Origin: an uncultured Bacilli bacterium
GTDB taxonomy: Bacteria > Bacillota_I > Bacilli_A > RFN20 > DUOF01
Reading direction: 5' to 3'
Assembly (NCBI GenBank): GCA_944363575.1
Contig: CALVUJ010000010.1
Coordinates: forward strand, 19,817 to 83,816
Length of the DNA stretch: 64,000 nucleotides
In this document: in pieces, positions 1-64,000 of the stretch
How the letters are laid out: each line of letters begins with the position of its first letter
Position numbering within the stretch: position 1 is the stretch's first letter
Made by a program: the position numbers and the translations under genes
The notes under the pieces: model-generated
What the model was told of the DNA's origin: nothing
Databases searched by the model: none
What the model saw: only the letters and a program-made list of their open reading frames with translations

Positions 1-2003
1 ATGGTAATCTTTTAGAGGAGATAGGTAGTTATGAGCTTGTTATTTGTTATATAGATGATGCGGGTAATGAAGCAATTAGTAAAGAGTTGACTATTAATGT
101 AACTGATAATGTTAGTCCAGTTATTGAGGTTAGTAATGTAGAGATAGAGTTGAATGAGCTTGTTGAATTGAAGGGCTTTGCAAGTGATAATTATGGGTTG
201 GAGAAAGATGGTAGTAATATTATTAAAGAAAAGTATATTAATAGTACTAGTTGTTCTGCTTTGATTGATGGTAGTGTAGTTTCTTGTGATGGGATTGTAG
301 TTGGAGAAGGTAATTATAATTATAGATTTTTACAAACTGGTGTTTATACTTTTGTGTATGTAGTTAGTGATCTTTCTAGTAATTCTAGTGAAGTTAGTCA
401 AGTTATTACGGTGTTAGATAGCAAGGGGCCAGAGATGGAAGCTGTTGGAAGTAGTAGTTTGGATATAGAGATTGTAGATAAAAATCTTATTCAAAATACG
501 GAGGTTTATTATCCTACTAGTTTTGATGTTGGAGATAATTTAAATGTAGCAGTTAATTATGTGGGATTGTATTCTATAGATAGTGTTGGAAATGAGTATA
601 AAGTTGATGATTCTTCTTATTTAGTAAGTGATAGTGGGACATCTATAATTTATAAGTTTGATAAGATTGGTTTATATTTAGTTAAATTTAGTTCTATTGA
701 TAATAATGGTAATGTTTCTAACTTTTATTATGAGATTACCGTGAGTGATAAGAGTAATCCTGTGATTAAAAATATTTCTGATGGCGAGATTATAAGTATT
801 AATTATGGTGAAATATTAGATGTTCAGGAACATATTATTAATGCTTATGGGGTAATTGCTAGTGATAATTATGATTCTAGTGTTAAGATTGGTTATGAGA
901 TTAAGACTAGTGTGGATCATAGTTATGAGGTTGTGTTAATTGCTAAAGATAGTTCTAATAATGAAAGTGTTGTTGTAGTTTATGTTGATGTTGTTGATAA
1001 AATTGCTCCAGTTTCAGGTACACTTGATATGTCAGCGACAACAAATGAAAGATTTTTCTATTTTAATGTTGTAGGGGGTTCTGATAATTCTTCTGATTGG
1101 TGGCATGAGTATAGAGTTAATGGTGGAGAATGGGTGCGTTATACGGTAGATAGTAATATAGAATTTGGAGAAGGATTAAATCAAAATGTTGAGGTTTGTG
1201 TTAGGGCTAAAGATGCTTTTAATAACATAAGTTTAAATTCTTATTGTAAGAGTGTATTGGTTGATACTAAGGTTCCTGTTGTTAGTGGTGTTAGCAATGG
1301 TGATATTGTTAATACTGAAGTAGTGGTTGATGTTAGCGATGAAAATTTAGATACTGTTCAAATTTGGAAAGATGATGTTTTGTTGGATGTAACGTTACCT
1401 GTAACTTTTACAGAAGCAGGGGCATATGTGGTAGAGGCTAAGGATACTATTGGTAATGTGTCAATCGTTAACTTTATGATTAATATGGATGTTTATATGG
1501 ATGTAGTTAATGATATAAATGCTAGTGAGCTTTCAATTACTTCTATTGAGTTTGATAAGAGATTATTGGTGGAAGCAGATATTGAGTATGTAGATAATGG
1601 GACTTCAAATATTAAAGTTAGTTTGGCTAATATTAAAGTGAATGCTGATGATATGGTGTATGTTTTAGGTGTGGTTCCTAATACGAATAGTGTGTTTGTA
1701 ATGTTTAGTGTTAATGGTGCTAATGTTGCTAATTATGCTGATGGTGTGCAACTTTTGAGTGCTGGGGGATCTTTTAAAGAGGGAGTTAATAATGAAGATT
1801 GCTTTTTGAAATTTAATGATAGTTATTTTGCTTATGTTGCAATTAAGGAGAGTGTAGGTGAACAGCAAGTTGTTGTAAGTAGTGAGGAGGAAGGTAAAAA
1901 TAGTGAGTGGATGAAGATAGCATTAATTGTTGTAGGTTCGTTGTTAGTTGTTTTGATGGGATATCAAATTATTAAGTTTAAAAGAAGAATTCGTGCAGCG
2001 TAA
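1..2003 (+). CDS. Repeat-rich surface protein, 5'-truncated at window edge. Repeated ~95-aa Ig-like modules each begin with D-x-S/K-x-P-V-I. C-terminal TM helix plus basic tail (KIALIVVGSLLVVLMGYQIIKFKRRIRAA).
   Basis: The reading frame is open from position 3 with no upstream stop, while the ORF track starts it at TTG 87. The protein shows modular repeats and a C-terminal hydrophobic anchor with a KRRIR tail. Confidence 0.6.
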   Translation, partial: GNLLEEIGSYELVICYIDDAGNEAISKELTINVTDNVSPVIEVSNVEIELNELVELKGFASDNYGLEKDGSNIIKEKYINSTSCSALIDGSVVSCDGIVVGEGNYNYRFLQTGVYTFVYVVSDLSSNSSEVSQVITVLDSKGPEMEAVGSSSLDIEIVDKNLIQNTEVYYPTSFDVGDNLNVAVNYVGLYSIDSVGNEYKVDDSSYLVSDSGTSIIYKFDKIGLYLVKFSSIDNNGNVSNFYYEITVSDKSNPVIKNISDGEIISINYGEILDVQEHIINAYGVIASDNYDSSVKIGYEIKTSVDHSYEVVLIAKDSSNNESVVVVYVDVVDKIAPVSGTLDMSATTNERFFYFNVVGGSDNSSDWWHEYRVNGGEWVRYTVDSNIEFGEGLNQNVEVCVRAKDAFNNISLNSYCKSVLVDTKVPVVSGVSNGDIVNTEVVVDVSDENLDTVQIWKDDVLLDVTLPVTFTEAGAYVVEAKDTIGNVSIVNFMINMDVYMDVVNDINASELSITSIEFDKRLLVEADIEYVDNGTSNIKVSLANIKVNADDMVYVLGVVPNTNSVFVMFSVNGANVANYADGVQLLSAGGSFKEGVNNEDCFLKFNDSYFAYVAIKESVGEQQVVVSSEEEGKNSEWMKIALIVVGSLLVVLMGYQIIKFKRRIRAA

Positions 2004-2074
2004 AAATGTGTTATAAAAATTAATTGTTTATTTATGTGAATTATGATATCATTAATGTAAGGAGTGCAGATAAA

Positions 2075-3121
2075 ATGTTAAATTATAAAGGAAGATATTA
2101 TACTAAAGAAATTTTAAAAGATTTGAGTGTTATTAGAGATAAACTATGTGAGCTTAAAATATTAAAAACAAATGATTTAGGTGAGAATACTAATTTAGCT
2201 ACTATTTCAGCAAGTATTTCGACTGATTTTATTTCTACAGAGTTGTCTTCTATTATTGTTAAAGGATATAGTGAGAATATAAAAGATAGTTTTTATTATA
2301 TGGGAGAAGAAAATTTAGTTAATTTACCTGAAGCTAGTAAGTATTATGAAGATTTGAAGAAAGTATATGAAAGTAATAGTAGTAATAAAGGGTTTGAATA
2401 TTTTAAGTTGTTTTATCGTTATAACTTTGCGGTTACTAAGAGTTTGAAAGAGGCTTTGTTAAAGGCTGAAAAGGGTGAAGGAGTTCCTTCAAAGAAGAAA
2501 GGAATTAGTTTTTCTTTTGATACTTCTTTGGATAATGTGGCTGTTTTGTCAGGGATTAAAGATGATTATTCAAAGATGGGTATTAAGGTTCCTGATAGTG
2601 ATGGTAAGTTTGTTCAAATAGATGGTAATGATATGTATAGGAGTAAGGTTTCTAGTGCAGCACTTTCTAATCCTAGTAGTGTTAATGTGTCAGTTGTTAT
2701 TAATATTCCTTATAAAGATGAGAAAGAAATTTCTAAGAAGATCTATTCGGTTGTTAGTACATATCGTGGCAAGCCAATTGAGATAGTGGGGATGATTTCT
2801 GCTAATGAGTTAATGGATATGTTAAGGGATAGTTATAGGGCTACATCAAGTAATATTATTGTGGATATGGAACCTTTTTATGAACAAGCAGAAAAGATTG
2901 CAAGACAAAGTTTACAAGGTGTTGTTTATTTTGTGACTGGTAAGAATAAGGCATATAGGGTTATTGATTGTCAAAAGTTAGGTGAATGGCCTAATGGGAT
3001 TATTAAGGCAAATAATGTTGCTGATTTGAATAATGTTACATTGCTTACTAAGAGGAGTTTTGATTTAGTTTTATCACGTAAGAATGAGAAAAATCATCAA
3101 TCATTAAAAAAGGCTTCTTAG
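2075..3121 (+). CDS. Hypothetical protein, no recognisable domain.
   Basis: The long ORF was trimmed to ATG 2075, which is preceded by AAGGAG (2059-2064). Codon usage matches neighbouring genes. Confidence 0.5.
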   Translation: MLNYKGRYYTKEILKDLSVIRDKLCELKILKTNDLGENTNLATISASISTDFISTELSSIIVKGYSENIKDSFYYMGEENLVNLPEASKYYEDLKKVYESNSSNKGFEYFKLFYRYNFAVTKSLKEALLKAEKGEGVPSKKKGISFSFDTSLDNVAVLSGIKDDYSKMGIKVPDSDGKFVQIDGNDMYRSKVSSAALSNPSSVNVSVVINIPYKDEKEISKKIYSVVSTYRGKPIEIVGMISANELMDMLRDSYRATSSNIIVDMEPFYEQAEKIARQSLQGVVYFVTGKNKAYRVIDCQKLGEWPNGIIKANNVADLNNVTLLTKRSFDLVLSRKNEKNHQSLKKAS

Positions 3122-3133
3122 TGAGGTAATAGT

Positions 3134-3613
3134 ATGTTAAGTGGTGGAGAGAAAGCTAAGGTTAAAAACATTATAGTTGCTATCAAAGGAGAATATTCAA
3201 AAATATTTGATATTATTAGCGATGAAAAAAAAATAAAAAAGCAAGATAATATCAATACTTTATTTGCAAGTAGTAAAAAAGTTTTTATGTGGATGGCTCA
3301 TTTGCCTACGACACTTATTAATTCTAGTTCAATCTTATCTCGAGGGTTTGATACTTTGCAAGAGGCTAATCGGTTTGCTAGTATAAGTGCAGGGGATAAG
3401 AAAAAGGTAGAATTGCTTATGAATTCGATAAAAGTTATTCCTAGTATTCAAGAGGAGTTAATTAAGCAAATTAATGATGATAATAATTATCGAGAGAGAG
3501 TTTTAAAAGATATTATGGATGAGTTAGGGATTGAAAATCCTAATAAAAAAAAGAAAAAAAGAGACGAGAAGTTTAATTCGATGTCATTTGATGATTGGTT
3601 TAATGATGATTAA
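3134..3613 (+). CDS. Hypothetical Lys-rich protein (159 aa).
   Basis: ATG 3134 follows GAGGT. A rho-independent terminator follows the gene. Confidence 0.45.
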   Translation: MLSGGEKAKVKNIIVAIKGEYSKIFDIISDEKKIKKQDNINTLFASSKKVFMWMAHLPTTLINSSSILSRGFDTLQEANRFASISAGDKKKVELLMNSIKVIPSIQEELIKQINDDNNYRERVLKDIMDELGIENPNKKKKKRDEKFNSMSFDDWFNDD

Positions 3614-3638
3614 GAAACGTTTTGTTTCTTTTTTTTTA
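3612..3638 (+). terminator. Rho-independent terminator (GAAAC-gtttt-GTTTC plus T9).
   Basis: Hairpin plus T-run read directly from the sequence. Confidence 0.6.
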
Positions 3639-3690
3639 TTATTTTGTTTATTTTTGGAAAATAAGTGTAGAATTAAGTAGAGGTGTTATT

Positions 3691-4797
3691 ATGAATAATA
3701 AGTTAAATATGTTAGCGAAGACAATTGTTAATCATTCTTTGAAGTTAGGTAAAGGGAGTAAAGTTTTGATTAAGGCGATTAGTGATTCAAGAGAGTTAGT
3801 TTGGGAGATTATTAAGGAGTGTGAATTAGTAGGTGCTTATCCGTTCGTGGAGTATTTTTTAGATGATACGACAGCGAGATTATTAGCGATGTATAATGAT
3901 GAGAGTAAGATGAAAATTGCTAATAGGTGGAATAAAGTAAAATGGGAAGATTTAGATGCGGAAGTTATTATTGATGGTAGTTATAATGAGTATGAGTTTT
4001 CCGAGCCTGTTATTTTAGAGAAAAGTAAGTTATCAAGGAAAATTAATAAAGAGTTGAATGATTTGATTACTCAGCATAAGAAATGGGTTTTGTTAGAGTG
4101 GCCCACTTCTTTAGCAGCACATAAAGCGGGTAAGCCTACGGAAGTGTATCGAGATTTTGTTTTTGATGTTTGTAACGTTGATTATAAGAAAATGTATGAA
4201 GCATGTATTCCTTTAAAAGAATTGATGGATAAGACAGATAAAGTGCATATTATAGGGAAGGGTACTGATTTAACTTTTTCTATTAAAGATATTCCTAGTG
4301 TGATATGTGCAGGAGAGTGTAACATACCTGATGGAGAAGTGTTTACAGCACCAGTTAAAAATAGTGTTAATGGGGTTATTCAATACAATACGGATTCACC
4401 ATATGATGGGAAGATTTATAAAAATATTCGTTTAGAGTTTAAAGATGGGAAGATTGTTAAGGCAACTTGTGAAAACGGGGATAATGAGTCTTTAAATAAG
4501 ATTTTTGATAGTGATGAGGGTAGTAGATATGTTGGAGAGTTTGCCTTAGGGTTAAATCCGATGATTAGGGAGCCTGTTGGTAGTATTTTATTTGATGAGA
4601 AGATATGGGGATCATTTCATTTTACTCCAGGTCAATGTTATAAGGGAGAAGCTGAGAATGGTAATGATTCGATAATTCATTGGGATTTAGTGTGTATGCA
4701 AGAGGGAGAAGGAGAAATTTATTTTGATGATGTGTTAATTAGGAAAAATGGGAGATTTGTTTTGAAAGAATTAGAGTTTTTAAATTATGGAAAATAA
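3691..4797 (+). CDS. Aminopeptidase, M29 (AmpS/PepS) family.
   Basis: The N-terminus MNNKLNMLAKTIVNHSLKLGKGSKVLIKA and overall length are typical of M29 thermophilic-type aminopeptidases. The RBS AGAGGTG lies 4 nt upstream of ATG 3691. The ORF-track start at 3622 lies inside the terminator. Confidence 0.7.
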   Translation: MNNKLNMLAKTIVNHSLKLGKGSKVLIKAISDSRELVWEIIKECELVGAYPFVEYFLDDTTARLLAMYNDESKMKIANRWNKVKWEDLDAEVIIDGSYNEYEFSEPVILEKSKLSRKINKELNDLITQHKKWVLLEWPTSLAAHKAGKPTEVYRDFVFDVCNVDYKKMYEACIPLKELMDKTDKVHIIGKGTDLTFSIKDIPSVICAGECNIPDGEVFTAPVKNSVNGVIQYNTDSPYDGKIYKNIRLEFKDGKIVKATCENGDNESLNKIFDSDEGSRYVGEFALGLNPMIREPVGSILFDEKIWGSFHFTPGQCYKGEAENGNDSIIHWDLVCMQEGEGEIYFDDVLIRKNGRFVLKELEFLNYGK

Positions 4798-4894
4798 ATA
4801 GATTGTTGGATAGAATGATTATAAACGATATTATTAAAGTTTATTTTATTATTTTAAATAATATATTAAAATATATAGGTAAGGTGGTGTGTCT

Positions 4895-7800
4895 ATGAAT
4901 GATAATACTATTTCAATGTTATTTAAGTGGGGACCATGGGTTATTCTTTTACTTGTGATTCTTTTTTGTTTTGGACTTGGTGTTATTAGGGGTAGGTATA
5001 AATCTATAAGAAGAGTTAGTTATTTTTTGTTAGTGGCTATATTGCTTTGGGCTTTTATGATTCCTCTTACAAGATTTGTTCTTAATTTTGAAATTAATTC
5101 TTTTGGTATTGTTACATTAAAGGATTATATTATAAATTTTATTGAAAGTAATGAAGAAATTTCTAAGTTTTTAGATAAATCAGTAGAGTTAAGAAGGATT
5201 GTTGAAAGTTATCCAGAGGTTATTGTGAGTCCTCTTTTGTTTGTAGTGCTTATGATTGTAATTGTACCAATTTTATATCCATTATATTGGTTATATGTTT
5301 TACTTTATAATTTAATAGCTAAGTTAGTATTTAAAAGGAATAAATATATGGTTGATGAAACAGGTAAAGTGTTACGTAACGATAAGGGTAAGAAGGTTAA
5401 AGTAGATAGGAAGGCTCATCGTTTGCAAGGGGGATTAATTAGTATTGCTCAAGGTTTGATGTTTGTAGGTGTTACTTTATTACCTTTAAATTTTGTTAAT
5501 AGGGTGGTTAGTAATACGGTTAAAGAGACTAATTACGATAGTGCAGCGAGTATTTGTAGTTTAGATAATTTTAAGGATTTTGAAGAGTATTGTAAGTATC
5601 TTGATATGTATAATGATACGATTTTTGCTAAAATTGGAGGCAATAAGAGTCTTGATAAATATATTAATGATCATATGACGACGATTAAGATAGATGATTG
5701 GGAGTTAAATCTTGAGGATGAGTTAACTCAAACAATGGTTTCTGTTGTTTTGTTAGAAGATTCTGGGTTATTAGAGTTGTTTATGAGTGGTGATATTGAT
5801 TTAGCTAATATTAATTGGAGTAAGATTAATTTTGATAAAATTGATATGCTTATTGATGCTTTGTTTGATTCAAATACGTTGTCTAGTGTTATTGAAACAG
5901 GTGTGAATTATGTTTTGAGTGAAGCTTTGAAAGATCGTTTGATTGATTTGTTGAAGGATGATGATATTGTTAGTAAGTTAACTTATGAGAATAAGGATGA
6001 GATTAAGGCTGATTTAAAAGAAGTTAGTAGTACGATTAGATATATTGTTGAAAAAGAGATGTATAAGTTAATTGTAGATAATGTGGATAATCCAGTTTTG
6101 ATTGTTAATGGGGTTAATGAAAGTGATATTGAAGTAGTGCTTAATAAGTTATTATCTGTAAAAATATTAAGTAAGGCTATGCCTAGTGTTGTTAAGGCTT
6201 ATGGTGAGAAGTATGGTGTTAATGAAATAGGTAATATGAGTGATGAGTTAAATGAGGAGATTGTTAGTAATATTGTTAATGCGGTAAAATTTGTTAAGAC
6301 AATGGAGTTGACTAATTTTGATGAATTGACTGAGGGTAATTTAGTAGATAATTTAGGTAATTTGTTGTTTGAAAATGGAGTTATTAAAGATAATAGTAAG
6401 GATAGTATGGCTACTTTGTTACATAGTTTAAATAGTTCTTATTTGTTTAAGGATGTTTTGAGTACTCAAATAAATAAGTTATTAGAAGATAAAGATTATA
6501 AGGTAGATGCTAGAGTTATGAAGTATGTTGATAGTAAGGATGGTTGGATTAAGGAACTTGAAGTATTAGAGAATGCTTATAATTTATATGATGAATATGA
6601 TAAGACAGATGTTATAGATTATGCTAAGGTTACTAATTTATTAGAGGAATTAGGGGGAACGAAAGTCTTTATTTCTGTATTGCCATTTGCATATGATGAA
6701 TTATTGCCTAAGCTTGGGGTTGAGATTGATAGTGAAGGGTTCCCAGTGATTGATTTTGATGGTGAGAATGAAGATAGTAGTAAAGTAGAGTTTTATAATA
6801 CTTGGGAAAGTGAACTAGTTATTCTTAAGGAAGTGGCAGATGCGGCAGGAATCTTGGAGCTTCAGGGTGCTGATGATGTTACGACGGATATGTTAAAGGA
6901 TGAAACTAAGGTAGATGCTTTGAGTACAATTATGGGTGAAGTTTATAAGTCTGAGTTATTAAAGGATGGCTTTACTACTTTTATGCTAGATAAAGTAAAT
7001 GATTTTGTGGTAGAGTATGAAGTGGAGTTTAGTAAGGAAGAGTTATTAGTTATTGATACTAAGGAAGAATGGAAAAATGAGTTTACTAATATTAATAATG
7101 TTTTAGAAATTGATTTTAGTGATGAAAATAATATTACTAGAGATAATTTAGAGGTAGTGTTTGATTCGATTGATAATATGCAGTTATTTGCTAATAAGAA
7201 GGTTTCTATTTTGAAGTATGCGATTAAGAAGAGTGGTTTTTTAAGCGAAGAAGAATATAGTAGTATTAATTGGGATAGTGTTTCATGGAGTAAAGAAACA
7301 GATATTTTATTAAATATTGTTGAGAAGAGAGATACTATTGAGAATATGTCTACTTTAGATATGAAGACGTTTGATAGTGAGGAGATTGGTGGATTAGTTA
7401 ATACGGTGATGAGTTCAGATATTTTGAAGCCAATCGTCGTTAATAAGATTAGTGTGTTGTTTGTGAATAATGATGTAAGGGATGATCGTGATATTGATGG
7501 AGATACTTCTAATTTGAAAAATAGTATTAGTAGTGTTAGTGATTGGAAAGTAGAGTTAGGTAGAATTAAAGAGATGTTAAATGTTAGTGAGAATAATATG
7601 AGTGATGTTGGTGCTGGAGAGACAAAGAATATGGTTGAAAAGATGTTTGAAAGTATTGAAAGTAGTACTTTACTTCAGAATACAAGAGCACATTTATTAA
7701 TTAAAGCTATTAATACGATTAATTTGGATGGGGTTAGTGTTCCTAGTGATGTAACGGTTGGAACGTTAAAAGATAATGAGTATGCTAATTATAATAAAGA

Positions 7801-8884
7801 GAAGGATATTATTATTAAGGTTAGTAAGAGTAAAGATGTTTTTGATAATTTTGGAGAGATGAGTTTAAGTAGTATTGATACTAATGCGGTTGGAGATTTA
7901 TTAGATACTGTGATTAAGTCAGATATTTTTGGTGATTATGTTGTAGAAGAAATTAAGAAACCATTAGTTAATAATGAAGTTTTAGATGATCGTGATATTG
8001 ATGGTGATACTTCTAATTTAGAGGCAAGTATTAGAGGTGTAACTAGTTGGGCAAGTGAACTTAATATTATTAAAGAAATGTTAAATATGACTAGTGAGTC
8101 TTTCTCTACTGTTGTAGATGGTAAGACGATTGTTGAGAAAGTGTTTGATGATATTGAAAGTAGTACTTTGCTTCAGAATACGAGAGCACATTTACTAATT
8201 AAAGCTATTAATACGATTAATTTAGAGGGTGCTAGTGTTCCTAGTGATGTAACAGTAGATACTTTAAAGGCAACATATCTTGATGAAGAATATTATCAAT
8301 ATAATAGGGAAACAGATGTGTTTATAACTTTTGCTAAAAATAGAGAGGCTATTGAAGGATTAAATGATCTTACTAGTCTTGAGTTAGTTCAAAAGAAAGC
8401 AATGGGAGAAATTTTAGATGCGATGAAGTTAAGTAAGATTATGAGTGGCAAGTATACTTCTACTATTAATAGTGCTTTAAGTGTTGTTAAGAATAATGAA
8501 AATCTTACTAATTATGGGGTAACATTTAAGGATGATTATAGTGATGTTGTTTGGTCTAGTGTATATGATGAGAATGATAATATTACTACATATGGTGAGA
8601 TTGAAAACTTATCTATTATAAATAGTAATATTGCTACGGTTAAGGGGTATAATAGTGATTCTTTAGTCAATGATAAGAATGGTACGATTAATATGGTAGG
8701 AACAACACTTGATGCTGTTTCAAGGAGTATGTTGATTGTTGCAAGTGAAGGTACAGATACAGCAGATCAAGTTATTGCTAATCAAGTAATAAGTCAATTG
8801 ACTAATGGTATGGTTACTTCTGTTAGCAAAGAAGAAGGTAAAACATGGACTGAGGCTTTTGAGGAAGCTTTAGGTAGTTATTAA
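4895..8884 (+). CDS. Very large (about 1330 aa) membrane protein. It has 5 N-terminal TM helices followed by a long soluble domain that contains an internal ~165-aa tandem duplication.
   Basis: RBS AAGGTGG precedes ATG 4895. The N-terminus has hydrophobic helices. Repeat units beginning DDRDIDGDTSNL occur twice, about 504 bp apart. Confidence 0.7.
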   Translation: MNDNTISMLFKWGPWVILLLVILFCFGLGVIRGRYKSIRRVSYFLLVAILLWAFMIPLTRFVLNFEINSFGIVTLKDYIINFIESNEEISKFLDKSVELRRIVESYPEVIVSPLLFVVLMIVIVPILYPLYWLYVLLYNLIAKLVFKRNKYMVDETGKVLRNDKGKKVKVDRKAHRLQGGLISIAQGLMFVGVTLLPLNFVNRVVSNTVKETNYDSAASICSLDNFKDFEEYCKYLDMYNDTIFAKIGGNKSLDKYINDHMTTIKIDDWELNLEDELTQTMVSVVLLEDSGLLELFMSGDIDLANINWSKINFDKIDMLIDALFDSNTLSSVIETGVNYVLSEALKDRLIDLLKDDDIVSKLTYENKDEIKADLKEVSSTIRYIVEKEMYKLIVDNVDNPVLIVNGVNESDIEVVLNKLLSVKILSKAMPSVVKAYGEKYGVNEIGNMSDELNEEIVSNIVNAVKFVKTMELTNFDELTEGNLVDNLGNLLFENGVIKDNSKDSMATLLHSLNSSYLFKDVLSTQINKLLEDKDYKVDARVMKYVDSKDGWIKELEVLENAYNLYDEYDKTDVIDYAKVTNLLEELGGTKVFISVLPFAYDELLPKLGVEIDSEGFPVIDFDGENEDSSKVEFYNTWESELVILKEVADAAGILELQGADDVTTDMLKDETKVDALSTIMGEVYKSELLKDGFTTFMLDKVNDFVVEYEVEFSKEELLVIDTKEEWKNEFTNINNVLEIDFSDENNITRDNLEVVFDSIDNMQLFANKKVSILKYAIKKSGFLSEEEYSSINWDSVSWSKETDILLNIVEKRDTIENMSTLDMKTFDSEEIGGLVNTVMSSDILKPIVVNKISVLFVNNDVRDDRDIDGDTSNLKNSISSVSDWKVELGRIKEMLNVSENNMSDVGAGETKNMVEKMFESIESSTLLQNTRAHLLIKAINTINLDGVSVPSDVTVGTLKDNEYANYNKEKDIIIKVSKSKDVFDNFGEMSLSSIDTNAVGDLLDTVIKSDIFGDYVVEEIKKPLVNNEVLDDRDIDGDTSNLEASIRGVTSWASELNIIKEMLNMTSESFSTVVDGKTIVEKVFDDIESSTLLQNTRAHLLIKAINTINLEGASVPSDVTVDTLKATYLDEEYYQYNRETDVFITFAKNREAIEGLNDLTSLELVQKKAMGEILDAMKLSKIMSGKYTSTINSALSVVKNNENLTNYGVTFKDDYSDVVWSSVYDENDNITTYGEIENLSIINSNIATVKGYNSDSLVNDKNGTINMVGTTLDAVSRSMLIVASEGTDTADQVIANQVISQLTNGMVTSVSKEEGKTWTEAFEEALGSY
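7469..8290 (+). repeat. Intragenic tandem duplication of about 500 bp period inside the 1330-aa gene. Unit A is about 7469-7975 and unit B about 7976-8290, with near-identical ~70-nt cores at 7661-7735 and 8159-8233.
   Basis: The string gatgatcgtgatattgatgg occurs at 7481 and 7985. The segment agtagtactt..cttcagaata..agagcacattta..attaaagctattaatacgattaattt is repeated with only 3-4 mismatches. Confidence 0.8.
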
Positions 8885-8885
8885 G

Positions 8886-8917
8886 AAAAAGGGCTATTGA
8901 TTAGCCCTTTTTTTTTA
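8886..8917 (+). terminator. Rho-independent terminator (GGGCTA-ttgat-TAGCCC plus T10).
   Basis: Hairpin plus T-run read directly from the sequence. Confidence 0.75.
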
Positions 8918-8951
8918 AGTATGTTATAGTATAAGAGGAAAGAGGGATAGT

Positions 8952-9917
8952 ATGGTTTTTGATAAGATGAGAGATAAGATTAGAGGTAAAAATAAGGTTT
9001 TGGTATTTCCAGAGGGTGATGATATTAGGATTATTAAAGCTGCGATTAGGTTAAAAAAAGAGAATTTATGTAAGCCTTTGTTATTAGGTAATGTTAGTGA
9101 TATAGAGAAAATTAGTAAAGATAATGGGTTAGATATTACAGGGTTAGATATTTTAGATCATTTAAGTGATGTTAATTTTGAGGATAATGTGAAGAAGATG
9201 TTTGAACTTCGTAAGGGTAAGAATAGTCTTGAAGAGTGTAAGAAGATGTTAAGTGGTAGAAACTATTATGCGATTATGTTAGTGTATAATGGGGTAGCGG
9301 ATGCAGCACTTGGTGGGGCAACTTATTCTACACCTGATACAGTGAGACCTGCTTTACAAATATTGAAAACAAAAGAAGGGTGTAACCTTGTTTCTTCTTG
9401 TTTTGCTTTGTTAAAGGAGGGTAGTCCAACACTTATTTTTGCAGATAGTGGGGTTAATATTAATCCAAGCAGTGAGGAATTGTGTGATATTGCGATTTCT
9501 AGTGTAGAGACAGCAAGAGTGTTTGGAATGGATCCTTATGTGGCTTTCTTGTCGTTTTCTACTAAAGGGAGTGCTAAAGGTGTTGAGGTTGAGAAAATGC
9601 AAAGGGCTGTGGAGTTAATGAAGGGAAGAAATGTTGATTTTCCTTATGATGGGGAACTTCAATTTGATGCAGCATATGATAAGAGTACTGCTTTGAAAAA
9701 GGCTCCAGGTTCACCAGTAGCGGGTAAAGCAAATGTGTTTATTTTCCCTGATTTACAGTCTGGTAATATTGGCTATAAGATAGCTCAAAGGTTAGGTGGT
9801 TATGAGGCTTTAGGTCCTATTTTACAAGGAGTTAAGAAACCGGTGAATGATTTGAGTAGAGGGTGTAATGAAGAAGAAGTTTATAAGATGGCTATTTTAA
9901 GTTTATCTCAAGAATAA
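8952..9917 (+). CDS. pta: Phosphate acetyltransferase.
   Basis: The N-terminus KVLVFPEGDDIRIIKA matches Pta over its full 321-aa length. Other Pta-like motifs present are SGNIGYKIAQRLGG and GPILQG. Confidence 0.85.
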   Translation: MVFDKMRDKIRGKNKVLVFPEGDDIRIIKAAIRLKKENLCKPLLLGNVSDIEKISKDNGLDITGLDILDHLSDVNFEDNVKKMFELRKGKNSLEECKKMLSGRNYYAIMLVYNGVADAALGGATYSTPDTVRPALQILKTKEGCNLVSSCFALLKEGSPTLIFADSGVNINPSSEELCDIAISSVETARVFGMDPYVAFLSFSTKGSAKGVEVEKMQRAVELMKGRNVDFPYDGELQFDAAYDKSTALKKAPGSPVAGKANVFIFPDLQSGNIGYKIAQRLGGYEALGPILQGVKKPVNDLSRGCNEEEVYKMAILSLSQE

Positions 9918-9923
9918 AGGAAT

Positions 9924-9953
9924 AAAAAAAACTCGGATAAAACCGAGTTTTTA
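9924..9953. terminator. Bidirectional terminator (A8-CTCGG-ataaaa-CCGAG-T5) shared by pta and the convergent lipoprotein gene.
   Basis: A symmetric hairpin flanked by an A-run and a T-run. Confidence 0.7.
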
Positions 9954-9972
9954 AAAGCTAAATTTTATTTTT

Positions 9973-11190
9973 TTATTCGGCGATAGCAGCTTTTAAGGCA
10001 TTCTTTCTTGCTAGAGCATCTTGTTTAGCAGCTTCGATTTGTGTGTTATATTTTTGTTCAAAATTCGTAAATAAAGTATTTTTAGTAGTATTAACGGCAT
10101 TATCAATTTCTGATGCTTTGTTTTGAAGAGTTGTTTTGATTTCTTCTGGCAAGTTGTTTTTAATGTTTTGTAAAGCAGTTTCAGCCGTTGTTAGACTTTG
10201 AATAACTAAATCAAAAGCACCATTGAAAGCAGTGAATGCTGCGTTATAAGAAGCAAGAGCATTATTGTATGATGCTTCTAATGCAGTAAGAGCTAATTTA
10301 GCAGCTTCTTTAAGAGTTCCTTCTTCCATGTTAGCTACTTCATTTCTTTTTTCTACTAGTTCATTTTTAGCGTTATTTAAATTATCTAAAGCTGTTTGAT
10401 ATAAACTATCTTCTTCTATTAAATAAGTTTTTCTTGTTTCTTCAATTTGTGCTTTAAGATCTTTTAAAGTATTTAAAGCAGCAGTGTATTGAGTAATAAC
10501 TTGTGAATAAGCTCCATCAATAGAAGAGATTATTTCTAATACTTTTTCATTTTCTGCTAGATTTAATTCATAATCTCTCATAGAAGTATATGCTTCTTTT
10601 AAACCTTGTGAATATAATTCTTTAGTTTCTGTTCTTATTTCTTGTAAGTGTTTAATTAAGTCTTCTTCACTTAGTTTGTTTAATTCTTCTTCTGCTAGAT
10701 TATAGTATTCTTTTACTGTTTCTTTGATTTTGTCAGTAGTGATTGCTGTAAAGTCACTAATAGTAGCAGTAATACCTTTTTCTTCTAGATAAGAAGTTAT
10801 TTGCTTTTTAGCCGATTCATAAAGCTTTTTAGCTTCGTTAGTGTTTCCTGAAATAGATATTGAAATTTCATTTTGGTTTGCTTCTACAGAGCCTTTTATG
10901 ATAAAGCCTGTTTCAGTAGCAACTTGAGTAAATAATTTAACTGCTTCATCGCTTGTTAAACCAATGAATGTTTCTCCAGCAAGGATAACGTTACCATCTT
11001 CATTTAGAGCAGTTACGCTTACTACCTTGTTGTCCTTGTCTAGTATAAATTCTACACTAGGGTTACAACTTACTTGCATTACTTTAGTTGTTTCATCGTC
11101 TTTATTGCAACTACAGCTTGCTAAAAGAATTGTTGAAAATACTAAAGTAAAAACTAAAAATAAATTTAAAAATCTTTTCATATGTTTCAC
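9973..11190 (-). CDS. Lipoprotein with a long Ala/Glu/Lys-rich coiled-coil C-terminal region.
   Basis: Signal peptide and lipobox LLASC|SCN are present. The C-terminus has heptad-like low-complexity sequence. Confidence 0.65.
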   Translation of the reverse strand: MKHMKRFLNLFLVFTLVFSTILLASCSCNKDDETTKVMQVSCNPSVEFILDKDNKVVSVTALNEDGNVILAGETFIGLTSDEAVKLFTQVATETGFIIKGSVEANQNEISISISGNTNEAKKLYESAKKQITSYLEEKGITATISDFTAITTDKIKETVKEYYNLAEEELNKLSEEDLIKHLQEIRTETKELYSQGLKEAYTSMRDYELNLAENEKVLEIISSIDGAYSQVITQYTAALNTLKDLKAQIEETRKTYLIEEDSLYQTALDNLNNAKNELVEKRNEVANMEEGTLKEAAKLALTALEASYNNALASYNAAFTAFNGAFDLVIQSLTTAETALQNIKNNLPEEIKTTLQNKASEIDNAVNTTKNTLFTNFEQKYNTQIEAAKQDALARKNALKAAIAE

Positions 11191-11203
11191 CTCTTTAATT
11201 AAA

Positions 11204-12940
11204 TTATATTATTTTTTTATCTTTTTTACTATAAGAAGTGTGTAATAATTCATGAGCTTTAGGTGAATGTGGATACTGTAAATATTTGCTGTATAATTCT
11301 TTTATTTGTGGATTGTTGTGTGATTGTCTAATATTCATCTTTTTATCTTCATCATATAGGGCTTTAGCTCTTTTGTAAGTATTAAATAAGATGTTGTCTT
11401 TTTCTTTTGTTTCTAGTTTAGATGATGTTATTTTTGGTTGCCCTGCACCATTTATACATCCTAAAGGACAAGCCATTACTTCAATGAAGTCGTATTTACT
11501 TGTTCCGTTTCTAATTTCATCTAGTACTTTACTAGCATTTGATAAGGAGTGAACTACGGCAACATTAACTTCATTACCATTTATATTTAAACTAGCTTCT
11601 TTTATTCCTTCACTTCCTCTTACATTTTCAAAACTTATTTTTTCATATTCTTGATTAGTTAGGGAGTAGTAAGCTGTTCTTAAGGCTGCTTCCATTACTC
11701 CTCCAGTTGTTCCAAAGATAACTCCTGCTCCAGAGAAATCGCCTAATAAGTCATTGTCAAATTTTTCATCTTCTAAGTCTTTAAAGTTAATACCAAATAG
11801 TTTTATTAGGTTAGCTAATTCTACGGTTGTTAAGACAATGTCTACATCGTTATCATTGCGATCTTTTTCTTCTTTTTTAGCACTACAAGGCATGATTGAT
11901 ACAACAACGATATCTTCTTTATTAATATTATTTATTTCAGCATAATATGATTTGATGATTGCTCCTTCCATCATGTGTGGAGATTTACATGTTGATAGGT
12001 GATTAAGTAGATCAGGGTAATAGTTTTCAGCATAGTTTATCCATCCTGGGCAACATGAGGTAATCATTGGTAAATTTTCTTTTTTTGTATATCTTTCTAT
12101 AAATTCAGTTGCCTCTTCCATGATGGTTAAGTCTGCACCAAAGTTAACATCATATACTTTACTGAAGCCTATTTGTTTTAGTGCTGATACCATTTTTCCT
12201 TCAACGTTAGTGCCGATAGGGTAATCAAATTCTTCCCCTAGGGCTGCTCTTATGGCTGGAGCTGTTTGAACAACAACATGTTTTCCTTCTTTTAGAGCTA
12301 CGAGTAAATCACGAATGTTTTCTTTAACCGTTAGAGCACCAGTAGGACATACTTTTGTACATTGGCCACAATAGGTGCATGGGACATCTTTAAATGATTT
12401 GTTAGCAACAGGGGCAACAATCGTTTTTAAACCTCTATTTTCAAAATCTAAAATACCTATGCCTTGAACTTTTTTGCACATTTCAATACATCTTCCACAT
12501 AAGATACATTTTGAAGTATCTCTAGTGAGAATTCCTGATAAGTCATCAATTGTTGTTTCTGTTTTTTGACCATGGTATCTTTCTGTTACATTTAGTTTTT
12601 TGGTTAAAGCTTGTAGTTCACAATTTTGGTTAGATGAACAATTTAAGCATTCTAAAGAATGATTAGAGATAATTAATTCTAAAGATTTTTTTCTAGCTTC
12701 AATTATTTCTAAAGTGTTAGTGAATATTTCCATTCCTTCATATATTTTGTTGTTGCATGCTGTTACATAGTTGCGGTTATTTTTTACTTCTACTAGACAT
12801 ACTCTGCAATTGCCTGATTGTACTAAATCTTTGTAGTGACATAGTGTGGGAATATCAATGTTTACTTTATGGCAGGCTTCAAGAATAGTTAAGCCTTCTT
12901 CAAAAGAGTATTCTTTATTATTTATTTTAATATTAATCAT
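11204..12940 (-). CDS. hydA: [FeFe]-hydrogenase catalytic subunit (HydA/HndD type) with an N-terminal 2Fe-2S ferredoxin-like domain and 4Fe-4S domains.
   Basis: H-cluster signatures TSCCPGW, IMPCSAKKEE and EVMACPLGCINGAGQP are present. ATG 12940 overlaps the hydB stop as ATGATTAA and is preceded by GGAGGTG. The ORF-track start at 12982 is upstream of this. Confidence 0.85.
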   Translation of the reverse strand: MINIKINNKEYSFEEGLTILEACHKVNIDIPTLCHYKDLVQSGNCRVCLVEVKNNRNYVTACNNKIYEGMEIFTNTLEIIEARKKSLELIISNHSLECLNCSSNQNCELQALTKKLNVTERYHGQKTETTIDDLSGILTRDTSKCILCGRCIEMCKKVQGIGILDFENRGLKTIVAPVANKSFKDVPCTYCGQCTKVCPTGALTVKENIRDLLVALKEGKHVVVQTAPAIRAALGEEFDYPIGTNVEGKMVSALKQIGFSKVYDVNFGADLTIMEEATEFIERYTKKENLPMITSCCPGWINYAENYYPDLLNHLSTCKSPHMMEGAIIKSYYAEINNINKEDIVVVSIMPCSAKKEEKDRNDNDVDIVLTTVELANLIKLFGINFKDLEDEKFDNDLLGDFSGAGVIFGTTGGVMEAALRTAYYSLTNQEYEKISFENVRGSEGIKEASLNINGNEVNVAVVHSLSNASKVLDEIRNGTSKYDFIEVMACPLGCINGAGQPKITSSKLETKEKDNILFNTYKRAKALYDEDKKMNIRQSHNNPQIKELYSKYLQYPHSPKAHELLHTSYSKKDKKII

Positions 12941-14804
12941 TGTTTTCACCTCCAGTGGTTTTTTCAATAGATTTGAAGGCACAGTTGCTCATACATAGTC
13001 CACATTTAATACATTTTTCAGGATCAATTTCAAATGGTTCTTTTCCAACTGTTCCAGAGATAGCATATACTGGGCAAAATCTAGCACATACACCACATTT
13101 ATGGCATTTTTCAGGGATAATATGGTATTTAATTAGTGATTTACAAACTTTAGCTCGACATTTATGTTCTTTAATATGTTCAAGATATTCTTCTTTGAAT
13201 TTATCTAAGGTAGATAAAACAGGATTAGGTGCACTTTGACCTAAACCACATAAGGAAGCTTTTTTTATGTAGTGAGCTAGTTTATCAAGTTCTTCTAGAT
13301 CACTTTCTTCTCCTTTTCCATCACTTATTTTTTCTAATAATTCTAGCATTCTAGTTGTTCCTATCCTACAAGGTGTACATTTACCGCATGATTCTTCGCA
13401 AATGAATTTTAAATAGAATTTTGCTACATCTATCATACAGTTATCTTCATCCATGACAATAATTCCTCCACTTCCCATCATGGAACCTTTGGCTAGTAGG
13501 CTATCAAAGTCAATTGGAGTATCTAAGTCTTCTTTAGTTAAGCATCCTCCACTTGGGCCTCCAGTTTGAATAGCTTTGAATTCCTTGTCATTAGCAATTC
13601 CTCCACCAATATCATAAATTAACTCTCTTAAGGTTGTTCCCATTGGTACTTCTACTAAACCGATGTTATTTACTTTACCGGCTAGTGCGAAAACTTTTGT
13701 TCCTTTAGATTTTTCTGTTCCAACACTTTTAAATCTTTCTACTCCACCTTCTTTTAAGATGAATGGTAAGTTTGCAAAAGTTTCAACATTGTTGATGATT
13801 GTTGGTTTTCCCCATAATCCTTTAATAGCAGGATATGGTGGTTTAGCGTTAGGCATTCCTCTTTTTCCTTCAATTGAAGCAATTAAAGCTGTTTCTTCTC
13901 CACATACGAAGGCTCCTGCTCCTAGTCTTATTTCAATATCAAAAGAGAAATTTGTTCCCATTATATTTTGTCCTAGTAGACCATATTCATACGCATCTTC
14001 AAGAGCTTTTTCTAATTTTTTAACAGCGCTTGGATATTCTGCTCTGATGTATACGTAACCTTTGCTAGCACCAATAGCATATCCTGCAATTATCATTCCT
14101 TCAATTACCGAATGTGGATTTCCTTCAAGAATGGCCCGATCCATGAAAGCACCAGGATCACCTTCGTCGGCATTACAAATGACATATTTTTTTTCATTTT
14201 GTTGGTTGTAGGCTGTTAACCATTTTTTACCAGTAGGGAAGCCTCCACCTCCTCTTCCTCTTAATCCTGATTCACTAACTTCTTCGATTACTTGTAAAGA
14301 AGTTAAAGAGGATAAACATCTTTTAAGTGCAGTATATCCTTTAATAGCAAAACATTCTTCAATTTTATGAGGATCAATGACACCACATCCATCTAGAGCA
14401 ATCTTTTTTTGCTTGTTATAGAAATCAATTAAGGAGATGTCTTTTGTTTTGTTGTAAAGTAGTCTTTCAACGATAACGTTATTTAATAAATGTGATTCAA
14501 AAATTTCAAAGATGTCTTGTTCTTTTACTTTGTGATAGGTAACGTTGTCAGGCATTATTTTTACAAAAGGTCCTTTAGAACAAAAACCGAAGCATCCAGT
14601 TAATTTTACTAAAAATCTATCTTGTAAATTTTTTTGATTAATAAGTAAATCAAATTTTTCTTTTAATTTTAAAGAATTGTTAGCAACACATCCAGAATCT
14701 CCACATATCAATATTACCTTTTTATTATCTTTAACTTCTTCTTTGAAAATATCTTGATTTTTAGTTATTTGTTCTTCAAATTGTTCAAAGTTATGAATTT
14801 TCAT
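12933..14804 (-). CDS. hydB: NuoF-like NADH-binding flavoprotein subunit of a multimeric hydrogenase (HydB/HndC). It has an N-terminal thioredoxin-like domain, an FMN/NADH site and C-terminal 2x[4Fe-4S] domains.
   Basis: Signature motifs GLRGRGGGGFPTGKKW, ESCGKCTPCR and CxxCxxCxxxCP x2 are present. Confidence 0.85.
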   Translation of the reverse strand: MKIHNFEQFEEQITKNQDIFKEEVKDNKKVILICGDSGCVANNSLKLKEKFDLLINQKNLQDRFLVKLTGCFGFCSKGPFVKIMPDNVTYHKVKEQDIFEIFESHLLNNVIVERLLYNKTKDISLIDFYNKQKKIALDGCGVIDPHKIEECFAIKGYTALKRCLSSLTSLQVIEEVSESGLRGRGGGGFPTGKKWLTAYNQQNEKKYVICNADEGDPGAFMDRAILEGNPHSVIEGMIIAGYAIGASKGYVYIRAEYPSAVKKLEKALEDAYEYGLLGQNIMGTNFSFDIEIRLGAGAFVCGEETALIASIEGKRGMPNAKPPYPAIKGLWGKPTIINNVETFANLPFILKEGGVERFKSVGTEKSKGTKVFALAGKVNNIGLVEVPMGTTLRELIYDIGGGIANDKEFKAIQTGGPSGGCLTKEDLDTPIDFDSLLAKGSMMGSGGIIVMDEDNCMIDVAKFYLKFICEESCGKCTPCRIGTTRMLELLEKISDGKGEESDLEELDKLAHYIKKASLCGLGQSAPNPVLSTLDKFKEEYLEHIKEHKCRAKVCKSLIKYHIIPEKCHKCGVCARFCPVYAISGTVGKEPFEIDPEKCIKCGLCMSNCAFKSIEKTTGGENND

Positions 14805-15285
14805 TCATTAAGACCTCCTTATCTTTATACTCTTTAATAATTTTATCAACATCTGCTATTTTTACATGGGGATATATTTTGCCATTTACGGTAACAACAG
14901 GTGCTAAAGAACAGGCTCCTACACACCTTAAGATATCAATAGAAAATAACCCATCTTCTGTTGTTTCTCCTGGTTTTATTTTTAATTTATTACAAAATTC
15001 ATCAATTATACCTTGAGTTCCTTTTACATAGCAGGCTGTTCCAAAACAAGTGCTAATAACATATTTTCCTTTAGGTTTTAAAGAGAAGTAAGAATAGAAA
15101 GTTACAACACCATATATTTCACTTACTGGTATATTAAGGGCTTCTGCTACTATTTGTTGTACTTCTAAATCAATGTATCCAAATTTATTTTGAATATCAC
15201 TTAATATCATCATTAATGGGGTTTCCATGTTTTTTCTTTTTTCTATAATATTGTATATTTCTTCTTTGCTTTTACTACTTATCAT
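14791..15285 (-). CDS. hydC: NuoE-like [2Fe-2S] subunit (HydC/HndA).
   Basis: The protein carries the thioredoxin-like ferredoxin signature CxxxxC...CxxxC (GTACYVKG...RCVGACSLAPV). Start ATG 15285 is preceded by GAGGTG. Confidence 0.8.
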   Translation of the reverse strand: MISSKSKEEIYNIIEKRKNMETPLMMILSDIQNKFGYIDLEVQQIVAEALNIPVSEIYGVVTFYSYFSLKPKGKYVISTCFGTACYVKGTQGIIDEFCNKLKIKPGETTEDGLFSIDILRCVGACSLAPVVTVNGKIYPHVKIADVDKIIKEYKDKEVLMNENS

Positions 15286-15305
15286 TAATAATTTCACCTC
15301 TTTTT

Positions 15306-15320
15306 TGATTTTATCATAAA
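15306..15320 (-). promoter_or_regulatory. Candidate extended -10 promoter (TGATAAAAT on the minus strand) for hydCBA.
   Basis: The reverse complement of 15301-15420 contains tttTATGATAAAATc about 35 nt upstream of the hydC RBS. Confidence 0.35.
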
Positions 15321-15436
15321 ATGATTTTTTGTAGGTGTTTATGAGGCTTAAAAATAAAAAAAATATTGGTAGTTGTTAAGATATGGTCTTAATTTAGAAA
15401 AAAATGAATATTTATTAATGTAAAAATAAGGAAATT

Positions 15437-15445
15437 TGCTATAAT
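15437..15445 (+). promoter_or_regulatory. Extended -10 promoter TGcTATAAT for mgtC, divergent from the hydrogenase operon.
   Basis: TGCTATAAT lies at 15437-15445. The RBS GAGGTG is 7 nt upstream of GTG 15467. Confidence 0.5.
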
Positions 15446-15466
15446 TTAGGGGCGTGAGGTGATAGT

Positions 15467-16165
15467 GTGGATGCTTGGATAGATTCGTTTTTAGATAATA
15501 GTTTTGAGCTATTAGTTTTGGTGAGAATTTTGTTATCTTTTTTGTTAGGCTTTATTTTGGGATTTGAAAGAGAACTTTATAAAAGGCCAGCAGGGTTAAG
15601 AACGCACATTTTAGTATGTATGGCATCGTGTCTTATAATGCTTGTTTCTATGTATGGGTTTGGTGAAAAGGGAGATCCTTCTAGATTGGCTGCTCAAGTT
15701 GTTAGTGGTATTGGTTTTTTAGGAGCTGGTGCGATTATTAGAGGAGATAAGGATATTAAAGGTATTACTACTGCGGCGACAATTTGGATGAGTGCGATGA
15801 TAGGTTTAGCATGTGGTAATGGGTTTTATTTTGGAGCTATTTTGTGTGCTGTTGGCACGTTGGGTATTTTAACTGTTTTTAGAAGATTTGAAATGAGAAT
15901 GGCTGCATCTAGCAAATATAAATCAAAGGTGTTTTTTACTATAGATTTTGGTGATGATGCGATGGAAAATATTAGAGGGTATTTGAAGGAGTGTAATTTG
16001 TTAATTAGCGATATTAATTCTAAAGTAAGTATTGTTGATGATAAAAAGGTTATGAAAGTAACTATTACTTTTGAGAGGGATTGTAGTTTGGATAGTTTGT
16101 ATGAGTTTGTAGATAAAGTGGAGAAAGAGTATAGTCCTGTGGAGCTTAAGTTATCTCATGAGTAA
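15467..16165 (+). CDS. mgtC: MgtC/SapB family membrane protein.
   Basis: The N-terminus LLGFILGFERELYKRPAGLRTHILV is the MgtC signature. Confidence 0.8.
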   Translation: MDAWIDSFLDNSFELLVLVRILLSFLLGFILGFERELYKRPAGLRTHILVCMASCLIMLVSMYGFGEKGDPSRLAAQVVSGIGFLGAGAIIRGDKDIKGITTAATIWMSAMIGLACGNGFYFGAILCAVGTLGILTVFRRFEMRMAASSKYKSKVFFTIDFGDDAMENIRGYLKECNLLISDINSKVSIVDDKKVMKVTITFERDCSLDSLYEFVDKVEKEYSPVELKLSHE

Positions 16166-16221
16166 TGAAAAGTTTTTGGTAGAAGCTTAATAAAATAATA
16201 AGAAAGAGAAGGTGTATGGAT

Positions 16222-16947
16222 ATGGCACAATACATTTATGGGAGGAATGTTATTGTTTCAAGATTGAAAGAAGCGAAAGATATTGATGAAATTTATTTGT
16301 TAGATTCTTTTAAAGATAAAAGTATTTTAAGTTTGATTAATGATAATAAAGTTAAGGTTGTTTGGTGTAAGAAGAGTAGATTGGATAGTTTAGTGGGGAA
16401 TGAGTTTCATCAAGGTATTGTGGCTAAAGTGCACACTTATGAGTATTATGATTTTAATAAGTTAATTGAAGGATTAAAAGATAAAGAGAAACCTTTATTG
16501 GTTATGTTAGATGGGGTTGAGGATCCACATAATTTAGGGGCTATTCTTAGAAGTTGTGAGGCTATTGGTGTTGATGGGGTTATTGTTTCTAAGAGGCATA
16601 CGTGTCCATTGAATTCAACGGTAGCGAAGACTTCTACTGGTGCTATTGAGTTAGTGAAAGTAAGTGAAGTTTCTAATCTTAATAATGCGATTAGGAAATT
16701 AAAAGATGAAGGTTATTGGATTGTTGGAGCAGAGGCTAATAATTCAGTTGATTATCGTGAAGTTAATTATAATGATAAGATAGTGCTTGTTGTAGGGTCT
16801 GAAGGTAAGGGTATTTCTAAGTTAGTGTTAGATAATTGTGATTTTAAGGTTAGGCTTCCAATGGTTGGTAAGGTTAATTCTTTGAATGTTTCAGTAGCGT
16901 GTGCTGTTCTTTTATATCAAGTTTACAATAATAGATCTCCTTTATAG
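16222..16947 (+). CDS. rlmB: 23S rRNA (guanosine-2'-O)-methyltransferase, TrmH/SpoU family (YacO/RlmB).
   Basis: The N-terminus MAQYIYGRNVI is RlmB-like, and the SpoU methylase motifs ILRS and VVGSEGKGIS are present. The gene sits at the expected yacO position before sigH. ATG 16216 is also possible as the start. Confidence 0.8.
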   Translation: MAQYIYGRNVIVSRLKEAKDIDEIYLLDSFKDKSILSLINDNKVKVVWCKKSRLDSLVGNEFHQGIVAKVHTYEYYDFNKLIEGLKDKEKPLLVMLDGVEDPHNLGAILRSCEAIGVDGVIVSKRHTCPLNSTVAKTSTGAIELVKVSEVSNLNNAIRKLKDEGYWIVGAEANNSVDYREVNYNDKIVLVVGSEGKGISKLVLDNCDFKVRLPMVGKVNSLNVSVACAVLLYQVYNNRSPL

Positions 16948-16958
16948 GGGGGATTTTA

Positions 16959-17528
16959 TTGTTTCTAAACGAAGTAAGTGATGATTGGCTTCTTTGTTTA
17001 TCTAGGGAAGGTAATCAAGATGCGATTGATTTGCTATATGAGAGATATAGTAAGTTTTTGTATGGGATTATTAATGAGTTTTTTAAAAGTAAATTGGTGT
17101 ATGTAGATTATAAGGATATGTTTCAAGAATGTATTATTGTTTTTCTTGGCTGTGTACAGAAGTATGATGAGGATGTGGGATGTTTTTATTTTTTTGTGAA
17201 GATGGCAGTGGAGAGGAGGCTTATTGATAATCTTGCTAAGATAAGTAAAGTTAAAATGGTGGCTTCATTAGATGAGCTTATTTATGATAATGGTAATGAG
17301 ACTTTGCTAGATTATGTAGCGGAGTCTAGTGATGGTGAATACAACTGGTTATATGAGGAGTTAGTGGTAAGAATTGATGAGGAGAGTAGGCGTATTGTTG
17401 ATTTGAAGATGGTTGGTTATGCGTATCATGAAATAGCTTTGATTTTGAATACTAGTAAGCAGTCTGTATATCGGAGGGTAGTTAAAATTAAAAACATTCT
17501 AAAAGATATAATAGAAAAAATTGACTAA
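16959..17528 (+). CDS. sigH: Sigma-70 family sigma factor, SigH-like.
   Basis: Region 2 (YERYSKFLYGIINEF) and a region-4 HTH (YHEIALILNTSKQSVYRRV) are present. The gene lies in conserved synteny between yacO and rpmG-secE-nusG. TTG start. Confidence 0.7.
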   Translation: MFLNEVSDDWLLCLSREGNQDAIDLLYERYSKFLYGIINEFFKSKLVYVDYKDMFQECIIVFLGCVQKYDEDVGCFYFFVKMAVERRLIDNLAKISKVKMVASLDELIYDNGNETLLDYVAESSDGEYNWLYEELVVRIDEESRRIVDLKMVGYAYHEIALILNTSKQSVYRRVVKIKNILKDIIEKID

Positions 17529-17578
17529 AGATAAAATTTATGATAAAGTTTAACGGAATGAAATAGGTGATTGATAAA

Positions 17579-17728
17579 ATGAGGGAAAAAGTTATACTTA
17601 TTTGTAGTAAGTGCTTATCTAGAAATTATACTTCATCTAGGAAAAAATATGATGTTAATAAGAAGATCGAAATATTGAAGTATTGTCCAAAGTGTAATGA
17701 ACATACACTTCATAAAGAGAGTAAGTAA
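17579..17728 (+). CDS. rpmG: 50S ribosomal protein L33. This 49-aa gene is absent from the ORF track.
   Basis: The translation MREKVILICSKCLSRNYTSSRKKYDVNKKIEILKYCPKCNEHTLHKESK has the CxxC...CxxC L33 zinc-ribbon signature. The position immediately before secE is canonical. Confidence 0.85.
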   Translation: MREKVILICSKCLSRNYTSSRKKYDVNKKIEILKYCPKCNEHTLHKESK

Positions 17729-17739
17729 GGAGGGTTAAC

Positions 17740-17967
17740 ATGAAAAAGTTTTTTAGGGCTATCGGTCGTTTTTTTAAGAAGATAGGTTATGCGATTGCTA
17801 GTTTCTTTGTTTTAACTTTTAGAGAAATGAAAAAAGTTAGATGGCCAGATAAGAAATTGATGATTGATGCTTCTAAAATCGTGTTAGCTTTTATTTTTTT
17901 GTTTGGGTTGTATATAGTTTTTGATGATTTTATTATTGCTAAGTTGTTACAATGGATTAATTATTAG
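17740..17967 (+). CDS. secE: Preprotein translocase subunit SecE.
   Basis: RBS AAGGAGGG is present. The protein is 75 aa with a single C-terminal TM helix, in the synteny position before nusG. Confidence 0.9.
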   Translation: MKKFFRAIGRFFKKIGYAIASFFVLTFREMKKVRWPDKKLMIDASKIVLAFIFLFGLYIVFDDFIIAKLLQWINY

Positions 17968-17984
17968 AGTGGGAGTTGAAAGAA

Positions 17985-18539
17985 ATGGAAAATGTAGAGA
18001 AAAAATGGTATGTTGTTAATACGTATTCAGGGCATGAAAATAAAGTAAAGATTAATCTTGAGAGAAGAATTGAGTCTATGAATATGCAAGATTATATTTT
18101 TAGGGTTATAGTAGCAGAGCATCCTGTTCCTGTTTTAAAAGATGGAATGCCTACGGATAAGATTAAGATGAAGAATACATATCCTGGGTATTTGTTTGTT
18201 GAAATGTATATGACAGATGAAGCATGGTATGTAGTTCGTAATACTCCTGGTGTTACAGGGTTTATTGGTTCTAGTGGTAGGGGTGCTAAGCCATTCCCGG
18301 TTCCTAAAGAGCAAATTGAGTCTGTGTTAAAGGGTATAGGAGTAGTAGAAGAGGGTATGTACTCTGATTATAAAGTTGGGGATGTTGTGAAAATTCTTCG
18401 TGGGCCTTTGATGGGAAGTGAAGGAATAATTCAAGAAGTAGATGTTACTAAGAGTATTGTTAGAGTTAGTTCAGTATTTTTTGGTAGAGAGACATCGGTG
18501 GAAGTTGATTTTGCTGATGTAGATAAGGTTAATAAATAA
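17985..18539 (+). CDS. nusG: Transcription termination/antitermination factor NusG.
   Basis: The NGN domain (KKWYVVNTYSGHENKV) and a C-terminal KOW motif (VGDVVKILRGPLMGSEGIIQEV) are present. Alternative TTG start at 17976. Confidence 0.9.
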   Translation: MENVEKKWYVVNTYSGHENKVKINLERRIESMNMQDYIFRVIVAEHPVPVLKDGMPTDKIKMKNTYPGYLFVEMYMTDEAWYVVRNTPGVTGFIGSSGRGAKPFPVPKEQIESVLKGIGVVEEGMYSDYKVGDVVKILRGPLMGSEGIIQEVDVTKSIVRVSSVFFGRETSVEVDFADVDKVNK

Positions 18540-18809
18540 AAGTTAATGAAAAGCATTAAATTTTAAGTAAAGTAGTATTTGTGGTGTTTTGTTTGTAGAA
18601 AGAATAATTATAAGTTTTGGTTATAATTATTTTTTTTATTATATTTTTATAAATTATTTATAATTAATTTTTTTAATATATTTATGTTGTTTTTTAGTCT
18701 TTAAATGATTTCTCGTGATATTTTTTGTGATGTGATGATTGGATTTGTAAAGAAGAAAAACATGAATATTAGGTGGGATGAAAGTATAATAATTGTTTTT
18801 AAATATATT

Positions 18810-18822
18810 GTATCAATGATAC
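18810..18822. promoter_or_regulatory. Perfect 6-1-6 palindrome GTATCA-a-TGATAC immediately upstream of the first gene of the inserted cassette. Candidate operator for the HTH antitoxin.
   Basis: Read directly from the sequence. It overlaps the RBS/start region of the 18829 ORF. Confidence 0.35.
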
Positions 18823-18828
18823 GGAGAG

Positions 18829-19185
18829 ATGGTTAATCTGATTAGCACTGGTGTTAGTGTAAGTAAAGTTGTAACGGATGAGATAATATATAAAATAGAG
18901 AAGTATGATTTTATTGTAATACCAAGGGAGAAGAATGTGGATTTTTTTAGGAAGTATCGATTGAATAAGACTAAAGTTAGAGAGATGAAATGGCAAGATT
19001 ATGTTGATGAGGTAGAGGATTATGATGGATTTAAACATGGATTAGATTTTCTTGTTATATTTGAGAAAGAAGTGAAGTTAACTAATTTTCATGGTGTAGA
19101 TGAGTATATAACTATTTATGTTAAAGTTAAAAATGTAGAGGGAAGGAAAGTGCCGGTTGTTTCTTTTCGTAAGAGTGAAGGGTAA
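18829..19185 (+). CDS. Small protein (118 aa), candidate MqsR-like RelE-fold mRNA interferase toxin.
   Basis: The gene is first in a three-gene cassette, directly upstream of an MqsA-like antitoxin (toxin-first order as in mqsRA). The protein ends in ..GLDF...YITIYVKV...VPVVSFRKSEG, resembling the MqsR C-terminal region (..GLDFDG...YLKITVI...LIVSFKEK) as I recall it. Confidence 0.5.
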   Translation: MVNLISTGVSVSKVVTDEIIYKIEKYDFIVIPREKNVDFFRKYRLNKTKVREMKWQDYVDEVEDYDGFKHGLDFLVIFEKEVKLTNFHGVDEYITIYVKVKNVEGRKVPVVSFRKSEG

Positions 19186-19206
19186 TTTATAGAGGAGGAT
19201 AGTGTG

Positions 19207-19572
19207 ATGGAAAAGGTTAGATGTGTGTATTGTGATTGTAAAAGAGATTATGAAGTGATTGATGAAGAGTATGTATATGTAGAGGATGATATGGAAGTAA
19301 GATATGGTGGGAAAAAAGCAATTTGTAATGTGTGTAAACATGAGATAATGATTGATGAAATTGAGGATTATAATCAAGTGCAGTTTGAAAAAGCATATAA
19401 AGAAATGAATGGTATAATAAGTGTTGAGGTAATTAATCAAATAATGGAAAAATATAATATTGGTAAAAGGTCGTTATCTTTGGTTTTAGGGCTAGGAGAG
19501 ATAACTATTACAAGATATTTGGATGGGTATGTGCCTACGAGTAAGAATTCTAAATATTTAAAAAAATATTAA
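19207..19572 (+). CDS. MqsA-like antitoxin. It has an N-terminal zinc ribbon (CVYC...30 aa...CNVC) plus a C-terminal XRE-type HTH.
   Basis: The CxxC-x30-CxxC spacing is identical to the MqsA Zn site. The HTH is IMEKYNIGKRSLSLVLGLGEITITRYLDG. RBS GAGGAGG is upstream, and GTG 19204 is an alternative start. Confidence 0.65.
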   Translation: MEKVRCVYCDCKRDYEVIDEEYVYVEDDMEVRYGGKKAICNVCKHEIMIDEIEDYNQVQFEKAYKEMNGIISVEVINQIMEKYNIGKRSLSLVLGLGEITITRYLDGYVPTSKNSKYLKKY

Positions 19573-19595
19573 AGTCACCTGAAGAATATTATGGG

Positions 19596-20171
19596 ATGTT
19601 AATGAAGAATGGGAAACTTATTTCTTCATTAGCTTTTAAGAAGTCTAAAGAGCGTTGTGAAGAGATATTAGGTATTGATAATAATGATCGTACTATTATT
19701 GATATAGGTAATTATATAATGAGTAAATATGATGAAACTACACCACTAGCATTACAAAAATTACTATATTATATACAAATGTTTGGATTAACTTTTTTGG
19801 GAAGACCTATATTTAATAATCAATGTAAAAGATGGGATTATGGGCCGGTATATAGTGAAGTTTATTTTGAGTTTAAAAATATTCGTTTTGAATCTAGGAT
19901 ACATGAGTCAAGCGAATTATATGTAGATTATGAGGCTAAGCGGTTAATTGATTCAGTATTGAAGGCCTTTGCTTGTTATAGTGGCAATACTTTATCATAT
20001 TTTACATATTGTGAAGATCTTTGGAAGAAGGCTAGTGAGCAAGGATTAGAGGTTATATCAAGAGAATTAATAAGAGAGCAAGGTAATAAGATAAATAATT
20101 TTGAAGATATAAGTTTGTATAGTGAAAGTACGTTTAATAAGTATAAAAATAATTGTTTAGGAGATTTATAA
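19596..20171 (+). CDS. Panacea (DUF4065) domain protein, PanA/SocA-type putative antitoxin.
   Basis: The hallmark motifs LQKLLYY and W-YGPV..VY.EFK are present in TPLALQKLLYYIQMFGLTFLGRPIFNNQCKRWDYGPVYSEVYFEFK. Confidence 0.65.
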   Translation: MLMKNGKLISSLAFKKSKERCEEILGIDNNDRTIIDIGNYIMSKYDETTPLALQKLLYYIQMFGLTFLGRPIFNNQCKRWDYGPVYSEVYFEFKNIRFESRIHESSELYVDYEAKRLIDSVLKAFACYSGNTLSYFTYCEDLWKKASEQGLEVISRELIREQGNKINNFEDISLYSESTFNKYKNNCLGDL

Positions 20172-20376
20172 TAAAAGTTACAAGTGATTGTTAAGAATAT
20201 ACATCTTAATTGTGCAGTATAATTTGATGAAAAGTTAGATTTTTTGTTTTGATACTTGCAATTAGTTTTAGGATGTAGTATGATAACACACGTGTATGAG
20301 AATACACTTTTGCGCAGTGGGAAGAATTTGATTCTGTTTGGACCACAGCCTTAAAAGTTAGAAGGAGGTAAAATAT

Positions 20377-20790
20377 ATGTCTAAGAAAATCGCAAAAGTT
20401 GTTAAGATTCAACTTCCAGCAGGGGAAGCAAAACCAGGAGCAGCATTAGCAAGTGCAGGTATTGTTATGCCTAAGTTCTGTTCAGAGTTTAATGAGAAAA
20501 CAGCTGATAGGAGAGGTGATATTGTTCCTGTAATTATCACTGCTTATGAAGATAAGTCATTTGATTTTGTAATTAAGACAAGTCCTGTTACTAATATGAT
20601 CAAGAAAGCTTGTAATATTAAGAGTGGGTCTAGTAATCCTAAGAAAAATAAGGTTGCTAAGCTTAGTAAAGAGGATGTTAGAAAGATTGCAGAATATAAA
20701 ATGCCAGATTTAAATGCGAATGATATTGATGCTGCAATGAAGATTGTTGCAGGTAGTGCTCGTAGTATGGGCATTGAAGTAGAAGAATAA
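20377..20790 (+). CDS. rplK: 50S ribosomal protein L11.
   Basis: The N-terminus MSKKIAKVVKIQLPAGEAKPG is L11-like, and the 137-aa length fits. Position before rplA is canonical. RBS GGAGG is upstream. Confidence 0.9.
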   Translation: MSKKIAKVVKIQLPAGEAKPGAALASAGIVMPKFCSEFNEKTADRRGDIVPVIITAYEDKSFDFVIKTSPVTNMIKKACNIKSGSSNPKKNKVAKLSKEDVRKIAEYKMPDLNANDIDAAMKIVAGSARSMGIEVEE

Positions 20791-20838
20791 GTGGAAGGAT
20801 AAACTCGTCCGTTAGAACCACAAGGAGGATAGAAAGAT

Positions 20839-21522
20839 ATGAATAAAAGAGGAAAAAAATATGTAGAGGCTAGTAAGTTAGTCGAAAAGAATAAAGTTTA
20901 TAGTGCTAGAGAAGCATGTGAGTTAGTTAAGAAGACTAGTGTTACAAAGTTTGATGCTAGTGTTGATGTAGCTTTCAATTTAAATATTGATACTCGTTAT
21001 GCTGAACAACAAATTAGGGGTGCTGTAGTTTTACCTAATGGGACAGGTAAAACAAAGACTGTTTTAGCTATTACTAATAAGGTAGAGGAAGCTAAGAGTG
21101 CTGGTGCTGATTTTGTTGGTGGTAAGGAAATGATTGAAAAGATTCAAAAAGAAAATTGGTTTGGATTTGATGTTATTGTTGCTACTCCTGATATGATGGG
21201 AGAGTTAGGTAAGATTGGTAGGGTTTTAGGTCCTAAAGGTTTAATGCCTAATCCTAAGACTGGTACTGTATCAATGGATATTGCTAAGGCTGTTAAAGAT
21301 ATTAAGGCTGGTAAAGTTGAGTATCGTGCTGATAAAGAAGGTAACATTAATGTTACTATTGGTAGAGTTTCTTTTGATGCAGAAAAGTTATATGAAAACT
21401 TTAAGACTATTTATGATGTTGTTGTTAAGGCTAAACCTAGTGCTGTTAAGGGAACTTATATGAATAACTTAACAATTACTACAACAATGGGTCCTAGTAT
21501 TAAAGTTGATGTAAACTTCTAA
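20839..21522 (+). CDS. rplA: 50S ribosomal protein L1.
   Basis: 227 aa with L1 family conservation throughout. RBS AAGGAGG. Confidence 0.95.
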
Positions 21523-21528
21523 TTTAGT

Positions 21529-21557
21529 TGACAAGTGTATAAAATAAAAGTAAAATA
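21529..21557 (+). promoter_or_regulatory. Sigma-A type promoter TTGACA-17-TAAAAT for the rplJL operon.
   Basis: The sequence matches the consensus exactly. Confidence 0.7.
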
Positions 21558-21564
21558 ATGATGC

Positions 21565-21700
21565 TTATTACCAAAGACAGCAACGGTCAAGGGACTTAAT
21601 AAGGTTGCCGAGGTGAACATGAATTGTTTATTTCCCTGTGTGCTTTTGGTAAGAATACAGGGTTTTTATTTGGGTAAGTAAGCTTATTATAAAAAAAGAA
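21565..21700 (+). promoter_or_regulatory. Ribosomal protein L10 leader with an intrinsic attenuator hairpin (CCCTGT...ACAGGG plus T5 at 21635-21668).
   Basis: A ~150-nt untranslated leader lies between the promoter and rplJ. It contains GACAGCAACGG and a terminator-like hairpin, the typical Firmicutes L10(L12)4 autoregulatory leader. Confidence 0.6.
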
Positions 21701-21716
21701 AGAGAGGTGTGAGTTA

Positions 21717-22211
21717 GTGAACAAGACGATTATTGAACAAAAAGAGAGTTTAGTTAATCAAGTTAGTGATGAGATGAAAAATTCTGCTTCAACAATAGTA
21801 GTAGAGTATCGTGGTTTAACTGTTGAAAAGATTAGTGAACTTAGAAGAAAGCTTCGTGAAGAAGATGCTTCATTAAAGGTTTATAAGAATTCAATTGTTT
21901 CTAGAGCTGCGAATAAGGTTGGGTATAGTGAGTTAGACAATGAACTTACTGGGCCTAATGCAATTGTTTTTTCAAAGAAAGATTCAACTAGCGCTGCTAA
22001 ATTATTAACAAAGTTTGCTAAAAGAAACGAAGAGTTAGTAGTTAAGGGTGGTATTGTTGAAGGTAAGTATGTTGATGCTAAAGAAATGAAGGTAGTAGCT
22101 ACATTACCTAGTAGAGAAGGATTGTTATCAATGTTACTTAGTTGTTTACAAGCTCCAATTAGGAACTTTGCATGTGCTGTAAAAGCTGTTGCCGATCAAA
22201 AGAATAATTAA
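21717..22211 (+). CDS. rplJ: 50S ribosomal protein L10.
   Basis: GTG start after AGAGAGG. L10 family, 164 aa. Confidence 0.9.
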   Translation: MNKTIIEQKESLVNQVSDEMKNSASTIVVEYRGLTVEKISELRRKLREEDASLKVYKNSIVSRAANKVGYSELDNELTGPNAIVFSKKDSTSAAKLLTKFAKRNEELVVKGGIVEGKYVDAKEMKVVATLPSREGLLSMLLSCLQAPIRNFACAVKAVADQKNN

Positions 22212-22232
22212 TAAGGAAAGGGGAAATGAAAA

Positions 22233-22610
22233 ATGGCAAAAATTAATACAACTGATTTAATTGCAAGTTTAAAGGAAATGACAATTTTAGAATTAAATGA
22301 TTTAGTTAAAGCAATCGAGGAGGAATTTGGTGTAACTGCTGCTGCTCCTGTAGCTGTAGCTGCTGCTGCTCCTGCTGAAGAAGAAGCTGCTAAAGGACCA
22401 AGCGAAGTAACTGTTTACTTAAAGGCTGTTGGTGCTTCTAAGTTAGCTGTTGTTAAGGCTATCCAAGCTATTACTGGTTTAGGTTTAGGAGATGCTAAGA
22501 AATTAACTGATGTTGTTCCTAGTGTAATTAAAGAAAAGATTTCACCTGCTGCTGCTGAAGAAGTTAAAGCTAAGTTAGTAGAAGCTGGTGCAGAAGTAGA
22601 AGTTAAGTAA
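22233..22610 (+). CDS. rplL: 50S ribosomal protein L7/L12.
   Basis: An Ala-rich hinge ([16 protein letters not shown]) and a conserved C-terminal domain are present. Confidence 0.95.
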
Positions 22611-22633
22611 TTAACTTTTATTTAAAACAAAAA

Positions 22634-22660
22634 GAGAGCTCATTTATTGAGCTTTTTTTA
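22634..22660 (+). terminator. Rho-independent terminator (AGCTCA-tttat-TGAGCT plus T7).
   Basis: Hairpin plus T-run read directly from the sequence. Confidence 0.7.
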
Positions 22661-22689
22661 TTTATTGTTATAATGATGGTGGTGGTTCT

Positions 22690-23277
22690 ATGTCGCATTA
22701 TTTTGTTAGTGATGATAGTGTTAAGCGTAATAAAAGAAATATTTACTATTCTTTTAATAATATTAGTTTTAAGTTTGTGAGCGATAATGGGGTTTTTTCT
22801 AAGAGTGAAGTAGATGAGGGTAGTGATATTCTTTTAAAGAGTTATTTGAATGGTGGTAAAGTTGGTAGAGTGCTAGATGTAGGAGCGGGTATTGGGGTGC
22901 TAGGTATCGTTATTTCTAGGGTTAATGATTGTGAAGTGGATATGTTAGAGATTAACGAAAGAGCAGTAGAGTTATGTAAAGAGAATATTAAAGTTAATAA
23001 GGTTAATTGTAATATTTATTTGAGTGATATGTATGAAAAAGCAAACGGAAAGTATGATGTTATTGTTAGTAATCCTCCGATTAGGGCGGGTAAGCAAGTG
23101 GTGTTTTCTATATTAGAGGATAGTTATAAGTATTTGAATAGTGGTGGAGAGTTGTGGGTTGTTATTAGGAAGAAACAAGGTTCTAGTAGTGCTAAAAAGA
23201 AGATAGAAGAAGTTTTTGGTAATTGTAGTATTGTTAAAAGAGATAAAGGATTTTATATTCTTAAGGCTGTTAAATAA
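22690..23277 (+). CDS. Class I SAM-dependent methyltransferase, RsmC/YbxB small-domain type.
   Basis: Motifs VLDVGAGIGVLGIV and VSNPPIRAGK are present. The position between rplL and rpoB matches Bacillus ybxB. Confidence 0.75.
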   Translation: MSHYFVSDDSVKRNKRNIYYSFNNISFKFVSDNGVFSKSEVDEGSDILLKSYLNGGKVGRVLDVGAGIGVLGIVISRVNDCEVDMLEINERAVELCKENIKVNKVNCNIYLSDMYEKANGKYDVIVSNPPIRAGKQVVFSILEDSYKYLNSGGELWVVIRKKQGSSSAKKKIEEVFGNCSIVKRDKGFYILKAVK

Positions 23278-23299
23278 AAAATATTTTAAATAAAGATAA

Positions 23300-23328
23300 T
23301 TGACACTTGGTTTAAAGGATGTTAAACT
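23300..23328 (+). promoter_or_regulatory. Candidate promoter TTGACA-17-TAAACT upstream of rpoB.
   Basis: Read directly from the sequence. Confidence 0.45.
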
Positions 23329-23388
23329 ATAATGTCTAATTGTCTTTTTTGTGCCCAAAAAGAGACAAATTTGAAAGAGGTGAATGCT

Positions 23389-26300
23389 GTGGCAATAAAC
23401 AAAGTTGGCCAAACCACAGAAAGAAAAGATTTTTCTAAGATTAGTGGTTCATTGCCTATCCCTAACCTAATTGAGGTTCAACAAAAGTCTTATGAATGGT
23501 TTATTAATGAAGGGATAATTGATGCATTTAACGATATTTATCCTATAGAAAGTCCAAATGGGAACTTCGTTATGGAATTCGTTAATTGTAGGTTTGAGAA
23601 ACCTAAGTATGATATTGAACAATGTAGAGATCGTTATCTTACTTATGCGTATCCGATGAGAGCTACACTTCGTTTAATCAATAATGAAACTGGAGAAATC
23701 AAAGAGAGTGATGTTTTCTTTGGTGAGATGCCTGCGATGAGTGATTCAGGTACTTTTGTCATTAGTGGTAACGAAAAGGTTATAGTTTCTCAACTTGCTA
23801 GATCTCCAGGAGCATATTTTAATTATGTTAGAGATGAGAAAACTGGTAAGTTAATTGCGAGTGGAGAAATCCATCCAATTAGAGGCGCATGGTTAGAATT
23901 CGTTTCTGATGCACATGATGTGTTGCATGTTAGAATTGATAGGGAAAGAAAGATTCCAGCGACTGTTTTACTTAGAGCAATCGGACTTGAGAGTAATGAT
24001 GATATTACTAATTTATTTGGTGAGAGTATTTATTTAAATAATACTTTTGAAAAAGATTCTACAGAAAATGCTAGAGATGCTTTGATTGAAATTTATACTA
24101 AATTAAGACCTGGTGAGCCTGCGACTGAAGAAGGTTCTAGGAATTTAATGTTTCAAAAATATTTTGATAAAAAGAGATATGATTTAGCTAAGGCTGGTAG
24201 ATTTAAGATTAATAATAAATTAAGTGCTTATTTTAGATTACAAGGTAAGGTTGTAGCAGAGCATTTGATTGATTGTAATGGGGAAGTTATCTATGAGAAG
24301 GGAACTTTGATGACTAAGGAGAAAGTTGATCATTTAAGGAGTCTTAAGTTCTTTGAAAATGGTGCTCATAGTGTTACTTTAAACGTTAATAAAAACCTTT
24401 ATTTAGATGGGGAAGGCGAAGATAGCGTTAATGTTGTTTATGTTTATACAGATGAGACACAAACTAATGTTATGAAAATTATTGGTAATGATTGTTCATG
24501 TAGTGTTAGGAATTTAAATGTTCCTGATATTGTTGCTACATTCTCTTTCTTTTTGAATACTTTTGATGGGAATTTAGTTAATGATGATATTGATCATTTA
24601 GGTAATAGAAGAATTAGATCTGTTGGTGAACTTATTCAAAATCAGTTTAGAGCAGGTCTTTCAAAGATGGAAAAAGGAGTTAAGGAGAAGATGTCGATTT
24701 CTGATACTACTTCAATTACTCCACAAAATTTAACAAATATTAGGCCTTTAAGTGCAGCACTTAGAGAGTTTTTTGCTTATTCTCAGTTATCACAATTTAT
24801 GGATCAAACTAATCCATTATCTGAGTTAGCTAATAAAAGAAGAATTAGTGCTTTAGGTCCTGGTGGATTGAATAAGGATCGTGCTGGTGTTGAAGTTCGT
24901 GATGTTCATTATTCTCACTATGGTAGAATATGTCCTATTGAAACTCCAGAAGGTGCTAATATCGGACTTATTTCAAACTTGGCTACGTATGCTAAGTTAG
25001 ATGAAAATGGGTTTATTCAAACTCCTTATAGAAGGGTTGATAAGAAAACTTGTAGGGTGTTAGAAGAGTGTGATTATTTAACTGCTGATCAAGAGAATGA
25101 TTTTACAGTAGCACAAGCTAATATTAATATGGATAAAGATGGTTATATTTTAGATGAGAGAGTTGTTGCTCGTCATCGTGGTGAGAATATCTTGATTAGA
25201 AAAGAAGATGTTGATTATGTGGATGTTTCACCTAAGCAATTAATTTCTATTTCTACATCTTGTATTCCTTTCCTAGAGAATGATGATGCTCACCGTGCTT
25301 TGATGGCTGCGAACATGCAACGTCAAGCAATTCCTCTTGTTAAGCCTGATTCTCCTTATGTTGGTACAGGTGTTGAAAGAAAGATAGCACATGATTCTGG
25401 TTCATCTTTATTAAGTAAGCATGATGGTGTTGTTACTTATGTAGATGCTAAAAAAGTTAAGGTTGAAAGTAAAGATGGTGAACATGTTTATAATCTTAAG
25501 AAGTTTGGTAGTAGTAACCAAGGTACTTGTTTAAATCAAATTCCTAGTGTTGTGGAAGGGCAAAAGGTTAAAGTTGGTGATGTTTTGGCTGATGGTGGAG
25601 CTATTCAAAATGGTGAGTTAGCTTTAGGGCAAAATGTTACAGTAGCTTTTATGACATGGGATGGATACAATTATGAGGATGCTATTATCATGTCTGATCG
25701 TTTAGTTAAAGATGATGTTTATACTTCTATTCATATTGAGGATTATAAAATAGAGTGTAGAGATACAAGGTTAGGTCCTGAAGAAATTACTAGAGATGTG
25801 CCTAATGTTGGTGAGGATGCAAAGATAAATCTTGATGCTAGGGGTATTGTTATTCCTGGAGCAGAAGTTAAAGAAGGAGATATTTTAGTAGGTAAGATTA
25901 CACCAAAAGGGCAAAGTGAACCTACTCCTGAAGAAAAATTATTAATGGCTATTTTTGGCGAGAAAACTAAGGAAGGTAAAGATAAGTCATTACGTGTTCC
26001 TCATGGTGGTGCTGGTATCGTTTTAGATGTTAAGTATTTCTCTCGTAAGAATGGTGATGAGTTAGAGCCAGGAGTTAATGAGATGATTCGTGTTTATGTA
26101 GCACAGAAGCGTAAGATATCTGAAGGAGATAAGATGGCAGGGCGTCATGGTAATAAAGGTGTTATTTCACGTATCATGCCTCAAGAAGATATGCCTTTCT
26201 TGCCAGATGGAACACCTGTTGATATTATGTTAAATCCACTTGGCGTTCCTTCTCGTATGAATATTTGTCAAGTATTAGAGATGCATTTAGGGTACGCTGC

Positions 26301-26952
26301 TAAAAAACTTGGTATGAAGATTGCTACTCCTGTATTTGATGGGGTTAAAGATGAAGAATTAAAGAAAATGATGAGAGATGCTGGTATTGCAGAAGATGGT
26401 AAGACAATTCTTTATGATGGAAGAACTGGTGAGCCATTTGATGCTAGAATATCAGTTGGAGTTATGTATATGCTTAAGTTAGCACACATGGTTGATGATA
26501 AGTTACATGCTCGTGCAACTGGTCCTTATTCATTAGTTACTCAACAACCATTGGGTGGTAAAGCTCAAAATGGTGGTCAAAGATTTGGTGAGATGGAAGT
26601 TTGGGCATTAGAGGCATATGGTGCTGCTCATACTTTACAAGAAATGTTAACTATTAAGTCTGATGATGTAATAGGTAGAGTTAAGACTTATGAGGCAATT
26701 ATTAAAGGTAAGTCTTTACCAAAACCTGGTGTTCCTGAGTCATTTAAAGTTTTACAAAAGGAATTACAAGCATTAGCAATTGATATTTCGGTTTATGATG
26801 TTGATGGTGAAGTTATCGATATGAAAGCTTCTACTAAATATCAAGAGAGAGAAGAAAGAAGATTAGCAGATACAATTAAAGAACAATTCTCCGATTTCGT
26901 AGCGGTTGATGATAGTGCAGAAGTTGATGACTACGATGAGGATTATGAATAA
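23389..26952 (+). CDS. rpoB: DNA-directed RNA polymerase beta subunit.
   Basis: RpoB is conserved throughout. The likely start is GTG 23389, 8 nt after AAAGAGG, whereas the ORF track extends it to ATG 23332. Confidence 0.95.
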
Positions 26953-26968
26953 GGGGGGAATAGATTAG

Positions 26969-29900
26969 ATGGCTACAACTATGGATGTAAATCGTTATGC
27001 GGCAGTTAAGGTAGGGCTTGCTTCTCCTGAAAAGATTAGAGAATGGTCTTATGGGGAAGTTAAAAAAGCTGAAACTATTAACTATCGTTCTCAAAAGCCT
27101 GAATTAGATGGGTTATTTTGTGAGAGAATTTTTGGACCTAGTAAGGATTATGAGTGTCATTGTGGAAAGTATAAGAAGATTCGTTTCCAAGGCATGGTTT
27201 GTGAAAAGTGTGGGGTAGAGATTACTTCTAAGAGTGTTAGAAGAGAGAGAATGGGGCACATTGAGTTAGCTACTCCTGTTGCGCATATTTGGTATATTAA
27301 GGGTATTTCTCCTAAGATGGGGTTAGTTCTAGATATTCCTGCTAAACAAGTTGAAGAAGTTATTTACTTTATGTCACAAGTTGTTCTTGATCCAGGTACT
27401 TGTAAGCATTTAAGTAAAGGCGATGTTTTAGATGAAAAAACGGCTAGAGAAAGATTTGGTGTTATCTTTGAAGAAATCTTAAAAACATTAGATAAAGAGT
27501 CTTATGAGTATTCTTATGGTTCATCTTTGTTAGAAAAGATTAATAATCCTAAAGAACCATTTGAGTTTAGTAATAATGCTAATTTTATTAGTGATTATAC
27601 TAATGCTCGTTTTGGGGTTGGTGCAGAGGCTATTAAAGAGTTATTGCATAATTTAGATGTTGAAAAAGAATTTAATAAGATTAAAAATGAATTAAAAGAA
27701 ACTCAAGGCGATAAGAATCAAAAGAGAGTTAAATTATTAAAGAGATTAGAAGTTATTAATGCTTTTAGACAATCTGATAATAAGCCAGAATGGATGATTT
27801 TAACTGCTCTTCCAGTTATTCCTCCTGATTTAAGACCTTTACTTCAATTAGATGGTGGTAGGTTGGCTGCTAGTGATTTAAATGATCTATATAGAAGAGT
27901 TATTTCTCGTAATATAAGATTAAAGAAATTACAAGATATGAATGCTCCAACTGTTATTTTGAATAATGAGAAGAGAATGCTTCAAGAATCAGTTGATGCT
28001 TTGATTGATAATGGTAGAAAGAATAAGCCTGTTACTGGTGCTGGTGGTAGAGCTTTGAAATCTTTATCTCATTCATTAAAGGGTAAGCAAGGGCGTTTCC
28101 GTCAACATTTATTAGGTAAGAGAGTTGATTATTCAGGGCGTAGTGTTATTGCTGTTGGACCTGATTTAAAGATGTATCAATGTGGTTTGCCTAGAGAGAT
28201 GGCTGTTCAATTATTTAGACCATTTATTGCTTGTGAAATGATCAAAAGAGGAATTGTTGATTCTCATAAGAAAGCAGATCGTTTAATTGATAAGATGGAT
28301 GATCGTATTTGGGATGTAGTGCAAGCTGTTAGTAAAGAGCATCCAGTATTACTAAATCGTGCTCCTACATTACACAGACTTTCTATTCAAGCATTTGAAC
28401 CTAAGTTAGTAGATGGTAAGGCTATTAGGTTGCATCCACTTGTTTGTGCAGCTTTTAATGCTGACTTTGATGGTGACCAAATGGCTGTACATGTTCCTTT
28501 AAGTGAAGAAGCTAAAACGGAAGCTAGAGTACTTATGCTTGCTTCTAATAATATTCTTTCTCCTAAGGATGGTACTCCTATTGTTAATCCATCGCAAGAT
28601 ATGCTATTAGGTATGTATTATCTATCTAGAGAATATTGTAAAGATGATTTCTTAGAGGTTTCTAAAAACTTTGAAGAAAAAGGTGACACTCAGATGTCTG
28701 AAGATTATCGTTATTTTGCAGAGTGTGATGGTAAGGTATTTAAAGATGTAGATGATGTTATGCTTGCTTATAATACTAATCAAATTCATGCTCATAATAG
28801 GGTAGTTGTTAAGATGTCTGGTATGCATAAGCCTTGTTTTGATAAATATGATCAAGATGATTATTTATTGACTAGTGTTGGTAAGATTATCTTTAATGAG
28901 ATTTTTCCTGTAGATTTCCAATATTTGAATGAGTTTGATACAGGTAGTTTTACTAAGATGAATGATCGTTTTATTATCAAAAAAGGAACTAATATTAAGG
29001 AGTATGTAGAAAATTTACCTTTGAGTAGGCCATATAAGAAAGGTGATTTTGGTCCTATTATTAGTGAAGTTTATAATAAATTTAAGACGGTTGAAACTTC
29101 TAAGATGTTAGATAAGCTTAAAGATTTAGGCTTTAAGTATTCTACGAAGTCTGGTGTTACTATTTCAATTAGTGATATTAAAGTAGTTCCTGAAAAAGAA
29201 GCTATTATTGCTGAAGCTGATAAGGTAGTAGATAAGACTAATGCAATGTTTGAAAAGGGATTACTTGATGAAAAAGGCAGACATGAAGCTGTTATTAAGA
29301 AGTGGGAAGAAGTTAAAAAGCAAGTTAGTAATTGTGTTGAAGCACAGTTTAAAGCTGATAAGTATAATCCTTTGTGTATTATTTCAGAGTCTGGTGCGAG
29401 AGGTTCAATTAAAAACTTTGCTCAATTATGTGGTATGAAAGGACCTATGGCTTCTACTACTGGTGATACGATTGAAATTCCTATCAAGTCTTCATTTAGA
29501 GAAGGGTTAACTGTATCAGAGTTCTTTATTTCTACACACGGTGCTCGTAAGGGTAATACCGATACGGCTTTGAAGACAGCTGATGCTGGTTATTTAACTA
29601 GAAGACTTATTGATGTTTCTCATGATATTATTATTAATGAGGAAGATTGTGGTTGTGATGCTGGTATTGTTATTAGTGATATTGTTAATGAAAAAGAAAA
29701 TACGATTATTTCTTCTTTACAAAATAGGTTGTATGGTAGAAATGCGATGAGAGATGTTATTAATCCTAAGACAGGTGAAGTTATTGTTCGCGCAAATGAG
29801 TTAATTAGTGCTGAAAAGGCTAAAGAGATTGTTGATGCAGGTATTAAAGAAGTTGAGATTAGGACTTTGTTTACTTGTAAGTGTGAGCAAGGTGTATGTA

Positions 29901-30793
29901 AGAAGTGTTATGGTCTTAACTTAGCTACTGGTAATGAAGTAGAAATTGGTGAAGCAGTTGGTGTTATGGCTTCTCAATCAATTGGTGAAAGAGGTACGCA
30001 ATTAACACTTAGAACATTCCATGCTGGTGGTGTTGCTGGTAGTGATATTACGCAAGGTTTACCTCGTATTCAAGAGTTAGTTGAAGCTCGTAATCCTAAA
30101 GGTGAAGCTTTGATTAGTGAGATTAGTGGTGAAGTTGTTGAGATTAATGAAAATGGTGGTAGAAGTGAGATTGTTGTAGTGAACAATTATGATAAGAAGA
30201 CTTATATGACTAACTTTGGTTCTAAATTATTGGTTAAGGTTGGGGATAAAGTTAAAAATGGGCAACAATTAACTGATGGTAGTGTTAATCCTAAACAATT
30301 ATTAGAAGTTAGTGATATTAAGGCTGTTCAAAAATATATCTTAAAAGAGATTAAAAAGGTATATAAGTTACAAGGTGATGAAATTGCTGATAAGCACGTT
30401 GAAGTAATTATTCGTCAGATGCTTAGAAAGATGATGGTGTTAGAGTCTGGTGATAGTGATTTGTTACCTGGTACTAGAATTGATATTAGTGAGTTTACTC
30501 GTGTTAATAAGGAAGTTTTATTAAGGGGTGGTAGACCTGCAGTAGCTAGACCTATGATTTTAGGTATTACTAAGGCAAGTTTAGAAACTGAATCATTCTT
30601 ATCTAGTGCATCTTTCCAAGAAACAAATAGAATGTTAACTGATGCTGTTATTAAGGGTAAATATGACTATTTGAAGGGATTAAAGGAAAACGTTATCGTT
30701 GGTAAGTTAATTCCTGCTGGTACAGGTTTAGCTATTCATCAAGATATAGCGGATGATATTGAGCTTGATGATGATTTAACTTTGTTAGACTAA
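26969..30793 (+). CDS. rpoC: DNA-directed RNA polymerase beta' subunit.
   Basis: The NADFDGD catalytic motif and the Zn-finger [10 protein letters not shown] are present. RBS AAGGGGGG. Confidence 0.95.
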
Positions 30794-30802
30794 AAGTATT
30801 AA

Positions 30803-30824
30803 GGAGACCGAAAGGTCTCTTTTG
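30803..30824 (+). terminator. Rho-independent terminator (GGAGACC-gaaa-GGTCTCT plus T4) after rpoC.
   Basis: GNRA-looped hairpin. Confidence 0.65.
30810..30823 (+). repeat. 14-nt direct repeat gaaaggtctctttt, copy 1 of 2. Copy 2 is at 31863-31876.
   Basis: Exact 14-mer match found by eye. Confidence 0.7.
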
Positions 30825-31131
30825 TTATGATGATTTTATTTAATAAGACCATATTTTAGAAAGATATTGCTAGCCTTGATCTTTTATCTTTGTTAGATTT
30901 TCTTACTTAAGAATTAATGTGAGAAAACAAGAGATAATATAACTTATAAAGTTATGATTTCTTATGATGTTTATGAGTGGTTTTATATCATGTAATATCG
31001 TTTTTTATTTTCGTGTTTACTTTTATAATTTGGGTGATAATCATGAATTGCCATGCCTTTTTTTATCTTGATTTTGAAAATAGATATGATATCATAATAT
31101 TGCAATACGTTTCATATGGGGGAGATAAATT

Positions 31132-31722
31132 ATGAAAATAACACAAGAAGATATTAATCAATACGCAGCAAATGGTGGTAGTTTGCGTTTTTTTACAGGC
31201 AAACAAATACAAGCAATTCCACAAGAAATAGTTAATCAATGTGCGGTAAACGGTTGGTACTTGGGGAGCTTCACAAATGGACAAATAGAAGCGATTCCAC
31301 AAGAGATAATAAATCAACGTGCAGCAAATGGTGGGGACTTGAGTGATTTAACAGAAGAACAAATAAAAGCGATCCCTGAAGAAATAAGCAAAATTTCAAA
31401 AGAAGGATTAGATGCTCTAATATTGTTTGGTGCAGGTAAAATAAAGAGAGAAGATTTACCAGCAAATGTTATTCTCAATTATGCTCTTAGAGAGAAGCTA
31501 TTAAATATTGTAAAAGCTAAATTAATACAACATCAAAATCAAGTATGTAAAGAACAGGGTTATACTAATTATGTCCCTATTGAAATTCAAGAAAGATTTA
31601 ATGAAGAACTAAAAGAAATATATAAAGAAATAAACGAAAAGAAAAAAGATTTATTAGAACAATATGATAATAAAAAAATAGAAGAAAGAGCTGTTAATTC
31701 TATAAATAATTTGAGGTGGTAG
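31132..31722 (+). CDS. Hypothetical protein with three N-terminal ~27-aa tandem repeats (AANGG.L....T..QI.AIPQEI.NQ) and a Glu/Lys-rich coiled-coil C-terminus. No signal peptide.
   Basis: RBS GGGGGAG. The repeats are seen in the translation. Confidence 0.55.
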   Translation: MKITQEDINQYAANGGSLRFFTGKQIQAIPQEIVNQCAVNGWYLGSFTNGQIEAIPQEIINQRAANGGDLSDLTEEQIKAIPEEISKISKEGLDALILFGAGKIKREDLPANVILNYALREKLLNIVKAKLIQHQNQVCKEQGYTNYVPIEIQERFNEELKEIYKEINEKKKDLLEQYDNKKIEERAVNSINNLRW

Positions 31723-31862
31723 GATGACACTAGTTGAATTTAAATGATTTGATTTATTAATAGAAAAGTTATGTCCTATAAAAATAAGCACTGCATTAAA
31801 TAGATGTAGTGTTTTTTATTATATAAACTCATGATATTAAGATTTTTACTTTTGAGTTATCG

Positions 31863-31876
31863 GAAAGGTCTCTTTT
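31863..31876 (+). repeat. 14-nt direct repeat gaaaggtctctttt, copy 2, followed by a T-run. Partial copy of the rpoC terminator.
   Basis: Exact match to 30810-30823. Confidence 0.7.
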
Positions 31877-31946
31877 TTAACAAAAAGAAAGTAATCAATT
31901 GTTATTTTTTGTAGAAAGAGATAATATTTTAGTAGGAGTGATTGGT

Positions 31947-32783
31947 GTGAAGAAATTTTTTGGTTCCTTTTTAATGCTTTTTGGAATATTATTTGTTGTT
32001 TTTTTAGTGTCTTCTAATAATACAAAGGCACTTTATGAAGATGATAAAAACTATGTTAGTGTAACTATCAGTCAAGAAGCTGTGACAATAAATGTTACTT
32101 ATCAAAGAGGGTTTGATAAAGATTTTTCTTATTATTCTTGGTGTGATAAGGGAAATGCTAGTAATAGAAAAGAAGATTGTGTTGGATATGTTGAGGGTAC
32201 TGAGAATATAAAGTATGCTTCTAGTTCTATGAATGCTTTTATTTCTAAGGCTTCTGCTAATGAGGCTGATTCTAATTTAACAACGCAAACTTTTGTTATT
32301 GGTTTAGATACTACTATTACAGATCCTATTTTGCGAAATATTAATAATTATAAGGATAAAAACTTGGTTTTGAAGACAACCACTTATTTTTGTACAGTTA
32401 GGAATGTAGAAAATTATGGTGAGTGTCAGTATTTTACGCAGAAGACATCTTATGTTGATGTTAGTATTAATGATTTACAAAATGATATTGTTATAGGTAG
32501 TATTGAGAATATTGAAGATGAAGGATTAAAGAGTGTTATGGAGAAAGTTTCTAATATAGTGTATACTACAATTTTGCCAATTATTTGGGCAGTGCTAGGG
32601 TTAATTTTGGTAATTAAAGGATCTATGTTAGGTGTTCAAATTGTTAAGTCTGCGGATGAACCACAAGTTAGACAAGAGAAAATTGGTTCATTAAAGTGGC
32701 TGGTGATTGGTGTTGCGATTGCGGCGTTTGCTGCTGGTGGCGTGCAAGTGTTAACTGGCTACTTTAGTGGTGCCTTTAAATAG
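31947..32783 (+). CDS. Secreted/membrane protein with an N-terminal signal peptide and two C-terminal TM helices.
   Basis: GTG 31947 follows AGGAG. Hydrophobic segments are FLMLFGILFVVFLVS and IIWAVLGLILVI / LVIGVAIAAFAAGGV. Confidence 0.55.
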   Translation: MKKFFGSFLMLFGILFVVFLVSSNNTKALYEDDKNYVSVTISQEAVTINVTYQRGFDKDFSYYSWCDKGNASNRKEDCVGYVEGTENIKYASSSMNAFISKASANEADSNLTTQTFVIGLDTTITDPILRNINNYKDKNLVLKTTTYFCTVRNVENYGECQYFTQKTSYVDVSINDLQNDIVIGSIENIEDEGLKSVMEKVSNIVYTTILPIIWAVLGLILVIKGSMLGVQIVKSADEPQVRQEKIGSLKWLVIGVAIAAFAAGGVQVLTGYFSGAFK

Positions 32784-32795
32784 GGGGTAAAGAAT

Positions 32796-34958
32796 ATGAA
32801 AAAAAGATATGGGATATTTTTGATGTTTATGTTAATGTGCGTTGGTACATTAGCAGGATGTGGTGAAGATAAGTATAAGATTGAAGTTGTGGTTTCAAAT
32901 GCAGAGTATGGCCGTGTTAGTGGTGGTGGAAACTATGCGATTGGAGATACTGTTACAATAAAAGTTGAACCTAATTTAGGGTGTGAGTTTGCTGGTCTTA
33001 CTTATGTTAATGCAGATGGAGTTGAAGAAACTTCCCCACTTAAATTTACGGTATCTACGGAGACAATACGAAAATATACAGCGAATTTTTCTTGCGTTGG
33101 AAATAATCCTGAAAGTATAGAGGAGGAGCATTCTCTTAAGTATACTGTTACTTATAAATATTATAGGAATGGTGAGAGTACTGAATATACGGGTGTCTCT
33201 AATGATGATAAGAGTGAGATTGTTTTACATGGTAGAAAGATAGAAGAGAAAGTATATGTGGATGGTATTTTAGGAAGTTTGAAATGGTATACTGATGGTT
33301 CTTTTATTACTGAATATGATTTTGATTCTATAATAACGGAAAATAAAACTTTATATGCTAAAGAGCAACCTGTTGATGCTAGTGATGTTTTGAATGATTT
33401 TAGAAATTCTAAAAGTTTATTAATAGCTGAAGAAGGTGGTGGCTCGGTAATAGTAAATAATATGGATACTTTAAATGATGCAGATGATTCTAATAATACT
33501 ATATCTATATCTAAAGATGGTGATATTTTCTATCAAAATGGAACGAGTGATTTATATTTTTATAATAGTGGGGAAAATTCTAAGATTAAGTTAGAGGGAT
33601 TTGCTTTAGAGGATATTACAGATGTTTATAAGTATATGGAGTTAAAGGATTTGGATATTAGTAGTTATACTGTTTCAAAGGGTTCAGATTATAATCAGTT
33701 AGATATAAATGATGGTGATATAAAGGTATATAGTTTATGGGTACAAGAAGGAAAAATTGTTAAATTTCAAAAAGGGGATGGTAATCTTTTCACTGTTACG
33801 TATAATAGTGGTGGTGTAATGATTCCTAATAATGCATTGAATGCTTATTTTATTAGTGTTTATTCTAATGATGAAGATGTGAGTGAACATTTTGTTGATA
33901 TAAATAAGAATATGGAGAAGTTTTTAAGTATTATTCCTTCAAAGGGTCAGAATTTAGAGTCTATTTTGAATGATTTTTATTCTAGTGATAGTTTTCTTAA
34001 GAGTTATGCTTTTAATTGGACTAATTATAGTAGTAGTGAGAATGTTTGTTTTGGTGATCCTTTTGCTATTGCTATATCAAGTAACAAAAATGTTTGCTTC
34101 AATGTTGTGAAAAGATTTAGTGATATTCCATTTGATTCTTTGCAAAATGTGAATAGTATTAAGACATCTGTGGCTACGGATGTTGGAACTGTTGAAGCTA
34201 GTATGAATATTACAAATATTTTATCGTTTGATATTTCGGCTCCTAGTCCTGAGGATAATACTAAGGGTATTGTGAATAGCATTAAAAAGCTTTTGGATGT
34301 TTATACTAATAAGAATTATTATAACTTTACTTTTGAAGATGATACATATAATTTCTATCAAACAAAGACATCTAGTTTTCCATTTATTACAATAACAGTG
34401 GATGCCTCTAATGAGATAATTGAGTCATTCTCATATTTTGATGGGAGGAATACATATGTTAGTTCTATAATTAGAGTAGCTAATAGTTGGGAAACGGAGC
34501 CAAGTATTGATAGTTGGGTAGTTGGGCAAGAGCAATCTGTACCAAATACAGGTGAAGCTCAGTATGCAGGTACGACTATAGTTGAATATAAAGCTAGTGG
34601 TGCTAGTGAATATTCTAGTGTAATTCCTACTACTGCAGGTAGTTATGTTATGAGAGTTACAGTTAAGGCTGAAGGATATATGGATTTAGTTAAAGAAGTT
34701 GAGTTTAGTATTTTAAATGCGATGTCATGGAGTAATGAGCCTACTGATGGTGTGACTATTACAATAGGCGTTGATCCAACATGGTCAGTGAATGTTGAAG
34801 GGGCAACAATTCTATATTATTATAAAGTTGAGGGGCAGTATACGACTACTAGTGGATTACCTACTGAAGCAGGAACTTATGATATGAAAGTTGTCGCAGA
34901 AAAAGAAGGATATCAGACATTAGTTAAAGAAATAACTAGTGTTAATGTTATTGAATAA
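32796..34958 (+). CDS. Large lipoprotein (720 aa) with Ig-like repeated beta domains at both ends.
   Basis: Lipobox LAGC after the signal peptide. Two C-terminal ~55-aa repeats have the pattern AG.Y.M.V.AE.EGY..LVKE. Confidence 0.65.
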   Translation: MKKRYGIFLMFMLMCVGTLAGCGEDKYKIEVVVSNAEYGRVSGGGNYAIGDTVTIKVEPNLGCEFAGLTYVNADGVEETSPLKFTVSTETIRKYTANFSCVGNNPESIEEEHSLKYTVTYKYYRNGESTEYTGVSNDDKSEIVLHGRKIEEKVYVDGILGSLKWYTDGSFITEYDFDSIITENKTLYAKEQPVDASDVLNDFRNSKSLLIAEEGGGSVIVNNMDTLNDADDSNNTISISKDGDIFYQNGTSDLYFYNSGENSKIKLEGFALEDITDVYKYMELKDLDISSYTVSKGSDYNQLDINDGDIKVYSLWVQEGKIVKFQKGDGNLFTVTYNSGGVMIPNNALNAYFISVYSNDEDVSEHFVDINKNMEKFLSIIPSKGQNLESILNDFYSSDSFLKSYAFNWTNYSSSENVCFGDPFAIAISSNKNVCFNVVKRFSDIPFDSLQNVNSIKTSVATDVGTVEASMNITNILSFDISAPSPEDNTKGIVNSIKKLLDVYTNKNYYNFTFEDDTYNFYQTKTSSFPFITITVDASNEIIESFSYFDGRNTYVSSIIRVANSWETEPSIDSWVVGQEQSVPNTGEAQYAGTTIVEYKASGASEYSSVIPTTAGSYVMRVTVKAEGYMDLVKEVEFSILNAMSWSNEPTDGVTITIGVDPTWSVNVEGATILYYYKVEGQYTTTSGLPTEAGTYDMKVVAEKEGYQTLVKEITSVNVIE

Positions 34959-34963
34959 GGTTT

Positions 34964-34991
34964 AAAAGGTGAGGTTATCTCACTTTTTTTT
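34964..34991 (+). terminator. Rho-independent terminator (GTGAG-gttat-CTCAC plus T8).
   Basis: Hairpin plus T-run read directly from the sequence. Confidence 0.75.
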
Positions 34992-35053
34992 ATGAATTTA
35001 TTTAAAATGAAGATAAAATGTGTTAACCTAGAGTTGTTGGGGGAATTTTGTTT

Positions 35054-37012
35054 ATGAAATCAAAAAAAAAACTAGTGATTTTTTTCTTTTTGTTAGCTAT
35101 TGTAGTTCCTTTTCTTGTAGAGCCAATTAAATATTCTAATAATTATGATTTTTCTATTTCGGCATATAAGATTGATATATTGATTGATGATTATGGAGAC
35201 ATGCATGTAAAAGAGAGTATTACTAATGATTATAATGATAGGAATACAGTTTTTTATAAGAATATTTTGTATGGTAAGAATAATATGTTTAGTTCTAATA
35301 GTGATGTAAGTAGTTTAGTAGAAGATGTTAAGGTTATAGTTGAAGATAATAGTGGGGTTGTTTTTGATACTAGTAAGGATTCTAATAGTAGTAGCAGGTT
35401 TGTAGGGTATTCTTATAATGGTGATAGGGATGAATTAGGGCAACGTATTGTTTGTACGGATAGTGTTAGTGCTTGTGAAATGATTTTTTATTATGATGAA
35501 AGCGGTATTAGTGATTTTACTACTTTTACATATGAGTATACTATTAAGGGTGTTATAACAGAATATGGCGATATTTCAGAGTTTAACTGGGTACTTTTGG
35601 GGTATCAAGAGATGGTTGTAAATAATGTGGAGATTAATTTAACATTACCAGAAGGAGATTATGATATTAGTAAGTTAAATACCTTTTTTCATGGTAGCAA
35701 TACGGCTAAAAGGGAGTTTGTGAGTACTAATAAGATAAAGATTACTTCTAAGAAGATGGTTAATGATGAGGAAATTGAAGTGCGTTTGTTGTTAAATAAA
35801 AATACTTTTAGTGGTATTAGAGAGTATAATAAGGTTAGTGTTAATAGATTGGATGATATTTTAGCTTTTGAGGATGAGCAAATTAGTGGTGCTAATTTGA
35901 AGTATAATATTGGATTTTATGGGTCAATAATTGTTTTTGTTATTTTAATGGTATGTTTAATTATGGCTATTTTTAAATCTTATAATAAATGTGGTAAGGA
36001 ATATAAGTCTGATTTTTATAATGAGTATTATAGGGAATTACCTGGTGATTATCCTCCAGCAGTAATGGGTTTTTTGTATAAGTTTAAGAAAATAAATGAA
36101 GATGATTTGTCTGCTACTTTGCTTGATTTAGTTAGGAGAAAGTATTTGTTGTTAGATACTAATGGTAGTAATGTTAATGAAGAGAATCCTAATTATATTT
36201 TTAGTTTGAATAAAGATAAGAATAAGGATGATCTTAGTGAGTCTGAGAAGTTATTAGTTAAGTGGTTTATTGATGATATTGGTGATGGTGAAAAAGTAAG
36301 TTTAGAAGAAATACAGAATGCAGGTAAGAAGCAGAGTAGTGCAGAAAAGTATTTAGATAATAATAGGATTTGGGTTGAGAAAGTTAAAAAAGAGGGCGAT
36401 AAGTATAACTTTTTTGATAAAGAGGCTGAGATTAATAAAAATAAATATATGCTGTTTAATGTATTGTTTATTTTTGGGGTAATAGGAATGTTCTTTTTGT
36501 ATAGTTATAGTGGATTAAATCTTTGTTTATCTTTTAGTTTGTGTTTATTGTTTAGTACTGTTGGATATGTTTTCTTTGTTAGTGGTTTGGCTAGGAGGAC
36601 TAAGGCAGGAGTAGAGGATTATGTTAGATGGAAAGCTTTTAAAAAGTTTTTGGAAGAGTTTTCTACTTTTGAAGATTATCCTGTGCCTTCTTTAATTATT
36701 TGGGAACATTATTTAGTGTATGCGACGAGTTTTGGTATTGCAGATAAAGTCATGGATCAATTGAAGTTGAAGTTTAAATTTGAAGAAATTAGTAATGTAG
36801 AAACTACATTTATTGGTTATTATGGAGTAAGATATAATAGCATACGAGTTTTAAATAATGCTTTTAAAAGCGCAAGGTTAAGTGCACGTAGTACTATGTC
36901 AATAAGTACTATTAAGCATACATCTGGTAGATCTGGTGGTTTTGGCGGAGGCGGAGGCTTCAGCGGTGGTTCTTCATTTGGCGGAGGCGGAGGCTCTGTT
37001 GGTGGTCGTTAG
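35054..37012 (+). CDS. DUF2207 family membrane protein with a Gly-rich C-terminal tail.
   Basis: The domain architecture is signal peptide, extracellular domain, two TM helices, then a (SGG/FGGGGG) tail, which is typical of DUF2207. Confidence 0.65.
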   Translation: MKSKKKLVIFFFLLAIVVPFLVEPIKYSNNYDFSISAYKIDILIDDYGDMHVKESITNDYNDRNTVFYKNILYGKNNMFSSNSDVSSLVEDVKVIVEDNSGVVFDTSKDSNSSSRFVGYSYNGDRDELGQRIVCTDSVSACEMIFYYDESGISDFTTFTYEYTIKGVITEYGDISEFNWVLLGYQEMVVNNVEINLTLPEGDYDISKLNTFFHGSNTAKREFVSTNKIKITSKKMVNDEEIEVRLLLNKNTFSGIREYNKVSVNRLDDILAFEDEQISGANLKYNIGFYGSIIVFVILMVCLIMAIFKSYNKCGKEYKSDFYNEYYRELPGDYPPAVMGFLYKFKKINEDDLSATLLDLVRRKYLLLDTNGSNVNEENPNYIFSLNKDKNKDDLSESEKLLVKWFIDDIGDGEKVSLEEIQNAGKKQSSAEKYLDNNRIWVEKVKKEGDKYNFFDKEAEINKNKYMLFNVLFIFGVIGMFFLYSYSGLNLCLSFSLCLLFSTVGYVFFVSGLARRTKAGVEDYVRWKAFKKFLEEFSTFEDYPVPSLIIWEHYLVYATSFGIADKVMDQLKLKFKFEEISNVETTFIGYYGVRYNSIRVLNNAFKSARLSARSTMSISTIKHTSGRSGGFGGGGGFSGGSSFGGGGGSVGGR

Positions 37013-37037
37013 TAGTAAAAGGGGGAGTAAGAGAATT

Positions 37038-38477
37038 ATGAAATTAATGTTTGTTTCGACAGAATGTTCACCATTTATTAAAACCGGTGGTTTAGGTGAT
37101 GTTATTGGGGCGTTACCTATTTATTTAAGGGAGAAGGTAGAGGATGAGATTGTTGTTATTCCTTTATTTAAGAAAGTAAAAGAGAAATATTTTTCTAGTA
37201 TGAAGTATGTTGGAGAAGTTTATTTTTCAATGTCTTGGAGAAAGCAAATGGCTAAGATTTATACTTTAGAGATGAATGATGTTAAGTATTATTTTGTAGA
37301 GAATGATTATTATTTTTATCGAGATAATATTTATGGTGGTTATGATGATGTAGAAAGATATGCTTTTTTTGATTTTGCTAGTTTAGAACTATTAAAGTTA
37401 ATTGGGTATCATCCTGATATTATTCATGTTCATGATTGGCAAACGGCTATGATTCCTGTTTTATATAAAGAAAAGTATCGTTATCAATCTGGGTATGAGC
37501 ATGTAAGAACGATGTTAACGATTCATAATCCTGCTTTTCAAGGCTTTTGTCAAAGAGAGGCTTTAGGTAACTTATTCAATTTACCTTATTATTTATATGA
37601 TGATGGGGTAGCTAGATTTGGTGATTGTGTTTCTACTTTAAAGGCAGGTATTATGTATAGTGATTATTTGTCTACGGTTAGTCCTACGAATGCTAAAGAG
37701 TTATTAAGAGGAGATTATGCTTATGGTTTAGAAAGTGTTTTGAAGTATCGTAAGGATGATTTCTTTGGTATTTTAAATGGTATTGATTATGTAGAAAATA
37801 ATCCTAGTAAAGATTTACTTATTGAAAGTAATTATACTTTTGCTACTTATCAGAAGAAGAAAAAGAATAAAGAAGATGTTCAAAAAAGATTTTCAATAGA
37901 AGTTAATCCTAATAAGATGTTGCTGGGTGTTGTTTCAAGGTTAACTCCTCAAAAAGGTATTAATTTGATTACTAATAGTATTCCTTGGATTGTTAAAAAT
38001 AATATGCAAATAGTTATTTTAGGTTCTGGTGATAGCAATTTAGAAAAGAGTGTCCAATATTATAGGGATATGTATCCTAAAGATGTTGGGGTTTATATTG
38101 GTTTTTCAAATGAGATTGCTCATCGAGTATATTCTGGGTGCGATATGTTTTTAATGCCTTCTTTATATGAACCTTGTGGGTTATCCCAAATGATTTCTCA
38201 AAGATATGGGACTGTTCCTTTAGTTAGAGAAGTTGGTGGATTGAAGGATAGTGTTGAGCCATACAATGAGTATAGTAAAGTAGGTACAGGTTTTTCTTTT
38301 ATGCATTATAGTGGGGAAGATTTAAGGAAAATTTTATATTATGCTTCAAATATTTATTTTAATCGTCGTGATGAGTGGATGGGTATTGTTGAACAATGTA
38401 TGAAGAAGAATAATAGTTGGACTAAATCTGCTTCAGAGTATTTGAAAGTTTATAAGAATTTGTTAAAATATAAATAG
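37038..38477 (+). CDS. glgA: Glycogen (starch) synthase, GT5.
   Basis: The N-terminus MKLMFVSTECSPFIKTGGLGDV carries the KTGGL motif. The ORF-track extension 36936-37037 is an artefact of reading the Gly-rich region out of frame. True RBS is GGGGGAG. Confidence 0.8.
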   Translation: MKLMFVSTECSPFIKTGGLGDVIGALPIYLREKVEDEIVVIPLFKKVKEKYFSSMKYVGEVYFSMSWRKQMAKIYTLEMNDVKYYFVENDYYFYRDNIYGGYDDVERYAFFDFASLELLKLIGYHPDIIHVHDWQTAMIPVLYKEKYRYQSGYEHVRTMLTIHNPAFQGFCQREALGNLFNLPYYLYDDGVARFGDCVSTLKAGIMYSDYLSTVSPTNAKELLRGDYAYGLESVLKYRKDDFFGILNGIDYVENNPSKDLLIESNYTFATYQKKKKNKEDVQKRFSIEVNPNKMLLGVVSRLTPQKGINLITNSIPWIVKNNMQIVILGSGDSNLEKSVQYYRDMYPKDVGVYIGFSNEIAHRVYSGCDMFLMPSLYEPCGLSQMISQRYGTVPLVREVGGLKDSVEPYNEYSKVGTGFSFMHYSGEDLRKILYYASNIYFNRRDEWMGIVEQCMKKNNSWTKSASEYLKVYKNLLKYK

Positions 38478-38522
38478 TTTTTAGAATAACCCTGTTATGG
38501 ATATAGTAATGGGGGTAATGGT

Positions 38523-39269
38523 GTGAAAAAAGAGTTTGTTAAAGATTTGATAGTTTTTATTGTCAGTTTTGTTTTGTATTATGTTTTTGGTACAGGTTTA
38601 GTATATTTGATATTGGAGGCTGTTTATGATGCTAATAGCAGCCTTTTTCCTGCTTATTTAAATGATGAAGTTTTTAGGGAAAGGGGATTGTCAAATATTG
38701 CTCAATTGATTAGTTCGGTTATAATTACTAGTTTATTAATTATAATGTATTTTAAGAGTTTAAAGGGGCATTTTTCTTTTTTTAAGAATTATAAGTTAGT
38801 TTTTAAAACATTAGGGTATGCTTTGTTAGTGTATTTTGTGACTATTTGTTATAACTTGTTTTTGCCTTTTGTTGGTGGTAGTGGTGAAGATGGTAGTAAT
38901 GTAGCTTTAATTAAAGAGTCCATGAAAAAGCAGTTTTGGATTATGTTTTTATTAGTGGTAGTTATAGGGCCTATTATTGAAGAGTTATTATTTAGGTTTG
39001 TCTTGTTTAAGTGTTTGAAAAAGAAAGTTTCCTATGTGTGGTTATTAGTTATTAGTACTATTTTGTTTACAATCCCGCATATGATTTCTTTAGTGAAGAG
39101 TAATGATGTGTGGGGTGATGTTTTAGCGTTACCTAAGTTTATGATTATTGGTGGTATGTTAGGTAGTTATTATTATAAAAATGAGCAAATAGGGCGAGTA
39201 ATTTTAGTTCATATGGTGTATAATATAATATCATTCGTATTAATGAGTGTTTCATTATCATTAATTTAA
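38523..39269 (+). CDS. CPBP (CAAX) family intramembrane metalloprotease.
   Basis: Motifs EELLFR, FTIPHM and HMVYN are present. Confidence 0.7.
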   Translation: MKKEFVKDLIVFIVSFVLYYVFGTGLVYLILEAVYDANSSLFPAYLNDEVFRERGLSNIAQLISSVIITSLLIIMYFKSLKGHFSFFKNYKLVFKTLGYALLVYFVTICYNLFLPFVGGSGEDGSNVALIKESMKKQFWIMFLLVVVIGPIIEELLFRFVLFKCLKKKVSYVWLLVISTILFTIPHMISLVKSNDVWGDVLALPKFMIIGGMLGSYYYKNEQIGRVILVHMVYNIISFVLMSVSLSLI

Positions 39270-39281
39270 AGGAGAGATTAG

Positions 39282-40070
39282 ATGGATAAAGATGCGTTTA
39301 TTAAAGATTCAAGGTTATCGTTATTGGGGGTAGGGAATGGAATTATTGGCTCCCTTATTTATGAAATAATTATTTCTTTATTTTTTTCATTAATAATTAC
39401 TTCAATTGTTGCTTCGGGTAATCCAGGAGCTACTCAAGAGCAACTTGAGGGGTTAGTAAATGAAAAGTTTGATTCTTTTCCTTTTTCACTAATTATTTCT
39501 ATTTTAAGTTATGCAGTTACAATTATTGTTTTTATAGTTATTTTAAAGTGGGATAGAATCAAAGATATTTTAAAGAAATTTATTAATGGCAAGACATTAT
39601 TGTATGGTTTTCTTACAGCTCTATGTATAATGTTTTTTTCAGCATTTTATAATAGCATTATCATTAGTGTTTTTGATTTAGATGGTAATGGGAATGCAAA
39701 CCAAGAAGGGGTTATTGAAATGATAAAATCAGGGCCATTATTGGCTTTTTTATCAGTCGTTATTTTGGCTCCTTTTGTAGAAGAGCTAACATATCGTTAT
39801 TGTTTGTTTGGTGGGCTTAAAAGTAAGAGTAAGCTATTAGCGTATTTAGTGTCTGCTTTTGTTTTTATGTTTATGCATAGCCTTTCTTCTTTTCTTACAA
39901 TAGGGGAGTTTAACAAAGAGTTACTTATGGAAATGCTTTATCTTCCACCATATTTATTTTCAGGGTTAGCTTTATGTTTTGTTTATGATAAAACGGAGAA
40001 TTTAGGTTCTAGTTTTATAGGGCATATGTTGAACAATTTGGTTGCTTTTTTAGGTGTTATATTGGTATAA
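39282..40070 (+). CDS. CPBP (CAAX) family intramembrane metalloprotease, second copy.
   Basis: Motifs EELTYR, FMFMHS and HMLNN are present. Confidence 0.7.
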   Translation: MDKDAFIKDSRLSLLGVGNGIIGSLIYEIIISLFFSLIITSIVASGNPGATQEQLEGLVNEKFDSFPFSLIISILSYAVTIIVFIVILKWDRIKDILKKFINGKTLLYGFLTALCIMFFSAFYNSIIISVFDLDGNGNANQEGVIEMIKSGPLLAFLSVVILAPFVEELTYRYCLFGGLKSKSKLLAYLVSAFVFMFMHSLSSFLTIGEFNKELLMEMLYLPPYLFSGLALCFVYDKTENLGSSFIGHMLNNLVAFLGVILV

Positions 40071-40099
40071 TTGTTATGCATATGAAGGAGGAGAAAAGA

Positions 40100-40417
40100 A
40101 TGAAAGAAATTATAATTACTAGTGAAGAGCAATTTGATGATGTTATTAGTAATGGTGTGTGTTTAGTTGATTTTTATGCTTCTTGGTGTGGCCCTTGTAA
40201 GATGTTAGCACCTTTTATTGAAGAGATTGCTAATGAGTATGATGGTAAGGCTGTCGTTTGTAAGGTTAATGTGGATGAAGTGGAGTCTTTAGCTTATAAG
40301 TATCAAGTGCGTTCTATTCCTACATTAGTGTATTTTAAAGATGGTAAGATGGTTGATGTTAGTGTTGGTTTTCAGGATAAGAAAACAATTACTGATACTT
40401 TAGAAAAATATTTATAA
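40100..40417 (+). CDS. trxA: Thioredoxin.
   Basis: The WCGPCK active site is present. RBS GGAGGAG is 9 nt upstream of ATG 40100. Confidence 0.9.
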   Translation: MKEIIITSEEQFDDVISNGVCLVDFYASWCGPCKMLAPFIEEIANEYDGKAVVCKVNVDEVESLAYKYQVRSIPTLVYFKDGKMVDVSVGFQDKKTITDTLEKYL

Positions 40418-42392
40418 ACTTTAATTTTTTAAAAAAACTTTTTATTTTTTGCATTATTTTTTGGAAGAAACTTTTTATTTTTTGAAAAAAGGTTTCTTTT
40501 TTTTGTTCGGTTACTATTTTTGGAGTTTGTTCAGTGTAAGTTTTAATCGTTATAGTAAAGTTAGAGTTTTCTAATTCATAGTTTATTTTATAAGTTCCTT
40601 CATTAGCATAATTAGGGGTGTAAGTGTCTTCTATTATAGTGTAGGGGGTAGTTAGGTTTATAATTGATGCGATAGTATCCATAGATAGAAGGTCTTTAGT
40701 AGAGACATACAAAATATTATCTTTTAAGGCGATAGAATCCACAAGATTTATTTCTATTTGAAAGATAGGGCTTTTATTATTAGAGGTATCAATGGTGCTT
40801 AATTGAATATAGTAAGTTCCAAGGGCTTGTGAGGCTGTGTAAGTGTCACTTTCAATAGTTATAGGTAAGTTTTGGTCGACATTATCTTTACTTTGATAGA
40901 GATTTAGTATTTCTTGGGTGGATGGTTTGTTTTTAAAAGAATAAGTTAGAGTTTGAACTCCTGTAATGTATGGGGAGACATCGTCAATATTTGTGATAGT
41001 TATTTTAAAGGGTTCACTAAGATTGTTTGAATGATCTTCTGTTTGAATAATTAAATAATATTTTCCTGTTTTATTTAAGTTATTGGTGTAAGTATCTTCG
41101 ATTATTTTTAAGTTATTATAAAGATTGATATCTACGTTATCTATAATTGTTAATTGTTGTTTTATGTAAGTTAATGATAGAGGAGAAGATAGGTATGAAT
41201 TGTAGGTGTCTAAGCCAAATATTTGGGGTGCAATATCATCTTCTAGTTTAATTTTTACTTCAAAGGGTAAGCTTACATTTTGATAATTATCCATGGCTTG
41301 AAAGATAATGCTTTTTTCTCCGATGGTGTTTAGATAATTAGAGTATAAATCTTTTTTTATGTAAATAGAAGAAGAGATGTCTTGATGGTTATCGTGGGCT
41401 GTAAGGGAGTACATGATTTGTTCAATAGTTAGGGGATTAGATAGTTTAGAAGTGAAATAGTTTGTTCCTTCAATAATAGGGGGAATATCATCTTTTACTT
41501 CAATAGTTACTTGATAAGGATTAGAAAGATTAGAAGAAAAATCATAAACACAAAAATACAGGCTATAGAAACCAACGTTATTTTTATTAATAGAGTAATT
41601 GTCAGTACAAGGATATAGTTGTGATTCTAGGTTAGTGTTTACGTTATCTTTAACAGTTAACTGTTCTTGAATAGCTTCAATAGTAAGAGGGGAAGACAAA
41701 TAAGAAATAAAATTATTTTTTCCTTCTATAATCGGTGGAGAATTATCGATTATTTCAATACTAATATTAAGAGAGTTTTTGTTATTTGCAGAATCTTTAA
41801 CACTTAAAATGATTAGGTGTGTTCCTAGTGTTTTGTTATTAGAATAATCATCATATTCTATTACTATATTTTTAGTAAGATTTCCTTCTCTTTCATCATA
41901 AGCATGAATATTATTTAAAATAATGTTTAAGTCAAGTGGGTTATTGATGTTAGTAGTGTATTTTTCTTTATATCCTTTGAAGATAGGTGGTTCTTCATCT
42001 AGAATTTTAGAGTATCCTTTAATGATTGAGTTATTAGTGTTAAATTTAGCATTTAAAAAGATATCTTCATTACTAATGGTGTAAGAAGTTTTAGAGTAGT
42101 CTACGAGTAAAGAGTTTCCTAAAGGATAGTCTGGGGCTACTATTGTTACTTTAATGTTTTCACATTTAGTTAAGCTATCGATATAAGTTTCTTCTTTTTC
42201 ATAGCTAATTGTGGGCATTATAGTAGAGATGTCTACTTCTTTTTTTACTTTATAAAAATAGAAGGGGAGTTCAATAGTGTCTTTTAATTCATCGTTTTCA
42301 AAGATATTGCAATATTCTTTAGCAGACACAGTTTGGTTAGTTAGTAGAAAAAAGAGTATAATAATAGAAATGTATAATATTTTTTTTAGCAT
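40389..42392 (-). CDS. Secreted repeat protein (667 aa). Signal peptide, then at least five ~95-aa Ig-like modules beginning D-x-x-P-P-I-I-E-G.
   Basis: Signal peptide MLKKILYISIIILFFLLTNQTVSA. The repeats are seen in the translation. The low-complexity C-terminus (FFQKIKSFF..) is encoded by terminator-like A/T repeats and overlaps the trxA 3' end by 29 bp. Confidence 0.6.
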   Translation of the reverse strand: MLKKILYISIIILFFLLTNQTVSAKEYCNIFENDELKDTIELPFYFYKVKKEVDISTIMPTISYEKEETYIDSLTKCENIKVTIVAPDYPLGNSLLVDYSKTSYTISNEDIFLNAKFNTNNSIIKGYSKILDEEPPIFKGYKEKYTTNINNPLDLNIILNNIHAYDEREGNLTKNIVIEYDDYSNNKTLGTHLIILSVKDSANNKNSLNISIEIIDNSPPIIEGKNNFISYLSSPLTIEAIQEQLTVKDNVNTNLESQLYPCTDNYSINKNNVGFYSLYFCVYDFSSNLSNPYQVTIEVKDDIPPIIEGTNYFTSKLSNPLTIEQIMYSLTAHDNHQDISSSIYIKKDLYSNYLNTIGEKSIIFQAMDNYQNVSLPFEVKIKLEDDIAPQIFGLDTYNSYLSSPLSLTYIKQQLTIIDNVDINLYNNLKIIEDTYTNNLNKTGKYYLIIQTEDHSNNLSEPFKITITNIDDVSPYITGVQTLTYSFKNKPSTQEILNLYQSKDNVDQNLPITIESDTYTASQALGTYYIQLSTIDTSNNKSPIFQIEINLVDSIALKDNILYVSTKDLLSMDTIASIINLTTPYTIIEDTYTPNYANEGTYKINYELENSNFTITIKTYTEQTPKIVTEQKKETFFQKIKSFFQKIMQKIKSFFKKLKFINIFLKYQ

Positions 42393-42453
42393 GGTTAAGC
42401 TCCTTTCTTTTTAATATCTATTAGTTTAATTTTGATAAATTAATCATAAAAAG

Positions 42454-42482
42454 AAGGAATATTTTTAGAAGTAAGGTATAAT
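42454..42482 (+). promoter_or_regulatory. Candidate promoter TTTAGA-17-TATAAT for the PLC-like-rnf operon.
   Basis: Read directly from the sequence. Confidence 0.4.
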
Positions 42483-42503
42483 TAAATTAAGGGGGTTTAG
42501 GCA

Positions 42504-43469
42504 ATGCCGTCAGTTTTGACTCATTATGGTTTTAATAAAGAATTATTTAATGATAAAATTGGTTTTTTAAAGGGGAACGAGGATATTTATTTAGTTGGTG
42601 CTCAAGGGCCTGATCCTTTTTTCTTTTATGGTATATTGCCTTTTGTTAAAGCAAAGGATGCTAAGGTTATTAGAGGATATGGAAGTAAACTTCATAAGAT
42701 GGATCCTATGAAGGTGTTTTTGTTCTTTTTTAAGTTTGCTAATGATAGTGTTGATAAAGATGTTTTATATGCTTATATATTAGGGGCAGGGTTGCATTAT
42801 ATATTGGATAGAAAAATACATCCGTATGTTTTTTATAAGACAGGATTTAGTGATGATCCTAAGATGAAGAGAAAGTATTTTACTAATCATACTTTATTTG
42901 AAACAAATATAGATGTTTTGTTAATGAATGGGAGATATAAGAATTATAAGGTAAAGCCTGTAGAAGCTATTTTATGTGATGATGATAAGATAGAGGAAGT
43001 TAGTGAAATGTATGAGAAGTTGGCTAGAGAAGTAGTTAAGGAAGAGAAGATAAATGATGATAGTTTTGAGGATGCTTGGGAGCATATGATAAAGATTGAG
43101 AAAGTTTTGTATAGTAAGAAAGGAATTAAAAAAGGGATTGTTAATTGTTTGTTTAAGAAGACGCCTTTTAATACGATGATGCATCCTTTGAAAGTTAAAG
43201 ATGATTTGAAAATAGATTATCTTAATTTAAGGAATAATGAGTGGTTTGATCCAGCGATGGAAGTTAAGTATTATAAGAGTGTTATTAGTTTGATTGAGGA
43301 AGCTAAGGAAGATAGTAAGGAATGGTTTAAGATAGTAGAGGATGCTTATAATGGGAAAATTAAAGATAATGTGATTAAAAAGTTTACTAGAGGTATGATT
43401 TATGATGGTTATAATGATACAATGAAGATGAAAGTGTTTAAGAATGTTTATGAAAGGGGTAATAGTTGA
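42504..43469 (+). CDS. Zinc-dependent phospholipase C-like family protein, putative.
   Basis: GLHYILDRKIHPYV resembles the PC-PLC zinc-ligand block LHYLGDVNQPMH, and HYGF/PDPFFFY are candidate ligands. The stop overlaps the rnfC start. Confidence 0.4.
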   Translation: MPSVLTHYGFNKELFNDKIGFLKGNEDIYLVGAQGPDPFFFYGILPFVKAKDAKVIRGYGSKLHKMDPMKVFLFFFKFANDSVDKDVLYAYILGAGLHYILDRKIHPYVFYKTGFSDDPKMKRKYFTNHTLFETNIDVLLMNGRYKNYKVKPVEAILCDDDKIEEVSEMYEKLAREVVKEEKINDDSFEDAWEHMIKIEKVLYSKKGIKKGIVNCLFKKTPFNTMMHPLKVKDDLKIDYLNLRNNEWFDPAMEVKYYKSVISLIEEAKEDSKEWFKIVEDAYNGKIKDNVIKKFTRGMIYDGYNDTMKMKVFKNVYERGNS

Positions 43470-44773
43470 TGATTATTAGTTCAAAGGGTAAAAAACATCT
43501 TGATGGGCATAAAGAGTTGACAGCACATAAAGAAGTGTTAGATTTAACTAATGATAAAGATGTGTGTGAAGAGATTTATGTTCCAGTAGTAGCTCCAAAT
43601 GGTAAAGAGATGGAAGTGCTTGTTAAAGAGAAAGATGTGGTTAATGTTGGGACGATGTTATGTAAGCGATTAGATTTCTATGTACCTGTTTATTCTAGTG
43701 TAAGTGGAGTAGTTAAGGGTATGAAGAGTATGTATAATAGTGCTTTAGGTAAAGTTTGCGATCATTTAGTAATAGAAAATGATTTTAAGTATAGTGAGAA
43801 ATTATTAAAGAAAGTTGATTATAAAGAAACTAGTAAAGAAGAGTTATTAGAGTTAGTTAAAGAATCGGGGATAGTTGGTTTAGGTGGGGCAGGTTTTCCT
43901 ACTTATGTTAAGTATTCTTCAGATGCTAAGATTAATAGTATTTTAGTAAATGGGGTAGAATGTGAGCCTTATCTTACAACTGATTATGTAACAATGAAAA
44001 AGGAATACTCTTATTTATTAGAAGGTTGTGAGATTTTAAGAAAGATTAGTGAGGCAAATGAGGTTGTTATTGCTTTTAAGAATAATAAAAAAGATTTAAA
44101 AGAGTTATTAGATAAAGAATTAGTTAATTATCCTGGTATTAGGGTAGTTGAAGTTAAAGATAAGTATCCAATGGGTTGGGAAAAAGCGTTGGTTAAAGCA
44201 GTGTTTAAAAAGAATTATGATAAGTTACCTAGTGAAGTGGGGGTTATTGTTAATAATGCTCAAACGATTATTAGTGTGGCTAAGGCTATTATTGATGGGG
44301 AAGTTATTAGTAAAAGGGTGATTACTGTTAGTGGGGATGCTGTTAATCCTTGTAATGTTTTAGTTCCTACTTTTACTTTAGCTAAAAATATTTTAAATAA
44401 ATGTGGATATTTAGAGGAGGAAGTTTGTGTCTTAGCAGGTGGGCCTATGACTTCTAAAGCTAATGTTAGTGATGAATTTTGTTTACAAGTTAATATGGGT
44501 GCTTTAACGGTAATGAAGAAGAGGAAGTATGATACTTTGCCTTGTTTAGGATGTGGTAAGTGTGTTGAGAATTGTCCAGCAGGTATACAACCTATTCAAA
44601 TTAAGAAGGCTTTTGATAATAAGGATTTAAAGGAGTTAGAAGCTTTTGAGTGTAGTAAATGTGTAGAATGTGGGATGTGTTCTTTTGTGTGTCCTTCTAA
44701 GATTGAGTTAACAGATGATATTAGAAGAGCTAAGTTATATATTCGTTTAAGTCGTAGTAAGGAGGTAAAATAA
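43469..44773 (+). CDS. rnfC: Rnf complex subunit C.
   Basis: The GLGGAGFPT nucleotide site and two 4Fe-4S motifs (CLGCGKCVENCP and CSKCVECGMCSFVCP) are present. Confidence 0.85.
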   Translation: MIISSKGKKHLDGHKELTAHKEVLDLTNDKDVCEEIYVPVVAPNGKEMEVLVKEKDVVNVGTMLCKRLDFYVPVYSSVSGVVKGMKSMYNSALGKVCDHLVIENDFKYSEKLLKKVDYKETSKEELLELVKESGIVGLGGAGFPTYVKYSSDAKINSILVNGVECEPYLTTDYVTMKKEYSYLLEGCEILRKISEANEVVIAFKNNKKDLKELLDKELVNYPGIRVVEVKDKYPMGWEKALVKAVFKKNYDKLPSEVGVIVNNAQTIISVAKAIIDGEVISKRVITVSGDAVNPCNVLVPTFTLAKNILNKCGYLEEEVCVLAGGPMTSKANVSDEFCLQVNMGALTVMKKRKYDTLPCLGCGKCVENCPAGIQPIQIKKAFDNKDLKELEAFECSKCVECGMCSFVCPSKIELTDDIRRAKLYIRLSRSKEVK

Positions 44774-46287
44774 TGAAGTTTTCGTTAGCAAAGGGTCCTT
44801 TTTTAAGAAGTAAGAGAACTACAACAGGGATAATGTTAGAGTTATTTGCTGTTTTGGTGGTTGTGTGGCTTACTTCAGTAGTAGCATATAGTGTTCGTTT
44901 TAATTTTTTAGTAGGGTTAAGGGCTATTTTATTAGTGCTTGTTTCTTTATTTACAACAATTGTTATTGATGTTTTAATGGCTTTAGTAAAGGGTAAAAGA
45001 AGTATTAAAGATATAAGTAAGTTTGTTTTAACTAGTTATAGTTATGTTACTTCAATTATTTTTACTTTATGTTTACCTGTAGGGGTTAGTTATTATGTGG
45101 TTGTTATAGGTTCAATAGTAGCTACTTTGCTAGGTAAGTATGTGTTTGGTGGCTTTGGTTATAATGTTTTTAATCCGGCGATTATTGGTAGAATATTTGT
45201 AGGGTTAGCTTTTGGAAGTAGCATGAAGTATGGTATTGAAAGTTCTATGAGTAATAGTGCTAGTTATGATTTTGTTAGTGGGGCTACTGTTACTGGTAGT
45301 ATTAACTGGGCACAGGGAACTATTCCAGAAGGGTTTGATTGGAAAACTTTACTTTTTGGTAATTATAATGGTGCGATGGGTGAGACATATACGCTTTTGT
45401 TACTAGTAGCAGGTATTTATTTGATTATTAGAGGAATTATTAATTATCGAATAGTGTTAAGTTATTTAGTGACTGTAAGTGGTATTAGCTTATTTTTAGG
45501 TTTGTTTTATGGGGTAAGTAATGTTTTTAGTTATACTTTATTGCATTTAGTTACAGGTGGTTTAATGTTTGGGGCAGTCTTTATGATTACTGATCCTGTG
45601 ACTAGTCCTAAGGCTATGAATGGGAAAATTATTTATGGTATTGGGGCAGGTTTTTTAACGATGCTTATTAGGGTTAATTCTTCTTATCCAGAAGGTGTTA
45701 TGTATTCAATTGCTTTAATGAATATGTTTACTCCTTTGATTGATAGTTGTATTAAAGGAAATACATTTAGTAAAGTAGGTGTTAAATGGGCTGTAATTGC
45801 TAGCTTTTTGGTAGGTTCCATTGGTCTTAGTGTTGGGTTTAATGCTTTGTATCCTTTAAAAGAAGGTCAAGGGGAAAACGAGGATCCAAATGCTTGGATG
45901 AGTAATTATGCGGTTGAGAAGATTGATGATAATACGTATACCGTTAGTAGTAAAGGATTTTATGATGATATAAAGATGAAAGTATATGTTGATAAAGAAA
46001 AGGAAATTATTACGCAAGTTGAATTAATTGAGTATAGTGATCATGAATTAACTAATATATATGTGGAAGGAATATATGGTTATTCAGGGTATGATAAGAT
46101 AATTGGTAATAATCTTAATTTGTCTTTTTCAGAATTTGATAATTTTAATTGTGATAATATGTGTACTAATACTGGGGCTAGTACTAGTTTTGATGTAGAG
46201 AGTGGGGCTACTTATACTACAGGTGCTCTTATAGGAAACTTAAAGGCTGTTGTAGAAACGGTTAGGGGAGGTGTAAGTAATGGATAA
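44773..46287 (+). CDS. rnfD: Rnf subunit D with an extra C-terminal FMN_bind domain.
   Basis: The NqrB/RnfD core has the flavinylation motif DFVSGATVTG. An additional ~140-aa C-terminal domain ends with FDVESGATYTTGAL, the FMN_bind SGAT motif. The protein is 504 aa versus about 330 typical. Confidence 0.8.
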   Translation: MKFSLAKGPFLRSKRTTTGIMLELFAVLVVVWLTSVVAYSVRFNFLVGLRAILLVLVSLFTTIVIDVLMALVKGKRSIKDISKFVLTSYSYVTSIIFTLCLPVGVSYYVVVIGSIVATLLGKYVFGGFGYNVFNPAIIGRIFVGLAFGSSMKYGIESSMSNSASYDFVSGATVTGSINWAQGTIPEGFDWKTLLFGNYNGAMGETYTLLLLVAGIYLIIRGIINYRIVLSYLVTVSGISLFLGLFYGVSNVFSYTLLHLVTGGLMFGAVFMITDPVTSPKAMNGKIIYGIGAGFLTMLIRVNSSYPEGVMYSIALMNMFTPLIDSCIKGNTFSKVGVKWAVIASFLVGSIGLSVGFNALYPLKEGQGENEDPNAWMSNYAVEKIDDNTYTVSSKGFYDDIKMKVYVDKEKEIITQVELIEYSDHELTNIYVEGIYGYSGYDKIIGNNLNLSFSEFDNFNCDNMCTNTGASTSFDVESGATYTTGALIGNLKAVVETVRGGVSNG

Positions 46288-46804
46288 AAGATTAATTAAA
46301 TATCCCCTTATTTTAGGGTTAGTGGCACTAGTGGCAGGGCTTTTATTAGCTTTAGTTTATAACGTTACAGCACCTGTGATTGAAAAAAATAAGAATAAAA
46401 GAGAGAATGCGATTGTTTTAGAAATGTATGGTGATGATGCTAAAATTGAGGATATTAGTGATACTTTAAAAGAAGAGGAGACTAGTAAGGGTATTTATGC
46501 CGTTTTAAAAGTAACAAGTGATGGTAATGATTATTATGTTTATAAAATAAATGTTAAAGATGCTTTTGATGGTGATGAGAGTTCGTTTGCTGTTGGTATT
46601 AGTGATGGTAAGATTTCTAAGTTAAAGTTTGTTTCAACGGGGGATAGTTATGCTGGGATGTATTCCACAGGGGATTTTTCTAGTGCAATAACTGGTAAAA
46701 GTGAAGTTAGTGATAGTGATGTAGTGACAGGAGCAACTAAAACAGGAGAGCCTATTATTGAAAGTATACAGGCATCTTTAGGGCATTATGGGAGGAATAA
46801 ATAA
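46280..46804 (+). CDS. rnfG: Rnf subunit G (FMN-binding).
   Basis: An N-terminal TM helix and the motif DVVTGATKTGE are present. Confidence 0.8.
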   Translation: MDKRLIKYPLILGLVALVAGLLLALVYNVTAPVIEKNKNKRENAIVLEMYGDDAKIEDISDTLKEEETSKGIYAVLKVTSDGNDYYVYKINVKDAFDGDESSFAVGISDGKISKLKFVSTGDSYAGMYSTGDFSSAITGKSEVSDSDVVTGATKTGEPIIESIQASLGHYGRNK

Positions 46805-47490
46805 TGAAAAGTAGAGAAATTTTTAAAGAGGATATTTTTACTAAGAATCCAATATTTGTTTTATTACTAGGGTTATGTTCGTCATTAGCGATTACAACTT
46901 CAATAGATAATGCGATAGGGATGACGGTTGCTTTTACGTTAGTTTTAATTTGTTCTAATGTGCTTATTTCCTTGCTTAGAAAGGTTATTCCTGCAGAGAT
47001 ACGTTTACCTATTTTTATTATTATAATTGCTACTTTTGTAACTTGTGTTACCTTGCTTGCAGAAGCATATTCTTTCCATATTTATGAGTCACTTGGTGTT
47101 TTTCTACCTCTTATTACAGTCAATTGTATTGTTTTAGGTAGAGCAGAGGCTTTTGCTAGTAAACATAATCCATGGGAGAGTTTTTTAGATGGGTTAGCAA
47201 CAGGAATTGGTTTTGGGTTAGCTTTAATTAGTATTGCTTTTATTAGAGAGTTTTTAGGAACAGGTAATATTGTTTTACATAGTTTGTTTACGAATAAAGA
47301 GTATTTTAATTTAATGAAGTTATTGCATTTAGAAGAGTTTAGTTCATCATTTAAGATTTCTATTTTAACTACAGGAGTAGGAGCTTTCTTAGTTTTAGGT
47401 TTACTGATAGCTTTATTTAATTACATTTCTTATAAAAAGCAAGAAAAGAAAAAAGTTAGTGAAGTAAAGGAGGGAGAAGTAAATGCTTAG
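46804..47490 (+). CDS. rnfE: Rnf subunit E.
   Basis: Polytopic membrane protein of the RnfE/NqrD family in its order-conserved position. Confidence 0.8.
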   Translation: MKSREIFKEDIFTKNPIFVLLLGLCSSLAITTSIDNAIGMTVAFTLVLICSNVLISLLRKVIPAEIRLPIFIIIIATFVTCVTLLAEAYSFHIYESLGVFLPLITVNCIVLGRAEAFASKHNPWESFLDGLATGIGFGLALISIAFIREFLGTGNIVLHSLFTNKEYFNLMKLLHLEEFSSSFKISILTTGVGAFLVLGLLIALFNYISYKKQEKKKVSEVKEGEVNA

Positions 47491-48058
47491 TTATCTTAGT
47501 TTAGCGATAGGGGCTATTTTAGTTAGCAATATTGTGTTAGTACAATTTTTAGGTATTTGTCCTTTTTTAGGGGTTAGTAAGAAAAAATCAAGAGCTTTTG
47601 GAATGGGTGTTGCTGTTATAGCAGTAGTCTTTTTATCTTCTGTTATTACATATGGGTTATATAAGTTAGTTTTAGTTCCTTTAGAAATTGAGTATACTCA
47701 AACACTTATCTTTATTTTAGTTATTGCTTCTTTAGTGCAATTTACCGAATTATTAATTAAGAAATATTTTCCTAGTTTATATAAGGATTTTGGAATTTAT
47801 TTGCCTTTGATTACGACAAATTGTGTTGTTTTGGGTGTTACTTTAAATAATATTATTTATGATTATAATTTCTTAGAAATGTGTGTTTATTCTTTGTCTG
47901 TTTCAATAGGTTATTTATTAGTTATCTTTATTTTTTCTTCAATTAGAGAGAGACTTGAAAGTGCTCCTATTCCTAAAGCATTTAAGGGAGTTCCTATTGC
48001 TTTGATTGTAGCAGCTTTTATGGCTTTAGCTTTTAGTGGATTTTCAGGTATTGTATGA
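47483..48058 (+). CDS. rnfA: Rnf subunit A.
   Basis: RnfA/NqrE family. Confidence 0.8.
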   Translation: MLSYLSLAIGAILVSNIVLVQFLGICPFLGVSKKKSRAFGMGVAVIAVVFLSSVITYGLYKLVLVPLEIEYTQTLIFILVIASLVQFTELLIKKYFPSLYKDFGIYLPLITTNCVVLGVTLNNIIYDYNFLEMCVYSLSVSIGYLLVIFIFSSIRERLESAPIPKAFKGVPIALIVAAFMALAFSGFSGIV

Positions 48059-48219
48059 TGAATTATTTGTATGCGGTTATAGTGGTAGGAGTTTTGGTGG
48101 CTATTTTCATTTTAAGTTATTATTTGAATGGTAAAGTGAAAGTAGAGTGTGATGATGAAGAGTTATGTGAAGGGTGTAAGGTTACAAATTGCTTTAAAAG
48201 GAAAAGTAAGGAGGAATAA
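48058..48219 (+). CDS. Unannotated 53-aa membrane peptide. One TM helix followed by a Cys-rich tail (C-x5-C-x2-C-x4-C).
   Basis: The translation is MNYLYAVIVVGVLVAIFILSYYLNGKVKVECDDEELCEGCKVTNCFKRKSKEE. The ATG overlaps the rnfA stop, and the stop overlaps the next start. Absent from the ORF track because it is shorter than 60 aa. Confidence 0.4.
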   Translation: MNYLYAVIVVGVLVAIFILSYYLNGKVKVECDDEELCEGCKVTNCFKRKSKEE

Positions 48220-48542
48220 TGATGGATTTTGTTAATGTTATAGTAGCAGGTTTGATTATTTTAGGTATTGCTTTAGTGTTAGGGTTAGGTTTAGCAATAG
48301 CGAATAAATATTTTGAAGTAGAAGATGATAACAAGTTAGAAGAGATAGAGCTTATTTTGCCTGGTTATAATTGTGGAGCTTGTGGGTATGTTAGTTGTGA
48401 TGAAATGGCTAAGGCTATTTTAAATGGGGAAGTAGATAGTTCTAGGGCTTGTAAAGTTATTACGGACGATAATGCTAGGAAGTTAAGGGAGTATTGTAAG
48501 AAAATTAAAAATAACAAGGGTGAAATAATTAATTTAAAGTAG
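48219..48542 (+). CDS. rnfB: RnfB N-terminal module only (TM helix plus CxxCxxxxC...C Fe-S domain). The polyferredoxin domains are missing.
   Basis: PGYNCGACGYVSCDEMAKAILNGE...RACKV matches the RnfB N-terminus. The protein is 107 aa versus about 260-330 expected. Strong RBS AAGGAGG. Confidence 0.65.
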   Translation: MMDFVNVIVAGLIILGIALVLGLGLAIANKYFEVEDDNKLEEIELILPGYNCGACGYVSCDEMAKAILNGEVDSSRACKVITDDNARKLREYCKKIKNNKGEIINLK

Positions 48543-48555
48543 TGAAGGTGATAAG

Positions 48556-49743
48556 GTGAAGAAGTTATTTATAGTTATAGTAATATTTGTTTGTTTGATT
48601 AGCGGGTGTAGTTGTAAGCAAGATTATGAGAAGACTTCTATTTATTCTTCTAGTGTTAGAGGGTATTTAACTGCTAGTGATTTAGATTATACGGTAGTAG
48701 ATCCTTTTGGGACTTATCTTAATATTGTAGGGTATGATGAGGAGAAGGTTTTAGGTGTTGAAGAGGAGTTTAATGAGTTAACTAGTAAGTATCATGGGTT
48801 ATTAGATCGTAATTATTATTATAGAGATGAAAAGGGTGTTTTAATTAATAATCTTAAAGTTATTAATGATAGTTATGGTAGTGGTGATAGTGTAATCGTA
48901 GATGATATTTTAATAGAAATTTTAAAAGAAGGTATTAAATATACTAAGTTATCTAATGGGAAGTTTAATATTTTTGTTGGTTCTTTGGTGGATCTTTGGG
49001 ATGAAAGATTTAGTTTTCTTAGTCCTTTATATAAGGTTGATCCTAGTGATAACGAAGTAAGTGAAGCAATGAAATGTGTGTTGAAGGTTAGTGATATTGA
49101 TGAAACTTTTATTATTGATGAAGTTAATAAGAGTGTTACTTTTAAGAAGTTTGGCGAGTGTAGTGAAGGGGCTTCAATTACTTTTGGGGCATTAGGTAAG
49201 AGTTTCTTTTTAGATAAGTTAGTAGGGGAAGAGTCTTTTAAAGATATTGGACCAAGTATATTTAATGCTGGGCAATCAAGTATTATTGTTATGGGAGATA
49301 ATCCTATTAGGAGTGGTGGAGATTGGCATGTAGCGATTAAAAACAGTTATAATGATGATAATTATTTAGCACAGTTAAAGATTGATGGTGGTTTGGCTGT
49401 TTCTACTTCAAGTGGGGATGAAAAGGGATATGTAAATAATGAAAATGTTTTTAGGCATCATATTTTAGATGGTACGAGTGGGTATCCTAATACATATGTA
49501 CTTTCGGCAACAGTAGTGGGGGAGAGTGCAATGGTTATGGATGTTGTTACAACAACACTTATGACTTTAACAAATTTAGAAGAAGTTAAAGCCTTTCTTA
49601 ATTTATTAGGAGAAGATATTAGCGTTTTACTACAAGTGATGGAAGGGGATACTTTTAAGGTTTATATTAATGAAAGTATGAAAAATATTGTTTTAGATAA
49701 TTATAGTTTAATGGAGTTTGAGGAGTTTTCTTATGGAGCTTAA
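48556..49743 (+). CDS. apbE: FAD:protein FMN transferase (ApbE family) lipoprotein.
   Basis: Lipobox LISGC|SC. ApbE-like motifs GALGKSF, AVSTSSGDEKGY and HHILDGTSGYP are present. Confidence 0.75.
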   Translation: MKKLFIVIVIFVCLISGCSCKQDYEKTSIYSSSVRGYLTASDLDYTVVDPFGTYLNIVGYDEEKVLGVEEEFNELTSKYHGLLDRNYYYRDEKGVLINNLKVINDSYGSGDSVIVDDILIEILKEGIKYTKLSNGKFNIFVGSLVDLWDERFSFLSPLYKVDPSDNEVSEAMKCVLKVSDIDETFIIDEVNKSVTFKKFGECSEGASITFGALGKSFFLDKLVGEESFKDIGPSIFNAGQSSIIVMGDNPIRSGGDWHVAIKNSYNDDNYLAQLKIDGGLAVSTSSGDEKGYVNNENVFRHHILDGTSGYPNTYVLSATVVGESAMVMDVVTTTLMTLTNLEEVKAFLNLLGEDISVLLQVMEGDTFKVYINESMKNIVLDNYSLMEFEEFSYGA

Positions 49744-50131
49744 GCATAATAAGTATGATTTTATTATTTATGGTGTGTGTCTTGTTTTGATTGTGTGTTT
49801 GTTAGTTATTTCTAATGTTGTTACGAGTAAAGCTAAGGGTGATATTTTGTATGCGATTGTTACGATTGAGGGTAAGCAAAAGTTTAAGTTAGATATGAAT
49901 GAAGATAGGGAGTTAGTTTTAAGTCCTGAGGAGTATCCTAGTTTGTTAGGAGAAATGATTATTGAGATTAAAGATAAGAAAGTTAGGGTTAAGAAAGAAG
50001 AGTCTCCTTTACATTATTGTTCAATGCAAAGTTGGGTTGATAGTGTAGCAGTTCCAATTGTTTGTTTGCCTAATGAAGTCATTATTACGATTAAAGGTGA
50101 ACAGATTCCTGAAAATGATTGGGAGATGTGA
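49733..50131 (+). CDS. NusG domain II-containing (DUF1312) protein.
   Basis: N-terminal TM helix plus a small beta domain. It has the typical partnership with ApbE and the Gx transporter. Start ATG 49733 is 7 nt after GAGGAG. Confidence 0.55.
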   Translation: MELKHNKYDFIIYGVCLVLIVCLLVISNVVTSKAKGDILYAIVTIEGKQKFKLDMNEDRELVLSPEEYPSLLGEMIIEIKDKKVRVKKEESPLHYCSMQSWVDSVAVPIVCLPNEVIITIKGEQIPENDWEM

Positions 50132-50134
50132 TTT

Positions 50135-50653
50135 ATGAATAAGAAGACAAATAAGATGGTTAAAATGGCTTTGCTACTAGCAATGGCTTTAGTTATCAAT
50201 TATTTAGAATCATTAGTTCCTTTACCTATTCCTATGCCTGGTGTTAGGTTGGGGCTTGCCAATTGTTTAGGGTTAGTGGTTCTTTGTTTGTATAGTGAAA
50301 AAGATTATGTTATTTTTAATGTTTTAAAGGTTGTTCTAGTGGCTTTGCTTAGAACGGGATTTGGTTCATCTTTTTTTATTGGATTAAGTGGGACCTTGCT
50401 TGCTACTATTTTTACTTTATTAACTTATAAGTTTAGTAAAGCTTCTATATATGGGTTATCAGTAGTAGGAGCTGTGTTTCATGCGTTAGGGCAAGTTTTA
50501 ATGGTAATGCTTTTATATAGTAATGTGTATATGATTAATTATTTAGTTGTATTAGAAGTTACTAGTGTTATTAGTGGGCTTCTTACAGCATTTGTTGCGA
50601 GTGTTACGTTGCTTAAATTGCCTAAAAAGATGGTGGAAAATAGTAGATCATAA
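50135..50653 (+). CDS. Gx transporter family protein (heptaprenyl diphosphate synthase component I-like).
   Basis: Small polytopic protein with the Gx motifs, in the conserved ApbE-DUF1312-Gx arrangement. Confidence 0.55.
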   Translation: MNKKTNKMVKMALLLAMALVINYLESLVPLPIPMPGVRLGLANCLGLVVLCLYSEKDYVIFNVLKVVLVALLRTGFGSSFFIGLSGTLLATIFTLLTYKFSKASIYGLSVVGAVFHALGQVLMVMLLYSNVYMINYLVVLEVTSVISGLLTAFVASVTLLKLPKKMVENSRS

Positions 50654-50686
50654 TATAATGATTTGGTTGTTAATGGAGGTGTGTGT

Positions 50687-50932
50687 ATGGAAAAATATGA
50701 GTTTGTACCAAAGGGTGTTTGTTGTAGGAAGATGGTTGTTAGTGTAGATAATGGTATTGTAAGGGATGTAGAGTTTATTGGTGGGTGTCCTGGTAATACT
50801 TTAGGTATTGCATCTTTAATTAAGGGAATGAAAATAGAGGAAGTTGTTAGTAAGTTAGATGGAATTAAGTGTGGGTTTAAAAAGACTTCTTGTCCTAATG
50901 AGCTTGCTAAATTTTTAAAAGATATAAAATAA
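50687..50932 (+). CDS. TSCPD domain protein (TIGR03905-like).
   Basis: The motif GIKCGFKKTSCPNELAKFL is present. RBS GGAGGTG is 7 nt upstream of ATG 50687. Confidence 0.6.
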   Translation: MEKYEFVPKGVCCRKMVVSVDNGIVRDVEFIGGCPGNTLGIASLIKGMKIEEVVSKLDGIKCGFKKTSCPNELAKFLKDIK

Positions 50933-50982
50933 TTTGTTTACAAAATAAAAATAGGCTCATACTTATAAGTAAGGTGAGATAG

Positions 50983-51177
50983 ATGGAAGAAAGAAAAAGA
51001 AGACAAATGAAGTTAGCTAATTTATTTTTAGAGATGGGAATGGATGTTGAGTTGATTGAAAAGATTTCTGGAGTTTCTAAAAAAGAGTTTCTAAATAAAG
51101 AGGAAATTTTGGATGTTCCATTGACATTGATAAATAAGCATAGTAATATGTGTGTAGAAAATAAAAACTCTTATTAA
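50983..51177 (+). CDS. Small hypothetical ORF (64 aa) inside the metK leader region. Possibly not translated.
   Basis: ORF only; weak RBS. Confidence 0.2.
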   Translation: MEERKRRQMKLANLFLEMGMDVELIEKISGVSKKEFLNKEEILDVPLTLINKHSNMCVENKNSY

Positions 51178-51300
51178 GATTTACGTAGGTATAGGGGCCG
51201 TTAAACGTAAGAGCAACCCAAGATATTGAAGGTGCTAACCCAAGCATGTCTAACATGAGCAATAGGAGGAAGTTAATACTGATGATAAACTTCCTTGAAA
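51168..51300 (+). promoter_or_regulatory. Probable SAM-I (S-box) riboswitch upstream of metK.
   Basis: The S-box-like blocks CTTATTAAGA, GCAACC, AAGGTGCTAACCCAAGCA and GATGATAA are present. A hairpin GGAAGTT..AACTTCC lies before the metK RBS. metK is the canonical S-box target in Firmicutes. Confidence 0.45.
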
Positions 51301-51335
51301 AGGGAGTTTTATTTTTTAGAAAAGAGGTATTAATT

Positions 51336-52484
51336 ATGGAAAAAGGAAAAGTATTTACATCAGAAGCTGTTAGTGAAGGGCATCCAGATAAAGTGTGTGA
51401 TCAGATTAGTGATGCGATTTTAATGGAGTGTTTAAAGGTAGATAAGGGAGCACATGTAGCATGTGAAGTGATGATTGGGGAAAATAAGGTTATCATTGGT
51501 GGAGAGGTTACGATGAATGGTAGTGTAGACTATGCAAAGATTGCTAAAGGTGTTTTAAAAGAGATTGGTTATAATAGTTATGAGGATGGTTTTGATACCG
51601 ATAATGCCGAGTATGAAATACTTATAAAGGAGCAATCGAGTGATATTTATAATGCAGTGAATAAAAAAGAGATATGTGCTGGAGATCAAGGAATAATTTT
51701 TGGTTATGCATGTGATGAAACTAAAAATTATATGCCTTTAACACTAGAGATTGCTAATAAGATTTTACTAGTAGCTACTAGGAAGAGAAAAAGTAAAGAG
51801 TTTAAGTGGGCTAAACCGGATATGAAATCGCAAGTTAGTATTGAATATGGTGATATAAATAGGATAGATACAGTACTTGTTTCTATTCAACATAGTGAAG
51901 ATTTTATAGAAGAAGAGTTTAGAAAATATATTAAAGAAGAGATAGTTGAAGAAGTTTTGAATGAATATGATTTAAAGAAAGATGATTATCGTTTAATTAT
52001 TAATCCTTCTGGGCGTTTTGTTATTGGTGGTCCTAGAGGCGATTTTGGGTTAACTGGAAGAAAAATTATTGTTGATACGTATGGTGGTAGAGGGCGTCAT
52101 GGTGGTGGTGCTTTTAGTGGTAAGGATCCTACGAAGGTTGATAGGAGTGCGGCGTATTATGCTAGATATGTTGCTAAAAATATTGTGGCAAGTGGGTTAG
52201 CCAAAGAGTGTGAAATACAGGTAGGGTATGCGATTGGGATGTGTGATCCTGTTTCTTTAAATGTTTTTACCTATAATACTGGTATTGTTAGTGATATAGA
52301 GATTTGTAAGATGGTTAAAGAGATGTTTGATTTTAGACCTGGAAATATTATTAAAGAATTAGATTTATTAAATATTAATTATAGGGAATGTGCTAGAGGG
52401 GGACATTTTGGTAAGGAAAATATGGATTTTCCATATGAAAGATTAGATAGAGTTAAGGAAATAAAAAAATATTTTAATCTTTAA
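51336..52484 (+). CDS. metK: S-adenosylmethionine synthetase.
   Basis: The motifs MEKGKVFTSEAVSEGHPDKVCDQISDAI and GGGAFSGKD are present. The ORF-track N-terminal extension was rejected. Confidence 0.9.
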   Translation: MEKGKVFTSEAVSEGHPDKVCDQISDAILMECLKVDKGAHVACEVMIGENKVIIGGEVTMNGSVDYAKIAKGVLKEIGYNSYEDGFDTDNAEYEILIKEQSSDIYNAVNKKEICAGDQGIIFGYACDETKNYMPLTLEIANKILLVATRKRKSKEFKWAKPDMKSQVSIEYGDINRIDTVLVSIQHSEDFIEEEFRKYIKEEIVEEVLNEYDLKKDDYRLIINPSGRFVIGGPRGDFGLTGRKIIVDTYGGRGRHGGGAFSGKDPTKVDRSAAYYARYVAKNIVASGLAKECEIQVGYAIGMCDPVSLNVFTYNTGIVSDIEICKMVKEMFDFRPGNIIKELDLLNINYRECARGGHFGKENMDFPYERLDRVKEIKKYFNL

Positions 52485-52554
52485 TTATTTATAAATATTG
52501 TATTAAAATTTTGTTTATGTTAAGATTACTATGCTTAGTTAAGGAGGAAGAATT

Positions 52555-53088
52555 ATGAAGTATCAAGTAGTTGGCAAGAATATTGAAGTAACTGAGGCAA
52601 TGAAGAATGTTATTGAATCTAAGTTAAAGGTATTAGAAAAGTTTTTTATCGTTGGTGATGATGTAGAGTGTAGAGTTTTAGTTAGAACTTATAAGGTAGG
52701 TCAAAAGATTGAGGTTACTATTCCTACGAAGGTTGCTGTTTTAAGGGCAGAAGTTATCAACGAGAATATTTATAATGGGGTTGATGAAGCTGTTGAGAAG
52801 TTAGAGTCTCAACTTAGAAAAGCAAAGACTAAAATGAATAGAAAAAATAAAGAACATTTAGGTACTGTTTTAGCATTAGATGAAATTCAAGATGAGAAAA
52901 AGGATGAGAAAGAGATTTTAGTTAAGACTAAGGTTATTAGTGTTGAAGTTATGGATTTAGATCAAGCTATTGCTAATATGACGATGTTAGGGCATGATTT
53001 CTATATTTATAAAGATAGTGAAAATGAAAACTATGCAGTTGTTTATAGACGTAGAAATGGCGGATACGGTTTAATTGAGGTTGAATAA
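52555..53088 (+). CDS. hpf: Ribosome hibernation promoting factor, long form.
   Basis: The N-terminus MKYQVVGKNIEVTEAMKNVIESKL matches HPF, with the C-terminal dimerisation domain. RBS AAGGAGG. Confidence 0.85.
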   Translation: MKYQVVGKNIEVTEAMKNVIESKLKVLEKFFIVGDDVECRVLVRTYKVGQKIEVTIPTKVAVLRAEVINENIYNGVDEAVEKLESQLRKAKTKMNRKNKEHLGTVLALDEIQDEKKDEKEILVKTKVISVEVMDLDQAIANMTMLGHDFYIYKDSENENYAVVYRRRNGGYGLIEVE

Positions 53089-53089
53089 A

Positions 53090-53147
53090 AAGAGAATCTA
53101 ATGATTCTTTTTTTTTATTAAAAAAAGCATCTTTTGATGCTTTTTGT
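53090..53147. terminator. Two back-to-back terminator hairpins, one for hpf (+) and one for the convergent minus-strand gene. They are AGAATC-taatg-GATTCT-T9 and AAGCATC-tttt-GATGCTT-T4.
   Basis: Hairpins plus T-runs read directly from the sequence. Confidence 0.7.
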
Positions 53148-53543
53148 TTATTCTAATATTGAATCAAGCATTGATTCAAGTTCGTTTCTTAGTTCAGGAT
53201 TATTTAGGGCGATAATAATAAATATTATACAAAATATGAATGCGATGATTAGAAAAATTAACATGGCTCTAGAATATGTTTTTAGGGTGTTATCAGTAGA
53301 AGTAAAGGCCCATTTTATTAATAGTACTATATAGGCAATATTTCCAACGATTGGGATAGCATTTAGTAAGTGAAAACCAATCCATTTCATTGTTGTCATT
53401 GGTGTTTCGGTAATGTTAGGGTTTTCCTCTTTAATATATTTAGTTTGGGTATCGTATTTTTCTACTGGAGCACCACAAAAAGCACAATTGCTAGCGTAAC
53501 TTTCTAATTTTCCTCCACATTTTTTGCAATACATGGTAATCAC
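53148..53543 (-). CDS. Zinc-ribbon membrane protein. N-terminal CxxC..CxxC ribbon plus two TM helices.
   Basis: The translation begins MYCKKCGGKLESYASNCAFCGAPVE and is followed by hydrophobic helices. RBS GGAAGTG. Confidence 0.5.
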   Translation of the reverse strand: MITMYCKKCGGKLESYASNCAFCGAPVEKYDTQTKYIKEENPNITETPMTTMKWIGFHLLNAIPIVGNIAYIVLLIKWAFTSTDNTLKTYSRAMLIFLIIAFIFCIIFIIIALNNPELRNELESMLDSILE

Positions 53544-53699
53544 TTCCTTTTCTTTATTATAGTAATTTAATTTTTAATAATCAATTAAAAAGGACATTGA
53601 TGTTAGTTTGAATTAAAAATATAAATTAAATTATAGGGAAAAATATTTATTAATAGTATAATTTAAGTAGTTATAAATATTTTATAGGAGGAATGCTAA

Positions 53700-56029
<2,330 letters not shown>

Positions 56030-56044
56030 GAGAGGAGGGATATC

Positions 56045-57472
56045 ATGTATGATGTAATTGTCATTGGAGCAGGTGTTATTGGTGGATGTGTTGCTAGAGA
56101 GTTAGCAAGATATAAGGCTAAAGTTCTTGTTTTAGATAAAGAGAATGATGTTGGTAATGTTACTTCAATGGCTAATAGTGCGATTGTGCATTCAGGGTAT
56201 GATCCTAAACCAGGTACTAATAAAGCGAAGTATAATGTTTTGGGTAATAAGATGTATGATTTGTTAACTAAGGAATTAGATGTAGAATTTAAAAGGATTG
56301 GTTCTCTTACATGTGCGACTAATGAAGAAGAGTTAGAAATCATTAAAAGTTTTGTTAGTAGGGCAAATGATAATGGTGTAGAAGTTAAGATTTTAAATCA
56401 GGAAGAGACAAGGAAGATAGAGCCGTTTGTTAGTGATAGTGTTGTAGGGTCTTTGTATGCTCCTAGTGCGGGTATTATTAATCCTTTTGAATTGTGTGTA
56501 GGTTTGTTTGAGAATGCTTTGGATAATGGGGTTGAGTTATTATTAAATGAAGAAGTAGTAAGTATTGAAAGATTGACTAATAGGTTTGTTGTAAGGACAA
56601 AAGATAAGGAGTTTGAAACTAGGGTAGTTGTTAACGCGGCAGGTTTATATAGTGATAAAATTGCGAAGATGGTAGGGATTGATTACTTTAACATTACTCC
56701 TCGTAAAGGTGAGTATTTTGTTTTGGATCATTTTGAAAAACCTTTTGTTAGTCATGTTATTTTTCCTGTTCCTAGTGAAAAGGGTAAGGGTATTTTAGTT
56801 ACTCCTACGACGCATAATAATTACTTGTTAGGCCCTAGTAGTGAATTTGTTGAGGATAAGAGTGATTTATCTACAGATAAACCTACATTAGATAATGTAA
56901 GGGTGAATGCTAGTAAGTTAGTTAAAAATATTCCTTTTAATTATATTATTAGGCAATTTAGTGGGCTTAGAGCTACTGGTTCTACACATGATTTTATTAT
57001 AGATGAGAGAGATGGGTTTATTACTTTAGGAGGGATTGAATCTCCAGGTTTAGCAAGTGCTCCTGCGATTGGAAAAGAAGCTGTTAGGTTAGTTAATAGT
57101 GTTTTACATTTAGAAACTAATCCTTATTTTAATCCGTTTAGAAGAAAAGTAATAAGACTTAAAAAGATGAGTATAGAAGAGCGTAATGATTTGATTAAGC
57201 AAGATCCTTCTTTTGGGCATATTGTTTGTAGGTGTGAAGGTGTTAGTGAAGGAGAAGTTGTTGATTGTATTCGTCGTAATGCTGGAGCAAGAACAATTAA
57301 GGGTGTTAAGAAACGATGTAGGCCAGGGTTTGGTAAGTGTCAAGGAGGGTTTTGTGAACCTTTAATTATGGAAATACTTGCTAGAGAACTTAATTTGGAT
57401 CCTTTAAATGTGCGTTATGATTCTGTAAAATCGTATATTTTACAGAGTGAGACAAAGGAAGGTGATAAATAA
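56045..57472 (+). CDS. FAD-dependent glycerol-3-phosphate dehydrogenase-like oxidoreductase with a C-terminal BFD-like [2Fe-2S] domain.
   Basis: The FAD-binding GxGxxG site (IVIGAGVIGG) and the C-terminal motifs CRCEGVSEGEV and CRPGFGKCQGGFC are present. It sits in glpK context. Confidence 0.7.
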   Translation: MYDVIVIGAGVIGGCVARELARYKAKVLVLDKENDVGNVTSMANSAIVHSGYDPKPGTNKAKYNVLGNKMYDLLTKELDVEFKRIGSLTCATNEEELEIIKSFVSRANDNGVEVKILNQEETRKIEPFVSDSVVGSLYAPSAGIINPFELCVGLFENALDNGVELLLNEEVVSIERLTNRFVVRTKDKEFETRVVVNAAGLYSDKIAKMVGIDYFNITPRKGEYFVLDHFEKPFVSHVIFPVPSEKGKGILVTPTTHNNYLLGPSSEFVEDKSDLSTDKPTLDNVRVNASKLVKNIPFNYIIRQFSGLRATGSTHDFIIDERDGFITLGGIESPGLASAPAIGKEAVRLVNSVLHLETNPYFNPFRRKVIRLKKMSIEERNDLIKQDPSFGHIVCRCEGVSEGEVVDCIRRNAGARTIKGVKKRCRPGFGKCQGGFCEPLIMEILARELNLDPLNVRYDSVKSYILQSETKEGDK

Positions 57473-58725
57473 TGAAAGAGTATGATTTAGTTGTTGTTGG
57501 GGGCGGAAGTGCAGGGCTTGCAGCCTCTATTGCGGCATATGAAGATGGTGTTAAAAGTATTCTTTTATTAGAAAAAGAAAAGTTTTTAGGGGGAATTTTA
57601 CTTCAGTGTATACATAATGGATTTGGTTTACACGAGTTTAATGAACAGTTAGCAGGGCCGGAGTATGCGCAGAGATTTGTCGATAAGTTTATGAGTTATG
57701 GTATTGAGTATAAGGTTGATACGATGGTTTTAGGTATTAATGAAGATAAAAGTATTATTTATTCTAATAAAGAAGATGGGTATTCTATTGTTAAGGCTAA
57801 AGCGATTATTATGTCTACGGGGTGCAGTGAAAGAACAAGAGGAGCGATTGCAATTCCTGGTAGTAGACCTAGTGGTATTTTAACAGCAGGGTTAGCTCAA
57901 AGATATTTGAATATTGATGGGTATTTAGTAGGTAAGAGAGTGTTTATTTTAGGTAGCGGTGATATTGGGTTAATTATGGCTAGAAGGATGACTTTAGAAG
58001 GTGCTAAAGTTTTAGGAGTAGCGGAGCTTATGCCTTATTCTAATGGGCTAAATCGTAATATTGTTCAGTGCTTACATGATTTTGATATACCATTATATTT
58101 ATCACATACTGTTAGTAATATTATTGGGAAGGATCATTTAGAGAAGATTGTAGTTAGTAAAGTAGATGATAAAATGAATTTTATTGAGGGTAGTGAGATG
58201 GAATTTGAGGTTGATACTTTATTGTTATCAGTAGGGTTATTGCCTTCAAATGTTTTGTTGGAAGATATGGGTATGGAGATGTCTTCTACTAGAGGGCCAA
58301 AAGTTAATGAGATGATGGAAACTTGTAAGGAAGGTATTTTTGCTTGTGGTAATAGTTTGCATGTGCATGATTTGGTTGATTTTGTTACGAAGGAGGGAAG
58401 AGAAGCTGGTAAGGGTGCTAGTAGGTATTTAAAAGGCTTAGTTACAAGAAATGAAGAGTGTTTAGAGTGTGTAGCAGGTGATGGTATTAGTTATGTTATT
58501 CCTCAATATGTTCATGTTAGTAATGTTGATGATAATGTGGAGTTTAAGTTTAGGGTTAGAAGTCCTATGGAAAATAAGAAAATTGTTATTAAAATTAATG
58601 ATCAAGTTATTAAAAGTGTTGTTAAACTTCATTTGTTACCAGCAGAAATGGAAACTGTTGTTGTTAAAAAGGGCGAGTTTACAAGTAATAATGGGAAGTT
58701 AGTTATAGAAGTGGAGGAGAGATAA
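57472..58725 (+). CDS. NAD(P)/FAD-dependent oxidoreductase (pyridine nucleotide-disulfide family).
   Basis: Two Rossmann motifs are present: VVGGGSAGLA and ILGSGDIGL. Confidence 0.7.
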   Translation: MKEYDLVVVGGGSAGLAASIAAYEDGVKSILLLEKEKFLGGILLQCIHNGFGLHEFNEQLAGPEYAQRFVDKFMSYGIEYKVDTMVLGINEDKSIIYSNKEDGYSIVKAKAIIMSTGCSERTRGAIAIPGSRPSGILTAGLAQRYLNIDGYLVGKRVFILGSGDIGLIMARRMTLEGAKVLGVAELMPYSNGLNRNIVQCLHDFDIPLYLSHTVSNIIGKDHLEKIVVSKVDDKMNFIEGSEMEFEVDTLLLSVGLLPSNVLLEDMGMEMSSTRGPKVNEMMETCKEGIFACGNSLHVHDLVDFVTKEGREAGKGASRYLKGLVTRNEECLECVAGDGISYVIPQYVHVSNVDDNVEFKFRVRSPMENKKIVIKINDQVIKSVVKLHLLPAEMETVVVKKGEFTSNNGKLVIEVEER

Positions 58726-58726
58726 A

Positions 58727-59071
58727 ATGAAAGAGTTTATTTGTATTGTTTGTCCTAGAGGGTGTCATTTGAAGGTTGATGATGATGGTAATGTAACTGG
58801 TAATAGTTGTATTAGAGGAGAAAAGTATGGTAAGCAAGAAGCTATTGATCCTAGAAGAACGTTGACATCAACGGTTAAGATTAAATCTGAGTTAGTTAGG
58901 AGATTGCCTGTTGTTAGTAGCGAGGAAATTCCTAAGGATAAAGTTAAAGAGGTGGTGCGTTGTTTGGATAGTGTTGAAGTGAGTGCACCAATAAAAGTTA
59001 AAGATGTTATTGTTAAGAATGTGATGGGGCTTGGTGTAGATATTGTGGCTACTAGAACTATTGAAAAATAA
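58727..59071 (+). CDS. DUF1667 domain protein.
   Basis: The N-terminus ICIVCPRGCHLKV is DUF1667-like. It forms the typical trio with the two preceding oxidoreductases. Confidence 0.65.
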   Translation: MKEFICIVCPRGCHLKVDDDGNVTGNSCIRGEKYGKQEAIDPRRTLTSTVKIKSELVRRLPVVSSEEIPKDKVKEVVRCLDSVEVSAPIKVKDVIVKNVMGLGVDIVATRTIEK

Positions 59072-59098
59072 AAGATGTTAAAGAGAGGGGTAAAATAA

Positions 59099-59515
59099 AT
59101 GAATAGTGGACAGATTGTTAGAAGAAATATTGCTCATTTAGGAATCATTTTAGGGAATTTAGGAGCAGTAGGTACGATTATGTTAATAGGGTCAATTAGT
59201 GGAATATTTTTTATTCTTATTTCTTATGTGTTTCTTCTTCTTATTGCGATATTGCTTGTGGGGATACCTTTGACTATTCCTGGATATAGGGCTTTTTTGA
59301 AGTTTGATAATTATGAGCCTATTCTTAATTTTTTGATAGCTTCAGTTCCTTATGTTGCTTCTATTACAGCGATTTTATTAGTTGCTGCGATAGTGTGTAT
59401 GCTTATGGATCCAACATGGAAGAAGGTTAAATGGAGGCTTATTTTAATAGGGGTGGTTTTTGTTGTTTTTGTAATTGCAGTAGTAGTGGCAATAGTTAAG
59501 GAGAATGTAGGATGA
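59099..59515 (+). CDS. Membrane protein (4 TM), hypothetical.
   Basis: Assigned from hydrophobicity alone. Confidence 0.45.
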   Translation: MNSGQIVRRNIAHLGIILGNLGAVGTIMLIGSISGIFFILISYVFLLLIAILLVGIPLTIPGYRAFLKFDNYEPILNFLIASVPYVASITAILLVAAIVCMLMDPTWKKVKWRLILIGVVFVVFVIAVVVAIVKENVG

Positions 59516-60015
59516 AAAGATTAAAATTAAAGATTATTAAAAATTTAAATTATGATCCAATTGTTATAGTGGATAATAAGCTTATTCGTTTAAAGAAGAA
59601 TAGTTATGGAAATAATATCGTGGATATTACTAGTGAGACAGGTGTTGTTAATTTAAAGATTAAGAATTATCATGAAGTAGAGACTGTAACTGGGTTAGTG
59701 ATGGCGATGATTTTTTATGTTATTAGTCTTTTTGGAATTTTTGATATACGATATGGTAAGAAATTTGCGCATATTAATTATGATGGGAATATTACGTTGA
59801 ATAAAGATGAAAATGAATTGACCGTTACTATTTTTCAGATGAAGGATGGGGCGAAAGCTTTGTCTTTTAAGGGAGATTGTGAAGTTGATGATAATGAGAG
59901 TAATATTTATGTTTTAGATAAAAAATTAGCTACTCATTTGCAAATTTTTAAAATATTTAAGATTAGTTTCTTTTTACTTGTGCTTATTAGTATTATAATA
60001 ATAGTAATTATTTAG
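59512..60015 (+). CDS. Hypothetical protein with a central TM helix and a C-terminal TM helix.
   Basis: The 4-bp overlap with the previous gene suggests an operon. Confidence 0.4.
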   Translation: MKRLKLKIIKNLNYDPIVIVDNKLIRLKKNSYGNNIVDITSETGVVNLKIKNYHEVETVTGLVMAMIFYVISLFGIFDIRYGKKFAHINYDGNITLNKDENELTVTIFQMKDGAKALSFKGDCEVDDNESNIYVLDKKLATHLQIFKIFKISFFLLVLISIIIIVII

Positions 60016-60033
60016 AGTTTTGGAGGGGATAGT

Positions 60034-60522
60034 ATGAAACTATATATTAAGAACAAATTTGCTTCGATTACAGGTAAATCAGTTGTCCTTGATGAGAATA
60101 AAAATCCTGTATATAAGGTTAAGGGAAGATTATTTTCTTTTACAAAGAAGAAAAAGATTTATGATTTAGAGAAGAATAAATTGTATACTGTTAGGAATAA
60201 GTATTGGCATTTCTTTATGCATAGTGCATTTGTGTATGATAGTGAGGGTACTAAGATTTTAAAGTTATCGCAAAAATTTAAGTTTGGTATAAAGTTTGTA
60301 GTTGAAGGGTATCAAGATGAGATTAAGATTGAGGGTTCACCTTTTAGATTTAATTGTAGTGTTTATAAGAATGATAAATTAATTGGTAATCTTTATAAGA
60401 AGTATTTCGCTATGGTGGATAGTTATGAGTTAGATATTGAAGATGATGAGAAAGAAAATGCACCTTTGTTTGTGGCGATTGTTATTGCTTTAGATAATAT
60501 AAAAGATAGGAATTTTAAGTAG
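60034..60522 (+). CDS. LURP-one-related/tubby-C-like (DUF567, YxjI-like) protein, putative.
   Basis: The ~160-aa beta-rich protein resembles YxjI/LURP1 family sequences (KNKFASITGKSVVLDENKNPVYKVKGRLFSF). Confidence 0.4.
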   Translation: MKLYIKNKFASITGKSVVLDENKNPVYKVKGRLFSFTKKKKIYDLEKNKLYTVRNKYWHFFMHSAFVYDSEGTKILKLSQKFKFGIKFVVEGYQDEIKIEGSPFRFNCSVYKNDKLIGNLYKKYFAMVDSYELDIEDDEKENAPLFVAIVIALDNIKDRNFK

Positions 60523-60543
60523 TTTTAGTTAATTGAAGAAGTT

Positions 60544-60572
60544 AAGAAGGTAAAATATACCTTCTTTTTTTA
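60544..60572 (+). terminator. Rho-independent terminator (GAAGGTA-aaata-TACCTTC plus T8).
   Basis: Hairpin plus T-run read directly from the sequence. Confidence 0.75.
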
Positions 60573-60601
60573 TTAAATAGTATAATTTAATTGGTGATTA
60601 T

Positions 60602-61165
60602 ATGCTTATAGGTGTAGTAGGTAAGTCTGGGTCTGGGAAGTCATCTTTAGTTAGGAAGATGATGTCTTTTGATAATTCTATAGTGCATATAGATATTGAT
60701 GAAATAGGCAGGGATATTTTAAGGGATGCAGAGATAGTTAAAGAGATTGTGAGAATAGTAGGAGATTGTTCGGTTGTCGTTAATGGTGTGTTGGATCGTA
60801 AGAGGGTAGGTAGAATTATTTTTAATGATGTTAAAAAATATGAAGATTATTATAAGTATACAGAGAAGATAGAATATTCTATTATAGATAAAATTATTGA
60901 GAATAATAATGGTAAGAAGATAGTGTTAGATTGGTTTACTTTGAATAGGACAAAGTATTGGGGTTTTTTAGATTATAAGATTTTAGTGGATGCAAGTTAT
61001 GATATTAGGAAGAGAAGAGTTATTAGTAGGGATAAGATTAGTGAAGATTATTTTGATTTAAGGGAAAAGAAGATGCTTGATTATAATAGGGATGAGATGG
61101 ATTTTATTATTGATGGTAGTTTTAGTGATGATGAGGTTAAACATTTGTTAGGAGAGTTAAAATGA
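60602..61165 (+). CDS. coaE: Dephospho-CoA kinase.
   Basis: The P-loop IGVVGKSGSGKSS, the DxD motif (IDIDEIG) and a CoaE-like lid region (RKRVGRIIFND...VDASYDIRKRRVISRD) are present. Confidence 0.65.
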   Translation: MLIGVVGKSGSGKSSLVRKMMSFDNSIVHIDIDEIGRDILRDAEIVKEIVRIVGDCSVVVNGVLDRKRVGRIIFNDVKKYEDYYKYTEKIEYSIIDKIIENNNGKKIVLDWFTLNRTKYWGFLDYKILVDASYDIRKRRVISRDKISEDYFDLREKKMLDYNRDEMDFIIDGSFSDDEVKHLLGELK

Positions 61166-62475
61166 GTGAGTTATTTATTAGAGAATATGAGAAAATGAAT
61201 GGGTTTAATAGTAGGGATGAGATACTTTATGATGAGTGTTTGTTTTCTTATATTGATATTTTAAAGGAAAAAGAAGTGGAGGTTTATGCTAAAAAGGTAG
61301 TTAGTTGCAAATGTACCTCTAGTGTGAACTTTAATACTTATTATGATAAGTGTGATAAGTGTAAGGGAACAGGCAAGATTAACTTAAATGATAATGAAGT
61401 TAAGTGCAATCATTGTAAGGGAACAGGCAAAGTTATAAAAAACGAATGTCCTTTGTGTAAGGGTGAAGGGAAAGTTATTAAAAAGGGTAAAGTAACAGTT
61501 AAACTTCGTAAAGATTTAAAAGAAGGAGATTTAATCAAACAAGATAATTTAGTTATTAAAGTTAAGATTAAAGATTTAGAGTGTTTTGAGATTAAGGGTA
61601 ATGATGTGTATGATCGAAGAATTATTTGTTTTAATAAAGAGGAAGTTAGTAAGAAAGTTAGTAAGAGTGTTGAGACAATTGAAGATATCGTTTGGGTTAA
61701 GTCTAGTGGAGATAAGGTTGAAGAAGTAGTTAGGTTAGAGGGTAAAGGTTTAAATGGAGGAGATTATTATGTGTGTTTACGTAGTGAGTTAACACCTTTG
61801 AAGGGTAAAGATGCATATAAGAATGTTATTATTAGCAGGGATAAATTAAATTTTTATGTGAAGGTTAAGGAAATAGAGAGCGATAAGTTATGTTTAAATA
61901 CTTATTATTATAAGAAAGTTAATGATAGTGATGAGTATGAGTATCTTAGTTTGAGTGATGTGTATAATTTTAAGATTGTTAAATTAAAGGATAAAGGGTT
62001 GAGGGGTAAGAATGGTGGTAGTAATGGAGATTTATATTTAAGGGTTTTCTTTGATGATGAGTTTAAAAATATTGATGATAAATTGTATTATAAACCTGTA
62101 TTGCTTAGTAAATATGAAATTAGTGATGGGAAGAAAGTTTTAGAGTTTGCTAAAACGAGAATTAATTTATCTTTTATGAAAAATATAGATAAAGAGGAAG
62201 TAATTAAAGTTAAGGATTATGGGTTTATGAAGGGGAAGGATGAGTTTTTAGATTTATATGTTACTTTGAATCCATATGGTATGGAAGTGTATAAGGTTAG
62301 TGTTAAGGTGAATAAGAAAGATAAGATAGTTTATTTAGGTGATTATAAGTATTACTTTTATGAAGAAGTTAAGGTTAAGAAGGATGGTTTAAAGGTTCTT
62401 TTAAGTAAGAAGAGTGACAATGTAGAAGTTAGTGATGGGAATAATAAAGTAATTGTTAGAGTTCTTAGGGGGTGA
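61162..62475 (+). CDS. DnaJ-type cysteine-rich zinc-finger protein lacking a J-domain. Three CxxCxGxGK repeats plus a C-terminal beta domain.
   Basis: The repeats are CDKCKGTGK, CNHCKGTGK and CPLCKGEGK. No HPD motif is present. The gene overlaps the coaE stop (ATGA). Confidence 0.55.
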   Translation: MSELFIREYEKMNGFNSRDEILYDECLFSYIDILKEKEVEVYAKKVVSCKCTSSVNFNTYYDKCDKCKGTGKINLNDNEVKCNHCKGTGKVIKNECPLCKGEGKVIKKGKVTVKLRKDLKEGDLIKQDNLVIKVKIKDLECFEIKGNDVYDRRIICFNKEEVSKKVSKSVETIEDIVWVKSSGDKVEEVVRLEGKGLNGGDYYVCLRSELTPLKGKDAYKNVIISRDKLNFYVKVKEIESDKLCLNTYYYKKVNDSDEYEYLSLSDVYNFKIVKLKDKGLRGKNGGSNGDLYLRVFFDDEFKNIDDKLYYKPVLLSKYEISDGKKVLEFAKTRINLSFMKNIDKEEVIKVKDYGFMKGKDEFLDLYVTLNPYGMEVYKVSVKVNKKDKIVYLGDYKYYFYEEVKVKKDGLKVLLSKKSDNVEVSDGNNKVIVRVLRG

Positions 62476-62479
62476 AAGG

Positions 62480-64000
62480 ATGAGTATTTTCTTTGATTTT
62501 AGTGAGATTTATAAAAATGAGTATAGTAAAAGGATGGCAGGAGCTTCTTTTTATAAGTTTTTAGATTATCAAAATATTGATTTAGATTATTTTGTAAAAG
62601 AAATTATAGTTAAAGAAAATACTTTTTTAGTAGCATGTTCTAGTATGGAGAGAAGGCTTTTAAAAGATATTAATTTTTCTTATTATAAGAATTTCTTTTT
62701 AAGGCCTAAAAATAGTGTTTATCAGTTAGTGGGAGATTTTGTTATTGAGAATAATAATGAGAGTTATTTTAAGGTTAAAGATCTTTTTATTAATGATAGT
62801 TTGAGTGTTAAAAAATATGAAAAAGAGTTTAGTTTTGAAGTTAGGATTAGAGTGGAGCAGAAGAAGTGTGAAAGTAATTTAAAAGAGATTAGAAGTATTG
62901 TTAATGAGACAATTAATGTTTATGATTATCGTTGTTTAGATTTTGTTAGAGATTTTGATAGTTATTTGGAGTTTGAGAAGAAGTATTTTTTAAGAAAATT
63001 AGGATTTTATAAGAGTGATGGGTTTAAAGTTATTGAGTTAAAGGAAATTAAAAGAAATCTTAGTTTGCTTAAAAAATATGAGGATGTTCTTTATTTTGAT
63101 GATGGAAATAATTATTTTTATGTTGATGGGGATAGTGAGGTTAGTGAGCCTTATAATAGTGTAATGGCCGTGGAGTTTTTAGTGAGTATTAGAAGTGATG
63201 AGGGTAGTTTTAATAAGTTGCAGTTTTTTGTGAGTCAGGAAATTGAGATTGCTAATGTTAAGGAAGCATTAGAGGGCGATAAACTTATTACATCAGGGAA
63301 AGAGTTAGAGTTTAGTTTTAAGACAAGGAGACTTGGTAGTTTGTTAGCACCACTTGAGGAAGTTAGTAGGACTAGTGAGGAAATTACTTATCGTTTTTCA
63401 AAGTTTTGGAGCGATGAGGATAGCGATGTATATTTTAGTTTTGCTAGAGTGAGTGATTATATCACTTCATTATTTGGAGAGAAGCCTTTGTTAGTTAATA
63501 TTTTGAGTGGTGATGTTGCACTTTATAAAAGAGGGAAGCAAGCTTTAAAAGATTTAAAAGAAGGGAATGTTAAAAGTCCTGGTATTGCGAGTTGTTTGTT
63601 CAATATTAGTGAGTATGAGACAAGGGAAGATCTTTTTAAGAAAGATGAAATTGAATGGAGTAATAATTCGTTAGATAGATATCAAAAAGAAGCTGTTTTT
63701 AGGGCACTTAATTCTAATTCAATCTTTTTATTACAAGGGCCACCAGGTACCGGTAAGACTCAAACGATTACGGAAATGGTTTATCAGTTTAATAAAAGGG
63801 GCAAGAAAGTGCTTTTATCATCACAAACGCATGTGGCTATTGATAACGTTATTGAAAGATTACCAGATGAATTGAATGTGTTACCTATTAGATTAATTAA
63901 TAGTGAAAGAAAGATGAAGGCTAGTAAAAACTATTTGCCGGATAAATTAGTAGATAATTTTTATGATAAAATGAAGAATAAGTATATGAATAAAGAAGTT
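62480..64000 (+). CDS. Superfamily-1 (Upf1/DNA2-like, AAA_11/AAA_12) helicase with a ~400-aa N-terminal domain of unknown function. 3'-truncated at the window edge.
   Basis: The ORF is open from ATG 62480 to the window end and is not in the ORF track. Walker A LLQGPPGTGKTQTITEMV is present. The upstream Q-motif-like segment is RYQKEAVFRAL. It lies 4 bp after the previous gene. Confidence 0.6.
   Translation, partial: MSIFFDFSEIYKNEYSKRMAGASFYKFLDYQNIDLDYFVKEIIVKENTFLVACSSMERRLLKDINFSYYKNFFLRPKNSVYQLVGDFVIENNNESYFKVKDLFINDSLSVKKYEKEFSFEVRIRVEQKKCESNLKEIRSIVNETINVYDYRCLDFVRDFDSYLEFEKKYFLRKLGFYKSDGFKVIELKEIKRNLSLLKKYEDVLYFDDGNNYFYVDGDSEVSEPYNSVMAVEFLVSIRSDEGSFNKLQFFVSQEIEIANVKEALEGDKLITSGKELEFSFKTRRLGSLLAPLEEVSRTSEEITYRFSKFWSDEDSDVYFSFARVSDYITSLFGEKPLLVNILSGDVALYKRGKQALKDLKEGNVKSPGIASCLFNISEYETREDLFKKDEIEWSNNSLDRYQKEAVFRALNSNSIFLLQGPPGTGKTQTITEMVYQFNKRGKKVLLSSQTHVAIDNVIERLPDELNVLPIRLINSERKMKASKNYLPDKLVDNFYDKMKNKYMNKEV

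Follow-up and report, generated by a model that had tools for sequence, protein, structure and literature searches.

A probable disrupted MqsR:PanA-type module in the nusG–rplK spacer of an uncultured Bacilli bacterium

In the 64,000-nucleotide stretch of DNA from an uncultured Bacilli bacterium that was analysed here (the window, meaning that whole stretch), the spacer between nusG and rplK appears, with a probability that we place at about 0.85, to hold a horizontally acquired type II MqsR:PanA cassette whose antitoxin gene was split by a one-base deletion and which is probably decaying. The domain composition of the module, the conserved pairing of its genes and the disruption of the antitoxin gene in this copy are matters of direct observation. 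Modules of this type have already been described and dissected experimentally, and the window locus is an ordinary, possibly decaying, member. The initial annotation had proposed an MqsRA-like pair, and in that proposal the MqsR ancestry of the toxin and the order of the genes still stand, whereas the unit does not, since the homologues are MqsR:PanA modules with a single antitoxin of ~320–335 aa. The annotation of the locus is best corrected from a canonical mqsRA pair to a disrupted MqsR:PanA module.

The genes on either side of the cassette, nusG (17976–18539) on its 5′ flank and rplK (20377–20790) on its 3′ flank, are both on the + strand, and the interval between them holds, on that same strand, three ORFs in a row of 118, 122 and 191 aa. 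The window has a gene order in common with six related contigs (MgtC, SpoU methylase, sigma factor, L33, SecE, NusG, L11, L1, L10, L7/L12), and in those contigs the spacing between nusG and rplK is only 180 nt, with a terminator-like hairpin included in it. When the window was compared with the six contigs, homology ended at 18539, the nusG stop codon, and returned at ~20278, and the cassette is therefore an insertion of ~1.74 kb (18540–20277, + strand), set between the nusG stop and the conserved leader/promoter region of rplK. In a promoter/terminator scan there was no terminator-like site left in 18400–20500. A search for repeats detected no direct repeats at the flanks that might betray the mechanism of insertion, no integrase or tRNA gene lies near the cassette, Rfam had no match inside it, and PADLOC had none for any of its three ORFs. 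The presence of the cassette within the otherwise invariant nusG–rplK junction indicates that such cassettes can settle in core ribosomal-protein gene clusters. The homologues closest to it in genomes come from Anaeroplasmataceae and from gut MAGs of Bacilli, and the family is spread over the Bacillota. One close relative of the module (locus L002) has SIR2, ThsB-TIR and Fic genes as its neighbours, i.e., a defence-island setting.

The toxin gene and its family

The first gene of the cassette (18829–19185, + strand; 118 aa) was identified through family profile homology as a divergent member of the MqsR family of RelE-like RNases, and its true start may be an in-frame CTG at 18838. A word-indexed search with the window toxin produced only three relatives; an exhaustive profile search gathered a toxin family of 124 cluster representatives at E<1e-3, most of which measure 110–150 aa. 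The Pfam profile PF15723 (MqsR_toxin) matched 36 of 62 aligned members of this family at E≤0.1, and a single member, P0124, passed the gathering score (27.3 bits, above the cut-off of 26.2). An hhalign comparison of the profile of the toxin family (93 members) with that of canonical MqsR (42 sequences) had a probability of 94.8% and an E of 5e-8, and the alignment covered 90 columns, nearly the whole of MqsR; the E. coli MqsR reference sequence was checked and is identical to chain B of 3HI2. The window toxin alone had no Pfam, NCBIfam or PADLOC match, and none to PF15723 even at E≤1 (cut-off 26.2 bits), so that its kinship with MqsR rests on its family. Single-sequence phmmer searches of PDB sequences with the 118-aa and 122-aa ORFs gave no MqsR or MqsA match, and the toxin family profile gave nothing meaningful against PDB sequences.

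The AF2 model of the toxin (pLDDT 85.5) has the element order H-E-H-H-E-H-E-E-E, which, save for a short extra helix (67–70), is consistent with that of MqsR. A Foldseek search of the PDB with this model had no match at E≤0.001, and MqsR (3HI2_B) was absent from the top 50; the RelE-like BrnT stood at rank 8 of this non-significant list, with a prob of 0.69. Among viral structures, the Foldseek matches were limited to two similar small proteins from phages, with functions that are unknown or misnamed. With no significant Foldseek match, the evidence for a RelE/MqsR fold comes from profile homology and the order of the secondary-structure elements instead of from a structure match.

The profile–profile alignment also permitted the comparison of individual residues. 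Three residues that are invariant in MqsR, Y81, K83 and S94, have conserved counterparts in the toxin family (Y at 95%, K at 100% and S at 100%), and all three are kept in the window toxin, as Y97, K99 and S112. At the position of MqsR K96 the family has a histidine (97% conserved) and the window an arginine, R114, while K56 is not conserved in the family (D60 in the window) and Q68 falls in a gapped region that is not alignable in either the family or the window. Thus, of the four residues that the initial annotation had listed as catalytic in MqsR (K56, Q68, Y81 and K96), and on which the toxicity of the E. coli protein depends, only Y81 has its equivalent here. A similar division emerged for the sequence blocks that had been said to be shared with the C-terminus of MqsR: I-Y-V-K and V-S-F-R-K are indeed in register with Y81-L-K83 and V-S-F-K96, whereas GLDF is not, for MqsR G36–F39 aligns at ~44–47 of the window toxin and the GLDF of the window (71–74) is near MqsR 62–65. 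Since the two blocks do not line up, and the corresponding residues in close homologues are GCDP or GYDP, the GLDF likeness was dismissed as coincidental.

These sequence comparisons support the membership of the 118-aa protein in a divergent branch of MqsR (113–141 aa), with the consensus ...R.KN..F...Y.L...ILL.L...DF...YIK...ISFHE. The branch falls mostly under the Pfam MqsR threshold but has a wide distribution in the Bacillota and occurs in some phages, and many of its copies are probably unannotated.

The antitoxin gene and its frameshift

After a gap of 18 nt, the toxin gene is followed by the 5′ fragment of the antitoxin gene (19204–19572, + strand; 121–122 aa), which, based on TIGR03830 and a structural model, encodes a four-Cys zinc-binding domain (ZBD) and most of an XRE-type HTH; its start is likely ATG 19207, 7 nt after GGAGGA. 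Much of what had been noted of this part of the locus was borne out: the 118-aa and 122-aa ORFs are present on the + strand at 18829–19185 and 19204–19572, the toxin gene does come first, and the CxxC-x30-CxxC motif, reported to have the spacing of E. coli MqsA (given as C3/C6/C37/C40), was found at C7/C10/C41/C44 (C6/C9/C40/C43 counted from ATG 19207) and is invariant in an 80-homologue alignment. The NCBIfam MqsA profile, TIGR03830, matched the 122-aa ORF at 2.3e-12 and PF15731 (MqsA_antitoxin) matched it at 4.5e-4, both below their cut-offs (46.8 bits versus 61.8, and 20.8 bits versus 30, respectively). In a Foldseek search of the PDB, the model of the 121-aa fragment (AlphaFold, pLDDT 92.2) matched E. 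coli MqsA 3GN5 best (E 4e-6, prob 1.00), with 3HI2_A (the N-terminal domain of MqsA, prob 0.99) and 3FMY (the HTH, rmsd 1.8 Å over 51 columns) next, in agreement with the MqsA-like zinc domain and HTH that had been ascribed to this ORF.

The assumption that the 122-aa ORF was the whole antitoxin fared less well, as it is the front of a frameshifted gene of ~321 aa whose remainder (19596–20171) lies beyond the region first annotated. The TIGR03830 match takes in the zinc domain and the greater part of the HTH (profile positions 1–108 of 127), and with the ORF ending at position 108 of 127 the HTH domain is incomplete, the rest of it (ILKSPEEYY...) being in another frame. The 3′ part of the gene (19554–20171, + strand), consisting of a linker and a Panacea (DUF4065) domain, is in the -1 frame, where the listed ORF of 191 aa occupies 19596–20171. 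This frame is open from 19554, within the last part of the 122-aa ORF, and the 191-aa ORF matched PF13274 (SocA_Panacea) at 1.7e-15, with a score (58.4 bits) above the cut-off of 25.7. One profile, phrog_10390 (299 positions), extends over both ORFs, with the 122-aa ORF at 17–108 and the 191-aa ORF at 130–291. Neither ATG 19596 nor ATG 19602 is preceded by a Shine-Dalgarno-like sequence, although the neighbouring genes have strong ones, and a hairpin at 19598–19633 (dG -16.7 kcal/mol, z -2.8) covers AUG 19602.

Comparison of the DNA with that of relatives located the one-base deletion, and the consequent shift to the -1 frame, at an A7 run (19560–19566, + strand). The window has TTAAAAAAATATT at this site and is one base shorter than the intact relatives, which have TTAAAGAAAATATT or TTAAAGAAAATTTT (L-K-K-I-L), and the 122-aa fragment stops at a TAA that was created by the frameshift. 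Joining SKYLKK to ILKSPEEYY... gives a protein of ~321 aa that aligns end to end with its homologues, the five closest of which (63–71% identity) have an identical KNSKYLKKILKSPEEYY straight across the break. A search with the fused 321-aa query produced 278 homologues, and nearly all of the best 120 of these are single proteins of 316–378 aa, at ~75–100% query coverage; three are shorter or partial, many carry PF15731 together with PF13274, and none is split. More than 100 homologues are single proteins of ~320–335 aa. The same held true in the loci that were fetched from reference genomes, since one unsplit antitoxin ORF (262–378 aa) was present in 80 of 80, each with the ZBD, HTH and Panacea in one polypeptide, which is not the case in the window as assembled. 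Judged from these alignments, the 122-aa ORF is the front part of a ~321-aa ZBD-HTH-Panacea (PanA-type) antitoxin gene, and the window copy is, by descent, a disrupted member of PanA. The pairing of the two genes is also conserved, as an ORF of the toxin family is directly upstream, on the same strand, of 73 of the 92 antitoxin ORFs in the fetched loci (gap -22 to +180 nt), and several of the antitoxin ORFs without an upstream toxin begin at the end of a contig.

Operator, condition of the copy and alternative readings

Just before the ribosome-binding site of the toxin gene is a perfect palindrome, GTATCA-A-TGATAC (18810–18822), and this sequence, GTATCAATGATAC, is a candidate operator for the ZBD-HTH protein. 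The 64-kb window has no other exact copy of it. Fourteen related loci have the identical 13-mer upstream of the module, seven of them as a pair of copies 55–56 nt apart, and when the four closest relatives were aligned their paired palindromes were found to flank a TTGACT-17-TATGAT promoter. A pair of palindromes around a promoter is the arrangement expected of an autorepressing HTH antitoxin, and the conserved GTATCA-N-TGATAC pair provides a testable candidate operator for this group of antitoxins. The distal palindrome of the window is degenerate (6 of 13 positions mismatched), and no consensus-like + strand promoter upstream of the window toxin was found in a promoter scan.

Other changes in the window copy affect the proteins themselves. 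Among the 93 members of the toxin family, the window toxin is alone in being without four residues after E52, in the conserved ‘ILLxL’ helix, and it is also the only one with an R at the 97%-conserved H114. In the antitoxin, three of 28 conserved residues are changed in the Panacea part and none of 24 in the N-terminal part (the closest relatives have 0–1 changed), and the C-terminal part has extra in-frame deletions. Overall, the Panacea part is no more diverged than the N-terminal part, the C/N identity ratio being 0.82–1.14, versus 0.64–1.07 among relatives. An old pseudogene with a faster-diverging Panacea part was rejected, as these ratios show no excess, and the decay would therefore be recent, or else the 191-aa ORF is still used. 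Because of the two unique lesions of the toxin and the loss of one operator palindrome, the cassette is most likely a weakened or decaying copy, at best working as a minimal MqsRA-like pair.

From what is established for the family, a plausible course of events in an intact module can be outlined. Gene 1 would produce a small mRNA endoribonuclease of the MqsR family, with a RelE fold, and gene 2 an antitoxin of three domains, at whose N-terminus a four-Cys zinc-binding domain would bind and neutralise the toxin. The central XRE-type HTH is predicted to dimerise and repress the operon, with the GTATCA-N-TGATAC palindromes around the promoter as its likely operator, and the C-terminal Panacea domain would be accessory, possibly sensory. 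In the window, the sequence shows that the one-base deletion, after codon ~120, leaves a 121-aa ZBD-HTH fragment without the end of the HTH, and a Panacea domain in a separate frame without a ribosome-binding site of its own. The 121-aa fragment probably still neutralises the toxin, since the ZBD alone or ZBD-HTH sufficed in B. fungorum, the only system with this architecture to have been dissected. This natural truncation mirrors the laboratory ZBD-HTH without Panacea, and the strain could provide a natural test of what Panacea adds.

It is unlikely, in our estimation, that an error of sequencing or assembly accounts for the frameshift and that the window has an intact ~322-aa ZBD-HTH-Panacea gene in an ordinary functional MqsR:PanA pair. 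An artefact would be in keeping with the position of the break in a 7-base homopolymer, where one added base restores the full-length protein, and with the overall lack of excess divergence in the downstream part; in addition, the second assembly with the frameshift, Logan ERR4096492, which is 100% identical to the window over 3 kb (3048 of 3048 nt, A7 included), may be from the same reads. However, 33 other homopolymers of 7–10 bases in the window sit in intact long ORFs, the neighbouring genes are normal in length relative to those of relatives, and the relatives read AAAGAAAA, not A8, so that the plain loss of a G gives A7. The further lesions, i.e., the toxin deletion, H114R, the three conserved Panacea residues and the extra in-frame deletions of the C-terminal part, likewise argue against an artefact. 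If the deletion is real and recent, it could conceivably have turned a three-domain PanA into a free-standing MqsA-like antitoxin and an orphan Panacea ORF, a snapshot of MqsA/PanA interconversion with slippage at the A7 run possible, but we regard this as quite unlikely. Were it true, antitoxins of the MqsA and PanA types would change into each other through loss or gain of the Panacea ‘sensor’ domain, and A7 slippage at a low level could yield both forms, thus tuning whether triggering of the toxin is possible.

The A AAA AAA tract (19560–19566) also raised the possibility of a -1 ribosomal frameshift or transcriptional-slippage site, at which the short antitoxin and some of the full-length antitoxin would both be made. 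The zero frame reads X XXY YYZ = A AAA AAA, a -1 slip leads into the conserved ...LKKILKSP..., and the stable hairpin described above is downstream. Known frameshift-stimulating structures are 5–9 nt from the slippery site, and slippage at A7 is usually a few percent only. The hairpin of the window begins ~31 nt past the tract, which is too far, and the tract is missing in all four of the close relatives examined, each of which is in frame, i.e., the recoding signal is not conserved. Programmed frameshifting was set aside on account of the relatives without a slippery tract and the distance of the hairpin, and we hold it to be very unlikely. A genuine three-gene system, in which an MqsR-like toxin would be accompanied by an MqsA-like antitoxin standing on its own and by a Panacea protein that is translated separately, is scarcely credible. 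Both ORFs are open, the second ATG is 24 nt after the stop of the first ORF, and stand-alone Panacea antitoxins and stand-alone MqsA proteins do exist in nature (PMC8832971, PMC10440598), but no homologue is split among the best 120 of 278 or in the 80 genome loci, the stop is inside the HTH domain (profile position 108 of 127), and the amino-acid sequence over the break is conserved as one chain. Moreover, the Panacea ORF, unlike the neighbouring genes, has no Shine-Dalgarno, and there is the hairpin over AUG 19602.

Comparison with known toxin–antitoxin systems

As a split MqsR:PanA cassette, the locus retains several similarities to E. coli MqsR/MqsA (3HI2, 3GN5, 3FMY): the toxin gene precedes the antitoxin gene, a CxxC-x30-CxxC zinc domain precedes an XRE HTH, the model of the 121-aa fragment fits MqsA best, and the toxin family is homologous to MqsR, with the equivalents of Y81, K83 and S94 kept. 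The promoter of E. coli mqsRA has two palindromes, and the two palindromic operators of the relatives of the window recall it, although the operator sequence, GTATCA-N-TGATAC, is a different one. The locus further differs from the E. coli system in that the ancestral antitoxin was ~321 aa in length with an added Panacea domain, the scores of the window proteins are under the curated MqsA and MqsR cut-offs, MqsR K56 has no conserved counterpart, and the place of K96 is taken by His in the toxin family and by Arg in the window.

Kurata et al. 2022 (PNAS) reported that, among the partners of Panacea antitoxins that can be identified, MqsR-like toxins are the commonest (n=90; PMC8832971). The window has in common with these PanAT systems a Panacea/DUF4065 domain past the Pfam threshold and a toxin of the kind that is the commonest among annotated PanT partners, and the toxin-upstream order also occurs in them. 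In many PanATs it is Panacea itself that neutralises the toxin, whereas in the window the zinc domain is the putative neutraliser and the Panacea part is detached. The role envisaged for the domain in the window is also unlike that in SocAB, in which Panacea is a proteolytic adaptor.

The MqsR:PanA system of Bacillus fungorum, characterised by Ernits et al. 2023 (PNAS), has an antitoxin with the architecture ZBD-HTH-Panacea (PMC10440598). In this system, the ZBD or ZBD-HTH neutralises the toxin while Panacea or HTH-Panacea does not, and a Y97 substitution in the toxin abolishes toxicity; its authors proposed that Panacea is a sensor (PMC10440598). By architecture the window cassette is the same, having a toxin-first operon, a toxin of the MqsR family, and an MqsA-like zinc domain followed by an HTH and, C-terminally, by Panacea, and it would presumably also resemble the B. 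fungorum system in having a zinc domain that neutralises the toxin and an HTH that autoregulates the operon. What distinguishes the window copy from that of B. fungorum is its antitoxin gene, in which the loss of one base past the recognition helix of the HTH has caused a split, and its toxin, which belongs to a short (113–118 aa) sub-branch and carries lesions that are unique to it.

Candidate operator and translation signals of the cassette

The window has a single copy of the palindrome GTATCA-N-TGATAC, at 18810-18822, and the related locus L002 has two (3519-3531 and 3574-3586). Paired copies with a spacing of 55-56 nt were found in seven related loci (L002, L003, L004, L005, L011, L012 and L015), and in the four closest loci, those that were aligned, both copies bracket a TTGACT-17-TATGAT promoter; the distal copy has been lost from the window. 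The palindrome probably serves as the operator for this group of antitoxins.

Close relatives also have a strong Shine-Dalgarno sequence, GGAGGAGG, ~33 nt upstream of the annotated ATG of the toxin gene (L002, about 3590-3635). An in-frame CTG located 8-9 nt past it is common to the relatives and the window (18838; region 18823-18841), and the intervening codons are homologous. The weak CTG codon may be the toxin start, and the N-terminus as annotated may be incorrect. At the Panacea ORF, the detached 3' part of the antitoxin gene, the start codon AUG 19602 is enclosed by a stable RNA hairpin (19598-19633), and the whole 74-nt stretch containing it folds at -16.7 kcal/mol (z -2.8), a predicted structure that would hinder independent initiation there.

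Possible transcription from nusG to rplK

In relatives, a terminator-like hairpin, GAAGGAGAATTTGCTTCTTCTTTTTT, lies immediately 3' of nusG (L093, 3821-3850, compared with window 18540-18600). The window is without this hairpin, and no terminator-like sites were found in 18400-20500, so the secE-nusG transcript may extend through the cassette as far as rplK. Upstream of rplK is a ~75-nt element, GTGTATGAGAATACACTTTTGCGCAGTGGGAAGAATTTGATTCTGTTTGGACCACAGCC (20278-20352), with 65/75 identity in related contigs and no Rfam match; it is a possible leader of the L11 operon. The known L10 leader was detected at 21553-21677 (69.4 bits). Across 15000-24000, GC skew on the coding strand is very strong (+0.3 to +0.8 in 300-nt windows), and its sign reverses near 15300, where the genes change strand; overall G+C is about 30%.

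Relatives in bacteria and possibly phages

Among intact relatives of the module, the closest is L002 (1-8987), which lies on a JGI contig of 57.8 kb in a defence-island-like neighbourhood of SIR2_2, ThsB-TIR, Fic/RhuM and DUF1016 genes. A conserved 72-aa ORF 3' of the antitoxin in L002, L004 and L005 is missing from the window. The Bacilli MAG RGIG4026 encodes an intact ZBD-HTH-Panacea homologue (L006, 3001-3966; L016, 2501-3466) with no toxin-family ORF upstream of it, and yet the GTATCA-N-TGATAC palindrome is present ~470 nt upstream; this homologue is perhaps an orphan antitoxin, or it may pair with some other partner. Farther downstream in L006 (6913-6966), a fragment of an MqsR-like gene was called.

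The best structural matches of the toxin's AF2 model in BFVD (TM 0.54-0.60) were two small phage proteins, A0A8S5T535 (124 aa) and A0A4Y5FFB7 (125 aa), the latter from Lactobacillus phage SAC12B, and one of the two is named "HTH-type transcriptional regulator". Together with a phrog_34059 match (1e-5), these similarities suggest that this toxin branch is present in phages too, where it is mis-annotated or unannotated.

Follow-up and report, generated by a model that had tools for sequence, protein, structure and literature searches.

The stretch of DNA analysed (64 kb, referred to below as the window) carries an rnf operon in the order rnfC-D-G-E-A-X-B-apbE, X being a gene for a small Cys-motif membrane protein; coordinates, lengths and profile scores are collected in Table 1. 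Curated cut-offs were passed by RnfC, RnfE and RnfA; RnfG was scored at 38.9 with TIGR01947, under the cut-off of 102. Two flavinylation-type motifs (DFVSGAT and DVESGAT) were read off the translation of RnfD. The NusG_II and PF07456 genes occupy the same position in the operons of relatives, and no internal terminator was found in the rnf operon of the window. The operon is intact and of the standard type for a large clade of Bacilli.

Table 1: Features of the rnf locus (window coordinates; scores in bits, with the cut-off where one is given).
Feature	Position	Strand	Description
rnfC	43466..44773	+	435 aa; RnfC_N, Nuo51-type FMN/NADH domain, SLBB, 2x[4Fe-4S]; TIGR01945 313 bits (cut-off 246)
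Fer4 motifs of rnfC	44543 and 44660		motif scan
rnfD	44773..46287	+	504 aa; PF03116 263 bits
additional C-terminal FMN_bind domain of RnfD	45955..46254		aa 395–494; PF04205 28.6 bits
rnfG	46280..46804	+	174 aa, divergent; FMN_bind PF04205 22.8 bits (cut-off 22); motif VVTGATKT
rnfE	46804..47490	+	228 aa; TIGR01948 226.5 bits (cut-off 213.4)
rnfA	47483..48058	+	191 aa, TGA stop; TIGR01943 233.9 bits (cut-off 229.3)
X, small Cys-motif membrane protein	48055..48219	+	54 aa (first ATG); 53 aa from ATG 48058
TM helix of X	48058..48132		aa 2–26; confident AlphaFold helix
Cys motif in the tail of X	48148..48192		C32-x5-C38-x2-C41-x4-C46
short rnfB	48219..48542	+	107 aa; PF04060; 106 aa from ATG 48222
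cluster ligands of RnfB	48357..48455		C52/C55/C60/C78
apbE, flavin transferase	48556..49743	+	395 aa, lipoprotein-type N-terminus; PF02424 113.8 bits
NusG domain II-containing membrane protein	49718..50131	+	137 aa; PF07009 72.6 bits
Hpre_diP_synt_I / ECF-S-like membrane protein	50135..50653	+	172 aa; PF07456 111 bits

Genes for HydA, HydB and HydC (HydABC-type hydrogenase) lie within the window, and the use of reduced ferredoxin by the host was read from them; neither a second rnfB nor a stand-alone ferredoxin was found in the 64 kb, Fer4 motifs being present only in RnfC, HydA and HydB. The 54-aa and 107-aa genes are identical in an independent Logan assembly (ERR4096492), so that no sequencing error is present at X and rnfB.

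The short RnfB and its distribution

A preliminary description of this DNA had read the product of rnfB as a TM helix followed by a cluster-binding module without ferredoxin domains, and this reading was confirmed: PF04060 (46.6 bits, cut-off 23; residues 47–74) is the sole Pfam match, no Fer4-family match was obtained at E ≤ 0.1 in the Pfam profile search, and no CxxCxxCxxxCP motif was found in rnfB by motif scan. The score with TIGR01944 (53.6) is under the cut-off of 68.7 because only positions 4–86 of the 190 of the profile are matched. The protein was aligned to residues 2–76 of Acetobacterium woodii RnfB (9eri_B, E 2.8e-11); its TM helix (aa 2–32 in the AlphaFold model; pLDDT about 90 for the helix, 86.5 for the whole model) aligns with that of 9eri_B, and the modelled soluble domain superposes on the [4Fe-4S] domain of CFeSP with an rmsd of 1.6–1.8 Å, its fold being that of the RnfB and CFeSP cluster domains. 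The four cluster ligands are invariant in 33 homologs; the protein ends in a 28-aa tail (last residues KNNKGEIINLK). The databases list the form starting at the second ATG. The spacer between rnfB and apbE is only 13 nt long, so that no frameshift can give a longer RnfB, a repair that the preliminary description had asked to be checked.

RnfB homologs form 62 clusters, nearly all of 105–106 aa. Among 80 species-level genome loci, an RnfB of 93–112 aa was found in 72, inside rnfC-D-(G)-E-A-B operons of Erysipelotrichaceae, Izemoplasmatales, Acholeplasmataceae and uncultured gut Bacilli/Mollicutes; relatives from 80% RnfB identity down to 31–38% have an RnfB of the same length range in complete rnf operons, and all four cluster Cys are invariant among the short homologs compared. 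The dN/dS of rnfB (0.14–0.25, a rough value since dS is near saturation) corresponds to purifying selection. Matches to a "short RnfB" in Brevinematales were left out, these being orphan genes outside rnf operons. The suggestion that the operon is decaying is refuted by the 72 loci, the purifying selection and the intact remainder of the operon; the short RnfB is a lineage trait, the outcome that the preliminary description itself had named as speaking against decay. The lack of the C-terminal polyferredoxin wire is inherited and is no product of decay.

In the literature searched, no description was found of a truncated or short RnfB, or of RnfB in Mollicutes/Erysipelotrichia as such a variant; the papers on Izemoplasma merely list an "RNF complex". 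The short RnfB together with X is an inherited and apparently undescribed variant of Rnf.

The small protein X

The frame of X and the end of rnfA have 4 nt in common when X is read from the first ATG, or 1 nt when it is read from ATG 48058 (the start used previously), and one base belongs both to the TAA of X and to the rnfB ATG at 48219; the earlier report of a 53-aa frame overlapping both neighbours, with one TM helix and a C-x5-C-x2-C-x4-C tail, agrees with these coordinates and with the motif. In the AlphaFold model of X alone only the TM helix is folded, the Cys tail being unfolded (pLDDT < 50). The count of K+R (0.17 before the TM helix, 3.2 in the following 15 aa) places the C-terminus in the cytoplasm by the positive-inside rule; X is predicted to be a single-pass protein, N-terminus out and C-terminus in.

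The chance of an open frame of 54 codons at this base composition is about 0.006 (single genome). The frame had been termed unannotated, which is correct as to name and family but not as to the protein: the exact 54-aa sequence is already called in NCBI, ENA and Logan data. No Pfam or NCBIfam match was obtained for X of the window. By exhaustive HMMER search 412 cluster representatives were collected, the best 150 being all of 49–101 aa. X is present in 39/39 species loci (among the 80) with an rnfA–rnfB gap of more than 140 nt, as well as in the window and in the other gap-bearing metagenome loci examined; in 29 of 38 loci the X start and the rnfA stop share 1 nt, and X is usually translationally coupled to rnfA. 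Distant members on long enough contigs again lie between rnfA and a short rnfB. All contexts examined are rnf, except that of one homolog (L089) beside a glycosyltransferase, which was set aside as probably chimeric (1.4-kb contig, 1.2x coverage). The family motif is [C]-x(4-10)-C-x2-C-x4-C: its last three Cys (equivalents of C38/C41/C46) are near-invariant, C-x2-C-x4-C occurring in 205/215 members and the x5 spacing in 8; the upstream Cys is present in 166/215, the other 49 having three Cys only. The dN/dS of X was 0.16–0.70, with dS near saturation and the values correspondingly rough. X is a genuine conserved gene family.

The preliminary description had further likened X to a degenerate or duplicated RnfB N-terminus. 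The layout of X does mirror that of RnfB, and profile–profile comparison (hhalign) of the two gave probabilities of 66%, 92% and 73.5%, depending on the alignments used, the TM helix being paired with the TM helix and CxxCxxxxC with CGACGYxxC; TIGR01944 was matched weakly by two of 144 members (best E 0.007). When the parts were compared separately, the probability fell to 15% for the TM helix and to 7% for the tail, and the fourth Cys of PF04060 has no counterpart in X. Common descent is plausible from these alignments; homology is not claimed in view of the separate values. The other proposal, that RnfB is split with its missing part next door, is not supported: X has no ferredoxin-type motif, which rules it out as the lost polyferredoxin, and 33 species loci have a short RnfB and no X.

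These 33 loci (type b; loci with X are type a) form one nested clade in the RnfA tree; they keep the short RnfB, so that X is not essential for the minimal design. No RseC-like or other Cys-motif membrane ORFs were found within ±7 kb of the X-less operons. The RnfB tail motif ...G-x2-3-[ILV]-x-[ILV] occurs in 35/39 loci with X (four type-a loci being without it) and in 0/33 without X, an association that amounts to essentially one evolutionary loss, since type b is a single clade.

Electron entry into the short-RnfB complex

In solved Rnf complexes a flexibly tethered [4Fe-4S] domain of RnfB passes electrons to the [2Fe-2S] centre of RnfA/E. The observations are probably best explained by an intact minimal-RnfB operon in which X is an RseC-like partner of RnfB and ferredoxin docks on the mini-RnfB or on RnfB-X. 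By analogy with RseC, X would bind an Fe-S cluster or a metal at the cytoplasmic face of the membrane and would associate with RnfB; reduced ferredoxin would dock directly on the surface of mini-RnfB or of RnfB-X, in place of the built-in polyferredoxin. Cluster binding by X is a conjecture, given the members with three Cys and the tail that AlphaFold leaves unfolded.

A broader formulation is possible and is put forward tentatively: the operons of Erysipelotrichales, Izemoplasmatales, Acholeplasmatales and related gut Bacilli may constitute a distinct "minimal-input" class of Rnf without polyferredoxin, in which X (TM helix and putative C-x2-C-x4-C Fe-S site) and mini-RnfB would together form the electron entry, X having arisen either from an old duplication of the RnfB N-terminus or by miniaturisation of RseC. 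If so, RseC-type proteins would gain a structural role in Rnf.

It is unlikely that X acts as a maturation factor instead of a subunit, namely as the Rnf counterpart of NqrM, serving RnfA/RnfE. NqrM (DUF539, PF04400) has a single TM helix and four Cys, and its gene lies beside apbE in the operon of Na+-NQR; to our knowledge it is reported with NQR only, not with Rnf, and we know of no need for an NqrM-type factor in canonical Rnf complexes, which counts against this reading. The likeness is one of architecture only: X has one TM helix and 3–4 conserved Cys, at a different spacing, and is encoded in the operon of a homologous complex, one gene from apbE, the other maturation factor; its loss in one clade would fit a helper replaceable by the general Fe-S machinery. 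PF04400 was absent for X of the window at E ≤ 0.1 and at E ≤ 10 and, in the scans of 31 and of 144 members, was not one of the 25 families matched most often; moreover, a chaperone of RnfA/E alone leaves unexplained the change of the RnfB tail alongside the loss of X. In Na+-NQR, NqrM is needed for insertion of the Fe-S centre that lies within the membrane between NqrD and NqrE (PMC12174285, PMC6209661).

Distinctly improbable is a role of X as a seventh, redox-active subunit that arose by duplication of the RnfB N-terminus and whose cluster would replace the polyferredoxin as the first acceptor from ferredoxin or flavodoxin. The hhalign values for whole X, the two weak TIGR01944 matches, the common topology and the position next to rnfB favour it; against it, the low values for the separate parts mean that the signal may come from composition together with a short motif, X lacks the fourth PF04060 Cys, a stable cluster on X is not indicated, and the conservation of type-b operons suggests that they work in the absence of X.

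The additional FMN_bind domain of RnfD and the co-operonic apbE, NusG_II and PF07456 genes could also belong to a complex that is not coupled to ferredoxin and passes electrons of NADH outward, to flavoproteins or acceptors on the extracytosolic side, and one-directional NQR/RNF-like systems have been described (PMC8238504). This is very improbable here: RnfA, RnfE and the [4Fe-4S] domain of RnfB, which make up the half of the loop where electrons enter on the cytoplasmic side, are conserved under selection, many relatives with the same short RnfB have no such additional domain on RnfD, and a ferredoxin-dependent hydrogenase is encoded nearby. Finally, an rnfB pseudogene, frameshift or assembly error with X as a spurious frame, for which the unusual gene lengths alone and the TIGR01944 score speak, is already refuted by the comparative data (same lengths in the species-level operons, purifying selection, invariant Cys, and an improbable frame kept in all 39 gap loci), together with the identical second assembly and the short spacer before apbE.

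A clade of Bacilli that includes common gut Erysipelotrichaceae and free-living Izemoplasmatales has complete, selected rnf operons without the presumed ferredoxin acceptor domain, so that either the tethered domain with its one cluster can receive ferredoxin directly or this role has passed to a different component. The short-RnfB operons are a natural minimal system for electron entry into Rnf, and X is a candidate accessory subunit, unnamed in the family databases. In annotating these taxa, the truncation flag is to be avoided for a short RnfB, and the small ORF is to be included among the called genes.

Comparison with known systems

Canonical RnfB/RsxB (TIGR01944; 7zc6, 8ahx, 9eri): RnfB of the window shares the N-terminal TM helix followed by PF04060 (C-x2-C-x4-C-x17-C) and the place of the final gene in the order rnfCDGEAB; it lacks the entire C-terminal domain, which in canonical proteins holds two to seven [4Fe-4S] clusters and is the ferredoxin acceptor (PMC12174285, 2025 review). 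Its length is 107 aa versus 174–333 aa in solved RnfB proteins, and it has one cluster versus three to eight.

FeoB-associated Cys-rich membrane protein (PF12669): X resembles it in size (about 50 aa), N-terminal TM helix and C-terminal Cys-rich tail, and PF12669 was the commonest weak Pfam match (51/144 members at E ≤ 1; best 8.8e-6); X of the window gave no match, ten members checked singly gave ≤16 bits versus the cut-off of 27 bits, and the context of X is rnf, not feoB. We know of no established function for PF12669, and the match is accordingly of little explanatory value. A PDB sequence search with the X profile returned only TM-helix noise, e.g., PsbT.

RseC/MucC (PF04246, "SoxR-reducing system protein RseC"): sequence tests show no homology to X. 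The RseC_MucC Pfam profile gave E 4.4 (7.7 bits, cut-off 24.4) for the window protein and matched 4/144 members (best E 0.073); hhalign of X with RseC gave probabilities of 7–9% over 19 columns, the RseC homologs being enterobacterial only among the 120 listed. The architectures differ as well: X (49–101 aa) has one TM helix before the motif and no other domain, whereas RseC (about 135–160 aa) begins with the motif and a domain, which are followed by two TM helices and by a cytoplasmic domain at the C-terminus; X lies between rnfA and rnfB, whereas in clostridia rseC lies directly upstream of rnfC and is required for autotrophy in C. ljungdahlii (PMC9124969). The E. coli motif (C20-x5-C26-x2-C29-x5-C35) is cytoplasmic and binds an O2-sensitive [4Fe-4S] cluster, its last three Cys being conserved, and RseC interacts with RsxB and RsxD (PMC11729352). 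Both are small membrane proteins linked to Rnf/Rsx genetically or by locus, and both follow the same Cys logic of a variable first Cys and then three conserved Cys, the last spacing (x5 in E. coli RseC, x4 in X of the window) being one residue apart in most X members. On these likenesses RseC appears to be the best-supported analogue of X, and through this parallel the role of RseC with Rnf/Rsx may be approached in a simpler protein.

The rnf operon and its short RnfB

From rnfC to the PF07456 gene all genes read in one direction and are closely packed, and the operon holds the full Rnf core coding set, apbE included.

Features of the window (window coordinates; strand where reported)
Feature	Position	Strand	Size	Remarks
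[FeFe] hydrogenase genes	11204-15297	-		three adjacent, HydA/HydB/HydC type
HydA	within 11204-15297	-	592 aa	Fe_hyd_lg_C, Fer2_4, Fer4
HydB	within 11204-15297	-	623 aa	Nuo51-type, NADH_4Fe-4S, Fer4
HydC	within 11204-15297	-	168 aa	2Fe-2S thioredoxin-like
Ribosomal protein L10 leader	21553-21677			
Secreted protein	40389-42392	-	667 aa	many repeated Ig-like segments ('...DNxxPxIxG...')
rnf gene row	43466-50653			rnfC to PF07456 gene
rnfC	43466-44773			FMN/NADH domain, two [4Fe-4S] motifs; above curated TIGRFAM cut-off
rnfD	44773-46287			Pfam/NCBIfam assignment; flavinylation-type SGAT/TGAT motif
additional FMN_bind region of RnfD	45955-46254			flavinylation-type motif DVESGATYT
rnfG	46280-46804			Pfam/NCBIfam assignment; flavinylation-type SGAT/TGAT motif
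rnfE	46804-47490			above curated TIGRFAM cut-off; membrane Cys pair in LGLCS and TVNC
rnfA	47483-48058			above curated TIGRFAM cut-off; membrane Cys pair in LGICP and TTNC
small ORF	48055-48219		54 aa	no Pfam or NCBIfam match
rnfB	48219-48542		107 aa	PF04060 match
apbE/NusG_II/PF07456 trio	48556-50653			immediately 3' of rnfB
apbE	48556-49743			Pfam/NCBIfam assignment
NusG_II-domain gene	49718-50131			Pfam/NCBIfam assignment
PF07456 (Hpre_diP_synt_I) gene	50135-50653			Pfam/NCBIfam assignment
TSCPD-domain protein	50663-50932		89 aa	several Cys; downstream of rnf cluster
SAM (S-box) riboswitch	51168-51268			upstream of metK
ORF called from 51246			412 aa	

The C-terminal extension of RnfD (TM segment and FMN_bind domain) was also found in the relatives' loci L001 (498 aa) and L090 (622 aa) and was absent from L002 and L004 (375–378 aa); in L087 and L088 a 464-aa gene stands at the rnfG position instead. 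The trio (PF07456: Hpre_diP_synt_I / ECF-S-like) recurs behind rnfB in the distant relatives L001, L004 and L087, with partial versions in L002, where the contig ends, and in further loci. Elsewhere in the window, the secreted 667-aa protein has a counterpart in L001 with a faint Bact_surface_Ig-like match; the position of the SAM riboswitch indicates that the 412-aa ORF probably starts further downstream than called.

PF04060 was the sole domain match of RnfB (46.6 bits, Pfam cut-off 23), no Fer4-type domain being found in it with Pfam or NCBIfam; the TIGR01944 score (53.6) falls below the cut-off of 68.7 because only profile positions 4–86 of 190 are covered. RnfB was aligned with residues 2–76 of A. 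woodii RnfB (9eri_B, E 2.8e-11) and with its counterparts from C. tetanomorphum and A. vinelandii; its AlphaFold model (pLDDT 86.5) matches RnfB, and the soluble part can be overlaid on the corrinoid iron-sulfur protein's [4Fe-4S] domain with an rmsd of 1.6–1.8 Å. With the four cluster Cys invariant among homologs, the short RnfB is thus a TM anchor plus a flexibly tethered single-cluster domain, nothing else. The preliminary description was accurate in this respect, as it was on the small Cys-bearing ORF with its C-x5-C-x2-C-x4-C tail and overlapping ends; the frameshift that it had considered is excluded, since a spacing of only 13 nt between rnfB and apbE leaves no way to a longer RnfB, and an independent Logan assembly gave both genes (small ORF and rnfB) identical residue for residue.

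Short-RnfB relatives from a search of 5.8 billion proteins formed 62 clusters (38–100% identity); almost all measure 105–106 aa and have PF04060 only. Relatives' contigs at 61%, 44–49% and 31–38% identity had the same gene order: rnfC-D-G-E-A, small ORF (53–70 aa), short rnfB (105–111 aa), apbE, NusG_II, PF07456. One genome per species (GTDB) was scanned with the RnfB alignment and gave 80 loci. Complete rnf operons with RnfB of 93–112 aa made up 72 of these, from Erysipelotrichaceae, Erysipelothrix, Solobacterium, Coprobacillus, Izemoplasmatales, Acholeplasmataceae and many uncultured gut 'Bacilli/Mollicutes' MAGs (two complete Izemoplasmatales genomes among them); five were Spirochaetia operons with RnfB of normal length (259–282 aa), and three were Brevinematales loci coding for a TM+PF04060 protein of 93–99 aa outside any rnf operon. 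The Brevinematales genes (L063, L074, L075; ~6965–7264 in each) lie among unrelated genes, with no rnf genes near them; membrane-anchored single-cluster proteins resembling the RnfB N-terminus therefore also occur outside Rnf. Six near-identical Erysipelotrichaceae-type loci (L025, L031, L033, L038, L042, L059) came from bins of one 'cleanbin' project labelled Methanomethylophilaceae (archaeon), Agathobacter, Paratractidigestivibacter, Acutalibacteraceae and Oscillospiraceae; their contigs were most likely assigned to the wrong bins.

Pairwise dN/dS of rnfB among the nearest relatives was 0.14–0.25, rough values because dS is ~1. So the short RnfB is an inherited, maintained state. The decaying operon envisaged from the truncated gene, or an artefact, can practically be dismissed: relatives share the short RnfB in complete operons, with low dN/dS and invariant Cys.

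The small ORF between rnfA and rnfB

The 54-aa product (MMNYLYAVIVVGVLVAIFILSYYLNGKVKVECDDEELCEGCKVTNCFKRKSKEE) comprises one hydrophobic helix followed by C32-x5-C38-x2-C41-x4-C46. Its 5' end runs into the rnfA stop (ATGA; by 1 nt if 48058 is the start) and its stop has one base in common with the rnfB start (TAATG); the probability of a 54-codon open frame is ~0.006 at window base composition. Across the 72 short-RnfB loci the rnfA–rnfB spacing fell into two classes: ≤12 nt without ORF (type b, 33 loci) vs 141–250 nt (type a, 39 loci). All 39 type-a loci had an ORF of 49–82 aa on a common plan: short N-terminus, one TM helix, basic 'LNKKTPxPxGCE'-like linker and C-x2-C-x4-C (C-x2-C-x5-C in one, L049); the window and the metagenome loci examined follow it with up to 101 aa. 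In 29 of 38 loci the ORF start shares a single base with the rnfA stop, which indicates translational coupling to rnfA.

Among 215 distinct family members C-x2-C-x4-C was present in 205 and C-x2-C-x5-C in 8, with an extra Cys 4–10 residues upstream in 166 and none upstream in 49; three Cys are thus essentially fixed and the first is variable. From the K+R count (0.17 ahead of the helix, 3.2 in the 15 residues behind) the Cys tail is predicted to be cytoplasmic, like the RnfB cluster domain.

When 1.84 billion representatives were searched exhaustively with HMMER, 412 members came out at E≤1e-3, of which 93 reached E≤1e-10; the top 150 of the 412 were all 49–101 aa, none fused to another domain. 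The distant members P0170 and P0242 have the same setting, with rnfA on one side and a short rnfB on the other. Another, P0209, is on L089 (1.36 kb, 1.2x coverage), a probably chimeric contig where the homolog (344–586) carries an unrelated N-terminus in place of the TM helix, beside a gene heptosyltransferase-like by eye. Small-ORF dN/dS was 0.16–0.70. The exact window protein is in databases as P0076, nameless; its relatives are labelled 'hypothetical protein'. In a neighbour-joining tree of RnfA, without support values, all type-b operons form one clade nested among type a, which suggests that the small gene was ancestral to the short-RnfB clade and lost once.

Affinities of the small protein

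NqrM, whose gene neighbours apbE in nqr operons, is a maturation factor with one TM helix and Cys residues (PMC12174285, PMC6209661). The small protein resembles it in architecture, as an analogue, and might in a similar way help to assemble the RnfA/E centre; PF04400 (NqrM) is not among the Pfam matches listed for it and its family, and we consider this role unlikely.

Somewhat less probable still is that it arose from a duplicated RnfB and serves as a redox-active entry subunit. In profile–profile comparison with the RnfB N-terminus the probability varied with the choice of alignments (66%, 92% and 73.5%), with helix on helix and CxxCxxxxC on CGACGYxxC, and TIGR01944 was weakly matched by 2 of 144 members; but helix and tail compared singly fell to 15% and 7%. 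The degenerate or duplicated RnfB N-terminus of the preliminary description is therefore reasonable but unproven.

PF12669 (FeoB-associated Cys-rich membrane protein) matched 51 of 144 members at E≤1 (best 8.8e-6); ten members inspected individually scored ≤16 bits (cut-off 27), the window protein gave no match, and feoB was in none of the genomic contexts examined. We know of no established function for PF12669. No PDB relative of the family was found.

Proposed electron path and comparison with RseC

In solved Rnf complexes the tethered RnfB domain carries electrons to the RnfA/E [2Fe-2S] centre, and the ferredoxin acceptor is said to be the C-terminal polyferredoxin with its two to seven clusters (PMC12174285). 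In the short-RnfB clade, soluble ferredoxin would reduce the tethered domain directly or via the small protein, which may use the three fixed Cys to hold an Fe-S cluster or metal at the membrane surface, and may contact RnfB; every function given to it here is that of a candidate only. The only comparative hint of such contact is an RnfB C-terminal tail, '...(P)xxG-x2-3-[ILV]-x-[ILV]...', present in 35 of the 39 operons that have the small gene (missing in four type-a loci) and in 0 of the 33 that lack it; as type-b operons are all one clade, this association amounts to about one evolutionary event. Being dispensable in type-b lineages, the small protein is accessory, not the polyferredoxin's replacement.

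A complex no longer using ferredoxin, feeding extracytosolic flavoproteins instead, would fit the additional FMN_bind domain of the window RnfD, but many relatives with equally short RnfB lack that domain; we consider this reading very improbable. The organism appears to use ferredoxin chemistry, since the encoded HydA/HydB/HydC set is that of electron-bifurcating hydrogenases and implies ferredoxin-linked H2 metabolism.

No account of an RnfB lacking the ferredoxin domain, or of this small protein, came up in full-text literature searches; the Izemoplasma genome papers merely list an 'RNF complex'. New here is a variant of Rnf with a candidate accessory subunit that has no name in databases, not a new kind of system.

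The closest functional parallel proposed is RseC. E. coli RseC starts ...SC20DVKASC26SSC29ASRAGC35G (C-x5-C-x2-C-x5-C); its N-terminal domain is cytoplasmic, conservation covers the last three Cys but not the first, an O2-sensitive [4Fe-4S] cluster assembles on the motif in vitro, and RseC has RsxB and RsxD as two-hybrid partners (PMC11729352). The gene immediately 5' of rnfC is rseC in C. ljungdahlii, C. autoethanogenum, C. carboxidovorans and C. kluyveri, and autotrophy of C. ljungdahlii requires it (PMC9124969). RseC differs in having two TM helices behind the motif and extra domains, and no sequence link was obtained (Pfam E 4.4; hhalign 7–9% over 19 columns); the small protein, with its C-x5-C-x2-C-x4-C (last spacing one residue shorter than in RseC, as in most of its family), resembles RseC in conservation pattern, predicted membrane side and genetic partner. 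It is therefore proposed, by analogy, to work like RseC, identity with RseC not being claimed.

Follow-up and report, generated by a model that had tools for sequence, protein, structure and literature searches.

Bacterial Upf1-like helicases have so far been understood mainly as parts of defence systems with nuclease partners. At the 3' end of the window (the whole stretch of DNA analysed here, 64,000 nt from an uncultured member of the Bacilli), a helicase gene of this type follows a coaE-like ORF and an ORF for a DnaJ relative in tight packing, and it is still open at the window edge. The locus raises the question of whether it encodes a known nuclease-helicase defence system, another kind of immune module or a cellular machine of a different sort. 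A preliminary description had proposed a three-gene functional unit that continues past the window. The window does stop inside an operon, the downstream part of which is known from the loci of relatives only. The explanation that we tentatively favour overall is a clade-specific operon encoding a membrane-tethered helicase complex with Hsp40-derived adaptors.

The transcription unit beginning with coaE appears to be bounded on its 5' side by an intrinsic-terminator-like hairpin at 60544..60566 (9-bp stem followed by TTTTTATT; all features of the window described here lie on the plus strand). The hairpin closes an upstream LOR-family gene, and an equivalent site lies 5' of coaE in the related locus L009 (8016-8040). 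An Rfam search near the operon start gave no meaningful structured RNA. The coaE stop codon and the start of the DnaJ-like gene overlap as ATGA (GTTAAAATGAGTGAG); the latter gene ends at 62473-62475, and the helicase ATG follows at 62480 after a 4-bp gap, with GGGGGTGAAAGG upstream of it. Both the coupling and the spacing had been reported before and were borne out in the sequence. Tight gene packing is a general property of the source genome.

The first gene of the operon in the coaE-linked subclade encodes a 187-aa CoaE-like P-loop kinase (60602..61165). It matched Pfam CoaE (43.3 bits, cut-off 27), scored 57.4 bits with TIGR00152, under the cut-off of 65.55, and aligned from end to end with dephospho-CoA kinases of known structure (2if2, E=1.3e-11), and it is probably a genuine dephospho-CoA kinase. 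coaE and the DnaJ-like gene overlap as ATGA in the window, L009, L010 and L011 and by 11 nt in L017, and the terminator stands immediately upstream of coaE. This would suit a functional link, in which the kinase phosphorylates the helicase/DnaJ system or supplies it with a CoA-related nucleotide. Against such a link, which we consider very improbable, stand the full-length alignment with solved dephospho-CoA kinases, the frequency of close packing throughout the genome and the distant relative L098, where no CoaE gene was found within 10 kb on either side of the module. Because the L098 module lacks coaE, we regard coaE as a housekeeping gene and a promoter-sharing operon passenger in one subclade, outside the conserved module; a CoA-related role for the module was rejected on the same ground. 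The unit proposed earlier therefore loses coaE, but does continue past the window with three further genes conserved in every relative.

The second ORF (61162..62475) encodes a 437-aa DnaJ (Hsp40) paralogue with a short N-terminus, a zinc finger and DnaJ C-terminal domains. Its zinc-finger region (61306..61470) contains CKC at aa 49-51 ahead of exactly three CxxCxGxG motifs (CDKCKGTG, aa 64-71; CNHCKGTG, aa 82-89; CPLCKGEG, aa 96-103), giving eight cysteines, which would be enough for two Zn centres. The region aligned with the solved Cys-rich domain of DnaJ (1exk, E=1.4e-4), and the protein matched Pfam DnaJ_C (E=1.5e-11) and DnaJ_CXXCXGXG (E=1.2e-6; 29.1 bits, slightly under the cut-off of 32.7). 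The absence of a J-domain, noted in the preliminary description together with the three repeats, was upheld: Pfam PF00226 had no match in the 437-aa protein, aa 35-198 correspond to positions 132-317 of the NCBIfam DnaJ_bact profile, and BLASTP against canonical DnaJ covered residues 142-347 of the latter. The GxG..GG..GDLY signature of the C-terminal domain occurs twice, weakly at aa 199-202 and in full at aa 282-292. No hydrophobic segments were found in a screen of the protein, which is predicted to be soluble.

The third ORF (62480..64000) is the 5' part of an Upf1/MkoA-like SF1B helicase and contains 507 of about 1,150-1,160 codons. Inside the window lies only the start of RecA1 (63671..64000), with a Q-motif-like YQKEAV (63680-63697, aa 401-406), the Walker A motif GPPGTGKT (63737-63760, aa 420-427) and motif Ia SQTHVAIDN (63821-63847, aa 448-456). 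This fragment matched Pfam AAA_11 (E=8.6e-19) and, from aa 259, the PADLOC profile MkoA (E=2.2e-33). The helicase could be completed from orthologues only (full length 1,134-1,159 aa), which contain both RecA-like domains (AAA_11, E=7.5e-35; AAA_12, E=1.9e-40) and the motifs DEVSKA (II), GDHRQLPP (III), QGKEED and RINVALSRA, so that the catalytic motifs (Walker A, II, III, V and VI) are intact. Across both RecA domains, the protein aligned with solved IGHMBP2 (4b3f), DNA2 (5eax), Sen1 (5mzn) and Upf1 (2xzo) at E-values of 1e-30 to 1e-20, in agreement with the Upf1/DNA2-like SF1 assignment made earlier; the NCBIfam model 'IGHMBP2 family helicase' gave 217.7 bits, under its cut-off of 348.9. By family, the enzyme would be expected to translocate 5'-to-3' on single-stranded RNA or DNA. 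A K/N/E-rich insertion of ~300 aa separates motifs Ia and II.

About 400 aa of unknown domain had been placed ahead of the helicase core. Some 180 aa of these remain unexplained, but aa ~183-400 align to the helicase part of MkoA. Because the MkoA alignment of a full-length orthologue starts at aa 183 and that of IGHMBP2 (4b3f) at aa 342, where the helix before RecA1 corresponds to IGHMBP2 residues 137-190, we assign the region before RecA1 (aa ~183-397, 63026..63670, modelled as alpha/beta) roughly to the stalk/1B part of the Upf1-type helicase domain. A GDxALYKRGKxAL helix is conserved at aa 344-353. AF2 pLDDT was 85-95 at aa 170-350 and <55 at aa 1-150, and Foldseek of the pre-RecA1 region returned Aquarius, Sen1 and Upf1 as best matches, with E-values of merely 0.02-0.2. 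The clade-specific N-terminal region (aa 1 to ~180, 62480..63019) had no Pfam, NCBIfam, PADLOC or PHROG match at E<=0.1. Aligned orthologues share FDF, YKNFFxR, YxVKDxY and YLEFE in this region, and no nuclease motif was recognised among them; the AF2 model is of low confidence there and a cryptic fold is possible. A phmmer search with aa 1-345 against 1.84 billion representatives returned just 15 matches, all apparently members or fragments of the same helicase clade. Eukaryotic and archaeal Upf1-like helicases (IGHMBP2, DNA2, Sen1, Upf1) have no counterpart to either the N-terminal 180 aa or the large insertion.

In relatives, the helicase gene is followed, with gaps of <=18 nt, by genes for a 258-340-aa orphan, a membrane DnaJ paralogue and an Ig-like surface protein. 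The conserved core thus comprises five genes, intact in ten loci as far as the contigs reach. The window, L009, L010, L011, L012 (partial), L017, L101 and L102 share one gene order, with intergenic distances of -11 to +18 nt. The orphan was modelled with a pLDDT of 92.9 and had no match in PDB or BFVD; its sole resemblance, weak, non-significant and winged-helix-like, was to MarR-type proteins over ~80 aa (E 1.5-2, prob ~0.5). In the Ig-like protein, a signal-like segment at the N-terminus is combined with an anchor at the C-terminus, the layout expected of a type-I membrane protein whose Ig-like domains lie outside the cell.

The membrane DnaJ paralogue (452-483 aa, outside the window) is related to the J-domain-less one (E=1e-8) and aligned to positions 1-306 of 354 in the DnaJ_bact profile. 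Its J-domain was detected at E 2e-8 to 3e-13, but the HPD tripeptide is lost in all seven orthologues (7/7), where it reads DPS, DPK, NPK, DPH or DPA. Both module paralogues share the Cys-rich zinc finger and C-terminal beta-sandwich domains of class A DnaJ, CbpA and anti-TRAP, yet they score 72 and 100 bits against a family cut-off of 377. The 437-aa protein differs from class A DnaJ in lacking the J-domain and G/F region and in its duplicated C-terminal signature; the membrane paralogue differs in the change of HPD to D/N-P-x and in two predicted C-terminal transmembrane helices (hydrophobic segments within aa 433-483). A J-fold without the HPD tripeptide is known from mitochondrial Pam16/Tim16, thought to be a regulatory or structural partner. 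The J-like domain of the membrane paralogue may be analogous, although Pam16 has neither a zinc finger nor the C-terminal domains. As judged from these features, neither DnaJ-derived protein should be able to activate Hsp70.

Does the module then belong to a known helicase-based defence family? The defining components of Mokosh are an Upf1-like helicase and a nuclease of the PLD family, joined in type I by a Ser/Thr kinase domain within MkoA (Millman et al. 2022 preprint). Membership of Mokosh (type I or II), or of an Nhi-like nuclease-helicase family, would fit the profile results: MkoA (PADLOC PDLC03920) was the best profile by far for a full-length orthologue (344.6 bits, E=4.2e-103, aa 183-1141), MkoC, Hhe, DpdJ and PDC-S37 matched too, and all strong PADLOC matches were to defence helicases. 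The module helicase shares with MkoA a COG1112 SF1B helicase domain including the pre-RecA1 region, with intact ATPase motifs. Unlike MkoA, it carries the additional insertion and lacks the kinase N-terminus; positions 1-441 of the MkoA profile were unmatched, and a Ser/Thr kinase had no match in helicase aa 1-400. A PLD nuclease is likewise missing, both as a partner (MkoB) and as a fusion: neither PLD Pfam families nor PADLOC MkoB matched the module proteins of L009, L016 and L098, and MkoC matched the helicase part only. PLD and kinase domains are thus missing from all five proteins, whose helicase is instead partnered by Hsp40 paralogues, an orphan and membrane proteins, fixed chromosomally in one clade. 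Running PADLOC on the orthologous loci placed the helicase nearest MkoA but matched none of its partners, and the NCBIfam anti-phage models scored far under their cut-offs (ProA, 81 vs 1500; Hhe, 64 vs 2000). The Nhi-like architecture suggested before was not confirmed. The helicase resembles Nhi in being bacterial and Upf1-like and in extending further at the N-terminus, but no nuclease was detected in this extension or in any partner, and the Nhi profile was not among the PADLOC matches. Since the defining PLD nuclease, kinase domain or other nuclease is absent, we conclude that the module is neither Mokosh nor Nhi and hold true membership of either family to be highly unlikely.

All relatives were found by means of the module proteins. 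The known range of the module is one small group of uncultured Bacilli from the gut, which limits its immediate reach. Throughout the coaE-linked subclade (seven relatives) it occupies one fixed position, and it recurs in the distant loci L016 and L098 (helicase 46-49% identical, partners 26-33%), the latter with a different neighbourhood. In identity to L009, the glp genes stand at 76-92%, the helicase at 68-80% and the partners at 45-60%, so that the partners change faster than either the motor or the neighbouring genes. GC content (0.28-0.29) and GC skew (+0.6) of the module equal or slightly exceed those of the rest of the window. In the relatives so found, the module is compositionally native, vertically inherited, chromosomally fixed and always complete. 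With the 417-aa oxidoreductase of the flanking glp operon as query, a scan of metagenome contigs yielded 80 loci, none with a module gene (0/80); just two of them were short close relatives, and the scan carries no weight for the clade itself. A phage origin was rejected, as no module relatives occurred on IMG/VR viral contigs and PHROGs matches were to generic DnaJ and helicase only. The combination of the helicase with two DnaJ-derived proteins had no match in anything searched, and a literature search found no paper joining DnaJ-like proteins with Upf1-like helicases in bacteria. The Mycoplasma MG140/MPN153 helicase is a further lead, on which a literature search found nothing usable.

Within the favoured reading, the five module products would assemble at the membrane. 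Both Hsp40-derived proteins keep zinc-finger and C-terminal client-binding modules and are predicted to be unable to drive the Hsp70 cycle, and would therefore serve as adaptors or sensors. Through them, the helicase may be anchored to the membrane protein pair, and its ATP-driven 5'-to-3' movement along single-stranded nucleic acid may be linked to the capture of a polypeptide ligand. The orphan may assist in binding the nucleic acid. Complex formation, membrane tethering, the nucleic-acid substrate and the polarity are all drawn from knowledge of the protein families. We hypothesize that the complex most likely serves immunity by watching for nucleic acid that is aberrant or comes from outside, with kinship to Mokosh through the motor only. 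A non-immune, envelope-linked role fits the evidence almost equally well.

An immune function is plausible, if short of probable. Besides the defence helicases among the PADLOC matches, it is suggested by the variable gene slots and the AbiL pair that flank the module, by sister helicases in neighbourhoods with integrase, Bro-N, HTH, Fic and HipA genes, and by the case of bNACHT25, for which phages are sensed through host DnaJ (PMC12169576). The latter sets a precedent, with an Hsp40 as the go-between from a phage protein to an immune effector, although it involves a housekeeping DnaJ and a NACHT effector, in contrast to the operon-encoded degenerate DnaJ paralogues and helicase here. Counting against immunity, no effector (nuclease, PLD, TIR, SIR2 or protease) was found in the module proteins, the partners had no PADLOC match, inheritance is vertical with a fixed position and complete gene content, and viral relatives are missing from IMG/VR. 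The preliminary description had set a housekeeping helicase fixed at this position against its defence proposal, and this was found in part: the position is the same in 7/7 coaE-linked relatives, the module is kept down to 46% helicase identity, and neither a compositional sign of transfer nor a recognisable effector is present. Fixed position alone does not exclude defence, because the adjacent genuine AbiL system is equally syntenic in the clade. In a more specific version, which we regard as rather unlikely, the module would be a new membrane-coupled immune system: the Ig-like protein and the membrane pseudo-DnaJ would report an envelope event, or the Hsp40-derived modules would capture a phage polypeptide, and the Upf1-like helicase would then be licensed to strip or unwind invader nucleic acid. 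If true, prokaryotic Hsp70-independent J-protein derivatives would act as dedicated immune sensors for an Upf1-family motor. An immune module would add a chaperone-derived client-binding sensor principle and a membrane link to helicase-based systems, echoing the recent finding of host DnaJ in phage sensing.

That the module does lineage-specific housekeeping work, unconnected with immunity, is also a distinct possibility. It would account for a module that is fixed, always complete and retained in a second genomic context, with native composition, co-transcription with coaE, no effector or PADLOC-matched partner, and both a membrane and a surface protein. It fits less well with the mobile or defence-like contexts of the closest helicase relatives, the unusually fast evolution of the partners and the HPD loss, which speaks against ordinary DnaK co-chaperone work; moreover, no well-characterised bacterial helicase of the Upf1 type is known to us to have a housekeeping function. 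If this role applies, the module would exemplify J-proteins repurposed without Hsp70, and its helicase would be one of few bacterial Upf1-like enzymes tied to a fixed cellular function. Under either reading, an Upf1-like motor is joined in one compact, testable five-gene unit with two apparently Hsp70-incompetent Hsp40 paralogues, an orphan and a membrane/surface pair. As a housekeeping enzyme, the helicase could be a membrane-associated RNA/DNA remodelling factor standing in for functions lost in a reduced genome. Alternatively, the large Ig-like surface protein could depend for its biogenesis on the two Hsp40 paralogues as its own holdases, a model that would leave the helicase and the orphan without a task. 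TopJ serves adhesins in Mycoplasma, and the J-domain of the membrane DnaJ paralogue weakly matches TopJ models (41 bits).

The operon begins downstream of a terminator-like hairpin (60544–60566, +) at the 3' end of the upstream LOR-family gene. A CoaE-like ORF of 187 aa (60602–61165, +), which can be aligned over its whole length with dephospho-CoA kinases of solved structure, shares an ATGA overlap with the ORF of the J-less DnaJ (61162–62475, +; 437 aa; CKC, three CxxCxGxG repeats and the DnaJ C-terminal domains). The helicase ORF follows with an ATG at 62480 (+), 4 bases past the preceding stop, and stays open for 507 codons to the window edge, confirming the arrangement of coaE, J-domain-less DnaJ and SF1 helicase reported in the preliminary description. 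Relatives' loci were collected with a GTDB species-genome scan, which returned four uncultured gut 'Bacilli' MAGs (helicase 72–77% identical over the window fragment), and with exact-protein look-ups, which added loci L016, L017, L098, L101, and L102. The functional unit proposed to continue beyond the window was recovered in the relatives: wherever the contig permits, the gene order is constant, comprising the J-less DnaJ (431–451 aa across loci), the helicase (1134–1159 aa), an orphan (258–340 aa), a J-domain-containing (J-like) protein (452–483 aa), and an Ig-like protein (776–895 aa; the L016 counterpart is a 522-aa ORF with 26% identity). Intergenic distances range from −11 to +18 nt. Judged from sequence, the five genes form a conserved module, closely coupled and centred on a Upf1/MkoA-type helicase that appears to be active. 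CoaE lies upstream of it in the window, L009, L010, L011, L017, L101, and L102, and is not found within 10 kb of the module in the distant locus L098 (helicase 46% identical), where the module is placed after miaA, ThiF, SpoU, YcxB and MazG-like genes. The proposed coaE linkage therefore does not hold, and coaE is a passenger outside the conserved five-gene unit.

The first SF1 motifs (YQKEAV, GPPGTGKT, SQTHVAIDN) fall within the final ~110 residues of the window ORF, which matches Pfam AAA_11 (E=8.6e-19). Full-length orthologues contain AAA_11 and AAA_12, with motifs II (DEVSKA), III (GDHRQLPP), V and VI intact. The top profile was PADLOC MkoA (E=4.2e-103; orthologue aa 183–1141 against profile positions 442–1094 of 1112), and the solved relatives by sequence were IGHMBP2, DNA2, Sen1, and Upf1, in agreement with the Upf1-like class assigned earlier. 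Every NCBIfam model scored below its cut-off (IGHMBP2 family, 217.7 vs 348.9), with ProA, Hhe, and PLuB far under theirs. Relative to the MkoA profile, a K-, N-, and E-rich insertion of ~300 aa separates motifs Ia and II. As the helicase domain of MkoA spans residues 460–1215 of the E. coli protein (Millman et al. 2022) and our alignment starts at aa 183, most of what had been described as an unknown domain of 400 aa represents the accessory stalk/1B part of a Upf1-type helicase. The AF2 model agrees in part with this assignment: residues 1–150 were modelled poorly, residues ~170–350 were confident (pLDDT 85–95), and the best Foldseek matches were Aquarius, Sen1, and Upf1, all non-significant (E 0.02–0.2). 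Searching 1.84 billion representative proteins with aa 1–345 yielded 15 relatives, three of them full or near-full length (the L016 type, the L098 type, and P0212) and the rest for the most part short fragments highly identical to the query sequence. No nuclease motif was recognised in the N-terminal alignment.

The partner proteins include two mutually related Hsp40 paralogues (E=1e-8). No J-domain was found in the 437-aa ORF, which aligns to canonical DnaJ residues 142–347 (zinc finger, CTD-I, CTD-II) and repeats the GxG..NGG..GDLY signature at aa 282–292. The J-like paralogue matches DnaJ_bact profile positions 1–306 and ends in two hydrophobic helices. The HPD tripeptide is indispensable for Hsp70 stimulation, and in seven of seven J-like orthologues examined it is replaced by DPS, DPK, NPK, DPH or DPA. 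Unlike Hsp40 co-chaperones, the two paralogues thus lack an intact J-domain/HPD while retaining the zinc finger and CTDs, and both are predicted to be unable to act as canonical J-proteins. The orphan family (~57 clusters, all from the module's clade) had no match in Pfam, NCBIfam, PADLOC or PHROG. Its AF2 model was very confident (pLDDT 92.9) and retrieved nothing at E<0.5 from PDB and BFVD; the sole resemblance was an ~80-aa alignment to MarR-type proteins (E 1.5–2, probability ~0.5). The Ig-like protein has a signal-like segment at its N-terminus and an anchor at its C-terminus; like the J-like protein, it is a predicted membrane protein. PADLOC, run on the relatives' proteins as had been suggested, matched the helicase to MkoA and none of the partners to anything. 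PLD, kinase, nuclease, TIR, SIR2, and protease domains were found in none of the five module proteins. Membership in Mokosh was rejected because its PLD nuclease and kinase are absent, and membership in Nhi, the analogy drawn earlier, because no nuclease was found in the helicase N-terminus or the partners. Our literature search returned no description of this gene combination.

Across the subclade, identities to locus L009 were 68–80% for the helicase, 53–59% for the J-less DnaJ, 52–60% for the orphan, 47–55% for the J-like protein, and 45–50% for the Ig-like protein, with 49–72% for CoaE and 76–92% for the upstream glp genes. In L016 and L098, the helicase was 46–49% and the partners 26–33% identical. 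By these comparisons, the motor is the conserved component and its partners are fast-evolving. No relatives were found on viral contigs (IMG/VR), and the module region is not set apart by composition (window GC ~30%). Coding-strand GC skew is extreme across almost the whole window (+0.34 to +0.68 in 2-kb bins), approaching 0 only at 10–16 kb, a stretch of minus-strand genes; almost all genes of the window share one orientation. Deep vertical conservation, invariable completeness, native composition, and the lack of an effector in the module proteins all speak for a non-immune cellular role, to which we give rather less than an even chance.

The synteny comparison was anchored on the conserved glycerol-utilisation cluster immediately upstream (54524–59071; genes for an FGGY kinase, a 475-aa and a 417-aa FAD-dependent oxidoreductase, and the DUF1667 protein), which is 81–90% identical to relatives. 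Between the DUF1667 gene and coaE, gene content differs in every genome compared (window 59099–60522; L009 4689–7988; L011 2533–7993; L017 8462–9370; L101 8099–9340; L102 1–5512), and this slot looks like an integration hot spot. The window's slot holds two small membrane ORFs and a LURP-one/LOR-family protein (60034–60522); relatives' slots include a 665-aa and 248-aa pair of no assigned function (668 and 256 aa in L011), ADP-ribosylglycohydrolase with GNAT, LDH or BspA-type LRR proteins, and that of L010 is empty. Directly downstream of the module, five genomes encode an AbiLi/AbiLii-like pair (PADLOC AbiLi E=6.5e-66; L009 19285–21046; L010 18446–20216; L017 19783–21347; L101 20026–21350; L102 16815–17526), in some preceded by a PHP phosphoesterase gene. 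At 80–88% identity to L009, this pair shows that an established defence system can keep its place in the clade as faithfully as core genes do. Because the adjacent, genuine AbiL matches the module in synteny and exceeds it in conservation, the module's constant position says little against a defence role.

Sister helicases, 35–55% identical around motif I, occur with none of the four module partners, among integrase, Bro-N, HTH, Fic, HipA, and Clp-like AAA_2 genes. These contexts and the motor's family affinities, the variable slots and the AbiL pair that flank the module, the rapid evolution of the partners, and the precedent of bNACHT25 for DnaJ in immunity (PMC12169576) all speak for an immune role, which we put at slightly under an even chance. 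Compared with known systems, the module would operate like a helicase-centred surveillance system. Its products may form a membrane-tethered complex, in which the Hsp40-derived zinc-finger and CTD modules would serve the helicase as client-binding adaptors or sensors and the orphan might add nucleic-acid binding.

The sister helicases were called as two or three ORFs, broken inside the K/N/E-rich insertion (L002 10001–14654; L006 10001–14467; L013 7332–11224; L003 10001–12235; L014 10001–11890). The pieces share a frame ~100 nt apart in L006 and overlap in different frames in L013, and the C-terminal RecA2 half is wholly missing in L003 and L014; splitting of the helicase, programmed recoding or decay could each account for this pattern. 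A Clp-like AAA_2 ATPase region recurs nearby (L003 15080–17987; L006 16592–19539; L014 17780–18352), the L003 and L006 copies sharing 66% identity and their neighbouring genes 50%, and a small radical-SAM protein is encoded in L003 and L014. The AAA_2 set may constitute a separate uncharacterised system of these islands, which would again include a chaperone-family ATPase.
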